From the NCBI RefSeq assembly GCF_963506605.1, contig NC_083291.1, positions 21,142,001 through 21,206,000 of the forward strand: a DNA stretch of 64,000 nt, in the 5' to 3' direction. The stretch's first letter is position 1, and each line of letters begins with the position of its first letter. The notes under the pieces are model-generated. The model saw only the letters and a list, made by a program, of their open reading frames with translations, was not told where the DNA came from and did no database searches. Of this stretch, positions 1 to 64,000 are shown piece by piece. Origin of the DNA: Zootoca vivipara. Lineage: Eukaryota. The translations under genes were made by a program, and so were the position numbers.

Positions 1-196
1 ACTACAGAACCTTTTTATTTGGAAGGAACGAATCTAAAAGATGTTTTTCCATAAAATGATCAAGAAATAAGAGTTTAACCTTATACTGTAACTGCTACTA
101 AGATTATAACAGCTAAAAATTGGGGACGGGGGGAAGTCTATCTCTTACTATATCTGAATGGATAGAGAAAATTTGGTACAATAGTTACTATGATTA

Positions 197-360
197 CCGT
201 ATATTCCGGCGTATAAGACGGCCCCCAACCTTTCCAGTTAAAGTTTGAGTTTGGGATATACTCGCAGTATAAGAAATACGACCCGGTGTATAAGACGACC
301 CCCTACTTTTGAGAAGATTTTCCTGGGTTAAAAAGTAGACTTATACGCAGGAATATACAG
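197..360. mobile_element. Tc1/mariner-type MITE
   Basis: Imperfect TIRs CCGTATATTCCGGCGTATAAG / CTTATACGCAGGAATATACAG, TA on both flanks (195-196, 361-362). Confidence 0.75.
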
Positions 361-786
361 TATGGTTTATGGGGAAATGGGTATTTTTTGTAACATTTTG
401 GAACAAGTTTAATGAGAAGATTCACCTTCATGCTTCTTTCAACCTGCTGTAATAGTATTTCTTCGTGCTCTTTATTTTTGGGTTTGTTTGTTTTTTAAAT
501 GTTGCTGATTATAAATTATGGTTTACTCAGAAATGTACCATTGTTTTCACTGGGACTTAATGGTTTCAGAAAGAATTTGTGTCCGCTTCTTGTTTTTCTA
601 TTCTAAGCAATTATCCAAAACAACTCCTGAAACTATATATTAAAGTTCAAACTCAAATACACATATGTATAACTGAACCAAAGATGAACTTTTACAAAGC
701 TAAAACAGGTTTCAAAATTGTTGGAAATTTTTTTTAAAATTGCTGGAAAGTTGTTTTTATTGACACACTCAAGCAAATCAGGAACT

Positions 787-1534
787 TTATCTCCTTTTTG
801 TGCCTCCAAAACCTAAGAGACAGAAAGAGAAAGATGATCAGTCAATGGGTAATACTTTTGAAAACAGATTGAAAAAATAATTTTATATTATATACATAAA
901 TTCTATTAATGTTTACTTGTTTTTAAATTATTCCCCACCCCACCCCCACTCTTTGTTTTCAACTGTTCTTATTTTATCTGTAAGCAGCCTTAAGTCACTG
1001 TCAGAGAAAAAGGCAAGGAAAAAATAAATAAATATGTATATAAAAACCACCACCAATTAAACATTACTACAAATGTGTTGTCTTGTGTTGTGTTGTATGT
1101 GTGTGTGTCTGTCCATATCCTCTCTCATCTATTACAATGTTCAATAGAGCTGCATTTGAGTAAATATTGTAGACGTAAGACAAGACCTTTTGAAAATAGG
1201 TGGAAAGCAGTTCTACTCACATATTTTAATATACGGTACTAATTTTCTATATGCCAGATGCGAGGCAGTAATATGGGAGAGTATTAAATTATGTGTGCTT
1301 TCTCCTACATTATGTTGTACAGTCCAGATAGGTTTATCAGCTTGGTGAAAACTAAACCTAAATCGTATGAAAAGTGAGGCAGATGACTTGTCACTTACCT
1401 ACCCCCAAAGATTTAAACAGGAATTACATTACGGAATGGTAATGACAAAACATCGTTCCAAAACAAATTTATTGATATGCATCAACTAAATTTTGTAAAG
1501 CTAAAATATTGACAGACGTCTTATGGGGAAAATA

Positions 1535-1568
<34 letters not shown>

Positions 1569-4500
1569 TTATTATTTATACCCCGCCCATCTGGCCGGGT
1601 TCCCCCAGCCACTCTGGGCGGCTTCCAACAAAACAGAAATTCTAAAATACAGAGATCCATCAAACATTAAAATACAGAAATCCATCAAACATTAAAAGCT
1701 TCCCTAAACAGGGCTGCCTTGAGATGCCTTCTAAAGGTCTGGTAATTGTTGTTCTCTTTGACCTCTAGTGGGAGGGCATTCCACAGGGTGGGTGCCACTA
1801 CCGAGAAGGCCCTCTGCCTGGTTCCCTGTAACTTGGCTTCTCGTAGTGAGGGAACCGCCAGAAGGCCCTCGGAGCTGGACCTCAGTGTCCGGGCAGAACG
1901 ATGGGGGTGGAGACGCTCCTTCAGGTATACCGGACCGAGGCCGTTTAGGGCTTTAAAGGTCAACACCAACACTTTGAATTGTGCTCGGAAACGTACTGGG
2001 AGCCAATGTAGGTCTTTTAGGACCGGTGTTATGTGGTCTCGGCGGCCGCTCCCAGTCACCAGTCTAGCTGCCGCATTCTGGATTAGTTGTAGTTTCCGGG
2101 TCACCTTCAAAGGTAGCCCCACGTAGAGCGCATTGCAGTAGTCCAAGCGAGAGATAACTAGAGCATGCACCACTCTGGAGAGACAGTCAGTGGGCAGGTA
2201 GGGACTCAGCCTGCGTACCAGATGGAGCTGATAAACAGCTGCCCTGGACACGGAGTTGACCTGTGCCTCCATGGACAGCTGTGAGTCTAAGATGACTCCC
2301 AGGCTGCGCACCTGGTCTTTCAGGGGCACAGTTACCCCATTCAGGACCAGGGAGTCCTCCACACCCGCCCGCCTCCTGTCCCCCACAAACAGTACTTCTG
2401 TCTTGTCAGGATTCAATCTCAATCTGTTAGCCGCCATCCATCCTCCAACCGCCTCCAAGCACTCACACAGGACCTTCACCGCCTTCACTGGTTCTGATTT
2501 AAAAGAGAGGTAGAGCTGGGTATCATCAGCATACTGATGGACACCCAGCCCAAACCCCCTGATGATCTCTCCCAGCGGCTGCATATAGATGTTAAAAAGC
2601 ATGGGGGAGAGGACAGAACCCTGAGGCACCCCACAAGTGAGAGCCCAGGGGTCTGAACACTCATCCCCCACCACCACTTTCTGAACACGGCCCAGGAGGA
2701 AGGAGCGGAACCACTGCATGACAGTGCCCCCAGCTCCCAAACCCTCTAGACGATCCAGAAGGATGTTATGGTCGATGGTGTCAAAAGCCGCTGAGAGATC
2801 CAGCAGAACAAGGAAACAGCTCTTACCTTTGTCCCTAGCCCGCCGGAGATCATCGACCAGTGCGACCAAGGCAGTTTCAGTCCCATGGTGAGGCCTGAAT
2901 CCTGACTGGAAGGGATCCAAATGGTCCGCTTCTTCCAGGCGTGCCTGAAGTTGTTCAGCAACCACTCGCTCAATCACCTTGCCCAAGAATGGAAGATTTG
3001 AGACTGGGCGATAGTTGGCCATATTGGCCGGATCTAAAGATGGTTTTTTAAGAAGCGGTTTAATAACCGCCTCTTTCAGCGGGTCTGGGAAGGCTCCTTC
3101 ATGGAGAGAAGCATTTACCAACCCGCGAAGCCCATCGCCCAGCCCCTCCTGGCTAGCTTTTATAAGCCAGGATGGGCAAGGATCAAGGAGACAGGTGGTT
3201 GGTTTCACTCGTCGAAGCAGCCTGTCCACATCCTCGGAGGTAACAGATTGAAATTGATCCCACAAAACTTGACTAGACAGGACTCTAGCACTCCCCCGCC
3301 CCGGCCCTGCTCCCACGGTGGAGTCTACCTCTTCCCGAATCTGAGCGACTTTATCTGCAAAAAACTTTGCAAAATCATTGCAGGAGATCATGTGGCCCGT
3401 ACTGGGCCCGGATGGAGCAGGTGGTTCCGCTAAATTGCGAACCACCTGGAAGAGTCTCCTGCTGCTGTTTTCTGCAGATGCGATGGAGACGGTGAAGAAG
3501 GTCCTCTTCGCTGTCGCCATTGCCACTTGGTAGGCTCGAAGTTGAGCTCTAGCCCGTGTCCGGTCTGATTCAAAATGAGTTTTCCGCCACCGGCGCTCTA
3601 GCCGTCTCAACGACTGTTTCATCGCCCTCAGCACCGGGGAAAACCACGGGGCTGTCCGGGCTCCATGCAATCTGGTAAGGTGAATGTGGGTGATAGAAAA
3701 TAGAAACAATATATACAACACAATACAAAAACAAACAAAAACAAAAGGTGTACAGTGGTGGAGGGAAGTCACAGGGGTTGGAATAAGGAAATATATAAAC
3801 AGAGATATACATATATAATTTTGAATGTATCGCTAAGAATGTTAAAATGTGTAACAATGTAATAATGCAAATAAAATAAAAATATCACGAAGAAGCAAAA
3901 TTAAAATTAATCAGGAATTAAATGCAATCAATTTCTCTGGACTGCAGTGAAGTGATTAAAGTTACCGCCCCTAAGGTTCACCAGGAAAATAAAGATAACA
4001 TAGCTTATAACTTACCTGAGGTGGACTTTGTCCCTGAATAAGATGTTGCAGAGCTGTTTGAAGCACCAAATGTAGGAGGTGGGGCAGTTGGGCCAGCCCA
4101 CGTATTATGGTAAGGTGAATGTGGGTGATATGTAGATGACCTGTGGTGGGGAGAAATCGATTAAACTATTTTAGTGGCAAATGTCATTTCCCCACCACAT
4201 GCAATAGCAGTACTAATACAAATGTTTAAAGAAACAGATAAGCTAGAATAGAAGTGGGGAGATAAAAATATAAAATATTTTCCCCCTATAGATTTTATTA
4301 AAGTTTGAAAGAAAATAATACAGTAAATATATTGGATGTTTGATACTAAGCTTTGTATCAAAAAAGCAAAAACAAAACTAATCTACATAAAAACAATTCA
4401 AAATTAAGAAAAAAGAACTGCTGATTCTTTGTTAGCTATATATAGAAAATTATTCCAAACATCCACTCTAAGGTAACACCCTACAATTACACTTTTTATA

Positions 4501-7500
4501 AACCAATATTTTCTTCAGTCCTTAAACCCAGATATCGCACGTTCATGTTCTTTATCAGGCAAAAAAGTCTACTGTATAAGGAGTCTGTTTTTTAAAAAGT
4601 GGAAGGTCATAAAATGTGAAACTCCTCACCAGCAACAAAGGCATTGTGAACCCAGAAACCAACCACCCCTTTCTTTTAAAAAGGTCACTAAAGGAAAAAC
4701 ACATTTATATACGCAAGTGGATATTCAGTAATTTTGGGAAGAGTCATAGCACAGTAGCAGATTCTAAGGGCTGAGGAAGAACCCTGCCTCAAACCCTAGA
4801 GTTATGCTACCAGTCAGTGTTGAGAATACAGAGGTAGGTGAACCAATGGGTCTGACATATAAAGCAGCTTTCTAGTTCCTAACAGCAAGAAATTACAAGT
4901 AAACTTTCACCATACAAGTAACACATGACTGGTTATTTTAATAAGAACTCTGCTGGAATGCCAGTGATGCATTCATCCAGATACTGGAAGCTTTTTTATT
5001 TTTTTTAGAAAAATTCAAATCAAAATGTTGGATGTAGCTTTCAGTTCTTGTTGCTATTATTTATTCAATAAGAAAATAGGGATCCTAGTGTGGTTACAGT
5101 TAAAAAAAATTATATTAAAAACAATTAAAACCCATTACAGGCACAAGAATAGGATGGGTCTTGAAAACACAAGTTGTAAACATAGCTCACCCAGCAAAAG
5201 TTGCAGGTTTGAGACAAGACAATTTATATCAGTAATCAAGAACAGCTTTTGAGTCAGTCTCATGTTTTGCATCCTTTAATTTCTAAATGTGTCAAGAAAC
5301 CCCAAAGGGACATTTCTTTGTAACATTTCTTGATTTTGCATTGGCCTTAAACCAGCAGCACAACTGGACACCTTCATCTGCCCCAGCCGCAAACAAAACG
5401 TGTCTCTCCCATAATGGTCTCTACAGCCACAGGAGGCGCTGTAACCTTCCAACAATGACTTCACCCCCAAAGGCACATTCTTCCATTGTCCCCCAAGACA
5501 GACAGATGCAAACCAATCTAGTAAACAAGGATCAATTATGGCATAAGCTGCTACAACCAATGCTGGTAAAAGATTGCTATCTAGGCCCCATCTATAAATT
5601 CAAAGAGGGACGCGGTGGTTTAAACCACAAAGTCTAGGGATTGCCGATTGGAAGGTCGGCAGTTCGAATCCCTGCGACGGAGTGAGCTCCCGTTGTTCGG
5701 TCCCTGCTCCTGCCCACCTAGCAGTTCGAAAGCACGTCAAAGTGCAAGTAGATTAATAGGTCCGATGGGAAGGTAAATGGCGTTTCCGTGTGCTGCTCTG
5801 GTTTGCCAGAAGAGACTTAGTCATGCTGGCCGCATGACCCGGAAGCTGTACGTCAGCTCCCTCAGCCAGTAAAGCGAGATGAGCGCACAACCCCAGAGTC
5901 GTCCATGGCTTTCCCCAAAGCACCCCTATATTCCCCTCACAGGTCTCCTAACAAATCTGTAATAAATAAAACCTGCCCTTATTCCCTTATCTCCTTTGTA
6001 GGTTCTCCATCAGTAGGAGAGAATAGCAGAGGCCAACCAGAGAATATTGAGAAGCAAAGCAGCTAGGTAGTAAGCCTGATCTTTATTGAACTGTTGCAAC
6101 AATGGTGCTCCCCTCACAGGCAGGAGAAAGAGTACCTAGAACCAAGGCGTGCCTGCCCTTATATAGACATTTAAAACTGCCCATTCTCGAGTCCAAGACC
6201 ACCCCCAGAAGCATCATACATACATCGCAGAAAAGGCGGTCTACAGCAGATATCTGAGTCGGTTGTTTATCCCGTCTGCCAAGTTATCTGATAATGCCTT
6301 ATCTGATTGCCCTTCCTGGTAGTCTGGCCATTCCTTTGAGATGGTAATCACTTTAATTCCTGAGACAATGGGAAGGTTCCCTCACCCCCTCCTTTCCTTG
6401 CAGAGAAACATTTTGTAAGTTTGGGAGTCAAAATGGTTTCAGGGCTGTCCTCCTGTGCTGCTTCACACATGGGGCCCATACATGGTACATTGGTGAACAT
6501 ATATATATATATATACACATACATACATACATACATACATACATACATACATACATAAGACCTTAAATTTTTTTGTTTCTACTCTCAGCACCCTTAACAA
6601 ACCACAGTTTCCAAGATTCTTTGAGGGAAGCCATGGCTGTTTAAAGTGATATGATACTGCTTTAAATGTATAATTCAGATGGGGTATTATATACAGGTTA
6701 GATCACAATAGGGCCATGTTGGTAACAGTGTTTTAACAGAAATACTGTTAATAGCAAGACGGAAAACAACAGGATTGCATTTTAGCTCTTTTTCTGTTTC
6801 TTTTTCTATGTAAATAACATGGTTACTGAGTTGTCATCAACTTCCTTTTTCCTCTGATTTACATGGGCTGTGATCTTGGCTGTGTTTTACACTGATAACT
6901 GAGCACTGATAAGCTGTTACTTAAATTTCATTCCTTTTGAAGCAGCAGTTAATAAACTATACTACAAAACAATTATGTCGGGGGGGGGGGGGAAGCACAA
7001 AGGGAAATGGAGAGAAAAGGGAGGCTTGATAAGCAAAAGGAGCCAAAGAAACCAGTCTGGGGAGAAATAACCTGGAATGTAAAATGAGCTAAGAGGAGCT
7101 GGAGATCAAATAAGTAATTAACAGAATTATACCTAGATCTGGTAATGTAAAGTAGCTAGTTCATAACGAACGAAACTGGAGAAACATTACTGTAGTTGTA
7201 TATTGGAATAGGCAGGCCGCAGGAATGCAAAACAAATATTAGAAGCTTATGTTAGAAAGAAGGAAGACCAGCTTAAAGACGATTTATAGTAACTTGACCT
7301 TTGAATTATATTTTCAAATGTACACCTCTCCTTTTTGTTTTTTAAGAACTCCCCAAAACAAAAGATAATATGCAACAAGCAAAACACAATTTAAGAATTT
7401 TTAGTATTTGAAATATTCTGTTATTTGAAAGCAAAGACCACCATTGAACACCTCATTTCTCCTGAAGCTGCTGCTTTACTATAAACAGGGTAGCAGGAAT

Positions 7501-10500
7501 TTCTTCACTGAATGATGCAATGCTATGCAACTGCAAAACAAGGAGCCTAATTAAAAGAGCATTGTATCAAGGATAGCCAATTTCTATATTCTCTGGTGGC
7601 CAATCTGGTTTCCAGACTGTGGGCCTGAAGAATACTTTGCACACAACCTAACTCCTTCATGGCTACTATAATAAAGTCTCCAAGTGACTACAGGCTTGAT
7701 TACTATGTACAGAGATGCAGCACTTCAAGTACAAGATAAATATTTCTCAGAACTTTAAGCATTTTTTCCCCTTTTGAAACTGTAGCATGCTTAATAAAAT
7801 ATTACAAATTATATCACGTCAAATGCTAGAAACGCAATATCAATACTGCAGATTTTATATCATCTCTAGAAGAAATATATTCCAAATGAAATGAGAACAG
7901 ATTCTGGAAGTTTTTGGCTTTACGTTAGGGATTAATTTTACTCTAGATGTTAGGGCTCATAATTGATTTTGAATGTATTGATTGCAGCGACGATTGTTTT
8001 AGCTATACACCAAAAAATTCCAGTTATTCCCCTAATTGTTGTTGTTGTTTAGTCATTTAATAGTGTCCGACTCTTCGTGACCCCATGAACCAGAGCATGC
8101 CAGGCACTCCTGTCTTTATTCCCCAAATTAGAGAATGGTTAATCAAAACTTTAAAAATAGAAGACATAAATTATTGGATGTTGCATGAAGAAGACAATCT
8201 CTCACTTTGGTTTCTTGTCCTTGGGAATGCCATTCCTTTCACCTCTCACACATTTTATGTAAATATATCACCCACCAGGCCCAGAAAGTATTGTTGCCAA
8301 GAGAAAACAAGGTAGATAGTCTTAGAGCTTACCTTTGGTTGCCTGCCAGGTATCCCAGTAGCCCTCCAGCACCTAACCCAGTCCAGAATCCAGGCCCAGA
8401 ATTTGAATTTGAACCAGAATACGAGCCACTAGCATCACCTTAATCCAAATAAAATTATATAGATTTAGATTAAACAATCTTTGAAACAGAAGCAGTGCTG
8501 CTATGTTTAAGAAAAGTTACAAGAGGGCTATTTGCTTTGGAATGTCACTCAAGATCAAGGAATCCTCTCAAATTATTTCAGACGTTGAATCAAGGGCTGC
8601 TTAAAAACTCTGAAATAATGAAGGGGAACTACACTAACAGTTCACACATGCACACTCATAATTCCCATTACGTAATGCTTCCAGATTCACAATGGGTAAT
8701 ATGAAGGCAATTCATCCGATGTTAATTCATACATGCAAATCATCATGATGCTATAGTTAACAAGGTAAAGGTAAGGTAAAGGGACCCCTGACCATTAGGT
8801 CCAGTCGTGACCGACTCTGGGGTTGCGCACTCATCTCGCATTATTGGCCGAGGGAGCCGGCGTACAGCTTCCAGGTCATGTGGCCAGCATGACAAAGCCG
8901 CTTCTGGCAAACCAGAGCAGCACATGGAAACGCCGTTTACCTTCCCGCTGTAGAAGTTCCTATTTATCTACTTGCATTTTGACATGCTTTCGAACTGCTA
9001 GGTTGGCAGGAGCTGGGACCAAGCAACGGGGGCTCACCCCATCACAGGGATTCGAACCGCCGACCTTCTGATCGGCAAGCCCTAGGCTCAGTGGTTTAAC
9101 CACAGCGCCACCTGGGCCCCAAATAGTGCCCCCAAATAAAAAAATAAAAATAAATAAAAAATAGCATCACTGCTATGTCAGCAAACACTATTGTCCAGCT
9201 TCGGACAAGATCTCTCAATGCCTGTGTTCCTGTTGTCATATACAAGAGAGAACGTTACCTGTGAAGTGGGATTTATATGCTGGAGGAGGTGAGAAGTCTG
9301 ATTTAAATCCTGGTGGAGGGGGACTTCGATGATCCTGCCCATTGGTTCCTGGATAGCCATCATCGTGAGAGAAACCATGTTGTGGCCGGTTATCACAGAG
9401 GAATAGCTTGTAGACGCCGTAAACAAGGACCACAAATAATATTAAGAGGACCACTCCAACACCTGAGCCTAATGAATCATGAGACGTTGTGGAATAGTAA
9501 CTCCCACCAAAGGAATTTGCTTTCTGCTGTCCTTCCTTGGTTAATTCTAATGTGTACTCCAAGCCACATGATCCTTTTAATATGTAAGGGTCATCCGGGT
9601 AATCGTATCCTTCACAGCTTACTTCGATTTTTCCAAAGCGATATGAAATATCCATATGTGCTTTACACTCCCACTGAAAAAGGAAACATCATTTGTTATT
9701 TTTGCTTCCTTTTAAGTAGAATAATATAAACTACAGATACCAAATTGTGTCTGTCCACAAGTGGACTAGATATCTATGAGCAAAATGGATTCCCCCTCCC
9801 TGCCCCTTAAATGTAAGCTAGATGACTTTATGGAGCAGATCTGACTGAGCATACAGGGAGAGAAGGAGAAGTCCTATCATATGAAAGGACTTCTGCTCAC
9901 ATGACCGTGGATCTCACAAATAATGTTACTTAAAAACAGTGTAACACGCACAGCATTTCTGTTTCCTGCAGATTGGGGGCAGGTTCTCAAAAGGAATTTC
10001 ACAAGAACATAACACTAAATAATTAATAAATTTGGACCTTGTAGTAAGACTTTAAACATTCATTCTCTGAGTTCTGTAGCAGTCAACACCAACTGTTTGA
10101 TTGCATATATATGGTACTTTATTTTTATTCTCAAGGGCTTTTTAAATTTATTAGGATGCATGTATCCTCAAAATATTAAAACAGCATGTCATTATTATTA
10201 TTTTAAATGGTTAAAGTTTTAAACAAAAGTTGGCAGAGAGGCTGTCAAAACTTTTGTTCAGAGTGAAATAGCATACATTTCATACATTCTGTGCCAGCTT
10301 CTTCTCTGCCTGAGATTTAAAAAGTAAGCCAGAAATGAATATGTCTTTTAGAAGTCACATCCCTTTGGTAAGGAACTACAGTGGTACCTCGACATCCGAA
10401 TGCCTTGACTTCCGAAGGTTTCGACTTACGAAGTTGGCAAACCCGGAAGTCTTTTTGCCATGCGTGTGGTCCACGCATGCGCAGAAGTGCAAAATCTCGC

Positions 10501-13500
10501 TTTGCGCATGCACAAAATGGACGCTTCGACATCCAAAGGTTTTGACTTACGAAGGGCGCCATGGAACGGATTGTCTTCGTAAGTCGAGGTACCGCTGTAA
10601 AGCACTTCTCTATTTTCTAATGACTTGGCACAATGCATTATCAAATTACAAAAAAAGAAAACCAAAACAGTACTTGACTTTATTATATGCCGTAAATACT
10701 GTATTTTTGGCCTAAAGAGTTCAATCTTCCAGGATTATAAATTAGTTATTTTAAAGAATGCAATGCAATAAAAAATTATCCTTATGGAGTTTACTCATCT
10801 AACATTCAAACCAGAATCGTCAGTCTACTTGTTGTAGAAGACTTCAAAATATTCCACTAATTCATTCTTGTGGCTGAGGAAGCAGGTTGGTCAACAATCT
10901 TGTTTGGAGAACTTTTATTACAGTTCAGTTTTTCTAAAAAAACAGAGTCCCATAAATGAGGGAAGCTTGTCTTTACCCACTTAACAGGATTCACAAAGTG
11001 GCTCGGGGAAGACTGTCAAACAGAAGTACGTACTCTTTAATAGCACAGGAACACTTGAAAGAAATATGGACCCACTTTGTAGAGGAGTTAGCTTCTCTCA
11101 ATCTAGCTGTTTGTTTTTTACCTCCTACGGTACATCTGGCTGGAAATGGAAGCATCAATGGTTCATCACCTTAAGTCCTGCCCATTTTGCCTTATGTATG
11201 CCTTATCAAGGGAACATACAGCATTTTCTCACCCCAACACCAGGATTAATTTATACAGATTCCCAAGTAACTATACCTGTACATCGTAGCCATCCCAGCC
11301 TTTGTTGTAACACTGGACAACCTCAGGGGTGTACGCTGCACATCCAGCTGAGCCGCCAGTACAGTGCAACTGGGGAACTGGAGATGTCCGTCGAGAATTT
11401 GTAAACCTGCCTGGGTAGAGTGTCAGGGCTTGGATTTCTCGCAACAAAATTTTATCTGGAAGAATGTGTGAGTTACAAAAATACATTGAGAAACACTAGG
11501 CAAAAATAGGAATGCAGACTTTTCCTTTTTTAAAAAAAAAATCCAGGGTAAACACTAAAAGCCAACAGTTAACTTCTCAGTAGAATAATTCCTGTTACCA
11601 TTTTCCCAGTATTTCCCAGCTGCCTATGACAATCCCAAATACTGATTTAACAAATAATATTACAAAGCTCTCTACTGTCTGAAAACTAAGCACAGAAAAA
11701 AGGATTTTCTTTTCTTATGCTCTACATATATGCTGATACATAATTACTGGAGGACAGGAAAGCACTGCCTTGCTGGATCAGGCCAATACCCCATTTCACC
11801 TTTTCTCAAACTTGGTTCCCCAGATGTTGGACTACCAACACCCATCATCCTGGCCCACTCGTCCTGGTAACTAGGAGTGATGGGAGTTGTAGTCCAACAA
11901 CATCTGGGGAACAAAGTTTGAGAAAGGCTGTTCCATATTGTCAAGTATTTTGTTTCCAAGATCTGTCAGCCAGGTGTCTTTGAAATCTCAGTAAGCAAGG
12001 TACTGTATGTACAGTGGTACCTCGGTTTATGAGCACAATTGGTTCCGGAAGTCTGTTCATAAACTGAAGCGTTCATAAACTGAAGCAAACTTTCCCATTG
12101 AAAGTAATGGAAAGTGGATTAATCCGTTCCAGATGGGTCCGCGGAGTACTCAACCTGAAGCGTACTTAACCCGAAGCATGGGTGTAATTGGTTCTGGAAG
12201 TCTGTCCATAAACTGAAGCGTTCATAAACTGAAGTGAACTTTCCCATTGAAAGTAATGGAAAGTGAATTAATCCGTTCCAGATGGGTCCGCGGCGGTCGT
12301 AAACCGAAAATTCATAAACTGAGGTGTTCATAAACCGAGGTTCCACTGTATCTTATTTTATACTAGTGTCATTCAGCCCATTAAATAAATGGGCGCTAGA
12401 ACGGGCCCCTCCCACAGCCGCCGCTTCGTCGTTGCGCTCTGCTGAGCCCAGCTGGCGCCCAGGAGAAGGCCGCGATTCGGCCTCTTTCTGCGGTGGCGGC
12501 GCCCACGGCTGCTGCTTCGTTGGGGCGCTCCACTTGCTGCTGGTCGCAGGGGGGGAGCGTAGGGGGGGAGGAAAAGCAAGCAGCCTCCTCCTCGCGCAGT
12601 GAGGCGCTTGTCCAGCCGGGAGCAACGGTTGGCGGCCACAGGTAAACGGTAGGCAGAGGGGTGGGGTGAGGAGTGTGTGTGTGTGTGTCCAGTCTCTGCG
12701 TCCAATCCGTGTCCGTGGGGCACATGCGCAGTAGCGTGGACACAGGGACTGGACGCAGACACACTTGCACATTATTATATAGGATTTGCCCAGCATAATA
12801 ATAATAATCAAATATACTGTATATAGTGTTTGGACATGGAGGTTCCATTTAATTTACAATCCTATCTACAACCGAACTGCAGCACATTGGATCTGAATTC
12901 CACATTCCATGAAATACACAGCATTGGGCTGTTACACTGAAGCCCAATTAGCCCACTACCTATTCATAAGATGCCTTTGAAAGCTACAGCTTTCCCCTGG
13001 TCTGACTAGTGATTACGGTAGTATGCAGAGAGATACTGCTGCTGAATAGGAAGGTTTTCATGTTGTCACCACCGTTACTGAGAATATGAAAAGACACTTG
13101 TTGCATCACACCAAATATTCACTTAGTGACCAGATTATTCTGGAACTCTTACAAAAAGGCAACTGCTCTCCTGTTTATTTCTCTCCCCCACCTACACCCC
13201 CAAAACCCCAGTCATATCCAGAGACAAACTGCCTCGGAGCCTGCATCTTTCATTTGTTAATTCATTAATTCATCCTATATAATAATGTCCAAGTTGTCCC
13301 TGCGTCCAAGCTGTCCCGTGTGTCCCTGGGTCACTGCGCATGTGCCCCAGGGATACAGGGATTGGACGGAGGGACAACGGCCAACCGCCGCTCCGCCAAC
13401 CGCCACTCCGAAGCCCAGTCTCATGCTGGAGGTGCGCGGCGAGGCGGCGGGGGAAAGAAGTGCTCCCCCCCCTCCGGCAGCCTTGCCGCGCACCTCCGGC

Positions 13501-15604
13501 AAGGGACAGCGCTTCCTCGGCCGAAGCGGCAGCGGGCGCCGGGGGAAGCCGGCTTTGGCTTGGCGGCGGCGGGAAGAAGAGAAGGAATTCCTCCTCTTTT
13601 TCCTGCCGCCGCCAAGCCAGTCCCCAAGCTGAAGTGCGGCGCGGCGGGGGCTTTTCGCTGTTTGACTTCCCGGAGTGAAGGGGGAGGCAAACGGCGAAAA
13701 GCACCCGCCGCGCCGCACTTCGGCTCGGGGACTGACTTGGCAGCGGCGGGAAGAAGGGGAGGAATTCCTCCCCTTCTTCCCGCCGCCGCCAAGCCAGTCC
13801 CGGCCCGCCGCGCCGCACTTCGGCTCGGGGACTGGCTTGGCAGCGGCGGGAAGAAGGGGAGGAATTCCTCCCCTTCTTCCCACCGCCGCCAAGCCAGTCC
13901 CGGAGCCGAAGTATGGCGTGGCGGGGTTTTTCGCTGTTTGCCTCCCCCTGGGGGGAAGGCAAACGGTGAGAAGCCCCCGCTGCGGGGTTGCCGGCTCTGT
14001 CGGGTGGGGGGGAGGGAGAAGCAGAAGATCTGATCGGTCTTCGGCTTCTCCCTTCCCCTGCCCAACAGAGCCGGCATTTGGCTCTGTCAGGTGGAGGAAG
14101 GGAGAAGCAGAGGATCGGATTGCTTCTCCCTCCCCCCACCCGACAGAGGCGGCAACCCCGGGATCTGTGCTTTCTGTCGGTGGTGGTGGGAGGGGAACGA
14201 ATGGAGAGAAAGGGCTGCTTTCTCTCCGTTCGTTCCTCTCCCCTCACCACCAACAGAAAGGGCTGTCGGTGGCGGAGGGAGAGGAAGGAAGGAGGAGAAA
14301 GGGCTGCTTTCTCCTCCTTTGTTCCTGTCCCTCTGCCGCCGACAGCAAGGACAGGTCCGTGGCGAGGCGGCGGGTGTGTGTGTGTGAGAAGCACTCCTCC
14401 CCCCCGCCGCCTTGGCACGCAGCGCCGGCATGGGACGGAGTTTCGGAGAAGATCTCCGGCCCCCCCCCTCGCCGCGCACCTCCCGCATGAGACGGGGCTT
14501 TGGAGACCTCCGAAGCTCCGTCCCATGCCGGCGCTGCACGAGAGCAGCGTTCTAGCGCCCGTTTCTAAACGGGCTGAATTCCACTAGTAGAATCATAATA
14601 CTGTTGAGTTGGAAGGGGCTCTGTGGTCCATTCACTACTACTACTACTACTACTACTACTAAATTTGTATACTGCCCCATACCTGCAGGACTCAGATGTT
14701 TCACAAGATAAAATTGCAATATAAAAACATAAAATACATAATAAAAATAAAAAAGTGAACCACCCAATAACCCCCTACTCCAACACATTTTAAAAGGGCA
14801 TTGGTCCCAGCCCTTTGCAATTCAATGAATTTGTCAACAAAAGCAACACAGCTCAGGCTTACAACCACACCCACCACCAGTCACAGGAGGAAAAAGGGGA
14901 TGTGGAGGCAAGTGGGAAACGACCAAGTTCAGGCATCAAGTTCTCTAAAAGCTTACAAATGCCCGCTTGGGCGGAAAGTAGTATAATACATGCAACACGT
15001 GGGCGACACACAATGATCTCCAAATCAATTCTACATTATTCATCATACAATGTTTATCAAACTTCTTAGATATATATATTTATGTAAAAGCCACAGAGAC
15101 TTACAAGCTAACAACTCTGAAAACAAACTGTTGATATCTAATTCCAATGCACTTTTCAAATTTTAAACTCCAACTGAATGTCCAATTCTAGTGTGTTTTC
15201 CAAATATTAAACTCAGTCTTTTGGGGGCTGTCACCCTTTGGACGCCCCGACATGCCACCTTTTGGCGTGGCCGGTCCCGCTTCTGCCTGCAACGAACGCC
15301 AAAACCCGGAAGCTCCCAAGCAAGCAGGACGCCGGGAGAGCCGCCCTCCCGCACCGAAGGCGTTTCCGAGGTAAACTGCTCCTGAGCCTGGAAGCCCCAT
15401 TTCCCTGTCAAGACTGACAACAGAAGCCTCTGACAGGATGTCAGGAAGCGGTGTCAAGGAAGCGGCAACACTCCTTTCCACTTCCCCACACGCCCGCCGC
15501 TCCGGCCTGGCCTTACCCTGCTGGGCCCAGCCCCACGCCAGCCCGGTCCCCGTCAGCACCACCAACAGCGGCAAGACCAGCGGCAGCCTCAGCGGCGCCA
15601 CCAT
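787..15604 (-). CDS. SARAF: Store-operated calcium entry-associated regulatory factor (TMEM66), complete, 6 coding exons, 312 aa
   Basis: Exons (minus): 15517-15604, 11277-11455, 9259-9673, 8333-8438, 4016-4140, 787-812; all GT-AG and phase-consistent, 939 nt in total. Signal peptide MVAPLRLPLVLPLLVV; luminal LLREIQALTL..PQLHCTGGSAGC..VVQCYNKGWDGYDVQWECK..VSCEGYDYPDDPYILKGSCGLEY; TM helix; PPPPGFK; GPGFWTGLGAGGLLGY; C-terminus SGFGGTKRR*. Confidence 0.96.
1538..3672 (-). mobile_element. 5'-truncated L2-clade LINE with uninterrupted ORF2 remnant (RT domain) in SARAF intron 5
   Basis: Open frame 1685-~3672 with NYRPVSNLPFLGK, LLDLSAAFDT, GVPQGSVLSP, QYADDTQLY and L2-type LHWLPV. 3' UTR ends in an (ATT)n tail at 1538-1568. 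TSD GAAAATAGAA at 1528-1537 and 3696-3705. Confidence 0.93.
5607..5908 (+). mobile_element. Sauria SINE (lacertid POM/Squam1 type), 3'-truncated
   Basis: tRNA-like head with B box GTTCGAATCC; body CTAGCAGTTCGAAAGCACGTCAAAGTGCAAGTAGAT shared with five other copies in the window. Confidence 0.85.
5997..6590 (-). mobile_element. Possible solo LTR
   Basis: TG..CA ends, near-matching flanks TCCTT/CCCTT, reverse-strand AATAAA (~6082) and TATA-like (~6160); contains an (ACAT)n microsatellite. Confidence 0.3.
8037..8113 (-). mobile_element. RTE/BovB-type 3' end fragment
   Basis: (CAA)n tail on the minus strand next to GTCACGAAGAGTCGGACAC, the BovB-like 3' terminus. Confidence 0.6.
8763..9120 (-). 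mobile_element. Sauria SINE, full length
   Basis: Reverse complement of the POM-type consensus with A/B boxes and an ACCTTT tail. Confidence 0.9.
10379..10597. mobile_element. Tigger/pogo-like MITE
   Basis: TIRs CAGTGGTACCTCGAC / GTCGAGGTACCGCTG, TA TSD. Confidence 0.8.
12012..12348. mobile_element. Tigger/pogo-like MITE with internal tandem repeats
   Basis: TIRs CAGTGGTACCTCGGTTTATGA / TCATAAACCGAGGTTCCACTG, TA TSD; same family as 45031-45447. Confidence 0.85.
12363..12784 (-). mobile_element. Non-autonomous Helitron-like element
   Basis: Minus strand starts TCCTATATAATAATG, ends in hairpin GCCCATT..AATGGGC then CTAG; inserted between A and T with no TSD. Confidence 0.75.
13273..14587 (+). 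mobile_element. Non-autonomous Helitron-like element with GC-rich palindromic internal repeats
   Basis: 5' TCCTATATAATAATG, 3' hairpin GCCCGTTT-CT-AAACGGGC then CTAG, A|T insertion site; termini shared with 12363-12784. Confidence 0.8.
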
Positions 15605-16030
15605 CGCGGCGCCTCCGCCGACGAGTCTTCTTTCTCAGCGACTGTGGCGTCGGAGATCTCGACGTCTGTGATTGGCTCCCTCGCCGGCTCGCGGCTGCTG
15701 CCTTCTTCAAGGATCGAACCTTCTCGACAGCGCAACGGTGTTTTAACCGCCACGCAGTTGGAGGGGGGCGGGAATTTGTCGCTCGCCTTTCGCGACTGGA
15801 GGGTCGTCCGACAAGGCAATGGGATGATTGGCCATTCCGCCCGCCCACCACCACCTCCACCACCTGTCGCCCGGCAATCCTATTCGCTGGCTGGAGAAGC
15901 TCCTCTCCTCTCATTGGCTCTGCTTGCTATAGGAGGCGGGGCAAAGCAAGCAGCAGCCGGGAACCAATGGGCTTGCGCTGGGTGTACATTAAAGTGTAGT
16001 GTCGCTTCCGGTGAGTCAGTGTCAATAAAC
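15605..16030 (-). promoter_or_regulatory. SARAF CpG-island promoter/5' UTR
   Basis: CpG-rich; CCAAT boxes (ATTGG at 15671, 15827, 15913; CCAAT at 15964), GC box ~15764, ETS CTTCCGG ~16006, AP-1 TGAGTCA ~16012. Confidence 0.65.
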
Positions 16031-16068
16031 AAAGGCCGCTTAGGGGGCGATTAATAATACTACAGGGA

Positions 16069-16158
16069 CATAGCTGCCAAGTTTTCACTTTTCTCGCGAG
16101 GAAGCCTATTCAGCATAAGGGAAAATCCCTGTAAAAAAGGGATAACTTGGCAGCTATG
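16069..16158. mobile_element. 90-bp hAT-type MITE
   Basis: TIR CATAGCTGCCAAGTT / AACTTGGCAGCTATG; 8-bp TSD TACAGGGA (16061-16068, 16159-16166). Confidence 0.88.
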
Positions 16159-16605
16159 TACAGGGATCAAACTTGGGTCCCCAACTTTTGTTGGACTACA
16201 ACTCCCACGATCCCTTTCTAGCAGGACCAATCGTCACGGGTGATGATGGGTGTTGTAGTCCATCGACAGCCGGTGACCCAAGTTTGAGGAACACGGGACC
16301 GGACACGGGAAAAGTTCCCCAGTGATAGTGGATTATTATTGTGGTTGTTTGGTGGCAAGCAAGCTGGAGTCTTGTGACACCTTACATTGAGCACAATGTG
16401 GCTTGAGCTGTTGTAGGCAGGGCTATACTTGCGCAAATCCATGCATGAAGCACAACAGATATAATATATGATGCAATATATTACCCAGCCGTGCAATGCA
16501 CTATGATTCAGTTAAGGTTGTGAACAGAGATTTTTTTAAAAAAGAGCCTGACCTGACATTTTAACAGCACCTTGATCTATGGGTAGTGACATTATAGTAA
16601 AAGGT

Positions 16606-16942
16606 AAAGATAAAGGACCCCTGGACGGTGAAGTCCAGTCAAAGGCGACTGGGGTGTGGCGCTCATCTTGCTTCGGACCGACGTTTGTCCACATACAGCT
16701 TTCCGGGTCATGTGGCCAGCATGACTAAACTGCTTCTGGCGCAACGGAAGCCAGGGTGCACAGAAACACCTTTTACCTTCCTGCCACAGTGGTACCTATT
16801 TATCTACTTGCACTGGTGTGCTTTCGAACTGCTAAGTTGGCAGGAGCTGGGACCGTCACCCCATCACACGGATTTGAACCGCTGACCTGATCAGCAAGCC
16901 CAGGAAGCTCAGTGGTTTGGACCACAGCACCACCATCTCCCT
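16606..16942 (-). mobile_element. Sauria SINE
   Basis: Consensus match; flanking duplication TGACATTATAGTAAAAGGT at 16587-16605 and 16955-16973. Confidence 0.85.
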
Positions 16943-18199
16943 TCGACATTTACTTGACATTATAGTAAAAGGTGTTGGCTCCTTTATATTAAGTAATTGC
17001 AACAAAATGATTTTTCCAATGCCATGGATATTTGACCTTTAATTCCCCACTCCCACACACATTCAATTGTATTAATTAATCTGTACTGATTTACAACACT
17101 CTATGCCTTCCAATTGCTTTATAGAGCATACACGATGCCACCTTAAAAAACCCCACAATAATTTTACACATATATTTGTTGAGAGCTGTTGCGAATATCC
17201 TAGGCCAGGGAATCTCTGCATGCCTTCTGGACTTGGTGGATTGATGATTTTCCTTGAATCAAGGTGTGGTTTCAAAAAATAGGCTCAGGCACTGGTACAA
17301 TTTAAATGATTTTATTATTTGCATCTTGTTGCAACACCATTGTACACACAACCATGAAATTAAAAGTTAAGTGTTATACAAACAGTTTTAACTTGGTCTC
17401 ACAGAAAGCTGCTTATACTCTACCACACGAGTAAGAAGAACCAGCGATGTTGAATGGTGATGAAGGGAAGTAATGAGGTTGGAGGAAAAGGGCATAAAAA
17501 GGAGGCAGGACAAAAGGTTGCATGAATTCCATTCCCTTTTGGTGTCTGGGCGGCAGGATTGCATCATTCCCTGCTCTTATGAGAAAGAGCATCATCTCTA
17601 CCTTTCAAACCATAAAGTTGTAGAGCTGGAAGGGATTCCAAGGGTCATCTAGTCCAACCCCCTGCAATGCAGGAATCTCAACTAAATCATGCGCGACAGA
17701 ACAGAATTTCCCATGAGGTTCAAGAGTTGCCCACCTCCAAATACATTCAATCAAAGAAATAAGAATATAAGCAGGCGGGTAACATATTTCATTGTCGGCG
17801 GGGGTGACGGACTTCCAGATTCATGGTCGAAGCCATGTTTTTTTAAGATTACCCCAGGAAAGTAGTGAAAGCTGCCTACGCAATAGGCGAATCTAGAATA
17901 TTAAAGTGTAGTAGGTATTATTGGGCACAAAGAGCCCCCCTCCAAACACCACCAACAACAAAAGGCAGCTGCAAAGACAGGAGTTCACGCTGCTTCCAGC
18001 TCAGTTCTTATTTTACGTGAAAATTAACGCTACTTCAATTCTCTTATCTCTATATTACAAGGTGGATGGGGCTGTATTTGGGAGAGAGTGACTGTCTTCC
18101 GTTAATATTTTAAGGAGGAGATAGAGCTGAAGCTGGTTTAGATTTGAAATCAAAAGCCCCTTCCCCTTCTCTCTTTCATTCTGGCTTTCGTTGGATAAG

Positions 18200-18495
18200 C
18201 CAAGGCGCCGTCCGATCGCATCTTGCGCTAAAATCCCTGTTCCAATAGACGTGTTTTATTTCCGCCCTGGAGGAAGACGCAGGCGAAACGCCCTACAGAA
18301 CCTGGAAGTTGCGCCCTACGTGTCTATCTACCCATTTTTATTTTTTATTTAAGTCTATGGTGCCATCCGGCTTCTGACCGCCCGAAATCCTCCTCTCGTC
18401 TTAAAGAGCGCTCACTTCCGGGTTTTGTCTGGCCGTCTTCCTCCCGCTTTGTGGTTGGCTGGGAGCGGCCTGTGCGCGACAATAACAGCAGCATC
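18200..18495 (+). promoter_or_regulatory. LEPROTL1 CpG-island promoter/5' UTR
   Basis: CpG-rich region with ETS-type CACTTCCGGG at ~18413, just upstream of exon 1. Confidence 0.6.
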
Positions 18496-21400
18496 ATGGC
18501 CGGCATCAAAGGTAGCGCCGCTGTGGCGGTTCCGAGGGGTGGCATGGAAAGGGCCTGGGAGAAAGCTAAAGGCGGGCGGGCGGGGGGGGGTCTTCCGTGC
18601 CCTGTAAAGGAGGACGTCGCCCATCTGCCCTGGCGGTGACGTCTTCTGTCGGGGGGGGAGGGACCGCGTTGTTTCCATGGCAACGTGCGCCTTCCCCGCC
18701 TGTGAGGATGCGCCGCTTGGCTAGAAAAGCGCGCAAACGGAACGAGTGTCTCGATGTCTCTTTCTCTCCTCCCCTCAATACCTGGACCCACATTTCAAGG
18801 CCTGTGTGGGTTTGACGCTCCCCACCCCTCACGTCCGGTTCCGACATCCCTAGGCATGGGCCGGGTCACAAGGCGATCCCAGTGTTGTTGCCGGAAGCAA
18901 GGCCCGCCTCATAGGAGTTTTAACTTTTCGAGTTACCGGTAGCGGGTGTAGGAGATGCTGCTGCAGAGCCTGTGCAGAGATAGTATTCCCCCCACTTTCC
19001 CTAGCGCCAGGTACTGGGACAGAACAGGGAGGGGATGACAACTTAATGTTACTGTTAATTATTAAATCTGGATACTGCCCTTCTCATGCGTAGATATCAG
19101 TACGGTTCACAACATAAAAATGCAATATTAAAAACACATAATAATAATAATAATAATAGCCCTTCTTGTAAGCTCTCCAAAGGTATTCCGATTGTCATGC
19201 AAAATGAAATCTTGGGCTCTGCAAGCCTTTGGGCTGCAACCTGATGCACACTCGTGGCAATGGGCATGGCTAAACTTTGTCAGCCAAGCTTTGCGGTACC
19301 TTAAAATGCAAGAAACATTGTGATCCTGTGGCCTTTCTAGGCAGACGCAATGCCCCGCTGAGTGCAGTGGGGCTGCCAAATACTGTAAGTGTGTGTAAGA
19401 TTGCAGCTACACATTTATTGTGGCATAAACTATGAACCTGATCTCTTCCACAAAAGATCCTGCCACAATGAATTTGTTAGTCTGAGCTGTGAAAGGACTT
19501 TTTGATGGTTTTATTGCATTAGACCAGGCATCCCCAAACTTTGGCCCTCCAGATGTTTTGGACTACAATTCCCATCTTCCCCGACTACTGGTCCTGTTAG
19601 GTAGGGATCATGGGAGTTGTAGGCCAAAACATCTGGAGGGCCGCAGTTTGGGGATGCCTGCATTAGACTATGCAGCTTCTTCTGGAATTCAGCACCATTT
19701 AGCTTGGAAAAATTTGCTGATTAAGAAACACACATAGGTTTACCAATGTTTCTCAGACTTGGATCCCTAGCTGTGGTTAGGGGTGATAGCTAGGGAAGAT
19801 AGGAGTTGCATACAACAACAGCTGGGGACCCACATTTGAGAAGGACTGAATCCATTCCAGTAAGTACACTTGATCGTGCAACCTATTGAGTCTACAGTAA
19901 AAGTTATCAGATGCAAAGGAGGAAGATGAGGCTCCGTGCATTTAAATAACTGTTTATTTCACACATTTCTTATTTGTCTCTCATCTTGAAGTGGTTCGCA
20001 ATGTTAATCTTACACCTTTAAATAGCAATATACATACATACTTGGAGGGAGGCTGGGCTAAGTTTTGTAAATAGGCGAGCATGAATAAAAGAAAGTGGAG
20101 TGGCTTTATGAGAACTCACTGATTCAATCACTGATACTGGGGCAGACAACAGGGAAGTGCTGATACCTTAATACACAAACTTATATAAATTAACACAAAA
20201 GTAAGCCTTTTTGAGTTCAAGAATGAGACTTCATCTTATGTAAGTATATAGGATTTTGCTTTTGCTTTTGCCATGAACTTGCTCGGTATACCTAGGTAAG
20301 CTACTTTGTCTCCGCGTCAGTCCCAGTCTGAAATATGGAAAAATTAATATTCATCTACCTTACAGAGATCTTGTAGGAATGATGGGTGTAATTTTTGCGA
20401 AGTGCTATGAACAGTCAGAAAAGGCCATATAAGACTTTTGCAGTCTTAACAGTTCAGTCAATATCATTTAGTAATTTATTTACTGATGTTCTTCCTTTCC
20501 ATAAAATCAGCAGCAACCCAGCATAAAATTGGGTTCTCACCAGCAGTACTTAAATTCAACAGAACAGTCATGAGATCCCCAATTATCAGCATCAAATTTA
20601 GAAAGTGCAAATACAACTGTTTTTCATCTCACATAATGCATTACTTGTATTATTTTCATAAATAACATTCTACCAGGAGCTGTCAAAGCAGCTCACAGCT
20701 TATATAGATATAATTTTTGGAAAGGGGGCCATTTGCACTATTTAGTAATGCCCCTCTCTTATTTTCCCCCAAGCTGGATTTGCATCTTTGCTGTTGTATG
20801 GTATATTCAAAGTGACTGAATGAGAAGGCTGTAGATGAGAGGAATAGAAGCGGTACTCTGGTCTCCCTTCTGCCTGCAGTTCTTGTTGGTAGAGGGGGGA
20901 AACTGATCAAGTATTTTGGAGGACTGATACAGTTTTATGTCTGTCTTTACAGCTTTGATTAGCCTGTCCTTTGGGGGAGCTGTTGGACTAATGTTCCTGA
21001 TGCTTGGTTGTGCCCTTCCGCAGTACAAGTAATGCATTTTCAAAAGCATATTCTTGTTTGCTGTTGTCTTAGTTTCCTTTTAATTTCTAACTCTCTTTTC
21101 TTACTTCGTAGCTATTGGGTTTAAATAAGCAAACAAAACCAACACCAATCCTGGCAAATCACTAGCACCCCTTTGTTGATACACTCCAGTGATACACTCC
21201 AGTGAGAAAATGAAGCAAGCTATGGTCTTATGTTAAATCAGACAATTAGTCTGTTAAGGCAGTAACATCACATTAGCTGCAAACTCTTTAGCGTTTCAGA
21301 GTGTCTACCAGACCTGTCTGGCGATGCCAGAGATTGAAACCAGGGACTTCTGCCACTGCCCTTCCCAACGTCTGCCAACTGAGCACAGACCCTTCCTAGC

Positions 21401-24400
21401 TATGTGATGAAATTCAAATTGTAATTTGCAGCTACAAAGGTGCTCTGTTCATTATAATCCATACTGGATAGTTCAGGGGCAGCCAATTTGACCCCCAGGC
21501 GCTGCTGGACTATCGCTATCCCATCATTTCTGCCTTTTTGCCATACTGGCTGGAGTTTATGGGAGTTGGAGTCCAACAATATCTGAGGAGCACCACATTG
21601 ACTTATCTCGGAATCGTGTATAGACTTGGAGATAGAAAGCCTCTCAGGTTGTAATCCAAAAAGTTTATTCTTCTGAAGAGTCCTAAAGCAATAAACAGAG
21701 TGGCCTTCACAGCTTCAATCTGCTCTACAATATAGCTTTGGGTAAAGCCTGAACTATAAATTGAAACAAATTGTATGATTTTCTATCCCACTCTCTTCAG
21801 TGCATCAGTTTTGTTACTACAGTTGAATAGTTGCTTATATGCTTAATAAATTTGTTCTTCTTAAGGTGGACATACCAATGTTAAGAGATTATGGGCCATT
21901 CCATTGTCACGGGTGGGACACTTGGACCATGTTTTTTGGTATTCACACATGTGTAAGAATGTAAATATACATAAAAATTAACAACCAAAATTTGAACTAT
22001 GTTCTTAATAAGATACTGAACATTTTACTAATTTTTTATTATTTTTATGGATATTTTTGACAATTTTATTAAATGTTAAAGTATTGTCACGGGTGGGACA
22101 AAAAAAGGACACGGAGCTTGAGATAAGTTTGATTTATGGAAAAACTCTGTGAGTTGGGAGGTGAATCAATTATAAACTCAGCATATCTGTTTAAATCAAT
22201 GTTTATTGGTTACAACTATGCAATCAGAAATTTAGGTTAAGAAATTTAATGATACAAAATTAAGGAAAAAATGCTGTCACGGGTGGGACAATGAAATGTC
22301 ACGGGTGGGACGCGTCTGGCATACACTTGATTTAACATACAATTAAGGTTGTTAAAAATGGAATAATTACAAAAAAACCTTTTGCTATTACTATACTTAC
22401 TATCTACTATAGCCTACAAAGTATAATGTTGTATTTACTAAAATTAAAATCTATTTAAAAAATATTTTCTTCTAGTCCATCTCTGGGCCAATTAACCACT
22501 TTCAAACACATCTACATTTTCAGTAAATTCATAAAAAATGTTCCTTCTGACTCGTTTAACATTAGGTTGGGGTAAGATACTAAGAATATGTTCAAACTGC
22601 ACATATGATATGTCTTTTTCATCAACTTGAAACAGCTTTCCAGAATTGTTAACTGCTCGCATACACATCACCTTGACTTCTCCATCATCTTCAACATTAC
22701 TTTGGCATATTGCAGCATATCTATATTTAGTAGGCCTGGTTCTTTGTCTTTTTGTAGTTGTTTCAAATTCAACTAAAACATATGTCCCAATAGTCACTCC
22801 ATCAACGAACGGCTTCACTCCAACCACCGGCACATCTGTTTCATTTGTACAACTTGCTACACCATCTTGTTTTTCTGTGTCACTATCAGAATCTCTGTAA
22901 ACATCAGAAACTTTTAACTTGAACAGTTCTGTGAAGACTACGTGGGTGGACTTTTGAAAAGAAGGTCCATAAACTAAACTTCTTTTGTCTTTAGCTTTAA
23001 AAAAATGGTTGGACTGCACGTTTGGAATCTTCCTCACCAAAGTCCAGCGCTCATCTAGCATCGCCATATTTGCACTGATATCAGTAGGTGTTAAAAGGAC
23101 AAACTTCACTCTCGGTACTGCTTTTTCAGCACATTTAACAAAATCTGATGCTGAATTGATTACTACTCTCCTTTGTTTCACTGCATTCCAAACTGCTTGC
23201 TTAGTTAATCCACCAATCCCATCCACGGCACCCTTGCCGTGGGATGTAGCAAAAAAAAACCATTCCCCATCAACACCAAAGTCTTCAGGCATAAAACACA
23301 GATTGGACAGTGTGTACTTATTTTTGAACTGACCAGCACACCCATCAGAAAAGATTTTGACCTTTGTCAGTCTGTTAAATTCTTTCTTAAGTTCTTCAAT
23401 TATGGCTTTTAGGCATGCATATACTGAGTATTTGTCGTGGGTTAAGTGATCCGAAACCACGGCAAAAGAACGTACTTTGCCTTGAGTCCAAGCGCAACCA
23501 GTAAATACTGTGATTTGGTTGTGGGTCCAGTGTGCACTTTGGATTTCATCTTGCGATGTTGCCAAATAGTTTTCAGCAAAATCCACTTGAAGAATCACCT
23601 CATCATCAGCTACTGTGTCCTTCATATTTTTGAAAGCTTTAGCTTGTAATCGCTTTACAAAGAAGTGCTTCTTAAATTTACTAAATTGATTTTGTAGCTC
23701 ATTGACAGCTTCTTCTATGGTTCCTTTTGCTTCAAAAACCTTAGGCCGGCTAGAACAGTCATCTTTCCATTGCTTCCAGAAAATCTCAGACGACATGTTT
23801 AAGTCTTCATCAATTAGGGTGTGCAAATTAAGTACACACTTTTTGCATTCACCATTCATGCACTTTTCATTTTCCAAATCACAACAAGTAAGGCTCAAAA
23901 GATCAGAATGTGTGGAAGGAAAAAAAATGTCTTTCCTACTTATGGCTTCAATTAGGAAATTGAAATTAGCGTGGTATTTGCAAACGCAAACATTGTGTGG
24001 CATTTGAGAAGCTAAGTCAATATTTTTAGGCCTCAGTTCATAAAATTTTGATTTGCTGATTTCAACTGTTGGGTTATCAATCTTAAATAAGGCATAGGCC
24101 TCTTGGACTGTCATATTCATATGCCGCTTTTGGATTTTGATTCTTTTTCCACTTGTTGGATCTTTAATAGATTTGACATCCTTAATTCCTGGTGCCTGCC
24201 TGCTAATATCATCTGAATTATAAAACTCATGGACCTTTGCGATATTATCTTGTGAAATAATAGAACTTTTGGTGTTCTGTTTAGGGCTTTTATCAAATAG
24301 TGTTTTTGACGCTTGAGGTGAACTCTCATACACAAGCTTTCGTAACACGGCTATTCTTTTCCGTGGACTTAATGGCAACACTCTTTTAACTTTGGTAACA

Positions 24401-26708
24401 GCCTTTCCAAGAGATTGTGGGCATTTAAATGACCCAATCTCTGGAATAGTAGTGTCGCCAATTGGCCTAGATTCTTTTTCTTTTATCTTTTGTCTGTACT
24501 TTCTTTTGCGCTCAGTTTCTTTCCGTCTGTATTCCATAAGTGATTTTGCAGACAAATTCTTTACCAACTTCATCTTTTCTCGCCTCTTCTTATCTCTGAC
24601 CCTCTCCTTTTCTTTGAAGCTTTCACATTTGTTTTTATCTTGTTTTAGTTTTTCACGCAGCTTTCTCATACGTTCTGCAGATGTAGTCTTTCCCATTTTG
24701 TGTATTGATTCAAAGGTTATATTATCTGTATTACTGTATGTATTCGCATTAGGGTAAAGTAACGGTAACTGCCTTTATGTTCCAGAAGGAACAGCTACTA
24801 TTGGTTCATTCAAGCAGCTGCATTTGGCTCCTTAGTCTTATTGGTTTCCACCAAAAGGCAGCTTTGTGATTGCTTGAGATTGTTCCCTCCAAAATGTATC
24901 TCTTTCTAGCTAGTTCCCCTCTCCTCAGTCCCTCAGTCTTGTTTGCCAGAATAAAGAATTATTACATGAGGAATCTGTCTCCTGTCTGCAGAGAGCTGAA
25001 ATCACTTGCTGAAATCACTAACTCAAGCTACAACAGTTAGCAACCTAATAAAATAAGCTGAAAACTGTCACGGGTGGGACAGAAAAAAATTATTAAAATT
25101 TCATGGTGTTTACATTAATTAACTGCATTTTTATTATTGATAGGTGTGTTATACTCTAATACATACTCCCACAATAAAACAAACATAACCTATAAATTAG
25201 TTTTATCACAAAATAAACTTTTGTACCTTTTGCTGTCACGGGTGGGACACTGAAACAGCATCCCATTCAATAATAAAAATAAAATAGAAATAACTTACCT
25301 ATTTAAAAATTTTCAAGTCCAATGTGTAGACAAAGTTATTCACTTTAATAATATACCAACAATGACAACCACAATTTTTGTTTATCTTTAAAAAATAATG
25401 CCAACCTAAATGAACAGAATTAAGCTACACAATCAGAAAAGTGATACTGAAACTTCAAGCTCAAATTTCTCATGAAAAAAATAATTTCAAATTCTTTTTT
25501 CCTTTGGAATATTGAACTTTAATATGTTTAGTTAATGAAACTATAAGTAAAATAAGTATATTTTAAAAATAATTTTTTTCTTATCAGGCTCATTTTTCAC
25601 GGAATGGCCCTTATTTCAAAAACTCATATTAGGTCTGAGCATCAAACTCACATGGGCTGATGTTAATCGGTAGTGCCTAAGCTTTCTTACCGTGTACCTC
25701 AGCTGGTCCTAAAAAAATGGTCCCTCCTATTCCAAAGGGCACCAAGCCTTGGTTTAGATGTTTTGTTGGGCTTGTATTTTCCCCAGCTGTCTTTGCACAT
25801 GACTTTTATTTGCTTTATCGTAAATTATTACATTACTTATATATGGGTGTGGCTGTTTTATTGTGTTTTGCTGTGTATTGTAAAGGCAGACTTTATCTAA
25901 AGATACTCTGAGGACAAGAAGAAGAATACCTGTAAAATGCTATTTGCTTTCTTTTCTTCTAGCGAATATTGGCCTCTCTTTGTCCTGTTCTTCTACACCC
26001 TTTCTCCAATTCCATACTGCATAGCAAGAAGAGTCGTCGAAGACACAGATGCTACAAGTAATGCCTGCAAGGAACTTGCCATATTTCTTACGACGGGCAT
26101 TGTTGTCTCAGCATTTGGGCTCCCAATTGTGTTTGCCAGAGCACTACTGGTTAGTAATTCCTCCTTTTGAGCATGTGTTTCACTGTGGTGTTCTGTTTGT
26201 TTAAAAAGTGAGAAGCATAGAACAGGGAAAACGATGATGGGTAGTTTATAAAGCTTGTAGGCAGGACTGTAGATTATTTGACAGAGCATCTGGCAGATAT
26301 ATAGCCCAGATTATGGTATCAGGCACATAAAACAGTTGAAACAAATAGGATCTATTTGGGAGGCCACCTGGGAACCCTCTGAGCTCCTAGGAACAATGGG
26401 TTCCACATATAAGCAAATATTATAAAAGTATGAAGTGGCTTGCATCCAGTGTAATCACTCTGAACAGAAAGAGCTTCCTCCATTCACAGAGCAATTACGT
26501 TGGTTGCAACTCAATAGGTAGCATAATGTGTACGTGTTTGTTTGCTTCTTTGTATATGCCATGTAACTCTCCTTTCCCCCCTCGACCATAGATTCGTTGG
26601 GGAGCCTGTGCGCTTGTTCTCACAGGAAACACAGTCATCTTTGCTACCATCCTAGGGTTTTTCTTGGTATTTGGCAGCAATGACGACTTCAGCTGGCAAC
26701 AGTGGTGA
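18496..26708 (+). CDS. LEPROTL1: Leptin receptor overlapping transcript-like 1 (endospanin-2, Vps55 family), complete, 4 exons, 131 aa
   Basis: Exons 18496-18511, 20953-21028, 25963-26149, 26592-26708 (16+76+187+117=396 nt), GT-AG. Translation [94 protein letters not shown]. Adjacent to SARAF as in human. Confidence 0.96.
19525..19660. mobile_element. hAT-type palindromic MITE (GGACTACAA-TCCCA family)
   Basis: TIR CAGGCATCCCCAAACT / AGTTTGGGGATGCCTG; 8-bp TSD CATTAGAC. Related degenerate copies at ~11800-11930, 16165-16290, 19745-19850, 21470-21600, 30750-30850, 59818-59952. Confidence 0.88.
21893..25610 (-). mobile_element. Complete Sola2-type DNA transposon (3718 bp) in LEPROTL1 intron 2
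   Basis: 10-bp TIR GGGCCATTCC / GGAATGGCCC (fits GRG..CYC termini), 4-bp TSD TTAT (21889-21892, 25611-25614), six 16-bp subterminal repeats, one long transposase ORF. Confidence 0.88.
22492..24696 (-). CDS. Sola2-type DDD transposase, 734 aa, intact
   Basis: Intronless ORF. Basic N-terminus, CVCKYH..CC..C..C..C cysteine cluster, catalytic motifs QVDFAENY (D372), [11 protein letters not shown] (D451), [13 protein letters not shown] (D492). Confidence 0.88.
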   Translation of the reverse strand: MGKTTSAERMRKLREKLKQDKNKCESFKEKERVRDKKRREKMKLVKNLSAKSLMEYRRKETERKRKYRQKIKEKESRPIGDTTIPEIGSFKCPQSLGKAVTKVKRVLPLSPRKRIAVLRKLVYESSPQASKTLFDKSPKQNTKSSIISQDNIAKVHEFYNSDDISRQAPGIKDVKSIKDPTSGKRIKIQKRHMNMTVQEAYALFKIDNPTVEISKSKFYELRPKNIDLASQMPHNVCVCKYHANFNFLIEAISRKDIFFPSTHSDLLSLTCCDLENEKCMNGECKKCVLNLHTLIDEDLNMSSEIFWKQWKDDCSSRPKVFEAKGTIEEAVNELQNQFSKFKKHFFVKRLQAKAFKNMKDTVADDEVILQVDFAENYLATSQDEIQSAHWTHNQITVFTGCAWTQGKVRSFAVVSDHLTHDKYSVYACLKAIIEELKKEFNRLTKVKIFSDGCAGQFKNKYTLSNLCFMPEDFGVDGEWFFFATSHGKGAVDGIGGLTKQAVWNAVKQRRVVINSASDFVKCAEKAVPRVKFVLLTPTDISANMAMLDERWTLVRKIPNVQSNHFFKAKDKRSLVYGPSFQKSTHVVFTELFKLKVSDVYRDSDSDTEKQDGVASCTNETDVPVVGVKPFVDGVTIGTYVLVEFETTTKRQRTRPTKYRYAAICQSNVEDDGEVKVMCMRAVNNSGKLFQVDEKDISYVQFEHILSILPQPNVKRVRRNIFYEFTENVDVFESG

Positions 26709-29557
26709 AAAGAGTTGGAAAGAGAACTATCGGCATCTTGTTTCATTCAGTGGCCATCCACCCAACAGCAAGAACGGGCAATAAAGCGAATGTACTCTTT
26801 CCACAGAGGGACTCTAGGTGTAGGATACTCTGTAGTCACTTTTCCTCTCCTTCCACATTCAACTTCTAACGTCTTGCTTGATTTAAATGTTATTAATTGT
26901 TGATGCTGTTTTAGTTTAATGCTTTACTTTAATGTGGGGATCAGAATGCTTAAATGTGATGTTTAAATCTGTTTTATTTCTTTGTTTTGTTTTTTGAAGA
27001 ACATAACTGCGTTTAAATATAAAATTGATCTTTTGACCATGAATTATTTTTAAGCTACAATGTACAATCGTGTAACCAAACTGGCAACAAATGGAGGACA
27101 CAGTCCAGTCATATGGAAGTGTTTTTGAAGCCCTATCCTGCACAGGTATTTTTTGAAGCAAGTCCCACTGAGTTCAATAGGGCTTACTCCCAAGCAAGTG
27201 TGCATAGGATTGTTCACGTGTCCTATTGAACTCAGTAGGAGTGAAGCATATGCTCAACGCTCACCCACTTTTGAAATAAATAGAAAGTGCTTAGATATAG
27301 CTGGCATGTGCTGTTTATTAGCAAATGTGTACATGGTTATGGGATTTTGGAAGTGAAGTGTAAAGAGCTTTGCAGTGCTTAATGGGTTGCTTGTTTCCAT
27401 AGACAGCTGAAAATGTGATAATGCCAATGGTATGGGGATAGCTTTTAATAAGGGGGAATTTTTTTATTGTTTTGGAAGTTTATGCTCATTGTACAAATAT
27501 TTTGCAAGTTTTTATTGTTGACACTCCAGATGAGGAGGGGGAAACCTAATTTCTCAATGGGAAGTGGAAGACGTCTGACATTTAAAATCCACTTTTTAAA
27601 AATCCCATTTTGAAATCTTTCTGTTTATATGTATTATACGCTTTGAAAATCTATGAAGTCAACTCTTTATAGGTTTTACCAAAGGGGAGGTAAAAGGAAC
27701 ACCCATGGAACTACTGATTATGGGCACAACTCAGAAGATCTCCTGCACAGGCCACATAGAAATGAATGGTAGTACTCTTGTCCAGCTCACTTTCAATGTC
27801 ACCGTGACATGTACAGGAGAACTACTGAGTGGACTGCACCCACTATGTTTGCAAAGTATAAAAGGAGAATTTCTGCTTCCCTTTTTAATTTATTTTATAA
27901 ATGGTATAAAAAGGCTTTTCAAATCTAGATTGAAACTTTTCACTGTAGGTAATAACTTACCTGACAGATCAATTATTGTATTGATATACAGTCAAAGCTT
28001 GGCTACCTTGCAAGATCTTTGACTATGAAGGTTTTATAGTGGTCCTGTCAATGTTCCGGTTTATGCATTAATAAATGTTAATCATAATTGTAGTTCTGTT
28101 AGAGTATATTACACATACCATACAATATTTATATTTGTTGCATACCTCTTAATTGTCTTTTCCATTAACCATAAATAACCGTATTTTGTAGACCCAATTC
28201 TTTTGGAGTGGTGCTTTGCTGGTGACTCGTTAGTAAGATACTCAGATGTCTCTGTCTATGCTCTGTCTATGCAGTCATGCAAACTAGCCCAGTCTAGCCA
28301 AGTGGTATAGTCACCTGAACACATTCCCCTCTTAATATACCCTTCTGCTGGCACAACTCAGTGGAGCTTTCTTCTTTCCTTCCCTGACTGGTTCATAGAC
28401 ATGCATGCTCCACATACCCATCTAGGCATCACTCACCTCCCCAGGATCTTGGGAGGGTGAGGGGCATCTGGATAGAGATAGAGGCAGTGAGTATGCATTG
28501 GTCTCCCACTGCAAGTAGGAGAGTTGAATGGAAACTCTTTGCTGCATCCTTTTACTGAGAGAACTCTGTCCATGGAAGGGAAGCTGCATCATGTCCTCCT
28601 TCATGTGCTGGCATCATAAAACAAAGGAGTTGGTGAACAGATTGTAGTTATCAGGGCATCAGTCTACAGAAGCATAGGCGATGAATGGGTTCTGTTTCCT
28701 AAAAATAATGTGATACCGACTTAAAATTCAAAACTCAAAAGTCTGAGGGTGATATTGACAATTACATCCCTATTGTAACTTCAAAAGCATTTTTGTCCTG
28801 AGATTCAAGAAGAGAAGAGGGACATGTACAAAGTGATTGTGAAGTACTTGTGCCCAGTTATTTGAATCTTGGTCCAAGTTTTAAATGTCTGAACATTTAT
28901 CCAGGTCCTTCAAGGATGTTGAAGCATGACTTCTGCATGACACAGATATTTATGCTCTCAAATCCCTGAAATTCCTTTGGAAATTCTTTACATTGACAGT
29001 GGAACAGTTATAGCTGTCCAATAGATAACTCATTTAGTGATCCTTCCAATCATGTATTATAGCAAATGAGTTCTCTTCTCCCCTGTTGTACTGTTACTTT
29101 TCTTTGTGAAATTACTGGCTACTCTTCAGTTGGGCGCCAAGTCTATTATATTTAATAGTAGTGTATTTCCTGTGTATTAATTGTGTGGACAGCATTGTGG
29201 TGGTGATCTTGCTTATTTTTAGACATAGTGCTGTCTCCTATTATCAGGTTAGACATTTGAGAGGTATGTCTTTCTTCATGTAATATGCACTGAGCAGCAT
29301 TGCCATGCTTCTACAAAGAGAAATTTTGATGAGAAAACAATAAAAAATTTAAATATCAGAATGTTTTGGCTTTTTAATGACCATCTTCTCTTAATAACAG
29401 GATAGAAATCCAGCTTCACTATAATGTGTGAAGTAGTTTTTCATGCTTGGAGAGCAGCAAGCCAATTACCTAGTCCTGATATATAGACGTTAGCTGGTCT
29501 GATGAAATTGACTCAGACAGTCAAATAGATCTATCTATGGCTTGGCTCTCTTTAAGA

Positions 29558-29809
29558 CAGGGATCAGCAAACTTTTTCAGCAGGGGGCCGGTCCACTGTC
29601 CCTCAGACCTTGTGGAGGGCCGGACTATATTTTGAAAAAAAAAAAATGAACGAATTCCTATGCCCCACAAATAACCCAGAGATGCATTTTAAATAAAAGG
29701 ACACATTCTATTCATTTTAAAACATGCTGATTCCCAGACCGTCCGCGGGCCGGATTTAGAAGCTGATTGGGCCGCATCCGGCCCCCGGGCCTTAGTTTGG
29801 GAACCCCTG
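29558..29809. mobile_element. hAT-Charlie-type MITE
   Basis: Ends CAGGGATCAGCAAAC / GTTTGGGAACCCCTG; 8-bp TSD CTTTAAGA. Confidence 0.85.
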
Positions 29810-30939
29810 CTTTAAGACTTGTGCCATAAGCTGAGCATATAGACAGAGCTGTGTGTATTCCCCATCTAAAAAATAAAAATTCACTGCAAATTCTGTCTCC
29901 ACAAATTCACAAGTTGCAGGAACTCAATTTAGCAAAAGTAAAAGTGATATTGATGTACTAAACATGTACAGAATAGTCCAATGAACTACAGATAATACAA
30001 TAAGCTAAAACTAATACAAGCCAAGGTCACTGAATGTATACAAGCTAGTGCCACTATGTAAACCAAAACTACAGGAACAAGATTTTCCATTCATAGAAAA
30101 GGGGTGAAAATGGTTTACACTTGGTATTTTTGTTACCTGCCATTGGGGACTCCTGTGTTTTTCATCACGAATTCACAAGACAGGGTATTACTCATCTGCA
30201 GAGGCTGTGGAGCATTAAAGGAAAGACTAGTTTGGAGGGCAGCAGTGCCACAGGTGAAAGGATATTGGCCTTTCTTGCTTATTGCTATATAACAACAAAA
30301 GAAGCACGTGGACCAAGGGGGAAATGCAGCATTTTAGGGCCAAGATTGGCCCAGGTTTGAAGTTTCAGTATGAGAGAGGAAAAAAGGGAACGAGGCTGGA
30401 GTTTTTTTGACCCTTCGCAGTGTTTCTCAAACTTTACAGACCCTCCAAGTGTCCCAGGGACAGTCCCAGATTTACAAAGGCCACCCCGGTTTCTGATTTG
30501 ATTTCCTTAGGACATCCCTGTTTTAATCAGGGTATAGAGTTGTCTGACCCCGGGGCCATCTGAAAGCAGCCCTGTATTGGGAAGTTTTTAAAAAAATAAA
30601 TGTGTAATGTTTTATTGTGTTTTTATATATGTTGGAACCTGCCCAGAATGGCTGGGGCAACCCAGTCAGATGGGCAGGGTATAATAAAATTAATAATGGA
30701 ATAGGATGTCCCTATTTTCATCGGAGAAGTGTTGGAGGGTATGAACTTAGGTCCCCAGCTGTTGTTGGACAACTCCCATCATCCCTAGCTAGCAGGACCA
30801 GTGGTCAGGGTTGTAGTTCAACAACTGCTGGAAACCCAAGTTTGAGCAACACCACTTGAGGTAAAGGAATTCTGCCTACGGTATGTCCAGAGGCGCCAAG
30901 ATTTCCCAGGAAACGAGTAGGGAATAAAACACGCCCACC

Positions 30940-31254
30940 GCAGGGGCTTGGACTAGCTGACCCTCGGGGGACACCTGCCAACTCTATGATTCTAAGCCAA
31001 ACCAGTCTCAACAACTTGCGCATGCGGCTTCGCTGCACGCCTGCTTGGGAGGCCCGAGCGCGTGGGCCCTGGAGACGCATGCGCATTTGCCCCCCGTTAT
31101 CCTAGAGCGGCGCGGGGTTTTTGTACACGACGAAGGCTTATAGTGCTACGTGGATGCACTTCCGGGTCGAAAGGCCATTGCCGGCGACTACTTTCCTTGG
31201 CCTATCCTGCACCCCCGCCCTCCGTTGCTTCTCTCCCTCTGCCAAGATGGCGGC
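30940..31254 (+). promoter_or_regulatory. SRP72 CpG-island promoter
   Basis: Two NRF1-like GCGCATGCG sites (~31018, ~31076), ETS CACTTCCGGG (~31157), YY1 motif AAGATGGCGGC overlapping the start codon. Confidence 0.7.
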
Positions 31255-34200
31255 GGGCGCGGGTGGCGGAAGTGGTGCCGGCGCGGCCGGGGCTGCCTCG
31301 GTGGCCTCGCTGTGGAGCGAAGTGAACCGCTGCGGCCAGAACGGCGACTTCGGGCGCGCCCTCAAGTCGGTCAATAAAAGTGAGTGGAGGGCGACGGAAG
31401 TCGCACAGGGCGAGGGACGGTGCTTTGCGCCTGGCGTCGCCTCCCTTATGCTCTCTCTCCAGGGTGGGCGCTCTGGGGCGCCCCTTCGGGGAGACGCGGT
31501 GGGGTGGCGGTGGCGGGCAGCCGGCAACTTTTTCTTAGTTAACCCCCTTCCCTTTGCGCGGGAGGTAGCTTCGAAACACGTTCCCAAGCGCTTCGCGTGC
31601 ATTAGCTTCGCTGGAACCTTCACAACAACCCTTCAGGGCGGGAAGAACGGCTTGCCTCAGATTTGCTGGTGGCTGAGGGGTGGCTCAATCGCTTAGCTAC
31701 TCCAGTAACACACAGCAGGCTGTGCTCCCGTGCCCCTTTCGTGCTGATCCTGCATTAAGAAAGTCTCTCTCCTCGTTTGGATCTTCATGAGTGACAAGGC
31801 TTGGTTCACCCTAGTCCTTCAACTTTAGCACTGTTGCCCCACTTCAGTATGGGAATGATGATGATGATGATGATTTTATTATTTATACTGCGTCCATCTG
31901 GCTGGGTTTCCCCAGCCACTCGGCGACTTCCATCACATCTTAAAAACATAAGGAAACGTCAAACATTAAAAATGGTTTAACGGCAATATCGGCCTGGTAT
32001 CTAGGGTGCTTGTAAAGACCGCAGTGAGGTAATAATGCAGGTAAAGTGTTTTGAATGTTTCAAAGCGTGCTGTAACTTGAGTATTAGTAACAGTGCAGTT
32101 CAATTCAGTGGACTTACTCCCAGGTAAGTGAGGCTAGGATTGCAGCCACTTATTCCTTGAAGTGCTCTGTGGCTTTAACAGTTGTGTGACAGGCAGAAAT
32201 ACCTGATGTGGTCATTCATGTCACTGTACTTGCTTGCTGAATTGTTATTTGGTTGTACAGGGGATGTGCTAGGGAATAACCTGCCACGTATGTAAATAGG
32301 AAGCGGGTTGTACAGTTATGCATCTGTAGGTTAAAGAATTGAATTGCCATACTGAATTGAGTTAGGATGCTAATCTATGGAACTGTCATATCACTTTGAA
32401 ATAAGTCCTGCTATGTTCAGTGGGACTTAATGCCTGGAATGTGTGTTTAGGCTTGCAGCAAAGTATTCCCTCCTGCAGCTATACATTGCCCTCTCACTGT
32501 TGATGTTCCCTAGCAATCTGTCTTTCTACCATTGTATCATAGACTTGTAGAGTTGTAAAGGAGCCCAAGGGTAATCTATTCCAACCCCCTGCAGGGCAGG
32601 AATCTCAGCTGAAGCATCCATGACAGATGGTCATCCACACTCTGCTTAAAAACCTCCCAAGGAAGGAGGTTTGCCCACCAAACTTCTCACTAAGGATCCT
32701 TTAATAAGCTTCCAACTGGTATTATTTGGTTCCCTGGACCACAGTTGGAAAAGTGCTGTGATAATCTAAACTGGTTGTTTTCAAGATATAAATAACAGTG
32801 CCTGGGTTCTCATTGTTTAATTCATTGCCTTTGCTTTTCCTAGTACTGCAGATCAGCAAGGATGATGCAACTGCTCTTCACTGCAAAGTGGTATGCCTTA
32901 TCCACAATGGAAGTTTTAAGGAAGCCCTCAGTGTGATTAACACCCATACCAAAGTATTAACCAGGTGAGTGTTAAATATTAGCTGCTTATCAAACAACAT
33001 GGCTTTTAGACGGTGCAAGAGTTCTTTCAGTTTTTCAAAATATGCAAACGGAAACATTTACAAAATAAAGAAAAATACAGTTTCAAGAAAATTTTCTTTC
33101 TTCTTAGTCAATTAATTCTCAAAAGTGTAGGCTAACAAATTCCCAGATGTTACAGGAGTTATTCAGCTGGGTTTCTATGTGCATTACTGTAATGAGCATT
33201 CTTCCTAATTGGAAGGAATTCCCCAACAAATTCATGTTGCAGCCTCTGCTAAGGATGGGTAACACTGGTGAGTCTCTGTATCACACCCATACAGAGAGAC
33301 AACAGAATTAGCTGCTGCCAGTGAAAGCTAATTGGGAGGAGACAAGACCATGCAGAGATGCAAAAGGCAGCCTTCAGTGTGAATGTGTGCTTTTAGGTGC
33401 ACTAGAGCTTTTTATTGTTGAATAAGTTTCTTGGTACAGTAGAAGTTCTTTTGCAGCACACTAATATGTCCCAGCATGCAGCTGCATAATTGCTGACCTA
33501 AATCCTGTGTGTCTGTATGTATCAAAAAAGGTTTCCTAGTTGCATTGTGGGAAAAGAAGCTACAAGACAAGTCATAGAATCATAGAATTGTAGAGTTGGA
33601 AGAGAACCCAAGGGCCCTCTTGTCCAACCCCCTACAATGCAAGAATGTTAATATAGTGTTAATAAAAAAGCAGTTTATGGGATATCAAGAAAAATATCAG
33701 TCAAATAAGGATTGTATCAGTCAGTAAGCCAGCACTTTCAAAAGCAGACCCATTCAGTGTGGCGTGCAAAAGGATTGTGTGTTCAGTGCACAAAATATAG
33801 ACACACTCCTTTGTCTTGTTAAGCAAATAAGAATTATTATTGTGAAGCCATTCTATCTTTGCTTTTTCTGTGTTGCAATATATCTGTTTTGTTTGAATAT
33901 TGTTGCCATATTAGTCTGATGCAATGAGAAATTTATGAATATTAGCACATTTCTTGAAGCTTATCATATTGATTATTTTACATAATTACAAACTTGACAC
34001 ATGTCCAAAAATATGTCTTTATGATTTCTAAAGTATTAGTTCCCTTTTCTTGTGTTGTTTGGTTCAATATAATGTCAGTGTATATAGGATTCCCTCTTCA
34101 GTAATGAGTCTTAGCAAACACAACTGCTTTTTGAAGAGTTGATAATGAGAAATCACATCCCACTTCTGGCTTATGTTTCAGTGATTTGATAGCCTTTGAG

Positions 34201-36975
34201 AAGGCTTACTGTGAATACAGGCTGAATAGGATTGAAAATGCTCTGAAGACCATTCAAGGAGCCAGTCAGCAGACAGACAAGCTAAAGGAGCTGTATGGAC
34301 AAGTGGTAACTACTGCCTTGCAAACTCTTACTGCTTTTAATAACTGGATATAAGGCTTCAGATGCTGTGGTGGAGGAGTTTTCTCAATCTAAATGTGTGC
34401 TCTTTTACGGCAGGTTAGCAATCGCCTAAATAGGTCAGCCACAGTATAGTCCTGCAGCAATGGATGCTGACAGTATACCAAGACTGTGTTGAATAATGAA
34501 GACTGATTATAATAGTTCTTGTTAATTAAGCCGACCTGTTCTTACTTTTTGCCATCTTTCTTGTCCTCGTGGATGGTGCTATGAAATAAGAACATTTCAA
34601 AACTGAAAATGCAGCTTAGTCATGTATTTTTCATAGTGCACAACATCATGAGATCAGAATTTTATATGATTCTTCACTGGTATTTCACTTCACCTAAAGA
34701 TCACTGATCTTTAAAACCAGCAGGTTTTAATGCTGGAAATGTCAATATAAGCAAGTGATAATATTTTTTCATTTATGGGGGTATTCTGCATATGTATGAA
34801 CCTATTGGACTCATATAATAATAATAATAAATAAAGGCAAGAATAAAATTTTGATCTTCTACTTGCTTTTCAATATCTTCCTGGTTGAGGATTAAGGTGT
34901 GATAAAATGCTTTAGAGAAACATCTTGTAGAAACTAGAATTGCCTGGGCTTAGCATGGAAACTTATTCCAGCAATTGTGAAGTGTTCTGAGAATTACCAA
35001 GAGGGATATTTTATGATGGACAAAATGCATTGGAGGAAGAGTGTATTTCCCATGACAACTCTGGGTCTATAGGCACATGCCATGTTGTTGCTCTTCAGCC
35101 TAGAACTTTTGGGATTGATTTTCTCAACAACCAGAGGTAATAGTTTGGAATTTATGACCTTGGTAACTATTATACATTCACTCTTTCTGCTGGAAGAAAG
35201 TTGTTGCTTAGTGACATGAACGCCATGGATGGGGCTTGGTCTTTGTTCAGTGTTTCTTCCATAACACTGTGCATGTTTGTGTTTGTTTTTTCAATAAAGT
35301 TTTTTTTTCAAAAAAGAAGAAGAACTGGGGGTGTGGATTTCATTGTAGTGTAAAGTGGGGTATGCATGTGCAGAACAAGGCCTACTCGCACAATGGGACT
35401 TCCCCTGTGTGCCCCCTGAACCTGTTCTGGGGGTTCCCCATCACTCCAATGAAGATTTAGGGGGATGCAAGGGAGAAGAGGAGGAAATCCCATTTTGCGA
35501 CCTGACTACGTTCTGTGCATGCAGCAACTTAGTTGAACCCCGTCCAATACCTGCCTAGATTACAGGTATAGTATAAACATTACTGAGATATTATGGTTGC
35601 TATTTTATTTTGCAGACCTAGTTTTGACTATTTTCTGTTCTGTTGAGCTGCTAATCTAGATTTTTCCTTCCAGTTGTACAGATTAGAACGTTACGACGAC
35701 TGTTTAGCTGTGTACCGGGACCTCATACGCAACTCACAAGATGATTATGAAGAGGAACGGAAAACAAACCTCTCTGCAGTTGTTGCTGCACAGAGCACAT
35801 GGGAGAAAGTCGTGCCAGTAAGTAAGTTTGTGGCAGTGTGTATGTGCACGTGCAAGAGAGAGAGAGAGAGACTTCTTCCTTCATCTATTCTTGCTGTAAG
35901 GCTACAACAGGTGAACTGCATAAACGCCATGAAATACAGGGATGTGTCTTATTGGAACACCTACGTATGAAGTCATACCTCTGTTATTCTCAAGTCTGGT
36001 GAAGACCAAACTAGTCCAAATTATAGGCCAATCACCTTAATTATTGTAGTCAGCAAGATAATAATAGCAGTCATTGCTAACCAGACTGTGGTGGCTATAG
36101 TAGTACATTGATATTATTTGCCAAAGATGGGAAGCAGATAATTTAAGGTTGGTAGGAAAAGAGGATGCTTCAAACAGTAAAGGAGCTGATGTGGCTGCAG
36201 TTATTTCTCTTGATGCTGAAAAGGCTTTTTGTCAAACTACATTGATAGTTTATTTCTGTTACTTTGGGGGGTGAGGACAAATGGAATTTGGCATTTGAGG
36301 AAATTCATACACTTTTAAATTCCTGTAACATGGGGACGTGGGTGGCGCTATGGGTTAAACCACAGAGCCTAGGGCTTGCTGGCGGTTCGAATCCCTGTGA
36401 TGGGGTGAGCTCCTGTTGCTTGGTCCCAGCTCCTGCCAACCTAGCAGTTCGAAAGCACTTCAAAGTGCAAGTAGATAAATAGGTACCGCTCCGGTGGGAA
36501 GGTAAATAGCATTTCTGTGTGTTGCTCTGGTTCACCAGAAGCGGCTTAGTCATGCTGGCCACATGACCTAGAAGCTGTTCGCCGGCTCCCTCGGCCAATA
36601 AAGCGAGATGAGCGCCGCAACCCCAGAGTCGTCCGCGACTGGACCTAATAGTCAGGGATCCCTTTACCTTTAACGTGGGGACTGATGGACAACAAAAGTG
36701 GATTCTGCAATATTTCAAGGCTGGAAGGATAAACACCCAGCTGCTGCTCACTTGACTCCTGGTTGTTTGTACCACTGCTGCTCACTGGGAGGTAGAGGGC
36801 AAGGTGCAAGGTCAGCACAGTGCAAATGCACCAGCAGGAGCTCCGGATTAGCTCTGGCAGTGCATTTGCACTGTATTGACTTCACTGCTGCCGCCTCTCT
36901 CACTTCCTAGCAAACATTAACATGACTGACCAGATGCATTCCACAGCCCCATCGTGCCATCAGAGACTGTTCCTG

Positions 36976-37022
<47 letters not shown>

Positions 37023-40000
37023 ATGAGAAGGTACAGCAGTTGGAAACACCGGATGGCCTCATCTGTGGTAGCTTTAAGACCATGGAGTGCCCCATCCAAG
37101 GAAGCTTGCTTGAACACAGGGTTGTGTATATTTAGATGGGCAGTTAGAAAAACAAACTTGCATTTTCCTACAATCTTCCTTAGATACAGTTTTTAAAATT
37201 CCGATTGCCTTTTTATATTGATTGTTATACTGGTTGAGTGTTACTTTTGCGTTTTTCATGTGGTTATTGTTTGTTGCCTTAAATGTGTATGCATAATTGT
37301 GAGGGACAGGGGATATCGCGAAGTCCCTCCCCTCCTGAGTTCAAGCCAATCACCGAGCACAGGGGAAAGCAGAGAGAGTTCCGATTCCAGTAGGGAAGCA
37401 GGAAGTCGGGTCCGAGGCTCAGGCAAGGTAGAGGAGCCAGGGTCCCAGGCGGGACAGGAAGGGGCGAATAAGGGAGGGAGACCCATCCCCCCAACGCCAG
37501 AACTACGCAGAAAGAGGAGGGGAAAGAGGATGGGTCTGCCAAAGCTTTTGTGTTGGAGAAAGACGCGCCAAAAGCCATTAGGAGGTTCTGAAACCGACTG
37601 ATCACATCACTCCGTGTAAATAGCATGACTTCAGCACTGTAAATACGCAGCACCAATAAAAGAATAAAATGCAGAGCTGCGTAGCGTCGTTACTCTGAAG
37701 TAGTCCCCTCCGGCCACTGTGACAGCAACCTCCTAATCCTTTTTGGGCTACTTTGGAGTTGCCGGGATGAGCGTGTCAGAGGCGGAGAAATGGCGGCAGA
37801 TCGCGGAGCAAGCCCAGCAAGAACTGCAGCAGCTGTCGCTGCAGGCGCAGGGGGAATTGAAGGCAGCTAAAGAAGAGACTAGGAAGGTCCAGGACGACCG
37901 GCTACAACTGGCGGAACAGGTGAGAGCGCTACAGGAAAGAGAGCAGGAATTAAGGGCGGTGGCGGTAGACCTCCAAAACAAGCTGGATGCAGAGAAAAAC
38001 AAGGCGGGAGGGGCACCCCAAGTCCAAGTGCTGCCAGGAAGGAGAGCCGGGACGCTAGTAAGCAAGTTCAATGGAGACCCGAGGGAATATCAGGGCTTTG
38101 AGACTGAGATTGTGTATGCTCTTGAGCTGCACCACGCTGAGTTCCCTGATGATGAGCACAGGGTAGCGTTTATTGTGGAGCACCTTACCGGGGCAGCCAG
38201 GGAGTGGCTAAGACCGTTAATCGCAACAAAGAATCCTTGCATGAAGAATGTCAAACTATTTCTAGAAGGTTTGAAAACGATCTATTCGTCCGATAGTCAT
38301 ATGGACCAGACTAAGGAGGAACTTCATAATTTACGCCAAGGAAATATGACAGTTCGCGCGTATTGGGCGAAATTCACCATGCTGGTGCACAGATTGGGGT
38401 GGGAACTCGAGTCACCCCCAATGCAAGCGGCGTTCTACTTGGGGTTGCATGAGGAGGTGAAGGATGAGCTCTCGAGAGGTCCAAAGCCCAGTAATATGGA
38501 TCAGCTGAGCAAAGCGGCTCTGGCGGTGGGGGTGAGACAGGAATCCCGGTGGAGCGACAAGCAAGCAACGCGCGCAAAGCGGGCTTGGTTCCCACGGTCG
38601 CAGGAAAAGCCACTCCCCCAACAACCCTTTCAAGCCACGCCTGGGGCCAGTCAGGACCAGGAACCCATGCAGATTGATAGCGCGCGCGCGCGCGGGCTTT
38701 TCAAACCCCAGCGGCGCCAAGACGCAAGGAGGGAAGGGGTGGGAATTGCTTTCTCTGCAACTCCCCCCAGCATCTCGTCAGAGACTGCCCACATCGCAGG
38801 GAGTGGCAAGGAAAGGCGGGAACGGTTGTGCCCTCCCCCACTGACGCAGCACCACAGCAGGGAAACGGGAAAGCCTGGCTGCAGGAGACAAGGGGCAGCA
38901 GCCAGGCACAGTCAGCAGACAACAGCCCCAGCCCACCCACCCGCACAGAGAGGAGCAGAGCCAGCCCACCCCTCCCAGAGCAGGAGTGGTTCTAGAAGTG
39001 ACGCTCACGCTCCCAAATGGCTATCCCCTGACGGTCCTCGCCCTAATTGACAGTGGTGCCTCAGCCAACTTCTTCTCGAGAAACTTTGCAGAAGAGCACC
39101 AGATCCAGCTTCTGCAGCTGGATTTTCCCCTGCACGTGGCAACCATTGACGGCAGAGAGCTGCTGGGAGGGGCCATCACTCATCAAACCCCCCCCCCATG
39201 AGAATGACGGTGGGAAGGCACTCAGAGACACTGGCATTCAACGTCACAACCATCTCAGACCCCCCCATCGTCTTGGGCATGAGCTGGCTGGCGCGCCACG
39301 ACCCCTCCATCAGTTGGCACCAGAGATGCATCACTTTTGGATCGGACTTTTGCCTGGAACATTGCATGCAGCACCAACCAGGGGAGGGGCCTCCGATAGC
39401 CACGGTGGCCACCATGCACATCAAAGGGGGTGAGGCGATACCCAAGCCGTACTGGGACCTGCAGGAGGTCTTCAGCGAAGCGGAGTCCGACCACCTACCC
39501 CCACACAGGCCTTTTGACTGCCAGATCAACCTGGTGCCAGGGGCAACTATACCCCCAGCCAAGCTGTACGCCATGTCAGACCAGGAACTGGAGGATCTGC
39601 GCGCTTTCATCGACAAGAACCTCAAGCGGGGGTTCATCAGAGAAAGCAAGGCAGCAGGGGGCAGCCCAGTCTTCTGGGTGGACAAGAAAGACACGCAACA
39701 GCGCCGTCTTGTGGTGGATTTTAGACGGCTGAATTCAGTAACAGAGCCAGTGGCTTTCCCCATGCCCAGAGTGGATGATCTCCTGACAGCGGCACGCAGG
39801 GGCAAGATTTTCACCAAGCTAGACCTGAGGGGGGCGTACAACTTGATCAGGATCCGGGAAGGCGATGAATGGAAAACCACGATGTTCACGCCTCTGGGCT
39901 CTTTTGAATATCTGGTGATGCCCTTCGGGTTGCAAGGGGGCTCAGCATGCTTCCAGGCCTTCATGCACCACGTCCTGGGGTCCCTCCTCTTCAGGAAATG

Positions 40001-43000
40001 CTTGGTCTTCCTGGATGACATCCTTATCTACTCCGATGACCCAGTGCAGCATGTGAAGGATGTCAGGGAGGTGTTGCAGCGCCTGAAGGAGAACCACCTG
40101 TATGTGAAGCTGGAGAAGTGCAAGTTTCACACCAAGGAGGTGGACTTCCTAGGCTACAAGCTGTCAGACAAGGGGCTGGCGATGGACAAGGACAAGGTGC
40201 AGGCCATCCTGGACTGGCACAGCCCCAGGACGCGCAAAGATGCCCAACGCCTACTAGGCTTCGCCAACTTCTACAGGAAGTTCATCAAGAACTTCTCTCG
40301 CGTTACGGCTCCCATCACTGACTGCCTGAGAGGCAAGCAGAAGTTCAGGTGGACACCAGAGGCGCAAGCAGCGTTTGAAAGCCTCAAGAGGGTGTTCGCC
40401 TCAGACCAGAACCTGTTCCACGTGGTTCAGGACGCGCCCCTACGCGTGGAGACAGATGCTTCTGATAAAGCTGTGGGCGCCATTTTGTTGCAACTGGACG
40501 CCAACAGAGAGTGGAGACCCTGTGCCTTCTTCTCCAGGAAGTTGACCCAGCCAGAGCGAAACTACACGGTGTTTGATCGGGAACTTCTTGCGATCCACGC
40601 TGCGTTCCAGCACTGGAGACACTTCCTGGTGGGCGCCAAGCACCCCATCCAGGTGTGCACAGACCACAAGAACCTGGAGTTCTGGAGAACTGCCAGGGTG
40701 CTCAACCAGCGGCAGATACGGTGGGCAGAGTTCTTCTCGAACTTCAACTTCTCCATACACTACATCCCGGGAGAGCAGAATGTCAGGGCGGATGCCCTCT
40801 CCCGCAAGCCAGAGTACATGGAGGAGGAGGCGCCACCGGCACCCAGGCACATCTTCCCCCCGTCAGCTTGGTCCTGCGGAGCAGCAGTGGTAAGCGAGGC
40901 AGAACTCACAGCACTGACAGCAGCGGATGAATTTGCCAACCGCATCTTCAGAGAACTGAGAGGGGGGGGGAGCAGGCAAACGACTTTGCAGAACGCAGGG
41001 GACTGCTTTTCTACAAGGGTGCACTGTACCTGCCCACCACCCAGCTCAGACGTACGGTCCTCAAGCAGATGCACGACAACCCAACGGCGGGTCATTTTGG
41101 GAGGGATAAAACCACTCACCTAGTCATGAGACACTTCTGGTGGCCAGGGGTGCGGGAGGATGTGAGGGATTATGTAAGGGGCTGTGACACCTGCCAGCGG
41201 GCAAAGGTGGTCAGAGCGCCACCAGCAGGTTTGCTGGAGCCCTTAGCCACACCGCACAGGCCGTGGGAAGTAGTGTCCATGGACTTCATCACAGACCTGC
41301 CGTCGTCCAGGGGCAAGACCGCAGTGTTGGTGGTGGTGGACCTCATGTCCAAAATGTGCCACTTTATACCGTGTGCCAGGGCGGTCTCTGCAGAAGAGAC
41401 AGCCAAACTGTTTGTGGATCACGTATTCAGACTGCATGGATTACCTTTAAGGGTTATTTCGGATCGTGGCCGCCAATTTGTTTCCAGGTTCTGGCGGCGG
41501 CTCATGAACCTCCTGCAGGTGGAGGTCAGCTTGTCGACGGCTAGACACCCGCAGACCAATGGACAGGCGGAGAGGGTCAACGCCATTCTGCAGCAGTACC
41601 TGAGATGCTACGTCAGCCAGCGGCAAACGGACTGGGTGGATCGCCTGCCACTGGCAGAATTTGCCTACAACAATGCGGTGCACGTCTCCACAGGGGTGTC
41701 GCCCTTTAAGGCCAATTACGGGCGCGACCTCAGATCTTTCCCAGAGAGGGAGGGGGAGGAGGAGGAGGAGGGCCCACAGGCTGAGGATTGGGCAGAGGAA
41801 CTGGAGACGGTGCACCAGCAGCTCAGAGAACACTTGGAGAGAGCCAAGGAAGCGTACAAGAAGGGGGCAGATCGCCACAGGCGACCGGGGGAGGTCATTA
41901 GGGTGGGGGACAAAGTGTGGTTGTCCTCGGAGGGCCTTCCCATCAGAGGGCGATGCAAAAAGCTGGCGCCCAGAAGGTTGGGCCCCTTCACGGTCACGCA
42001 ACAGGTCAACCCGGTGGCATACAGGCTGGCACTGCCAGAGGACATGAGGGTGCACCCTGTGTTTCATAGATCGCTGCTGTCGCCGTACAGGGAAAGCAGC
42101 AGGCTCCGAGACAGCGAACAAACCCCTGAGGGAGGGGGGGGAGAGGGAAGGCAGGGAGCAACTCAATGAGGCCACGGCCATCCTGGATTCAAGGTGGGGG
42201 GTGGGGGGACTGGAGTACCTCATGGCATGGGAGGATGCTCCACCGTCCCAGAATGAATGGGTCCCAGCCACTCAGATACAGGAGGAATTCCTGGTAGAAG
42301 AATTTCACGCCCTCTTTCCCCATAGACCCAAGCCCTGGCACATGGAAAGGGAGGGGGAGGGGGAGGAAGCACGGGAGAGCAGTTCACCATGGCGCTGGGA
42401 AGCGGAGTTTGAGGAACCAGAGGATGAGGTATGGGTGTCACCGAGATCCACCCAGTCAGAGGAAGGAGCAGATTGGCAGAACATTTTTACCCCCACCAGC
42501 TCTGACGCCACGGACTTTTTGGGATTCCCATCCTCCCAGGCGGAAGGGGGGGGCTTGCAGGACTGGGGGGAGGTGTTCACACCAACGGGCTCGGAAAGCA
42601 CTGAGTTCTTAGGCTTCCAGTCGTCACCGACACCTGGGGGGGACCTGGGGAGGGGTGAAGGAGAGCTTGGGAGGGGGGTGGATGTGAGGGACAGGGGATA
42701 TCGCGAAGTCCCTCCCCTCCTGAGTTCAAGCCAATCACCGAGCACAGGGGAAAGCAGAGAGAGTTCCGATTCCAGTAGGGAAGCAGGAAGTCGGGTCCGA
42801 GGCTCAGGCAAGGTAGAGGAGCCAGGGTCCCAGGCGGGACAGGAAGGGGCGAATAAGGGAGGGAGACCCATCCCCCCAACGCCAGAACTACGCAGAAAGA
42901 GGAGGGGAAAGAGGATGGGTCTGCCAAAGCTTTTGTGTTGGAGAAAGACGCGCCAAAAGCCATTAGGAGGTTCTGAAACCGACTGATCACATCACTCCGT

Positions 43001-46000
43001 GTAAATAGCATGACTTCAGCACTGTAAATACGCAGCACCAATAAAAGAATAAAATGCAGAGCTGCGTAGCGTCGTTACTCTGAAGTAGTCCCCTCCGGCC
43101 ACTGTGACAATAATCCTTTGTTTAGCAATTTACTTAACATCTGTTTATATGCAAAAGAATATGCTCCTACAACATCTTGCCGCCGATGTGTGCTCAGGAA
43201 TAAAAAAAAATGCTTGATGAAAGGAGCTTGGACTTCTAGAATCGTGTGATGATTTGCTTGCATATTGTTTTGTTAGAAAGAAGGGTGTTCATACAGCTTC
43301 CTGTTGGCATGTATCACCTGCTTGTGGTTTTCAAATTTACTGTATGTTAATTTAAGAACCCTTCATGCTTTGGAAGAATTGTTTTGATCTGCGTCTAGCC
43401 ATCTGACCCAAAGTGTTCATGCAAACTGGTTCACACTGTAATTCGGAACAAGGTATCCCTTCACTTACTTAGTTATTTTTGCTCTGTCCAGGAGGATCTT
43501 GGCCTTCAAGAAGCCACATATGAGCTGAGCTACAATGCTGCTTGTTCTTTGGTTGGGCAGGCCAGGCTGAACGAGGCAATGAAAAGCCTACAAAAAGCAG
43601 AAGGTAATGAATGATAAGTTTAATTTGTCCTTTCCTTGTAACCTGTTGTCCTGCTTTTGTGGAAAGCCGTCACAAGGTCTAAAACCTTTAATAAATGAAA
43701 TTGAGAAAATAGATATGGGGATTATTGTGTCCCTAAATTTATTCTCTGCATCTGCAAATGTATTTCAAGAATGCCTTTACAGCCACCAGTAACCCGTCAT
43801 TCCTATAGACTGCACAGGATTTCCTCCCTGCACTAATTTGCATTCATTTTGGTAAGCAAAATCAAGTTTCGAATAGCTAAATCCGCCCCCCGCCCCCGTA
43901 GCAACCTGGAAAAGCAAGCAAAGACCAAGCAAAATAGAACTGAAGGGAGATTCGGGGAGAATTCAAGATGGTTAAATTGATAGTACAGTGGTACCTCAGG
44001 TTACAAACACTTCGGGTTACAGACTCTGTTAACCCGGCAGTAGTACCTCGGGTTAAGAACTTTGCCCCAGGATGAGAACAAATCATGCGGCAGCAGTGGG
44101 AGGCCGCATTAGCTAAAGTGGTACCTCAGGTTAAGAACGGTTTCAGGTTAAGAACGGACCTCTGGAACGAATGAAGTTTGTAACCAGAGGTACCACTGTA
44201 CGACTAAGAAATCCATAATTGTATCATGTATCGACATGCAGTTGGAAATTTAGGATCTAGTATAAGATTAGGGCAGATTAGGAATTAAGGTATGTGGAGA
44301 ATGATTATAGGATGCTGTCAAATATAGAGAAATATCAGCATCCTTGCACTTCTGTGATGCGAATGAAGTTTCTATAGGCAGGTGTTAATCAGTGGTGGAA
44401 CTGTGATTGGTGGCTCATATCTATGGCAAAATGTGTGCTACCTCCACTGTCAGAGGCAGTGTGACTCTGAATGCCAGTTTTTGGGCAGCACGCGTGGGAA
44501 GAGTGCTGCTGCACTTCTGCCTATAGGCTTCCTGTATGCATCTGGTTCACCACACTGAGAACAAGGTACGTCCTGGAATGGATGGGCCTTCGGTCTGATC
44601 CAGCAGGGCTCTTCTTATGTCCAAAATTAATGTGTCACACTTTCCTTGTAGATCTGTGTCGCCAGTCTCTCTCAGAAGATTCGGTGAGTCACTATTGTTA
44701 CACCCGAGAATACTTTTTCCGCTAGGCAGGTTTTAATATTCTCAGTATGTGTGCATGTAAGCTAATTGCATAAATCTGCTTGGCTATGTGTTACCTGTCT
44801 GCTTTCCTTCGTAACACTGGATCCATCAGCACTTTTCTTTTTACTTCTTTGCCTTTAAATAGCAGTGTGCCTCTTCCACATGAATGGCTTCACTGAGAAG
44901 TGTTAACAGTGTAGAATCAAACTTTGCGAATTCTGTGGCAAGGGCCGTTGCTGGTATTAACAATTTAAATATCCAGAGCTTCCCTTATCCGCTGAAGCCA
45001 TTTTAAAAAGTATTCTTAGTGAACACAATACAGTGGTACCTCGGTTTATGAACATAATTGGTTCCGGAAGTCTGTTCATAAACTGAAGCGTTCATAAACT
45101 GAAGCAAACTTTCCCATTGAAAGTAATGGAAAGTGAATTAATCCGTTCCAGACGGTCCACGGAGTAAGCGTTCATAAACTGAAGCAAACTTTCCCATTGA
45201 AAGTAATGGAAAGTGGATTCATCCGTTCCAGACGGGTCCGCAGAGTACTTAAACTGAAGCGTTCATAAACTGAAGCATGGGTGTAATTGGTTCCGGAAGT
45301 CTGTTCATAAACTGAAGCGTTCATAAACTGAAGCAAACTTTCCCATTGAAAGTAATGGAAAATGAATTAATCCGTTCCAGATGGGTCCGCGGTGTTCATA
45401 AACCGAAAATTCATAAACCGAGGTGTTCATAAACCGAGGTTCCACTGTAATGGCAAAGTGAGGCAGTTTTATGTCCCGTTGATTTCAATGGATGAGATTT
45501 GCATGCTTGTGTGACTCACTCAACGAGAGAAATGGTACCAGGAGTGCAATCCAATGCTTATTTTCTCTATTCAATGAGGCTTACTCTCTAGCTGTGTTAC
45601 TAGTAAGTTTGCTAGTTACCAATAGATTTATTTGCAGGTTTAGGTGATACTAAATTCCAACTTGCACGAATTGGATTTACGTTTTCTCTCCCCTTGCCCT
45701 CCTTGACAGCCCCATGAATACTTCCCCAAAAAATCTGCTCTGGAGGGTTGAGGTCCACTGACTTGATATTGGATTCCACCCATTGATTTGTGGATATTAT
45801 ATAACTGCATACCTACCAAGTTCCTGTAGGAGAAATAAGGGACCGGACTGGAAGTAGCAGACCGGAAGTAGCGCTGCCGCCATTTTGGAACTGGGCGGAG
45901 CATGCTCAAAAGCGACTTTTGATGCTGTTTTGCCCAGTTCCAAAATGGCCGCCGCGCCAGAAGTCGCACTGCAGCCATTTTGGAACTGGGCAGAGCTGCA

Positions 46001-49000
46001 TCGCATCAAAAGTCGCTTCTGAGCATGCTCCGCCCAGTTCCAAAATGGCCGCCACGCCAGAATAAACCAGGGAAAAACAAAAAACTCCGTTTTTTCAGCT
46101 GAGAACAGCTGGAAAAACGGGGGTTTCCCGGGGAATACGGGAGACTTGGCAGCTATGTATAACTGGTGCAAGGTTTCAAGGTTGTGCGTTAACTTCTTTT
46201 TTTACTGTTTCCTTTTAGGATGTTACCGAAGAAGACATTGAGGCTGAACTGGCTATTATTCATGGTCAGATGGCTTATATCTTGCAGTTGCAAGGTCACA
46301 CAGAGGAAGCCCTGCAGCTTTACAATCAGATAATCAAACTGAAGTAAGTGACTTTTGTAAAATGGTGGCATTAGTGGACTTGGCATCTTTTTAAAAAAAG
46401 ACGACATATTTACAAATGCACATATGCCCTGTTCTCTGCAGGCCAACAGACGTCGGGTTGCTTGCTGTCATCGCCAACAACATAATTACCATTAACAAGG
46501 TATGGCATTATCTACCTAGTAATTCCTCAAGCATGATTTGCAGAAGAAATCACACAAAAGGAGTGTGATGTGTCTTAATTGCAGCCTGGGAAACATCATG
46601 TTCCTATTGATTGTGTGACGGATCTTGGGATGCTGTCTTTCACAGGACCAAAATGTCTTTGACTCAAAGAAAAAGGTGAAACTGACCAACGCTGAGGGTG
46701 TTGAACATAAACTCTCGAAGAAACAGCTCCAAGCAATAGAATTCAATAAGGCTCTGCTGGCCATGTACACCAACCAGGTAATGTTACGTAACTTTAATTG
46801 CCTTGAGGAATGGTCTGTTCCCAAGGAGGGCAGGGAGCACCTTGGTTTGTTGGCTTACACTTCCAAATCCTGCCTTCTCTCTGTAGAATCAGCACTCCTA
46901 ACTAGCTAATCTTTTTCTCTTGTTCCCTAGGCAGATCAATGTCGCAAGCTGGCATCAAGTTTACAGTCACAGAGCCCCGAACATCTCCTCCCTGTGCTAA
47001 TCCAGGCAGCACAGTTGTGTCGAGAGAAACAGCATACCAAGGCAATAGAGCTGCTACAGGTAGGCTGTGGTTTGCTGCTTGAGAAAATAAACAGAGGTGA
47101 CAAAGCTCTGAATCACTGTTCATCTAGAGGAGGTTGAGGAGGAAGGGAATCCATGAACATGCTGGGCACTGGGAGTCATAGTTAGATTAGGCAGCGTTAT
47201 TTTTGCACCAGCCCAAGCATTCAGTGAAACTATGGATTAGCTTGTTGAGCTAAGCCTTTTCCCTAAGAAGTTATGTATGGGAATACACTAGTGAGATCTG
47301 CTTGTCTGAGATCTGCAAGCAGTGAGAGATTGGAGAGACAAGAGTGTGTCGTAAGTGTGTCTTGGTATAGGTGCAGTACATAAATGTGCCTGGCTGAAAA
47401 CTATTGTTCTAAGCTCTACTGCAGATCATAGTTTACACTTAAGCATATTTTAGGTAATGGCATAGCAAATGGGACCCTTCCTTAACATATTGCTGTGTAT
47501 CTCTGTCACCTAATAGAAGCGCTTCTGTTCAAGGGACTCAAGAGTTTGTTGCAGGAGAGTCAAGAGAAATGAGACTCCACAGTGCAATTGCTATTCATTG
47601 CAAAGTGCCTGTTCTGGAAATTCTGAAGCTGATTCTGTTTCAAAGCCTCCTGATTTGTGTTTCCATTTCTGACCTGTAGGAGTTTGCCGATCAGCACCCT
47701 GAGAAAGCAGCAGAGATTAAGCTGACGATGGCACAGTTGAAAGTTGCTCAAGGTACCGTAGCCTCACTTCCTTTGGAAAGAAGCTTCCTGAGCATTCAGC
47801 TACAGTTTCATACTGTTTCCACATACTACAGTGACCACTCATTCTTAGCTCATTTTTTTCTCAAAGGGAGGCTGCCTTCTGGGGAGCTTGGGTTAAAGGC
47901 AGGAAGGGGCAATACCTGAAGTCTTCACCATCTAGAAAGTTTGCAAGTTGAACAAATTTGTATNNNNNNNNNNNNNNNNNNNNNNNNNNNNNNNNNNNNN
48001 NNNNNNNNNNNNNNNNNNNNNNNNNNNNNNNNNNNNNNNNNNNNNNNNNNNNNNNNNNNNNNNNNNNNNNNNNNNNNNNNNNNNNNNNNNNNNNNNNATT
48101 CAAGTTTTACTAATTATGGAGTGGGATAAGGGAAAAAATATGGAGCCCTGAACCCTCTCAGCTGTGACCAGTGAGATTCTTATTTAAACACCCCTTTGGC
48201 TTTTGATACTTCAGTTATTGCCCACATGCTTTCACACATATTTTTTGCAGTCATAAGGGCTAGTAACTTTCGCTATTTAAAAGGCTGAGTTTCTCATGAA
48301 GCTGGCTTCTGCAGAATCGTGGCAAGCATGCAACCCTGTTTGATGGTTTCTATAATCACTCCTTTTTATCTGTCTAATAAAAAGAGAGTTGCCTGATGGG
48401 AGAACTGATGTCCTAGCACAGAGGACTGGAGACAATTGCCAATAACCACACTTCTTGTTCTCTCTCTCCCTCCCTCCCTCCCCCCCTCTCTCTCAAAGGC
48501 AGTGTCACGAAAGCATGTATCATCCTGAGGTCTATAGAAGAGTTAAGGCACAAACCAGGCATGGTAGGTTGCAGCTAAACACATGCAGAGCTTTATGCAT
48601 CCTATTGACACCCCCCCCCATGTCATTCTTCTCCTAGCATGCCATTCTGACCTTAGCTTGGGTGGTTAGACTTCTTCTTTTTGACATCTGTCTATGTCAA
48701 GAGACAATGGAGCTTTCGGGGGGAGTCAAACCACTCTGTTAGCAGCACTGAAGTGACCTCCCCAGGGCACAAGCCAGGGCAGTGTTTTTGGAGGTCCTGG
48801 GCTGCCCAGATTAGAAGTCACCACTCTCAACCTCGCTGGTGTGGTCCAAAGGAAAGCAGAGCAATATGTTTGGCGCCAGTTTGGCTACAGGAGTTGCTGG
48901 AAGGAGGTATACAAGGCACCATTGCCAGTGTGGTGTAGTGGTTAAGAGCGGTAGACTTGTAATCTGGTGAACCGGGTTCGCAGCTCCGCTCCTCCACATG

Positions 49001-52000
49001 CAGCTGCTGGGTGATCTTGGGCTAGTCACGCTTCTCTGAAGTCTCTCAGCCCCACCCACCTCACAAAGTGTTTGTTGTTGGGGAGGAAGGGAAAGGAGAA
49101 TGTTAGCCGCTTTGAGACTCCTTCGGGTAGTAATAAAGCGGGAATCAAATCCAAACTCTTCTTCTTCTTCTACCATCCAACCATTTAGGGACTCCACTCT
49201 GGATTTGTGTAGGGTTTACTCCTTGGCCTTTTCTTCTCCTGAAGACATCCCACAAGGCAGTGGAGGTTTAGGATTAGAGCTTTCATTCTCCTAGATGGGC
49301 TGCCTTCCCAAGTTGACAAGTCCCATCATAGTTGGACTACAAGTTGCTCATTTGCATCTTTGTTTTGTATGCATAAGTTCTGTTTGGACTCTTGATCAGT
49401 AATGTGTTTGGTCCACAGGACTTAGCAATAACAGACATCTTGATCTCTTCTGCCTCCTGTTGCTAGAGGTGTGTAACTCAACAACATGAATTTTTGGCTA
49501 CTAATCTAGCAGTGATTGCGAACCTGGCCCTGAAGCAAGGTTGTAAATACAGTATCCAGAATTTTGCACCAAGATATCCCATATGTTATGGTCTTATATA
49601 GTTTCCATGACTTGCTTAATTTCTAAGTTGCGTGAATATTTCAGGCTTTTCCTGCTCATCCAATATGGGAATGACAATATTTATATCCTGCTTTCTGCTA
49701 AAAGAAGCATACAACACAAAACTATTCAATGCAATTGAGCAAAAGTACAACTAATAGCCAATTTCTAAAAGCAGTACCAAACAGCAACTCATACAGCAAA
49801 TAATTAAAAATAAAACAAAAACCTAACAGCAGCAGGGGTAAAAGATACTTAAACTGATGGTAGTAAATTAGGGTGTTACACATTAAAAGCCTGTCAGAAT
49901 AAAAGTTTATTCAGTTTTTGGTGAAATAATTTCATTTGGGAGAGTATTTCAGAGCTGCAGCACTACCACCAAAAAGGCCCTGTCTCTTGTTTGCTCACTA
50001 AATTTTCTAAGATGGCACTCCAAAGCAATGCCTCCAACATGCATCTTAATCAAGGTTCTGCCAACATGGGAACAAGCAGTGCATAAAGTTTTGATATAGC
50101 TTAGCTTAAAGGTAAAGGCGCCCCTGACCATCAGGTCCAGTCGTGTGTGACTCTGGGGTTGCGGTGCTCATCTTGCTCTATAGGCCGAGGGAGCCAGCAT
50201 TTGTCCGCAGACAGCTTCCGGGTCATGTGGCCAGCATGACAAAGCTGCTTCTGGCAAACCAGAGCAGCACGCGGAAACGCCGTTTACCTTCCCGCCGGAG
50301 CGGGAAAGCACTTTGATGTGCTTTCAAACTGCTAGGTGGGCAGGAGCAGGGACCGAGCAACGGGAGCTCACTCCGTTGCAGGGATTAGAATAGCTTAGCT
50401 TACATGGTAGTTATAAGGAATATTAACAAAATGTAAGTGAAATGCTTGGACATTTTGAAAAAGTGCTGTATAGATACCATGTGTTGGAGAGAGCAAAGCA
50501 CATAACAGCAAGGTTGGTTTTTATTTAAGAAAACTTGCACTCTTGAATTATTAAGTCAAGGCTGCTTTCTCCCTTGAGCACTGCCCCTTGACTCCTTTAC
50601 TTTTGAAGAAATGTAGTAAAAGAAAAGTAAATATTGCTTCAGTGTGCGCACGCTTTCATGTGGCGACAGTATTCTTCTTAATGAAGTAGTAAAGTTACAT
50701 TTATATTTTTTTAAAAAATGTGGCCCTGTCATACTTTCCAGTATTTATTGCTTGCTAAAAATATTTCTGACTTTAACGTTGTGTTCTAAACGGTTATAGG
50801 TATCTGCATTAGTGACAATGTATAGCCATGAAGAAGATATTGATAGTGCTATAGAGGTCTTGGCTCAAGCGATTGAATGGTATCAAGAATTTCAGGCAAG
50901 TAATAGTCCAATGAGATGCCAACAGATAAGCTGCCCAGTATTTTGTGTTAAAGTTGCTTTACATCCCTGACAAAATAGTAAAAATATATTCAGTACATCG
51001 TAGCTCTTTATAATGTAAACGGACATTTATAATCTGAATTTGCCAGCCAATTGTATTCATAAATGGTTTGTAACTGCTGCTGTGCTGCAAGAAATGAATT
51101 AAATAATTCAAGCTTCCCATGAGCCCCAAATCTCCACTGCAATGGAGAGGCTGCCTGTTGCCTCTCTGCATGATTGCCTGTTCTGGCCTTGTCTCTTTCC
51201 AATCCTTCACTGGAGCAGTTCTCCAATTTATCTGTCAGTAGATGTCATTTGAGTCATCTAACAGCTCCTGGTGCAGAGTCCATGGAATTAACTGGCCTCA
51301 AAGAGATGGATGCAAAAATTCAGGAGAGATCCCCTAGTGTGGGGTAGCTCTCACATTTACACATACTTAAGTCAAGATTTGCTTACATGCTAGGTGCACA
51401 TATACCAGCAGCGGCCTTCCCTGGCACCTGCAGTGCCCACCCCTCCTCTGAAATCAGAATTGAAAGAGGAGTTCTGTTGCAGCCATTAGAATAGGTGCAT
51501 TGTACATATGGTGCCTGTGACAGCTTCTTGGTTTGAAAATATGCTCAAGGCTCCAAAAGGTTAGCAGCTCCTGCTCTAAGTGTGAACCTCTTTGTGTGCA
51601 CAAGGTGAAATGTGCTTTCATGTTTAATTGAGAGGGGAAGTGTGCTGCGCCTCAGCTGTTTGGAAGTCTGCAAAAAAATTGTTCTGTAGTCGGTCCAGAA
51701 CTTTCCTGATTTATCCATATTTTCACAAAGGGAAAACTCGGTTACACACTGGAGTAGTTATAATCCCACAGCTGTTGAAAGCCAGTATTCTGAGCTTGAT
51801 AGTGTGATTGCAGTCTTGCAGCTCGTAACAGACAAATACACCATTGCAGTTGTATCCCAACAAAGTTGTCCTGTTCATGCAAGGACTTTCAATGGCTCAG
51901 TGGAACTTCTTGCCCTTCTGCGTGTTCCCATCTGATATGGAGGGTGGAGGAGGAACCCAGAACAGATTTGAGGGTGCACAGGGGGAATTTCTTGTATGAA

Positions 52001-53011
52001 TGAGAAATAGGGTTGCCAGACTCAATAGTGGACAGGACTTCTGTGCCTTTAATTGCCCTGCTCTCTTTTGAGTCTGGAAACCTTGAAACCAGCAGACCCT
52101 TTGCTTGGAAATTAAACAAAGGGTCTGCTGGTTTCTCTTTAAGGTTTCTAGACTCAAAAGAGAGCAGGGCAATTGAAGGCACAGAATTCCTGTCCACTAT
52201 TGAGTCTGGCAACCTTTGTTGGCTTCACACCCTGCTGTTAAGAGTCCCCTAAACTCTGATGGCTCCAAGTGTGAATCGGTCTCTTCAGCAGGTAAAAAAA
52301 GAGAGTCATCCCTCATGTCATTGTTTTAGTTGTTTTCAAACTTAACTTTAAGCAAACCTGTTTTTCACCCCCAGCCAAAGTCTCCAGTTCATTTGTCGTT
52401 AATTAGGGAAGCTGTCAACTTCAAGCTAAAACACGGACGGAAGAAGGAAGCCATCAGCGATCTAGAGGAGCTGTGGAAGTAAGTCTCTTCCTGAGAGCTA
52501 ATAAGTGAATTTTACTGCAAAAGACTCAGTGGCCCCACTAACGTTTGAAACAGAAGTTGACAGTTACTTCAGTAGTGTTAAAAATGTATTTATGCAGCAA
52601 ATGAGATAAGGCATATTAAAAATGGGTTGTGCCTGGTGTTACATGAACAGCATCCCACTTGTGCAGTGGGACTTACCCTTCCAATATACCTGAAGGCGCG
52701 TCTCCACCCCCACTGTTCGGCCTGGACATGTGAGGTCTAGCACCGAGGGCCTTCTGGTGGTTCCCTCACTGCAAGAAGCAAAGTTATAGGGAACCAGGCA
52801 GAAGGCCTTCTCGGTAGTGGCTCCTGCCCCTCCCCCCAATCAGATGTCAAAGGAATAAACAACTATCTGACGTTTAGAAGACATCTGAAGGCAGCCCTGT
52901 TTGGGGAAGTTTTTTTAATGACTGGTGTTTTAATGTATTTTTAATCTCTTGTTGGAAGCCGCCTAGAGTGGCTGAGGAAACCCAGCCAGATGGGTGGGGT
53001 ATAAGTAATAA

Positions 53012-53051
<40 letters not shown>

Positions 53052-56000
53052 CTCTACTCCCCCCACGTGCCCCCAAAATCTACTTCAGTGGGTCCCTCTG
53101 GAGAGTGTGCAGTGGGGGCTGCGTGAGAAAAAAGGGGGAAGTTTGTGGTGCCTCAACCTGTGCTTTGGACACACATTTTTCACCCTGCAATCCATTATAT
53201 ATATGTAGGCACACCTGGTCTTTGGCAAGCTATTGAAGTGAACGGGTGTTGCCACAATGAGCTGCTGGAACATCCACAGAGTGAGCAACCTCCCCACTCA
53301 TTAGATTCTCTTTTTGTCCCTTTCCCTTGATAGAGCTGCTCCTGCCACCCATCTCTAAGTTGCAGCTTTACCTGAGCCAGCATGCATCTTGAAAATACTC
53401 TTTGTGGCTCCTATGGAAGGTGGAGGCAGGGTGCTTCATTGGCTTGCTTATACTGTATGAGGTGTCCTTCCTGTGGTGTGCAACACTGGGCTGACTGCTC
53501 TCTTTAGAACAGGCTATAACTCTCGCACTTCTTTACTTTTGTAGGCAAAATCCAGATGATGTCCATACCCTGGCCCAGCTCATTTCTGCATACTCCCTGG
53601 TTGATGGTGAGAAAGCGAAAGTGTATCCTTCCTTGTGTGGCTGAGGGAGGCGAGACAAGGAGGCATTCTTTGACGACTTCCTCATATCAGAGTAATTGCT
53701 GCAGTGATGCTTTTCAAAGTTTCCAGCTTTTGGAGTATGGTGCCGTGTTCTCTGCCAAAGAAATCCTGAGTCTCTGGAATTCCCCTGTGCATGTTCTAAG
53801 ACTTTCACATCTCACCGACCTTTGTACATCACTGTTGTCTCATAGGGTGCATACAACACACACAACCAACTAGGAAGTTCAGGTACAGCTGGGTTGGTAG
53901 TCTTTCCTTTTAACTCCATGTTTTCATCAAGCAGAGATACAAAAACACTATTCTACTGTTTTGATCCCCAAATGCCAAGCACCTCTGTTCCTTTTAGAAG
54001 CTCAGGCTCTCATGGTCACTCTGCCCTTCCAGAAAGTAAAAAAGAAATTTGTTACCCCATTATATAATGTTCCCTTCCTATACAACAGAGAATTCTTCCC
54101 AGTCTCCTACCTTAGTTTCTCTCTGTCGTTATTGTACCCACTAAACTGACTTTGAGATCCTGAGAATGATTTTCTCTCTCTCTTATTTGCTTAATGTGTT
54201 CATATTGTTATTCCTTAACCCCTCCTTTACAATAGACTTAGCAAACACTTGCCTTCTTCGGACACAATGTCTCTGAAAGTAGATGTGGATGCTCTTGAAA
54301 ACTCGCATGGGGCTACATACATTCGGAAGAAAGGAGGGAAACCCACAGTTGAGAACCAGCAGAAAGAACAAGGGTAAAGAAGCTTTTTAAATAAACCTTG
54401 ACATCCTGAGTCAGTGTTAATATGAAGAAGTCCAGACCAAAATAGATTTTCTGTCTTCCAACTACAAACTATTTCTTTCTCCTGTACAAAGCCATTAGAT
54501 ATGCTCCCCTTGGCGTCCATTAGCTCTGTTCTTTCTGCTGCATCTCAAGCAGGCTCAGGTGTGATCATATGCTGTTGTCTTTTTTCAGCCAAGGTGATGT
54601 CAAGAAGAAGAAGAAGAAAAAGAAGGGTGAGTGTCTTGTTAGCTATGGCTGCCTTGCTGTTTGGAGTTCAAAAGTGCTTCTGGAGAAGTTGGCTAAAACT
54701 ATCTAAGCCAGGAGTGGAGAACCTTTGACCTTCCAGTTGTTGTTGGACTTCATCTCCCAGAAGGTTCAATTCCCAGCATCTCCAAGTAGGTCTGGGAAGG
54801 ACTTCTCTTGGAGACCTTAAAAGCAGCTGCTAGTCAGTGTAGACGGTAATGAACTAGTTACTGGATGGACCAGTTGTTCTGAACCGCAGGCCCAAAGAAA
54901 GGAGGGCTTGTGGGAGTGAGTGGTTGGGTGCAGGGATACCAAAGAAGGATGTCAAAACACCAGAGTGATCAATTCTAGTGCTTTATTAAAAAAGGTGTAG
55001 ACTTACAGCAGATCAGCCTGCTGGGTCTCCCAGCCTTTACAGACGAGGGATGGGCACTGCAGCCAGAAGATGTCTTGTCCGCACCCAAGCACACATTCAT
55101 TCATTCTTTATACACAAAGAAGCATATGGCACTTTGGCCAGGACTTTCCATCATTCCACCTGACCAGATAAGGGCATAGATAAGATTCCTCTTTCTGGAC
55201 TTAGAGCCCAGCACCCCACCCCACAAATAAGGATAGCATCAAAACAAACCAATTAGCCTATGTCAAAGCAAGTGAATATATGAAATCATTGCTACAACAA
55301 CTACCATTAATTTTGATGTTACCTTGACTACCAGGATGGCATTAGCAGAGCTTCTGGAACAGTCCACCTTTGGTTCAACACACCAAGGGACTAGCTCAGT
55401 ATAAGTCAGTTTCTTATGTGTCTGTTATTTATTAAAATATTTTAAATACATACTTTATTTATTAAAGTTAAATATTTATCAACTGCTCGTTATCTCTGCC
55501 CATTAGCAGCGCTGCCTAGGGCAGATAGGAGTTGGGAGTCCAACAGCATCTGCAGAGCCACAGGTTCCTCATCTAAACCCCGCTGTACTAGGGTGGAATT
55601 TTTTTAAAAAAACGACTCAAGAAGCTAAGTTCAAATTAAGTTGACTTTGAGCCAAAGTCAGGAAATTCCAGCAATCATGCGACATTAATGTTAGAGTCCT
55701 GGACTTCTTGTTTAGAGGCAGCATGCTTCTCAATACCAGTTGCAGGGATTAATAGCAGGGATGGGCTGTTGCCTTCATTTTCTGCACGCGAACTTCCCTA
55801 AAGCATTTTGCAGGCCACTGTCGGAGACAAAAATAGATGGATATTTTGGGGACTGATCTAGGAGCTTTTTTTCTAACACGAACGTTTTGAGTAGGTCTCC
55901 ATGCTCTTATGTGAAGTGGGTTCTCCACAGTATTTAAAGTCTAGGTATAGCTTGCTAATTGCAACAACCCAATTTTTGTTGCTGCAAGGAAAAGCTAAAG

Positions 56001-57595
56001 CATGTCAGTATAAAGGTATTTGTGGTTTGCGCACAGAGAGAGCGTTGTCTGTCTCCGACCATGGAGTGCTGTACAGCTTTGGCTAATAAGGTGTTTACCT
56101 GCAGTGTAGCTGTTCTTAAATCATGATGAGTCTCCCATGCTGAATACTCCTTAGTATTCAGAAAAGGAGTATTGTTGTTTTTTTAACCTACTCCTTAGGA
56201 AAACTGCCAAAGAACTATGACCCTAAAGTTGCTCCTGACCCTGAGCGCTGGCTTCCAATGCGGGAACGTTCCTACTATCGCGGGCGGAAGAAGGGCAAGA
56301 AGAAGGACCAGATTGGGAAAGGAACCCAAGGAGCAACAACAACAGCAGCTTCTTCTGAATTGTGAGTAACAGGAACCAGCCTTGCGAGCCTTGATTCTAG
56401 AGCCCTCTCAGTGTCCCAGGGCAAGTAACGTAATCAAAGAGAGCTACCCCCCTTGAAAGGAAGATCACTATTGCACACAATCTCCAGGAGTAGGTAGAGA
56501 ATGAGAGTGACAGTAAGGGAGTGGAGAAGGGGGCATCCCTGCCCTCTTTCTGCAGTTGCCATTCACAAAAGGCTTAAAGAACTGGCTTTTTGGAACTGGC
56601 ACTGATACTCGATGCAGGTTTTTTTTTAATTATTATTTTTAAATTTTGTAGCTCTCAGGGTGGTTCCCAGCATGAAAACACAAGATAAAACCACAAAATT
56701 CATAATAAAAACAAGAACAAAACAATAACGCCCCCCCCCAGACACATTTAAAAGGATATAGGATGATAGGCAGCCAAAGTCCTGGTTGAAGAGGAACGTT
56801 TTCACCTGGTGCCTAAAGGTGTATAATGAGGTTTAAAGACTGCCTCAAGGCAAATCTTAAAAAATGTAGTATAAACACTGACAACTGGGAAACACTGGCC
56901 TGCGAGCGCTCCAGTTGGAGAACAGCCTTTACCAAAGGTGTCATGGGCTTTGAAGACACTCGATCTCAGGACGCAAGGGAGAAACATGCTAAGAGGAAGG
57001 TGCGCTTGGCAAATCCACACCGTGCAGCCAATTGGAAGCCCTGTCAGACGTTCGGGTTCCAAAGAACATTCGCAAACCGGAACACTCACTTCCGGGTTTG
57101 CAGTGTTCGGGGGCCAAAATGTCTGAGTACCAAGGCATTCGGGATCCAAGGTCTAGCTAGCTAGCAGTGGCTCAATTCTGCCCACAGCTTATTGTGAAAA
57201 AAATGAAAAGAAAAAGCTAGAATTTATAAGCGGTGTTCTTCTCTGTAAAGGAATGAATTCTTCACTGCAAACAGTAATATAGGACATGTATGTGAGGGTC
57301 TGTATGTGAAATTTAACCAGTTTTGTTTTTGCTGCTGACAGCAGGACAGAAGATATACCGTACATCTAAGCTCTGTGTGATAATTAATCTTGTTTGTCTC
57401 TTCCTTGTCTACAGGGATGCTAGCAAGACTGCAAGTAGTCCACCTACATCCCCAAGGCCTGGCACCGTAACGGCAGTCCCATCTGCATCAACAAGCAACA
57501 TGATACCGCCAAGGCATCAAAAGCCTGTTGGCGCAGCTGCCACAAAGAAGAAACAGCAGCAGAAGAAAAAGAAAGGTGGGAAAGGAGGCTGGTGA
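31247..57595 (+). CDS. SRP72: Signal recognition particle 72 kDa subunit, complete, 19 exons, 681 aa
   Basis: Exons 31247-31379, 32844-32964, 34182-34305, 35674-35817, 43492-43603, 44652-44683, 46219-46343, 46442-46499, 46646-46777, 46931-47059, 47680-47752, 48499-48563, 50800-50895, 52375-52478, 53545-53622, 54236-54373, 54589-54626, 56199-56361, 57415-57595; total 2046 nt, in frame. Motifs LWSEVNR.GQNGDF.RALK, LYRLERYDDCLAVYRDLIRNSQDDYEEERKTNLSAV, RNA-binding KKKKKKGKLPKNYDPKVAPDPERWLPMRERSYYRG, C-terminus KKKKGGKGGW*. Confidence 0.97.
36020..36320 (+). mobile_element. Degenerate L1-like RT remnant
   Basis: Fragments encoding NYRPITL and ISLDAEKAF, with interruptions. Confidence 0.5.
36332..36671 (+). 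mobile_element. Sauria SINE
   Basis: GGGACGTGGGTGGCGCT head, B box, CCCTTTACCTTT tail. Confidence 0.9.
36978..37021. repeat. (CA)n microsatellite
   Basis: About 22 perfect units. Other microsatellites: (ACAT)n ~6517-6556, (CTA)n ~14634-14661, (ATT)n ~53012-53050. Confidence 0.95.
37298..37724 (+). repeat. 5' LTR
   Basis: Direct repeat of 42683-43109; AATAAA at 37655-37660. Confidence 0.97.
37767..38995 (+). CDS. Gag (coiled coil, retrotransposon capsid, CCHC knuckle); one frame break at the (CG)n run ~38680-38693
   Basis: ATG 37767; KFNGDPREYQGF, LTGAAREW, LRQGNMTVRAY, EPMQID. Zinc knuckle CFLCNSPQHLVRDC starts at 38747 in a frame offset by 2 nt; stop TAG 38993-38995. Confidence 0.85.
38860..42986 (+). 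CDS. Pol (protease, RT, RNase H, integrase, chromodomain, C-terminal extension), entered by -1 frameshift; three frame breaks at homopolymers
   Basis: LIDSGAS protease; KLDLRGAYN, MPFGL, FLDDILIY RT; ETDASD..DHKNL RNase H; HHCC, SMDFITDLP, SDRGRQF, QTNGQAERVN, GPF integrase; ILDSR..EYLMAW..NEWVP chromodomain. Breaks at C10 (39188-39197), G run ~40963-40971 and G run ~42134-42141. Confidence 0.9.
42683..43109 (+). repeat. 3' LTR
   Basis: Identical to the 5' LTR, preceded by the PPT. Confidence 0.97.
43986..44198. mobile_element. Tigger/pogo-like MITE
   Basis: TIRs CAGTGGTACCTCAGGTTACAAAC / GTTTGTAACCAGAGGTACCACTG, TA TSD. Confidence 0.85.
45031..45447. mobile_element. Tigger/pogo-like MITE with internal tandem repeats
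   Basis: Same TIRs as 12012-12348, TA TSD, one additional internal repeat unit. Confidence 0.87.
45808..46157. mobile_element. hAT-type MITE with internal inverted repeats
   Basis: TIR CATACCTACCAAGT / ACTTGGCAGCTATG; 8-bp TSD TATAACTG; repeated CCATTTTGGAACTGGGC and its reverse complement. Confidence 0.85.
47964..48097. other. Assembly gap (134 N) in SRP72 intron 11
   Basis: Run of N. The SRP72 reading frame is complete without it. Confidence 0.99.
48924..49171 (+). mobile_element. Squam3-like tRNA-derived SINE nested in an older repeat
   Basis: GCCAGTGTGGTGTAGTGGTTAAGAGC A box, GGGTTCG B box, (CTT)n tail, flanking ACCAT. Confidence 0.75.
50109..50389 (-). mobile_element. Sauria SINE, 5'-truncated
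   Basis: Consensus match; TSD ATAGCTTAGCTTA. Confidence 0.85.
50896..52374 (+). other. SRP72: GC-AG intron (SRP72 intron 13)
   Basis: Donor CAG|GCAAGT is the only choice that keeps the frame (96-nt exon). Confidence 0.85.
52009..52216. mobile_element. Near-perfect palindromic hAT-type MITE
   Basis: AGGGTTGCCAGACTCAATAGTGGACAGG..CCTGTCCACTATTGAGTCTGGCAACC; arms of ~95 bp. Confidence 0.8.
52672..53050 (+). mobile_element. L2 LINE 3' fragment, related to the element at 1538-3672
   Basis: Matches the end of ORF2 and the 3' UTR; (ATT)n tail. Shorter pieces at ~30610-30690 and ~31860-31970. Confidence 0.85.
53623..54235 (+). other. SRP72: U12-type (minor spliceosome) GT-AG intron (SRP72 intron 15)
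   Basis: 5' splice site GTATCCTT; branch site TTCCTTAAC at 54211-54219, 16 nt before the exon; frame preserved. Confidence 0.92.
54875..55381 (-). mobile_element. Possible solo LTR
   Basis: TGTT..AACA ends, reverse-strand AATAAA and TATAAAA; interrupts an older SINE-like repeat; TSD not clear. Confidence 0.35.
56826..57022 (+). mobile_element. RTE-clade LINE ORF C-terminal fragment
   Basis: RFKDCLKANLKKCSINTDNWETLACERSSWR, typical of RTE ORF2 C-termini. Confidence 0.75.
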
Positions 57596-57869
57596 TCATG
57601 GCAAGCAGGCTGTTTAAATTGAAATTGCCTGTCTTCCTTTTATTTCCTTTTTTTCCAATTGTGAATGCTGAGAGCAGAATAAAGGTCAAACAAAAAGCCG
57701 GGTGGATATGTGTCCTTTTGTTCTCCTTTTGAATTACATATATATATTTGTTCTCTGTAGTGATATTGGGGGCATTGCTACTCCTCAAACCAGTATATAT
57801 GCATGGTGGCATTGTCATTGTCTGGTCTGTTCATTCCAGGCTTTAAGGGAACTGTTTTCAGTCTTGCAT

Positions 57870-58432
57870 GGGTTGTCCTACATGAGGCCATCACTGAAGG
57901 GTGATCAGAAATTGCAGCTGGTGCAAAACTCTCATCAAGTGTGCACTTTATGGAACCGCAACACTAGTCTTACATAAACTACACTTGCTTCAAGAACAAT
58001 TCAGAGTGCTGGTTCTTACCTATAAAGCTCTAAATGGTTTGTGGCCAGGATACCTCTTCCTCCTGTATGAGCATGCCCAAAAATTATTACCCTCATCAGA
58101 GGCCCTGTTGTACGTACCACTATGAAGAGATGCTAGTTTGGTGGATACCTTAGGTGGGGTCTTTTCTGTACCATTGTGGAATTCCTCCCCTGGGAGGTCA
58201 GCTTGGCCCAGTCTTGCCTATTTTTTTAGGTGGGCTGTAAAAACTTGTTTTGTTCTGCCTGGCTTTTTGATGCATTTATAGTTCTGTGGATTTGTGTAAA
58301 TGATAGTCCTTTTCTGCTTTTAATTGGTGTTTTTGATACCGGTATGTATTGTTTGTACTTGCTCTATGTCGCCTTGGGGGGGCCTTGTGGGCAGAAAGGC
58401 AATGCATAAATACTTTTAATAAATAATAACAA
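57870..58432 (+). mobile_element. Old L2 3' remnant downstream of the SRP72 stop (probable 3' UTR)
   Basis: Degenerate KLQLVQN and FRVLVLTYKALNGL; ends in an AATAAATAA-rich tail. Confidence 0.65.
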
Positions 58433-59149
58433 CTAAGATTTTTCTCTTGGAGACCGAGGGTTGTTGTATCCATTAATCTACAGACAAAGCGAATAGTTTC
58501 CTTACTGTCTCAGTGCGTAGAAATGTCATGCTCAAGGTCTCCATCTGTAGGATCTGCAAGTAATTTATCATCGCTAGACTTGCTAGGAGAGAAAAATACT
58601 TTTACTTAGCAATGTAGCAATGTAGCAATGTAGCACTTTTCTCTTAGTTTAGCTTTCTGGACAGCTTTAGTGACCCTGATACTTAAATGGTGCAAACATC
58701 TCATATGCTCCATTTTATATTTTAACTGTTAATTTTTTAGGTTTGGGTTTATAAGCTCCTCCAAACACGTGTGCCAGTAATACTCTCATATATATAATTA
58801 TTTGCATCTTCCCCCACTGTAAGCTATCCAGAAAACTCCAGTTTTAGGATCACACATAAATGTCATAATCTCATTTTCTCAATTGTCAAATAATAAATTC
58901 TGCCACATACTACTTCTCAGTTGAGATGGAAACTTGTTGGATGTTACAAGAATATTTGAGACCAAAATTCAAAGAACTGTGAGGAACAAACTTCTTTTAG
59001 CTCTAATCTTTACCCTATCCATATTCACACAGGAACAATATTTTAAAGAAATATGTCCTAACTCTGTCGCCCTCAGTGTGTATCTTTGCCTTCTGTGAAT
59101 TTTTTAAATCAATTTCTATGCCACCTACTACATCCGTGTTCCTTTTCAT

Positions 59150-59645
59150 GCAAAACTAACAATGAATTTCAATAGGGACAAATGTAAAGTTCTACACTTG
59201 AGCAGGAATAGCCAGCTGCACAGATGTAAGATGGATTGCCATTAGTATATGTGAAAAGGATCTCAGGGTCCTAGTAGGCCACAGTAGTGTGATGCAGCAG
59301 CAAAAAAGCTAATGCTGTTCTTGCCTGCATCAACAGGAGTATAGTGTCCTGCTCTTATTCTACCTTGGTCTGACAACTCTTGGGGGTACTGTGTCCAATT
59401 TTGGGTGCCACAATTTCAGAAGGATATTGACAGGCTGGAATGTGTGCAGAGGAGGGTGACCAAGATGATCAAGGGTCTGGAAATCAAGCCTTTTGATACA
59501 GTTTGGCATGTTTAGCCTGGAAAAGGGGGGGGGGTCACATGGAAGATGGAGCATGCCTGTTTTCTCCTACTCTGGAGAGTAGGACCTGAACCAGTGGATT
59601 CAAGTTACAAGAAAAGAGTCCAGGTGAACATCAAGAAGAACTTTC
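59150..59645 (+). mobile_element. Degenerate CR1 LINE fragment
   Basis: [47 protein letters not shown]1-type 3' ends also on the minus strand at ~17611, 32537, 33572. Confidence 0.8.
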
Positions 59646-60539
59646 CCCAATATGTTATTCAAATTGGCACCCCTGTATGCCACCCTTGGATTCCACGACA
59701 GGTGCAAGAATTTTAGCTGGATAGCTCACTTGGTTAGCTGATCACACCAAGGTTGCAGGTTTGATCTCTGTAAGGGGACAGCTGCATATTCCTGCATTGC
59801 AGGGCGTTGGGCTATATCAGGGTTTCCCAAATTTGGGTCTCCCGCTGTTTTTGGACTACAAATCCCATCATCCCTGATCACTGATCCTGCTAGCTAGATA
59901 TGATGGGAGTTGAAGCCCCAAAATAGCTGGACACCTAAGTATGGGAAACCCTGGCCTGGAGCCTCAGTGTCCCTTCCAGCTCTAGGACTATGATTTCTGT
60001 GACATCGGGTTCCGCTGCCCCTGTAGAAACTGCCACCTGAGGCAGTCACCACCTTGCCACACGGGTGGGCCAGTCCATATTAATTTGGAAGGAAGTGAGC
60101 CTTCCCTCTGGCGCAGGGGTGCCCACTTGAATAAAAAATTTTTATTGATCACATGACACAATCACATGATATAGCACACACTATTTGAATGGCATTGCCC
60201 ATCGACTTTGGAGGGGGAGGCCCCCTCAATTTTTTTATTGGAGGGGGGGCAATGGGTCCTCAGCATCTAAGAGTTGGCTTCTATGCTCTGACGGACTAAA
60301 CTAGGGGCCAACTGCTATAAAATATTTGAGGAATCCAGCTCCCCCCCCCCACGCACCCCCTCAATATTGAGGGAGATTCCATTTCAAATGGGGGGGGTCA
60401 GGTGTGTGTGTGTGTGTGATGTGATCGATTATGCAAAGCGGGGCTTACCTCCCCCCCCCCATGGCCAGATTTAGGTTTGATGAGGCCCTAAGCTACTGAA
60501 GGTAATGGGGCCCTTTATATGTCCAGCTATCCTTTGTCA

Positions 60540-60885
60540 CCCAGGTGGCACCAGGTGGTTAAACCACTGAGCCTAGGGCTTCCTGATCAGAAGGTTGGCG
60601 GTTCGAATCCCTGTGACGCGGTGAGCTCCCATTGTTCAGTCCCAGCTCCTGCCAACCTAGCAGTTTGAAAGCACGTCAAAATGTGAGTAGATAAATAGGA
60701 ACCGCTACAGCGGGAAGGTAAACGGCGTTTCCATGTGCTGCTCTGGTTCGCCAGAAGCGGCTTTGTCATGCTGGCCACATGACCTGGAAGCTATACGCCG
60801 GCTCCCTCGGCCAATAATGCGAGATGAGCACGCAACCCCAGAGTCGGTCACGACTGGACCTAATGGTCAGGGGTACCTTTACCTA
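60540..60885 (+). mobile_element. Sauria SINE nested in a DNA-transposon-like repeat (~60462-61258)
   Basis: Consensus match; 12-bp TSD TATCCTTTGTCA (60528-60539, 60886-60897). Confidence 0.88.
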
Positions 60886-61516
60886 TATCCTTTGTCAACA
60901 ACAAATTGTCACTGTTTTTTGTGTTGAATATGGTAATTTATGGACCTAACAGGTATCTAAAGCCATTTGCACATAACAAATAGGAGCCTGCACAACACAA
61001 AACACTGTTGCTGTATATAGGTTTGAAAGCGTCACATGTATGATATGTTCTTTGGAATTGTTCTTCCAAAGGAATTTTTATAAGAGCTGGTCTTCGACCG
61101 TAATAAAGTATTCGTATATAAGTTTTATTTTATTTTTTTATCTTTTATTTTGGAAATGTACATCCAGTTGTTGTTTTCCTTTACATTTTTTTGGGGGGGA
61201 CGAAGAGAGAGGGGCCCTAAGCTATAGCTTGTTTAGCTTATACGTAAATCCGGCACTGTGCCCCCCCAGCCCCCACAAAATATTTTGTGAGAGGGACTCC
61301 GACTCGGGGCGGAGCAGTGGGAAAGGCCAGCCTAGCCGCCTCTGAGGGAGCGCGAGAACGCGCGCGGGTGCGCGCCCTCCCTCTCACTCCGACTCCCGGC
61401 GCCCCTTCGCTCCCTTCCTTGGCCTGGGCGACGATGCCTCCCGCCTCGCGGCAGGGGCGGCGCCCTGAGCTGCCGCCTCCCTCCTCCTCCTCCTCCTCCT
61501 CCTCCTCCTGCTGACT

Positions 61517-61714
61517 ATGGCGGGCAGCTTGCGGCAGGTCGCTCTGGTGGGGACGGCGGTTGCTGTCGCCGGCGGGGTCGCCTACGCGGTGTGGAGGAGC
61601 TATTTCCCCTCCGAAGCTGCTCAGGGCCCCGAGGAGGAGGAGCAGCAGCAGCAGCCCTTACTCAGCGCTCAAGAAAGGGCTGCCCTGGGCTGCGCAAGGG
61701 CCCCCGAGAGCCAG
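61517..61714 (+). CDS. ARL9: First coding exon of a gene continuing beyond the window, probably ADP-ribosylation factor-like GTPase 9 (ARL9/ARL10 family)
   Basis: CpG island, ATG in good context (actATGG), 66 codons with a hydrophobic anchor VALVGTAVAVAGGVAYAVW, canonical donor CAG|GTAAGC. The name rests on ARL9 lying directly downstream of SRP72 in human; the GTPase exons are not in the window. Confidence 0.6.
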
Positions 61715-61942
61715 GTAAGCATCTTCTATAGGTAACCCAGCACCCTGCGTTTACCCTATATAGCGTTGCCCCCTCGGAGTATTTTTTTTAATAGGCCCGG
61801 TTCTCACGAGCAGCCAGCACGGAAGTTAAAACGCGTGTCTGTCCCTGCGCGCGTTTCAGGCTCGCCTGGGCGAAAGCACAGCGGGAAATAAATCCCAGCG
61901 CACAGAAAGGGAAAGGCAGCATGGAAGAGGGCTCTTGCTCTA

Positions 61943-62294
61943 CAGGTGAAACTCGGAAAATTAGAATATGTGGAAAAGTGCATTTATTTCAGTAGGGCAA
62001 CTTATTATTTTTTATTTTAATTTTTACAAATGCTTTCTTTTGGAAATCCCACAGTAATAAAACAATTCTTTACAATAATACAAAAATAAACATCGCTATT
62101 ACATTTCATTAATTACATTCCATTTATAATTGACCCACCTAACGACAAATAATTACAGATACAACAAATAAAGGCTTGGCATATCTTGCTTTGCATGTCA
62201 TGCATCTATCTCATATATTGGTTTCACCTTTTAAGCTGCCTTGCTGAAATAAATGCACTTTTCGACGATATTCTAATTTTCCGAGTTTCACCTG
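61943..62294. mobile_element. Tc1/mariner-type MITE
   Basis: TIR CAGGTGAAACTCGGAAAATTAGAATAT / ATATTCTAATTTTCCGAGTTTCACCTG, TA TSD. Confidence 0.85.
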
Positions 62295-64000
62295 TATATA
62301 GACTTCTGCTTAGGTTTCTGTCGAGTGAGACTCTCCATCCTACATTTTTGAAGAGGTGCAAGCCAGACGCAGGTTGGTCGTCTCCCGTGTGCGAGAATTA
62401 CATTTGCCATCGTTGCACGAAATGCAGTCTAGACACTTGGAAGGCTTTATGCACACCCACACATTTCCTTTCATGGTTGTCGGTTTTTGTTTTGCTTTTG
62501 TTCACCATAAAACTGCTGTTTTCTGGGTGGGGGAGAGCAGTGTCAGGTCATAGTTTGGGAAGAGCTGCTGCTGCTGCTGATATTGATATTGTACTTTGGA
62601 GGGTTTAATTGTCTGCTTCGCCTAGCTGGGAGAGAGGAAATGCTAGGCAGCATGCCTGTTTTTGGAAGGAGGAGTGGCAAAAGTTGTAGGAACTTTGACT
62701 GCTGAAGTTGAATTCACAGATTGTCACAAACCTTCTTTAATTCGGTGAGATATACTTCTGAATGAATGTGAATCTGATCCAGCTACGTTTATATCCCACT
62801 TTTTCTCCAAGGAGATTAAATTTTGCATCGTTCTGCCTCTCTCGCCTTTATTCTCCCAGCAACCCTGTGGGGTAGGTTTGGTTGAAAGACAGTGACAGGC
62901 CCAAGGTCACCCTATGAGCTTCATGGCTGAGTGGGGATTTGAAGCCTCGTCTCCTAGGTCCTAGTCCAGCACTCTTTAACGACTACACCAGATTGGCTCT
63001 CTTGCAACTTCTGCTAATAAAAAAAAAGACCTATGTTTCTGTAGCTGCATGAGAGCTTTTGTAAAAAAATAACAAAATGACAACACAAATGTGCAAATCC
63101 CATGTGGAGTTTGTCATGCAGTTTTTCTGTAGTTTCCTACATGCAGATTCAACCCAAGCAAAGATCCAGTGGTATCGGATGAAATGAGGTTATAAAGAGG
63201 GGTATTGTGGAAGCACAGAAGCTCATTTTATAAATTCAGCTTGTCAGCAGTCACTGGCCTGGGCCACAAAAACACATTTGCAGTGACCAAACTTGGGAGC
63301 TTTCCTAAACTGAAAGAAAGTTTGTTGTTTTCTGGCTATCAAAGTTACACAAATGTCTTAGCATAGCTACACAGGTGAGATGTTGCAGTGCATCCTCATC
63401 CCTTCCTGAATTAATCCTTTTCAGCGTGCCAGCCAAGCCCTTTTCCAGAATGCTGTGAGCAGAAAATAGCTGAAGCAGAACAATCAATTCCCGTTCCAGT
63501 TTTCTGCTTATTTTTCCAATGCTCAGCATTCCATGACTACTGAGCATGCTCAGTCCTCAGTGATTATCTGGGGCTTTTTGTCCATCTAAGGTTGTTTTGT
63601 TTGTAAAACGGCAGCTTTTGCAAACCTCAGTATGCTGATACCTCCCACTTGATTCCCTGCATTGCTATTCCAGTTAGTATGTAGCTTTTGGCACACACTG
63701 CATCTGTTTGCTATTAGAGGGCAGGTGAGCTGGTAAAAAAAAATACCTGTAGATTGGTTTGGGGGGAAGGGGGGAAGAACCTAGCATAAAATAAGGGGCT
63801 ATCTTCAATTTCTGGAAACATTTGGTAGCTTTTATAGTTCTCTTCATGTTCACTCTGATACTGAGGCATAAACATGGTGCTCTGCAGACTTCAGTGATGC
63901 TTTGAGGCCAGGGTTGGATTACGCTAAAACCTGTAAGGTGGAATCCTATTAATGTCGCAGAGAGGAAAGAGATTAGAATAGTATCCCCCTGAGGGTGGCT

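Follow-up and report, generated by a model that had tools for sequence, protein, structure and literature searches.

An intact Sola2-group DNA transposon of apparently recent insertion in a lizard genome, and the likely exchange of its family with arthropods

Introduction

How does a DNA transposon that retains both of its ends and an uninterrupted transposase gene come to lie in the genome of a lizard, and from which lineage might its family have been acquired? Transposons are known to have crossed comparable distances before, SPIN and OC1 having been transferred between insects and tetrapods. Sola2, the group to which we attribute the element described here, was reportedly defined by Bao, Jurka and Kapitonov in 2009, and we know of no biochemical model for Sola transposons. 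In reptiles, horizontally acquired DNA transposons have been documented in sea kraits (Harbinger-Snek, PMC8437027), and hAT-6 has been transferred horizontally among turtles, fishes and a frog (PMC11008031). None of the literature that we could search reports Sola2 from squamates, and Zhang et al. 2020 mentions neither Sola nor lizards. An earlier note on this locus had proposed an intact, autonomous Sola2-type element that entered these lizards recently, perhaps from an arthropod. Here we examine that proposal in a 64,000-nt stretch of lizard DNA (the window), in a related species (organism B) and in RNA from runs labelled as insect metagenome.

Results

The element spans 3,718 bp of the window (21893-25610) and is oriented on the minus strand by its ORF (Table 1). 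Perfect 10-bp terminal inverted repeats, GGGCCATTCC at 21893-21902 and GGAATGGCCC at 25601-25610, are flanked on either side by TTAT, exactly where the earlier note had placed them. Shuffling the flanks gives an expectation of 0.027 for a 10-bp inverted repeat plus a 4-bp duplication enclosing the ORF, and the sole other such pair observed consists of A/T low complexity. The boundaries are independently backed by a contig of organism B that joins the two flanks directly, and contigs of another run depart from the window sequence at 21890/21892. The G+C content of the element is 34.7%, compared to 44.4% for the window, and no further copies were found within the 64,000 nt. Long ORFs neighbouring the element are retroelement genes or belong to no family. 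Within the element we also identified six exact copies of a 15-mer, TGTCACGGGTGGGAC, all on the plus strand and overlooked in the earlier note, where chance would give 0.08.

Table 1. Positions in the window of the transposon, its parts and the segments at high depth in organism B
Feature	Positions	Strand	Remarks
Whole autonomous element	21893..25610	-	bounded by terminal repeats and duplication; empty site in organism B joins 21892 to 25618
Target-site duplication TTAT, left copy	21889..21892	.
Terminal inverted repeat, ORF-downstream end, GGGCCATTCCAT	21893..21904	+	first 10/10 perfect, match extending to 11/12 against the other end
15-mer TGTCACGGGTGGGAC, copy 1, subterminal	21905..21919	+	adjoins terminal repeat
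15-mer TGTCACGGGTGGGAC, copy 2, subterminal	22085..22099	+
15-mer TGTCACGGGTGGGAC, copy 3, subterminal	22275..22289	+
15-mer TGTCACGGGTGGGAC, copy 4, subterminal	22297..22311	+
Transposase ORF, 734 aa, single exon	22492..24696	-	ATG to TAA
RNase H-like catalytic core, residues 360-530	23107..23619	-	AlphaFold2 model
Catalytic codons	23581-23583 (D372), 23344-23346 (D451), 23221-23223 (D492)	-
Cys/His cluster, residues 233-287	23836..24000	-	C237, C239, H242, C272, C279, C284, C287
5'-UTR intron, 600 nt, removed in X19 contig	24699..25298	-	joint 24698>25299, X19 side 109
15-mer TGTCACGGGTGGGAC, copy 5, ORF-upstream	25066..25080	+
15-mer TGTCACGGGTGGGAC, copy 6, ORF-upstream	25234..25248	+
Terminal inverted repeat, ORF-upstream end, reverse complement GGGCCATTCCGT	25599..25610	-
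Target-site duplication TTAT, right copy	25611..25614	.
End segment, very high depth (organism B)	21893..22292	.	depth 10,000-12,000 vs flank about 7
Upstream segment, very high depth (organism B)	24620..25132	.	depth 2,560-11,800
Right end segment, high depth (organism B)	25475..25610	.	depth 4,390

The ends, the duplication and the protein motifs support an assignment to the Sola2 group of class II cut-and-paste DNA transposons. The termini (GGGCCATTCC...GGAATGGCCC) fit the Sola2 pattern of 5'-GRG...CYC-3' with short inverted repeats, and the TTAT on both sides fits a published description in which a 4-bp AT-rich duplication is given as a Sola2 feature, the dictyostelid element Sola2_DFa-2 has ends GAGC...GCTC and AAAT duplications, and Sola2_DFa-2 and Sola2_PPa-1 carry the blocks DFKEN, SDGAKHFKS/CDNARHFKS and YHGKSDVD/YHGKSECD (PMC3627910). 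In a comparison made by eye against these two elements, and not as a profile against Sola1/Sola3, our element has the three catalytic DDD motif blocks in identical order and at similar spacing: DF(K/A)EN, SDG..(H/Q)FK(S/N) and HGK..VD. The hand-counted distances from one catalytic aspartate to the next are 79 and 41, versus 87 and 43 in Sola2_DFa-2. An SD.L.H...YV block and an upstream Cys pair are also common to the element and the dictyostelid proteins, as are short terminal repeats of 10-13 bp and termini of the form GRGC...GYCC (GAGC...GCTC in Sola2_DFa-2, GGGC...GCCC here). Conversely, TTAT is AT-rich yet lies outside the AWWT pattern stated for the DFa families, and the element measures 3.7 kb with one intron-less ORF, while the dictyostelid elements measure 10-15 kb, are multi-exon and include Fanzor1. 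Its host is an amniote, not a protist or an invertebrate. The element would be a further member of a known transposon group, and the type proposed in the earlier note is supported on this by-eye reading.

Similar ends, starting GGGC or GAGC, are borne by relatives at 28-43% protein identity. One of them (L033) ends in GGGCATATCCAT / GGTTATATCCAT with an ATAT duplication, two others (L017 and L018) show GGGCCTGTCCAT then GCTGTGGGACA, and L004 has the terminus GGGCGATTCCA. Three or four GTGGGAC motifs lie downstream of the ORF in each of L010, L011, L017 and L018. These ends were recovered with a looser terminal-motif search; a strict search of the metagenome relatives for perfect terminal repeats plus duplication turned up little, and the majority of the contigs are too short.

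The AT-rich reading frame of 734 aa reported earlier was confirmed as a single uninterrupted ORF, with D372 in VDFAENY and D492 in SHGKGAVDG. A word search with the transposase returned 602 protein relatives, two of which (P0001 and P0121) are 95% identical; its N-terminal sequence is common to relatives, and D372, D451 and D492 are invariant in 38 of them. The seven Cys/His residues of the upstream cluster, which probably binds zinc, are likewise invariant in these 38. A Pfam search of the protein gave 0 matches, which fits the description of Sola transposases as lacking a Pfam family (PMC5751038), and the relatives yielded only one sub-threshold match, to DUF7869 in a single protein.

The AlphaFold2 model (pLDDT 81.9) predicts a core ordered beta1-beta2-beta3-alpha-beta4-alpha-beta5-alpha, the canonical RNase H topology. 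In the model, D372 lies on strand 366-378, D451 ends strand 445-451 and D492 falls in helix 489-507. These positions, on beta1, past beta4 and in the helix that comes next, are those of the acidic residues in a DDE/D fold. The model aligns with retroviral integrase cores at a VIA Z of 11-12 and an rmsd of 2.4-2.7 A over 130-140 residues, and also matches the cores of IstA and Mos1. These solved structures and the transposase are alike in the RNase H-like fold and in the canonical placement of three acidic residues. They differ in that identity is only 8-17%, that the third acidic residue is D here rather than E, and that the basic helical N-terminus and the beta-rich C-terminal domain of the transposase are unlike the corresponding domains of integrase, IstA and Mos1. 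We found no solved Sola structure.

The ORF is free of coding decay. Of 122 conserved columns, the window protein departs from 5, the smallest number among the 38 relatives, and no conserved residue has been lost; with both ends intact and an RNase H-like core in the model, this agrees with the earlier description of the element as intact and autonomous. Differences from other copies are mostly silent in the ORF (11 of the 17 listed; P about 1e-4 to 1e-3), as are those private to the window copy (5 of 6). Judged from these features, the window copy could be competent for transposition.

The orthologous site in organism B holds a single TTAT and no element, which supports the recent insertion that the earlier note had suggested; it would have taken place after the host species (organism A) split from organism B. 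We considered excision in organism B and rejected it: the TTAT occurs once and is followed by TTTAA rather than TTC, without a second TTAT, which is ordinary divergence in an A/T run. Elsewhere in organism B there are coding copies about 99% identical to this one, and the terminal portions of the element reach depths far above that of the flank (Table 1). Joints between distant positions, 22292>22908 at depth 2,232 and 23029>25525 at depth 386, occur in the same species. This points to thousands of short, internally deleted, MITE-like derivatives built from the ends. Taken with the coding copies, these deletion derivatives suggest activity of the family within these lizards.

Sequences close to the element also occur outside lizard data, in two RNA runs labelled insect metagenome, where contigs are about 97.5% identical over about 2.9 kb (identities for X15, X17 and X19 are those of the assembled contig consensus, not of raw reads). 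The X19 contigs cover 21899-25407, and the right end of the element past 25407 is absent from the contigs of the insect-labelled run. Across the compared sequence, 46 of 2,136 coding and 25 of 764 non-coding positions differ from the window copy. A 5'-UTR intron has been removed in an X19 contig; its donor is AG|GTAAGT and its 3' end lies 2 nt ahead of the ATG, and at that end the window copy reads CA in place of AG. We entertained the capture of a host promoter replacing 24699-25035 in the lizards, where the insect-run contig does not align at >=85%, and dropped the idea, as 30 letters of this region are loosely similar and the difference may reflect fast divergence.

The protein tree agrees with these contigs. 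P0002 and a Schistocerca protein together form the sister group of the window protein (support 99), with Cacopsylla next. The closest associations of the lizard protein are thus with an orthopteran and, one step further out, with a hemipteran protein (support 95-99, with few of the rows named), in conflict with the host tree. Among the best 120 of the 602 relatives, all named proteins are from insects except one from a sea cucumber. The nearest named tree neighbours belong to the same family and are insect proteins that have yet to be characterised: Schistocerca serialis cubense LOC126417315 (P0029), Cacopsylla melanoneura A0A8D9F251 (P0008), Homalodisca vitripennis LOC124358190 (P0011) and Bacillus rossius LOC134541539 (P0017). 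All four are full-length homologues that keep the order of domains of the transposase and its invariant residues, but since they are only 41-54% identical to it, none represents the donor lineage. A viral vector was also considered, and neither the protein nor the exact end sequence found relatives in viral contigs.

Discussion

We consider it very probable that this is a young, intact Sola2 element which was inserted after the two lizard species split, which has not decayed, and whose family has most likely passed horizontally between these lizards and an arthropod lineage. The near-identical contigs in two insect-labelled runs, one of them spliced, and the insect-dominated neighbourhood in the tree both support the arthropod transfer that the earlier note had put forward.

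The most serious alternative, which we nevertheless regard as improbable, is that the element is a young lizard Sola2 and that the near-identical sequences in the insect runs, and perhaps those in a further organism (organism C), are lizard nucleic acid, carried over by a blood meal, prey or predator, or through laboratory or index cross-contamination. Were this true, an insect partner would lack direct evidence, and only patchiness and the protein tree would be left to argue for transfer. The insect evidence does consist of metatranscriptomic contigs only, and organism C has the lizard-type 24751-25035, so that it could be a lizard too or contain material from one. Against this, the X19 copy is 2-3% diverged from the copies of both lizard species, fails to align with 24699-25035 at >=85%, and exists in a spliced form with a canonical donor. 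Moreover, two runs of the insect study contain the copy, and in the insect-labelled runs almost all of the element is covered at a depth of 3-10, which would be hard to obtain from traces of lizard RNA when lizard RNA itself shows 0-2 reads over the ORF (one run, about 6% of it read).

Still less probable, in our view, is an old squamate family that was inherited vertically and stayed active without any horizontal transfer. Purifying selection on the ORF can hold coding divergence low, and the family is abundant in organism B; divergence between organisms A and B is 13/1,987 (0.65%) over the ORF compared to 54/1,373 (3.9%) in the flanks, a difference that could in part reflect purifying selection on an active lineage instead of an arrival once the two species had separated. 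However, the non-coding piece has also diverged less than the flanks (7/424, or 1.65%), and the roughly 97.5% nucleotide identity to the insect-labelled sequences includes non-coding positions. The G+C content of the element, 10 points below that of its surroundings, and the nearest named relatives, insects at <=54% with no vertebrate among the named best matches, also speak against vertical descent.

Two further explanations can be given almost no credence. A domesticated transposase gene retained by the host at a fixed locus, the refutation the earlier note had itself offered, would account for the intact ORF and the mostly silent differences, but is contradicted by the empty orthologous site, the perfect terminal repeats and duplication, the copies at other loci with other flanks, the swarm of deletion derivatives and the nearly absent expression in the lizard RNA run. 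An assembly artefact, in which insect contaminant DNA was fused into a lizard scaffold, might explain the AT-rich composition unlike that of the host and the insect-like relatives, but the duplication is host sequence, the boundaries agree with the empty site of the sister species, words of the element are present in organism A runs from five studies at 0.8-0.92, and the family has a high copy number in organism B.

Under the preferred reading of a recently inserted, horizontally exchanged Sola2, the transposase would recognise the GGGCCATTCC termini together with the six TGTCACGGGTGGGAC repeats, excise the element, and place it in a 4-bp AT-rich target (TTAT in this case), duplicating the target in the process. 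We suggest more tentatively, as a possibility with the odds against it, that this copy or a sister copy is a naturally active amniote Sola2 whose lineage is now passing between insects and lizards.

The pattern resembles that of Harbinger-Snek, hAT-6, SPIN and OC1, in which a young family of high identity is likewise distributed patchily among distant animals and has then given rise to a burst of short non-autonomous derivatives, as here. The present element differs from them in belonging to another superfamily and in the persistence of an intact autonomous copy. Another superfamily would join the few for which transposon exchange between insects and vertebrates is recorded in reptiles, and the burst of derivatives in the sister species is the usual aftermath of such an exchange. 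Horizontal transfer followed by MITE amplification is already well known, and existing knowledge is accordingly extended rather than changed. More generally, a compact element of 3.7 kb whose single ORF lacks introns, and which has perfect ends and defined subterminal repeats, is a suitable choice for the first excision and integration assays and, if active, would provide the first workable pair of transposase and ends for Sola, with six 15-bp candidate binding sites.

Structure and integrity of the element

The element at 21893-25610 of the window is a real, intact and young Sola2-type transposon. Its perfect 10-bp terminal inverted repeats, the perfect TTAT duplication and the uninterrupted 734-aa ORF, as described in the earlier note, were all recovered (table). 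Extended past the first 10 bp, the inverted repeat holds 11 matches in 12. In 2,000 shuffles of the flanks, the expected number of 10-bp inverted repeats accompanied by a 4-bp duplication was 0.027, and the real sequence has one further such pair, in A/T low complexity. The element's G+C content is 34.7%, against 44.4% for the window, and we found no second copy or fragment elsewhere in the 64 kb.

The claim that this copy is intact is likewise borne out. Its protein departs from consensus at 5 of the 122 columns conserved at 80% or more, the lowest count among 38 relatives. P0001 and P0121, which at 95% identity are the nearest proteins in the database, carry a frameshift immediately ahead of the third aspartate, at codons matching a ten-A run in the window (23246-23255); the window copy is unshifted. 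Of the 17 listed ORF differences that separate this copy from those in three other runs, a partial list of the best-supported rows selected independently of coding effect, 11 are silent, where the silent fraction for this ORF is 0.21-0.27 (P about 1e-4 to 1e-3); 5 of the 6 private to the window copy are silent too. Selection has therefore kept the transposase functional while the copies' lineages diverged, and the window copy is free of post-insertion decay.

A feature absent from the earlier note is a subterminal 15-mer, TGTCACGGGTGGGAC, with six exact copies within the element against 0.08 by chance. Four lie within 420 nt of the end downstream of the ORF, the first adjoining the terminal repeat, and the remaining two lie upstream of the ORF. 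All six are on the plus strand, so that the two ends share one orientation rather than a mirror arrangement; a single orientation at both ends is unusual for transposase binding sites. In each of four relatives on metagenome contigs (L010, L011, L017 and L018), GTGGGAC motifs occur three or four times downstream of the ORF, with spacings in L017/L018 (23, 188, 150) that resemble those of the window (22, 190, 180). This core, its count (three or four) and partly its spacing are kept in relatives whose proteins are just 28-35% identical.

Features of the element, of its relatives on metagenome contigs (L-numbers) and of retroelements elsewhere in the window
Feature	Position	Strand	Detail
Terminal inverted repeat, left	21893-21902		GGGCCATTCC, read directly from the sequence
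Terminal inverted repeat, right	25601-25610		GGAATGGCCC, reverse complement of GGGCCATTCC
Duplication	immediately outside either end		TTAT
Single ORF	22492-24696	minus	734 aa, ATG to TAA
15-mers, downstream of ORF	21905-22311
15-mers, upstream of ORF	25066-25248
GTGGGAC sites	L017:1428-1815; L018:4454-4841; L010:2588-5482; L033:6878-7751
L033 element			3,694 bp; ends GGGCATATCCAT / GGTTATATCCAT; ATAT duplication
L017/L018 end			GGGCCTGTCCAT, then GCTGTGGGACA
L004 ends			GGGCGATTCCA at both ends
Non-LTR retrotransposon ORF	1685-3772	minus	695 aa, RVT_1 E 8e-38; named L2 in the earlier note
LTR retrotransposon	37743-42986	plus	pol largely open; long ORFs with RVT_1 and RT RNase H domains

Transposase and assignment to Sola2

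A Pfam search of the 734-aa protein gave no match, in line with the published statement that Sola transposases have no Pfam family (PMC5751038). A word search returned 602 protein relatives. In an alignment of the 38 full-length ones, the proposed catalytic triad (D372, D451, D492) is invariant, as are H486, G487, K488 and G489 and a Cys/His cluster (C237, C239, H242, C272, C279, C284, C287). An AlphaFold2 model (mean pLDDT 81.9) places D372 on strand one of a three-strand sheet (366-378, 394-404, 407-415), D451 at the end of a fourth strand (445-451) and D492 in a helix (489-507) after the fifth. In this model the triad sits where an RNase H-like DDE/D core has its acidic residues. In a Foldseek search, integrase cores, a herpesvirus terminase nuclease and Hermes scored only weakly (E about 4e-4). 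Structural re-alignment covered whole retroviral integrase cores at Z 11-12 (130-140 residues, rmsd 2.4-2.7 A), followed by the IstA and Mos1 transposases. Additionally, the beta-rich C-terminal residues 639-723 (window 22528-22782) co-aligned with the SH3-like C-terminal domain of retroviral integrases in several matches, a possible kinship that serves only as a lead.

The supplement of PMC3627910 prints two Sola2 transposases, Sola2_DFa-2 and PPa-1. Around the first aspartate both read MDFKEN where the window protein has VDFAENY; around the second they read SDGAKHFKS and CDNARHFKS, respectively, and the window protein has a matching block; around the third they read YHGKSDVD and YHGKSECD, against SHGKGAVDG. 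A further block, SD.L.H...YV, is common to DFa-2 and the window protein, and the aspartate spacings, counted by hand, are 87 and 43 in DFa-2 and 79 and 41 here. Sola2 is characterized by 4-bp AT-rich duplications, and in the end alignments DFa-2 has the termini GAGC...GCTC between copies of AAAT (PMC3627910), compared with GGGC...GCCC and TTAT for the window element. Metagenome-contig relatives with 28-43% protein identity have a similar terminal architecture (table). Judged on motifs compared by eye, ends and duplication, the element agrees with Sola2 in each feature tested, and its original assignment to this type is supported.

Age of the insertion and spread in a related lizard

Runs from five studies of one organism (A), presumably the source species, contain 0.8-0.92 of the element's words. 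In a DNA run of a relative (organism B), the flanks at the locus differ at 54 of 1,373 letters (3.9%), and a 2,758-nt contig passes from 21201-21892 through TTTAA to 25618-26298. This junction reads ...GAGATTAT-TTTAA-AAAAACTC versus a predicted ...GAGATTAT-TTC-AAAAACTC; it holds TTAT only once, and no excision footprint was found on the contig. The site in organism B is therefore empty and was never occupied, so that the insertion is younger than the split between A and B, as the claim of a recent insertion had anticipated. An insertion postdating that split also rules out a domesticated gene.

Organism B nevertheless has the family elsewhere. Its coding contigs have about single-copy depth (5-16, with about 7 in the flank) and show 13 differences from the window copy in 1,987 letters (0.65%); a non-coding piece shows 7 in 424 (1.65%). 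The element's ends reach depths of 4,000-12,000, and internal-deletion joints were found at 22292>22908 (depth 2,232), 23029>25525 (386) and 22486>24600 (76). Our interpretation is a large population of MITE-like derivatives, depth not being equal to copy number.

Evidence for horizontal exchange

Two metatranscriptomic runs of one study, labelled 'insect metagenome', contain 0.27 and 0.23 of the element's words. Contigs of one of them (X19) span 21899-25407 and differ from the window at 46 of 2,136 coding (2.2%) and 25 of 764 non-coding letters (3.3%). In one contig 24698 is followed directly by 25299, and the missing 600 nt, which on the coding strand start with AG|GTAAGT and stop 2 nt short of the ATG, are a 5'-UTR intron removed by splicing; an unspliced contig occurs as well. 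In two metatranscriptomic runs of another study (organism C), which hold about 0.4 of the words, contigs span 21892-25180 (1.8% different in coding, 3.7% in non-coding sequence), and two distinct flanks depart at the left terminus, indicating other insertion sites. Organism C may be a lizard or hold lizard material, since it has the lizard-type stretch 24751-25035.

An identity of about 97.5% in nucleotides, non-coding sequence included, cannot result from vertical descent of insect and lizard. The insect-labelled sequences could be lizard carry-over into the insect samples, but three observations speak against this. Lizard RNA is nearly silent for the element (0-2 reads in each bin across the ORF, from about 6% of run X21), whereas the insect runs cover it evenly; the X19 copy is distinct from those of both lizard species; and it is spliced.

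Protein relatives point to arthropods as well. Below the 95% pair, identity drops to 56% and 55% in the next two, both without names, and the named proteins in the top 120 of 602 are all from insects (Hemiptera, Phasmatodea, Orthoptera, Lepidoptera and Coleoptera) save one sea cucumber. In the tree, the window protein and P0001 are sister to P0002 and a Schistocerca protein (support 99), with P0003, P0005, P0007 and P0010 (98) and then a Cacopsylla pair (95) next outward, and in a protein atlas the nearest clusters are arthropod and mollusc. A collection of viral contigs held no trace of the element. Taken together, there is good evidence for a recent horizontal exchange. The earlier proposal of transfer with an arthropod gains from the near-identical insect-labelled contigs and the insect-dominated relatives, and an arthropod lineage was probably involved.

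Other features of the window

Between the 15-mers and the ATG, 24699-25035 has a raised G+C content (42%) and, on the coding strand, two CCAAT-like boxes and ATAAAGG. Its depth in organism B is very high, organism C has it too, and X19 gave no alignment to it at 85% or more; it may be an upstream region specific to one lineage, or may just have diverged fast. A short interspersed repeat in the left flank (21540-21585; depth about 3,700 in organism B), with many different continuations in lizard RNA reads, is probably a SINE fragment with no relation to the element. In the right flank (25988-26158), a few lizard RNA reads, first mate mostly on the minus strand, might be thin traces of pre-mRNA of a plus-strand host gene, in which case the element would lie antisense in an intron. 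Many overlapping long ORFs on both strands at 12353-14587 (up to 418 aa) match no Pfam family; such density is typical of G+C-rich or low-complexity DNA.

Proposed mechanism and significance

Following general knowledge of DDE/D transposases, we propose that the protein would bind the termini and the 15-mers, probably via its N-terminal half with the Cys/His cluster, pair the ends and then excise the element, which would integrate through 4-bp staggered cuts at AT-rich targets. Deleted derivatives that retain binding sites could be mobilised in trans.

DNA transposons of other superfamilies are documented to have entered reptiles horizontally (PMC8437027, PMC11008031). The papers that we found report Sola2 from protists, molluscs, insects and crustaceans, and our literature search found no report in squamates. 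The element is of value mainly as a potentially active representative of a superfamily that has yet to be studied.
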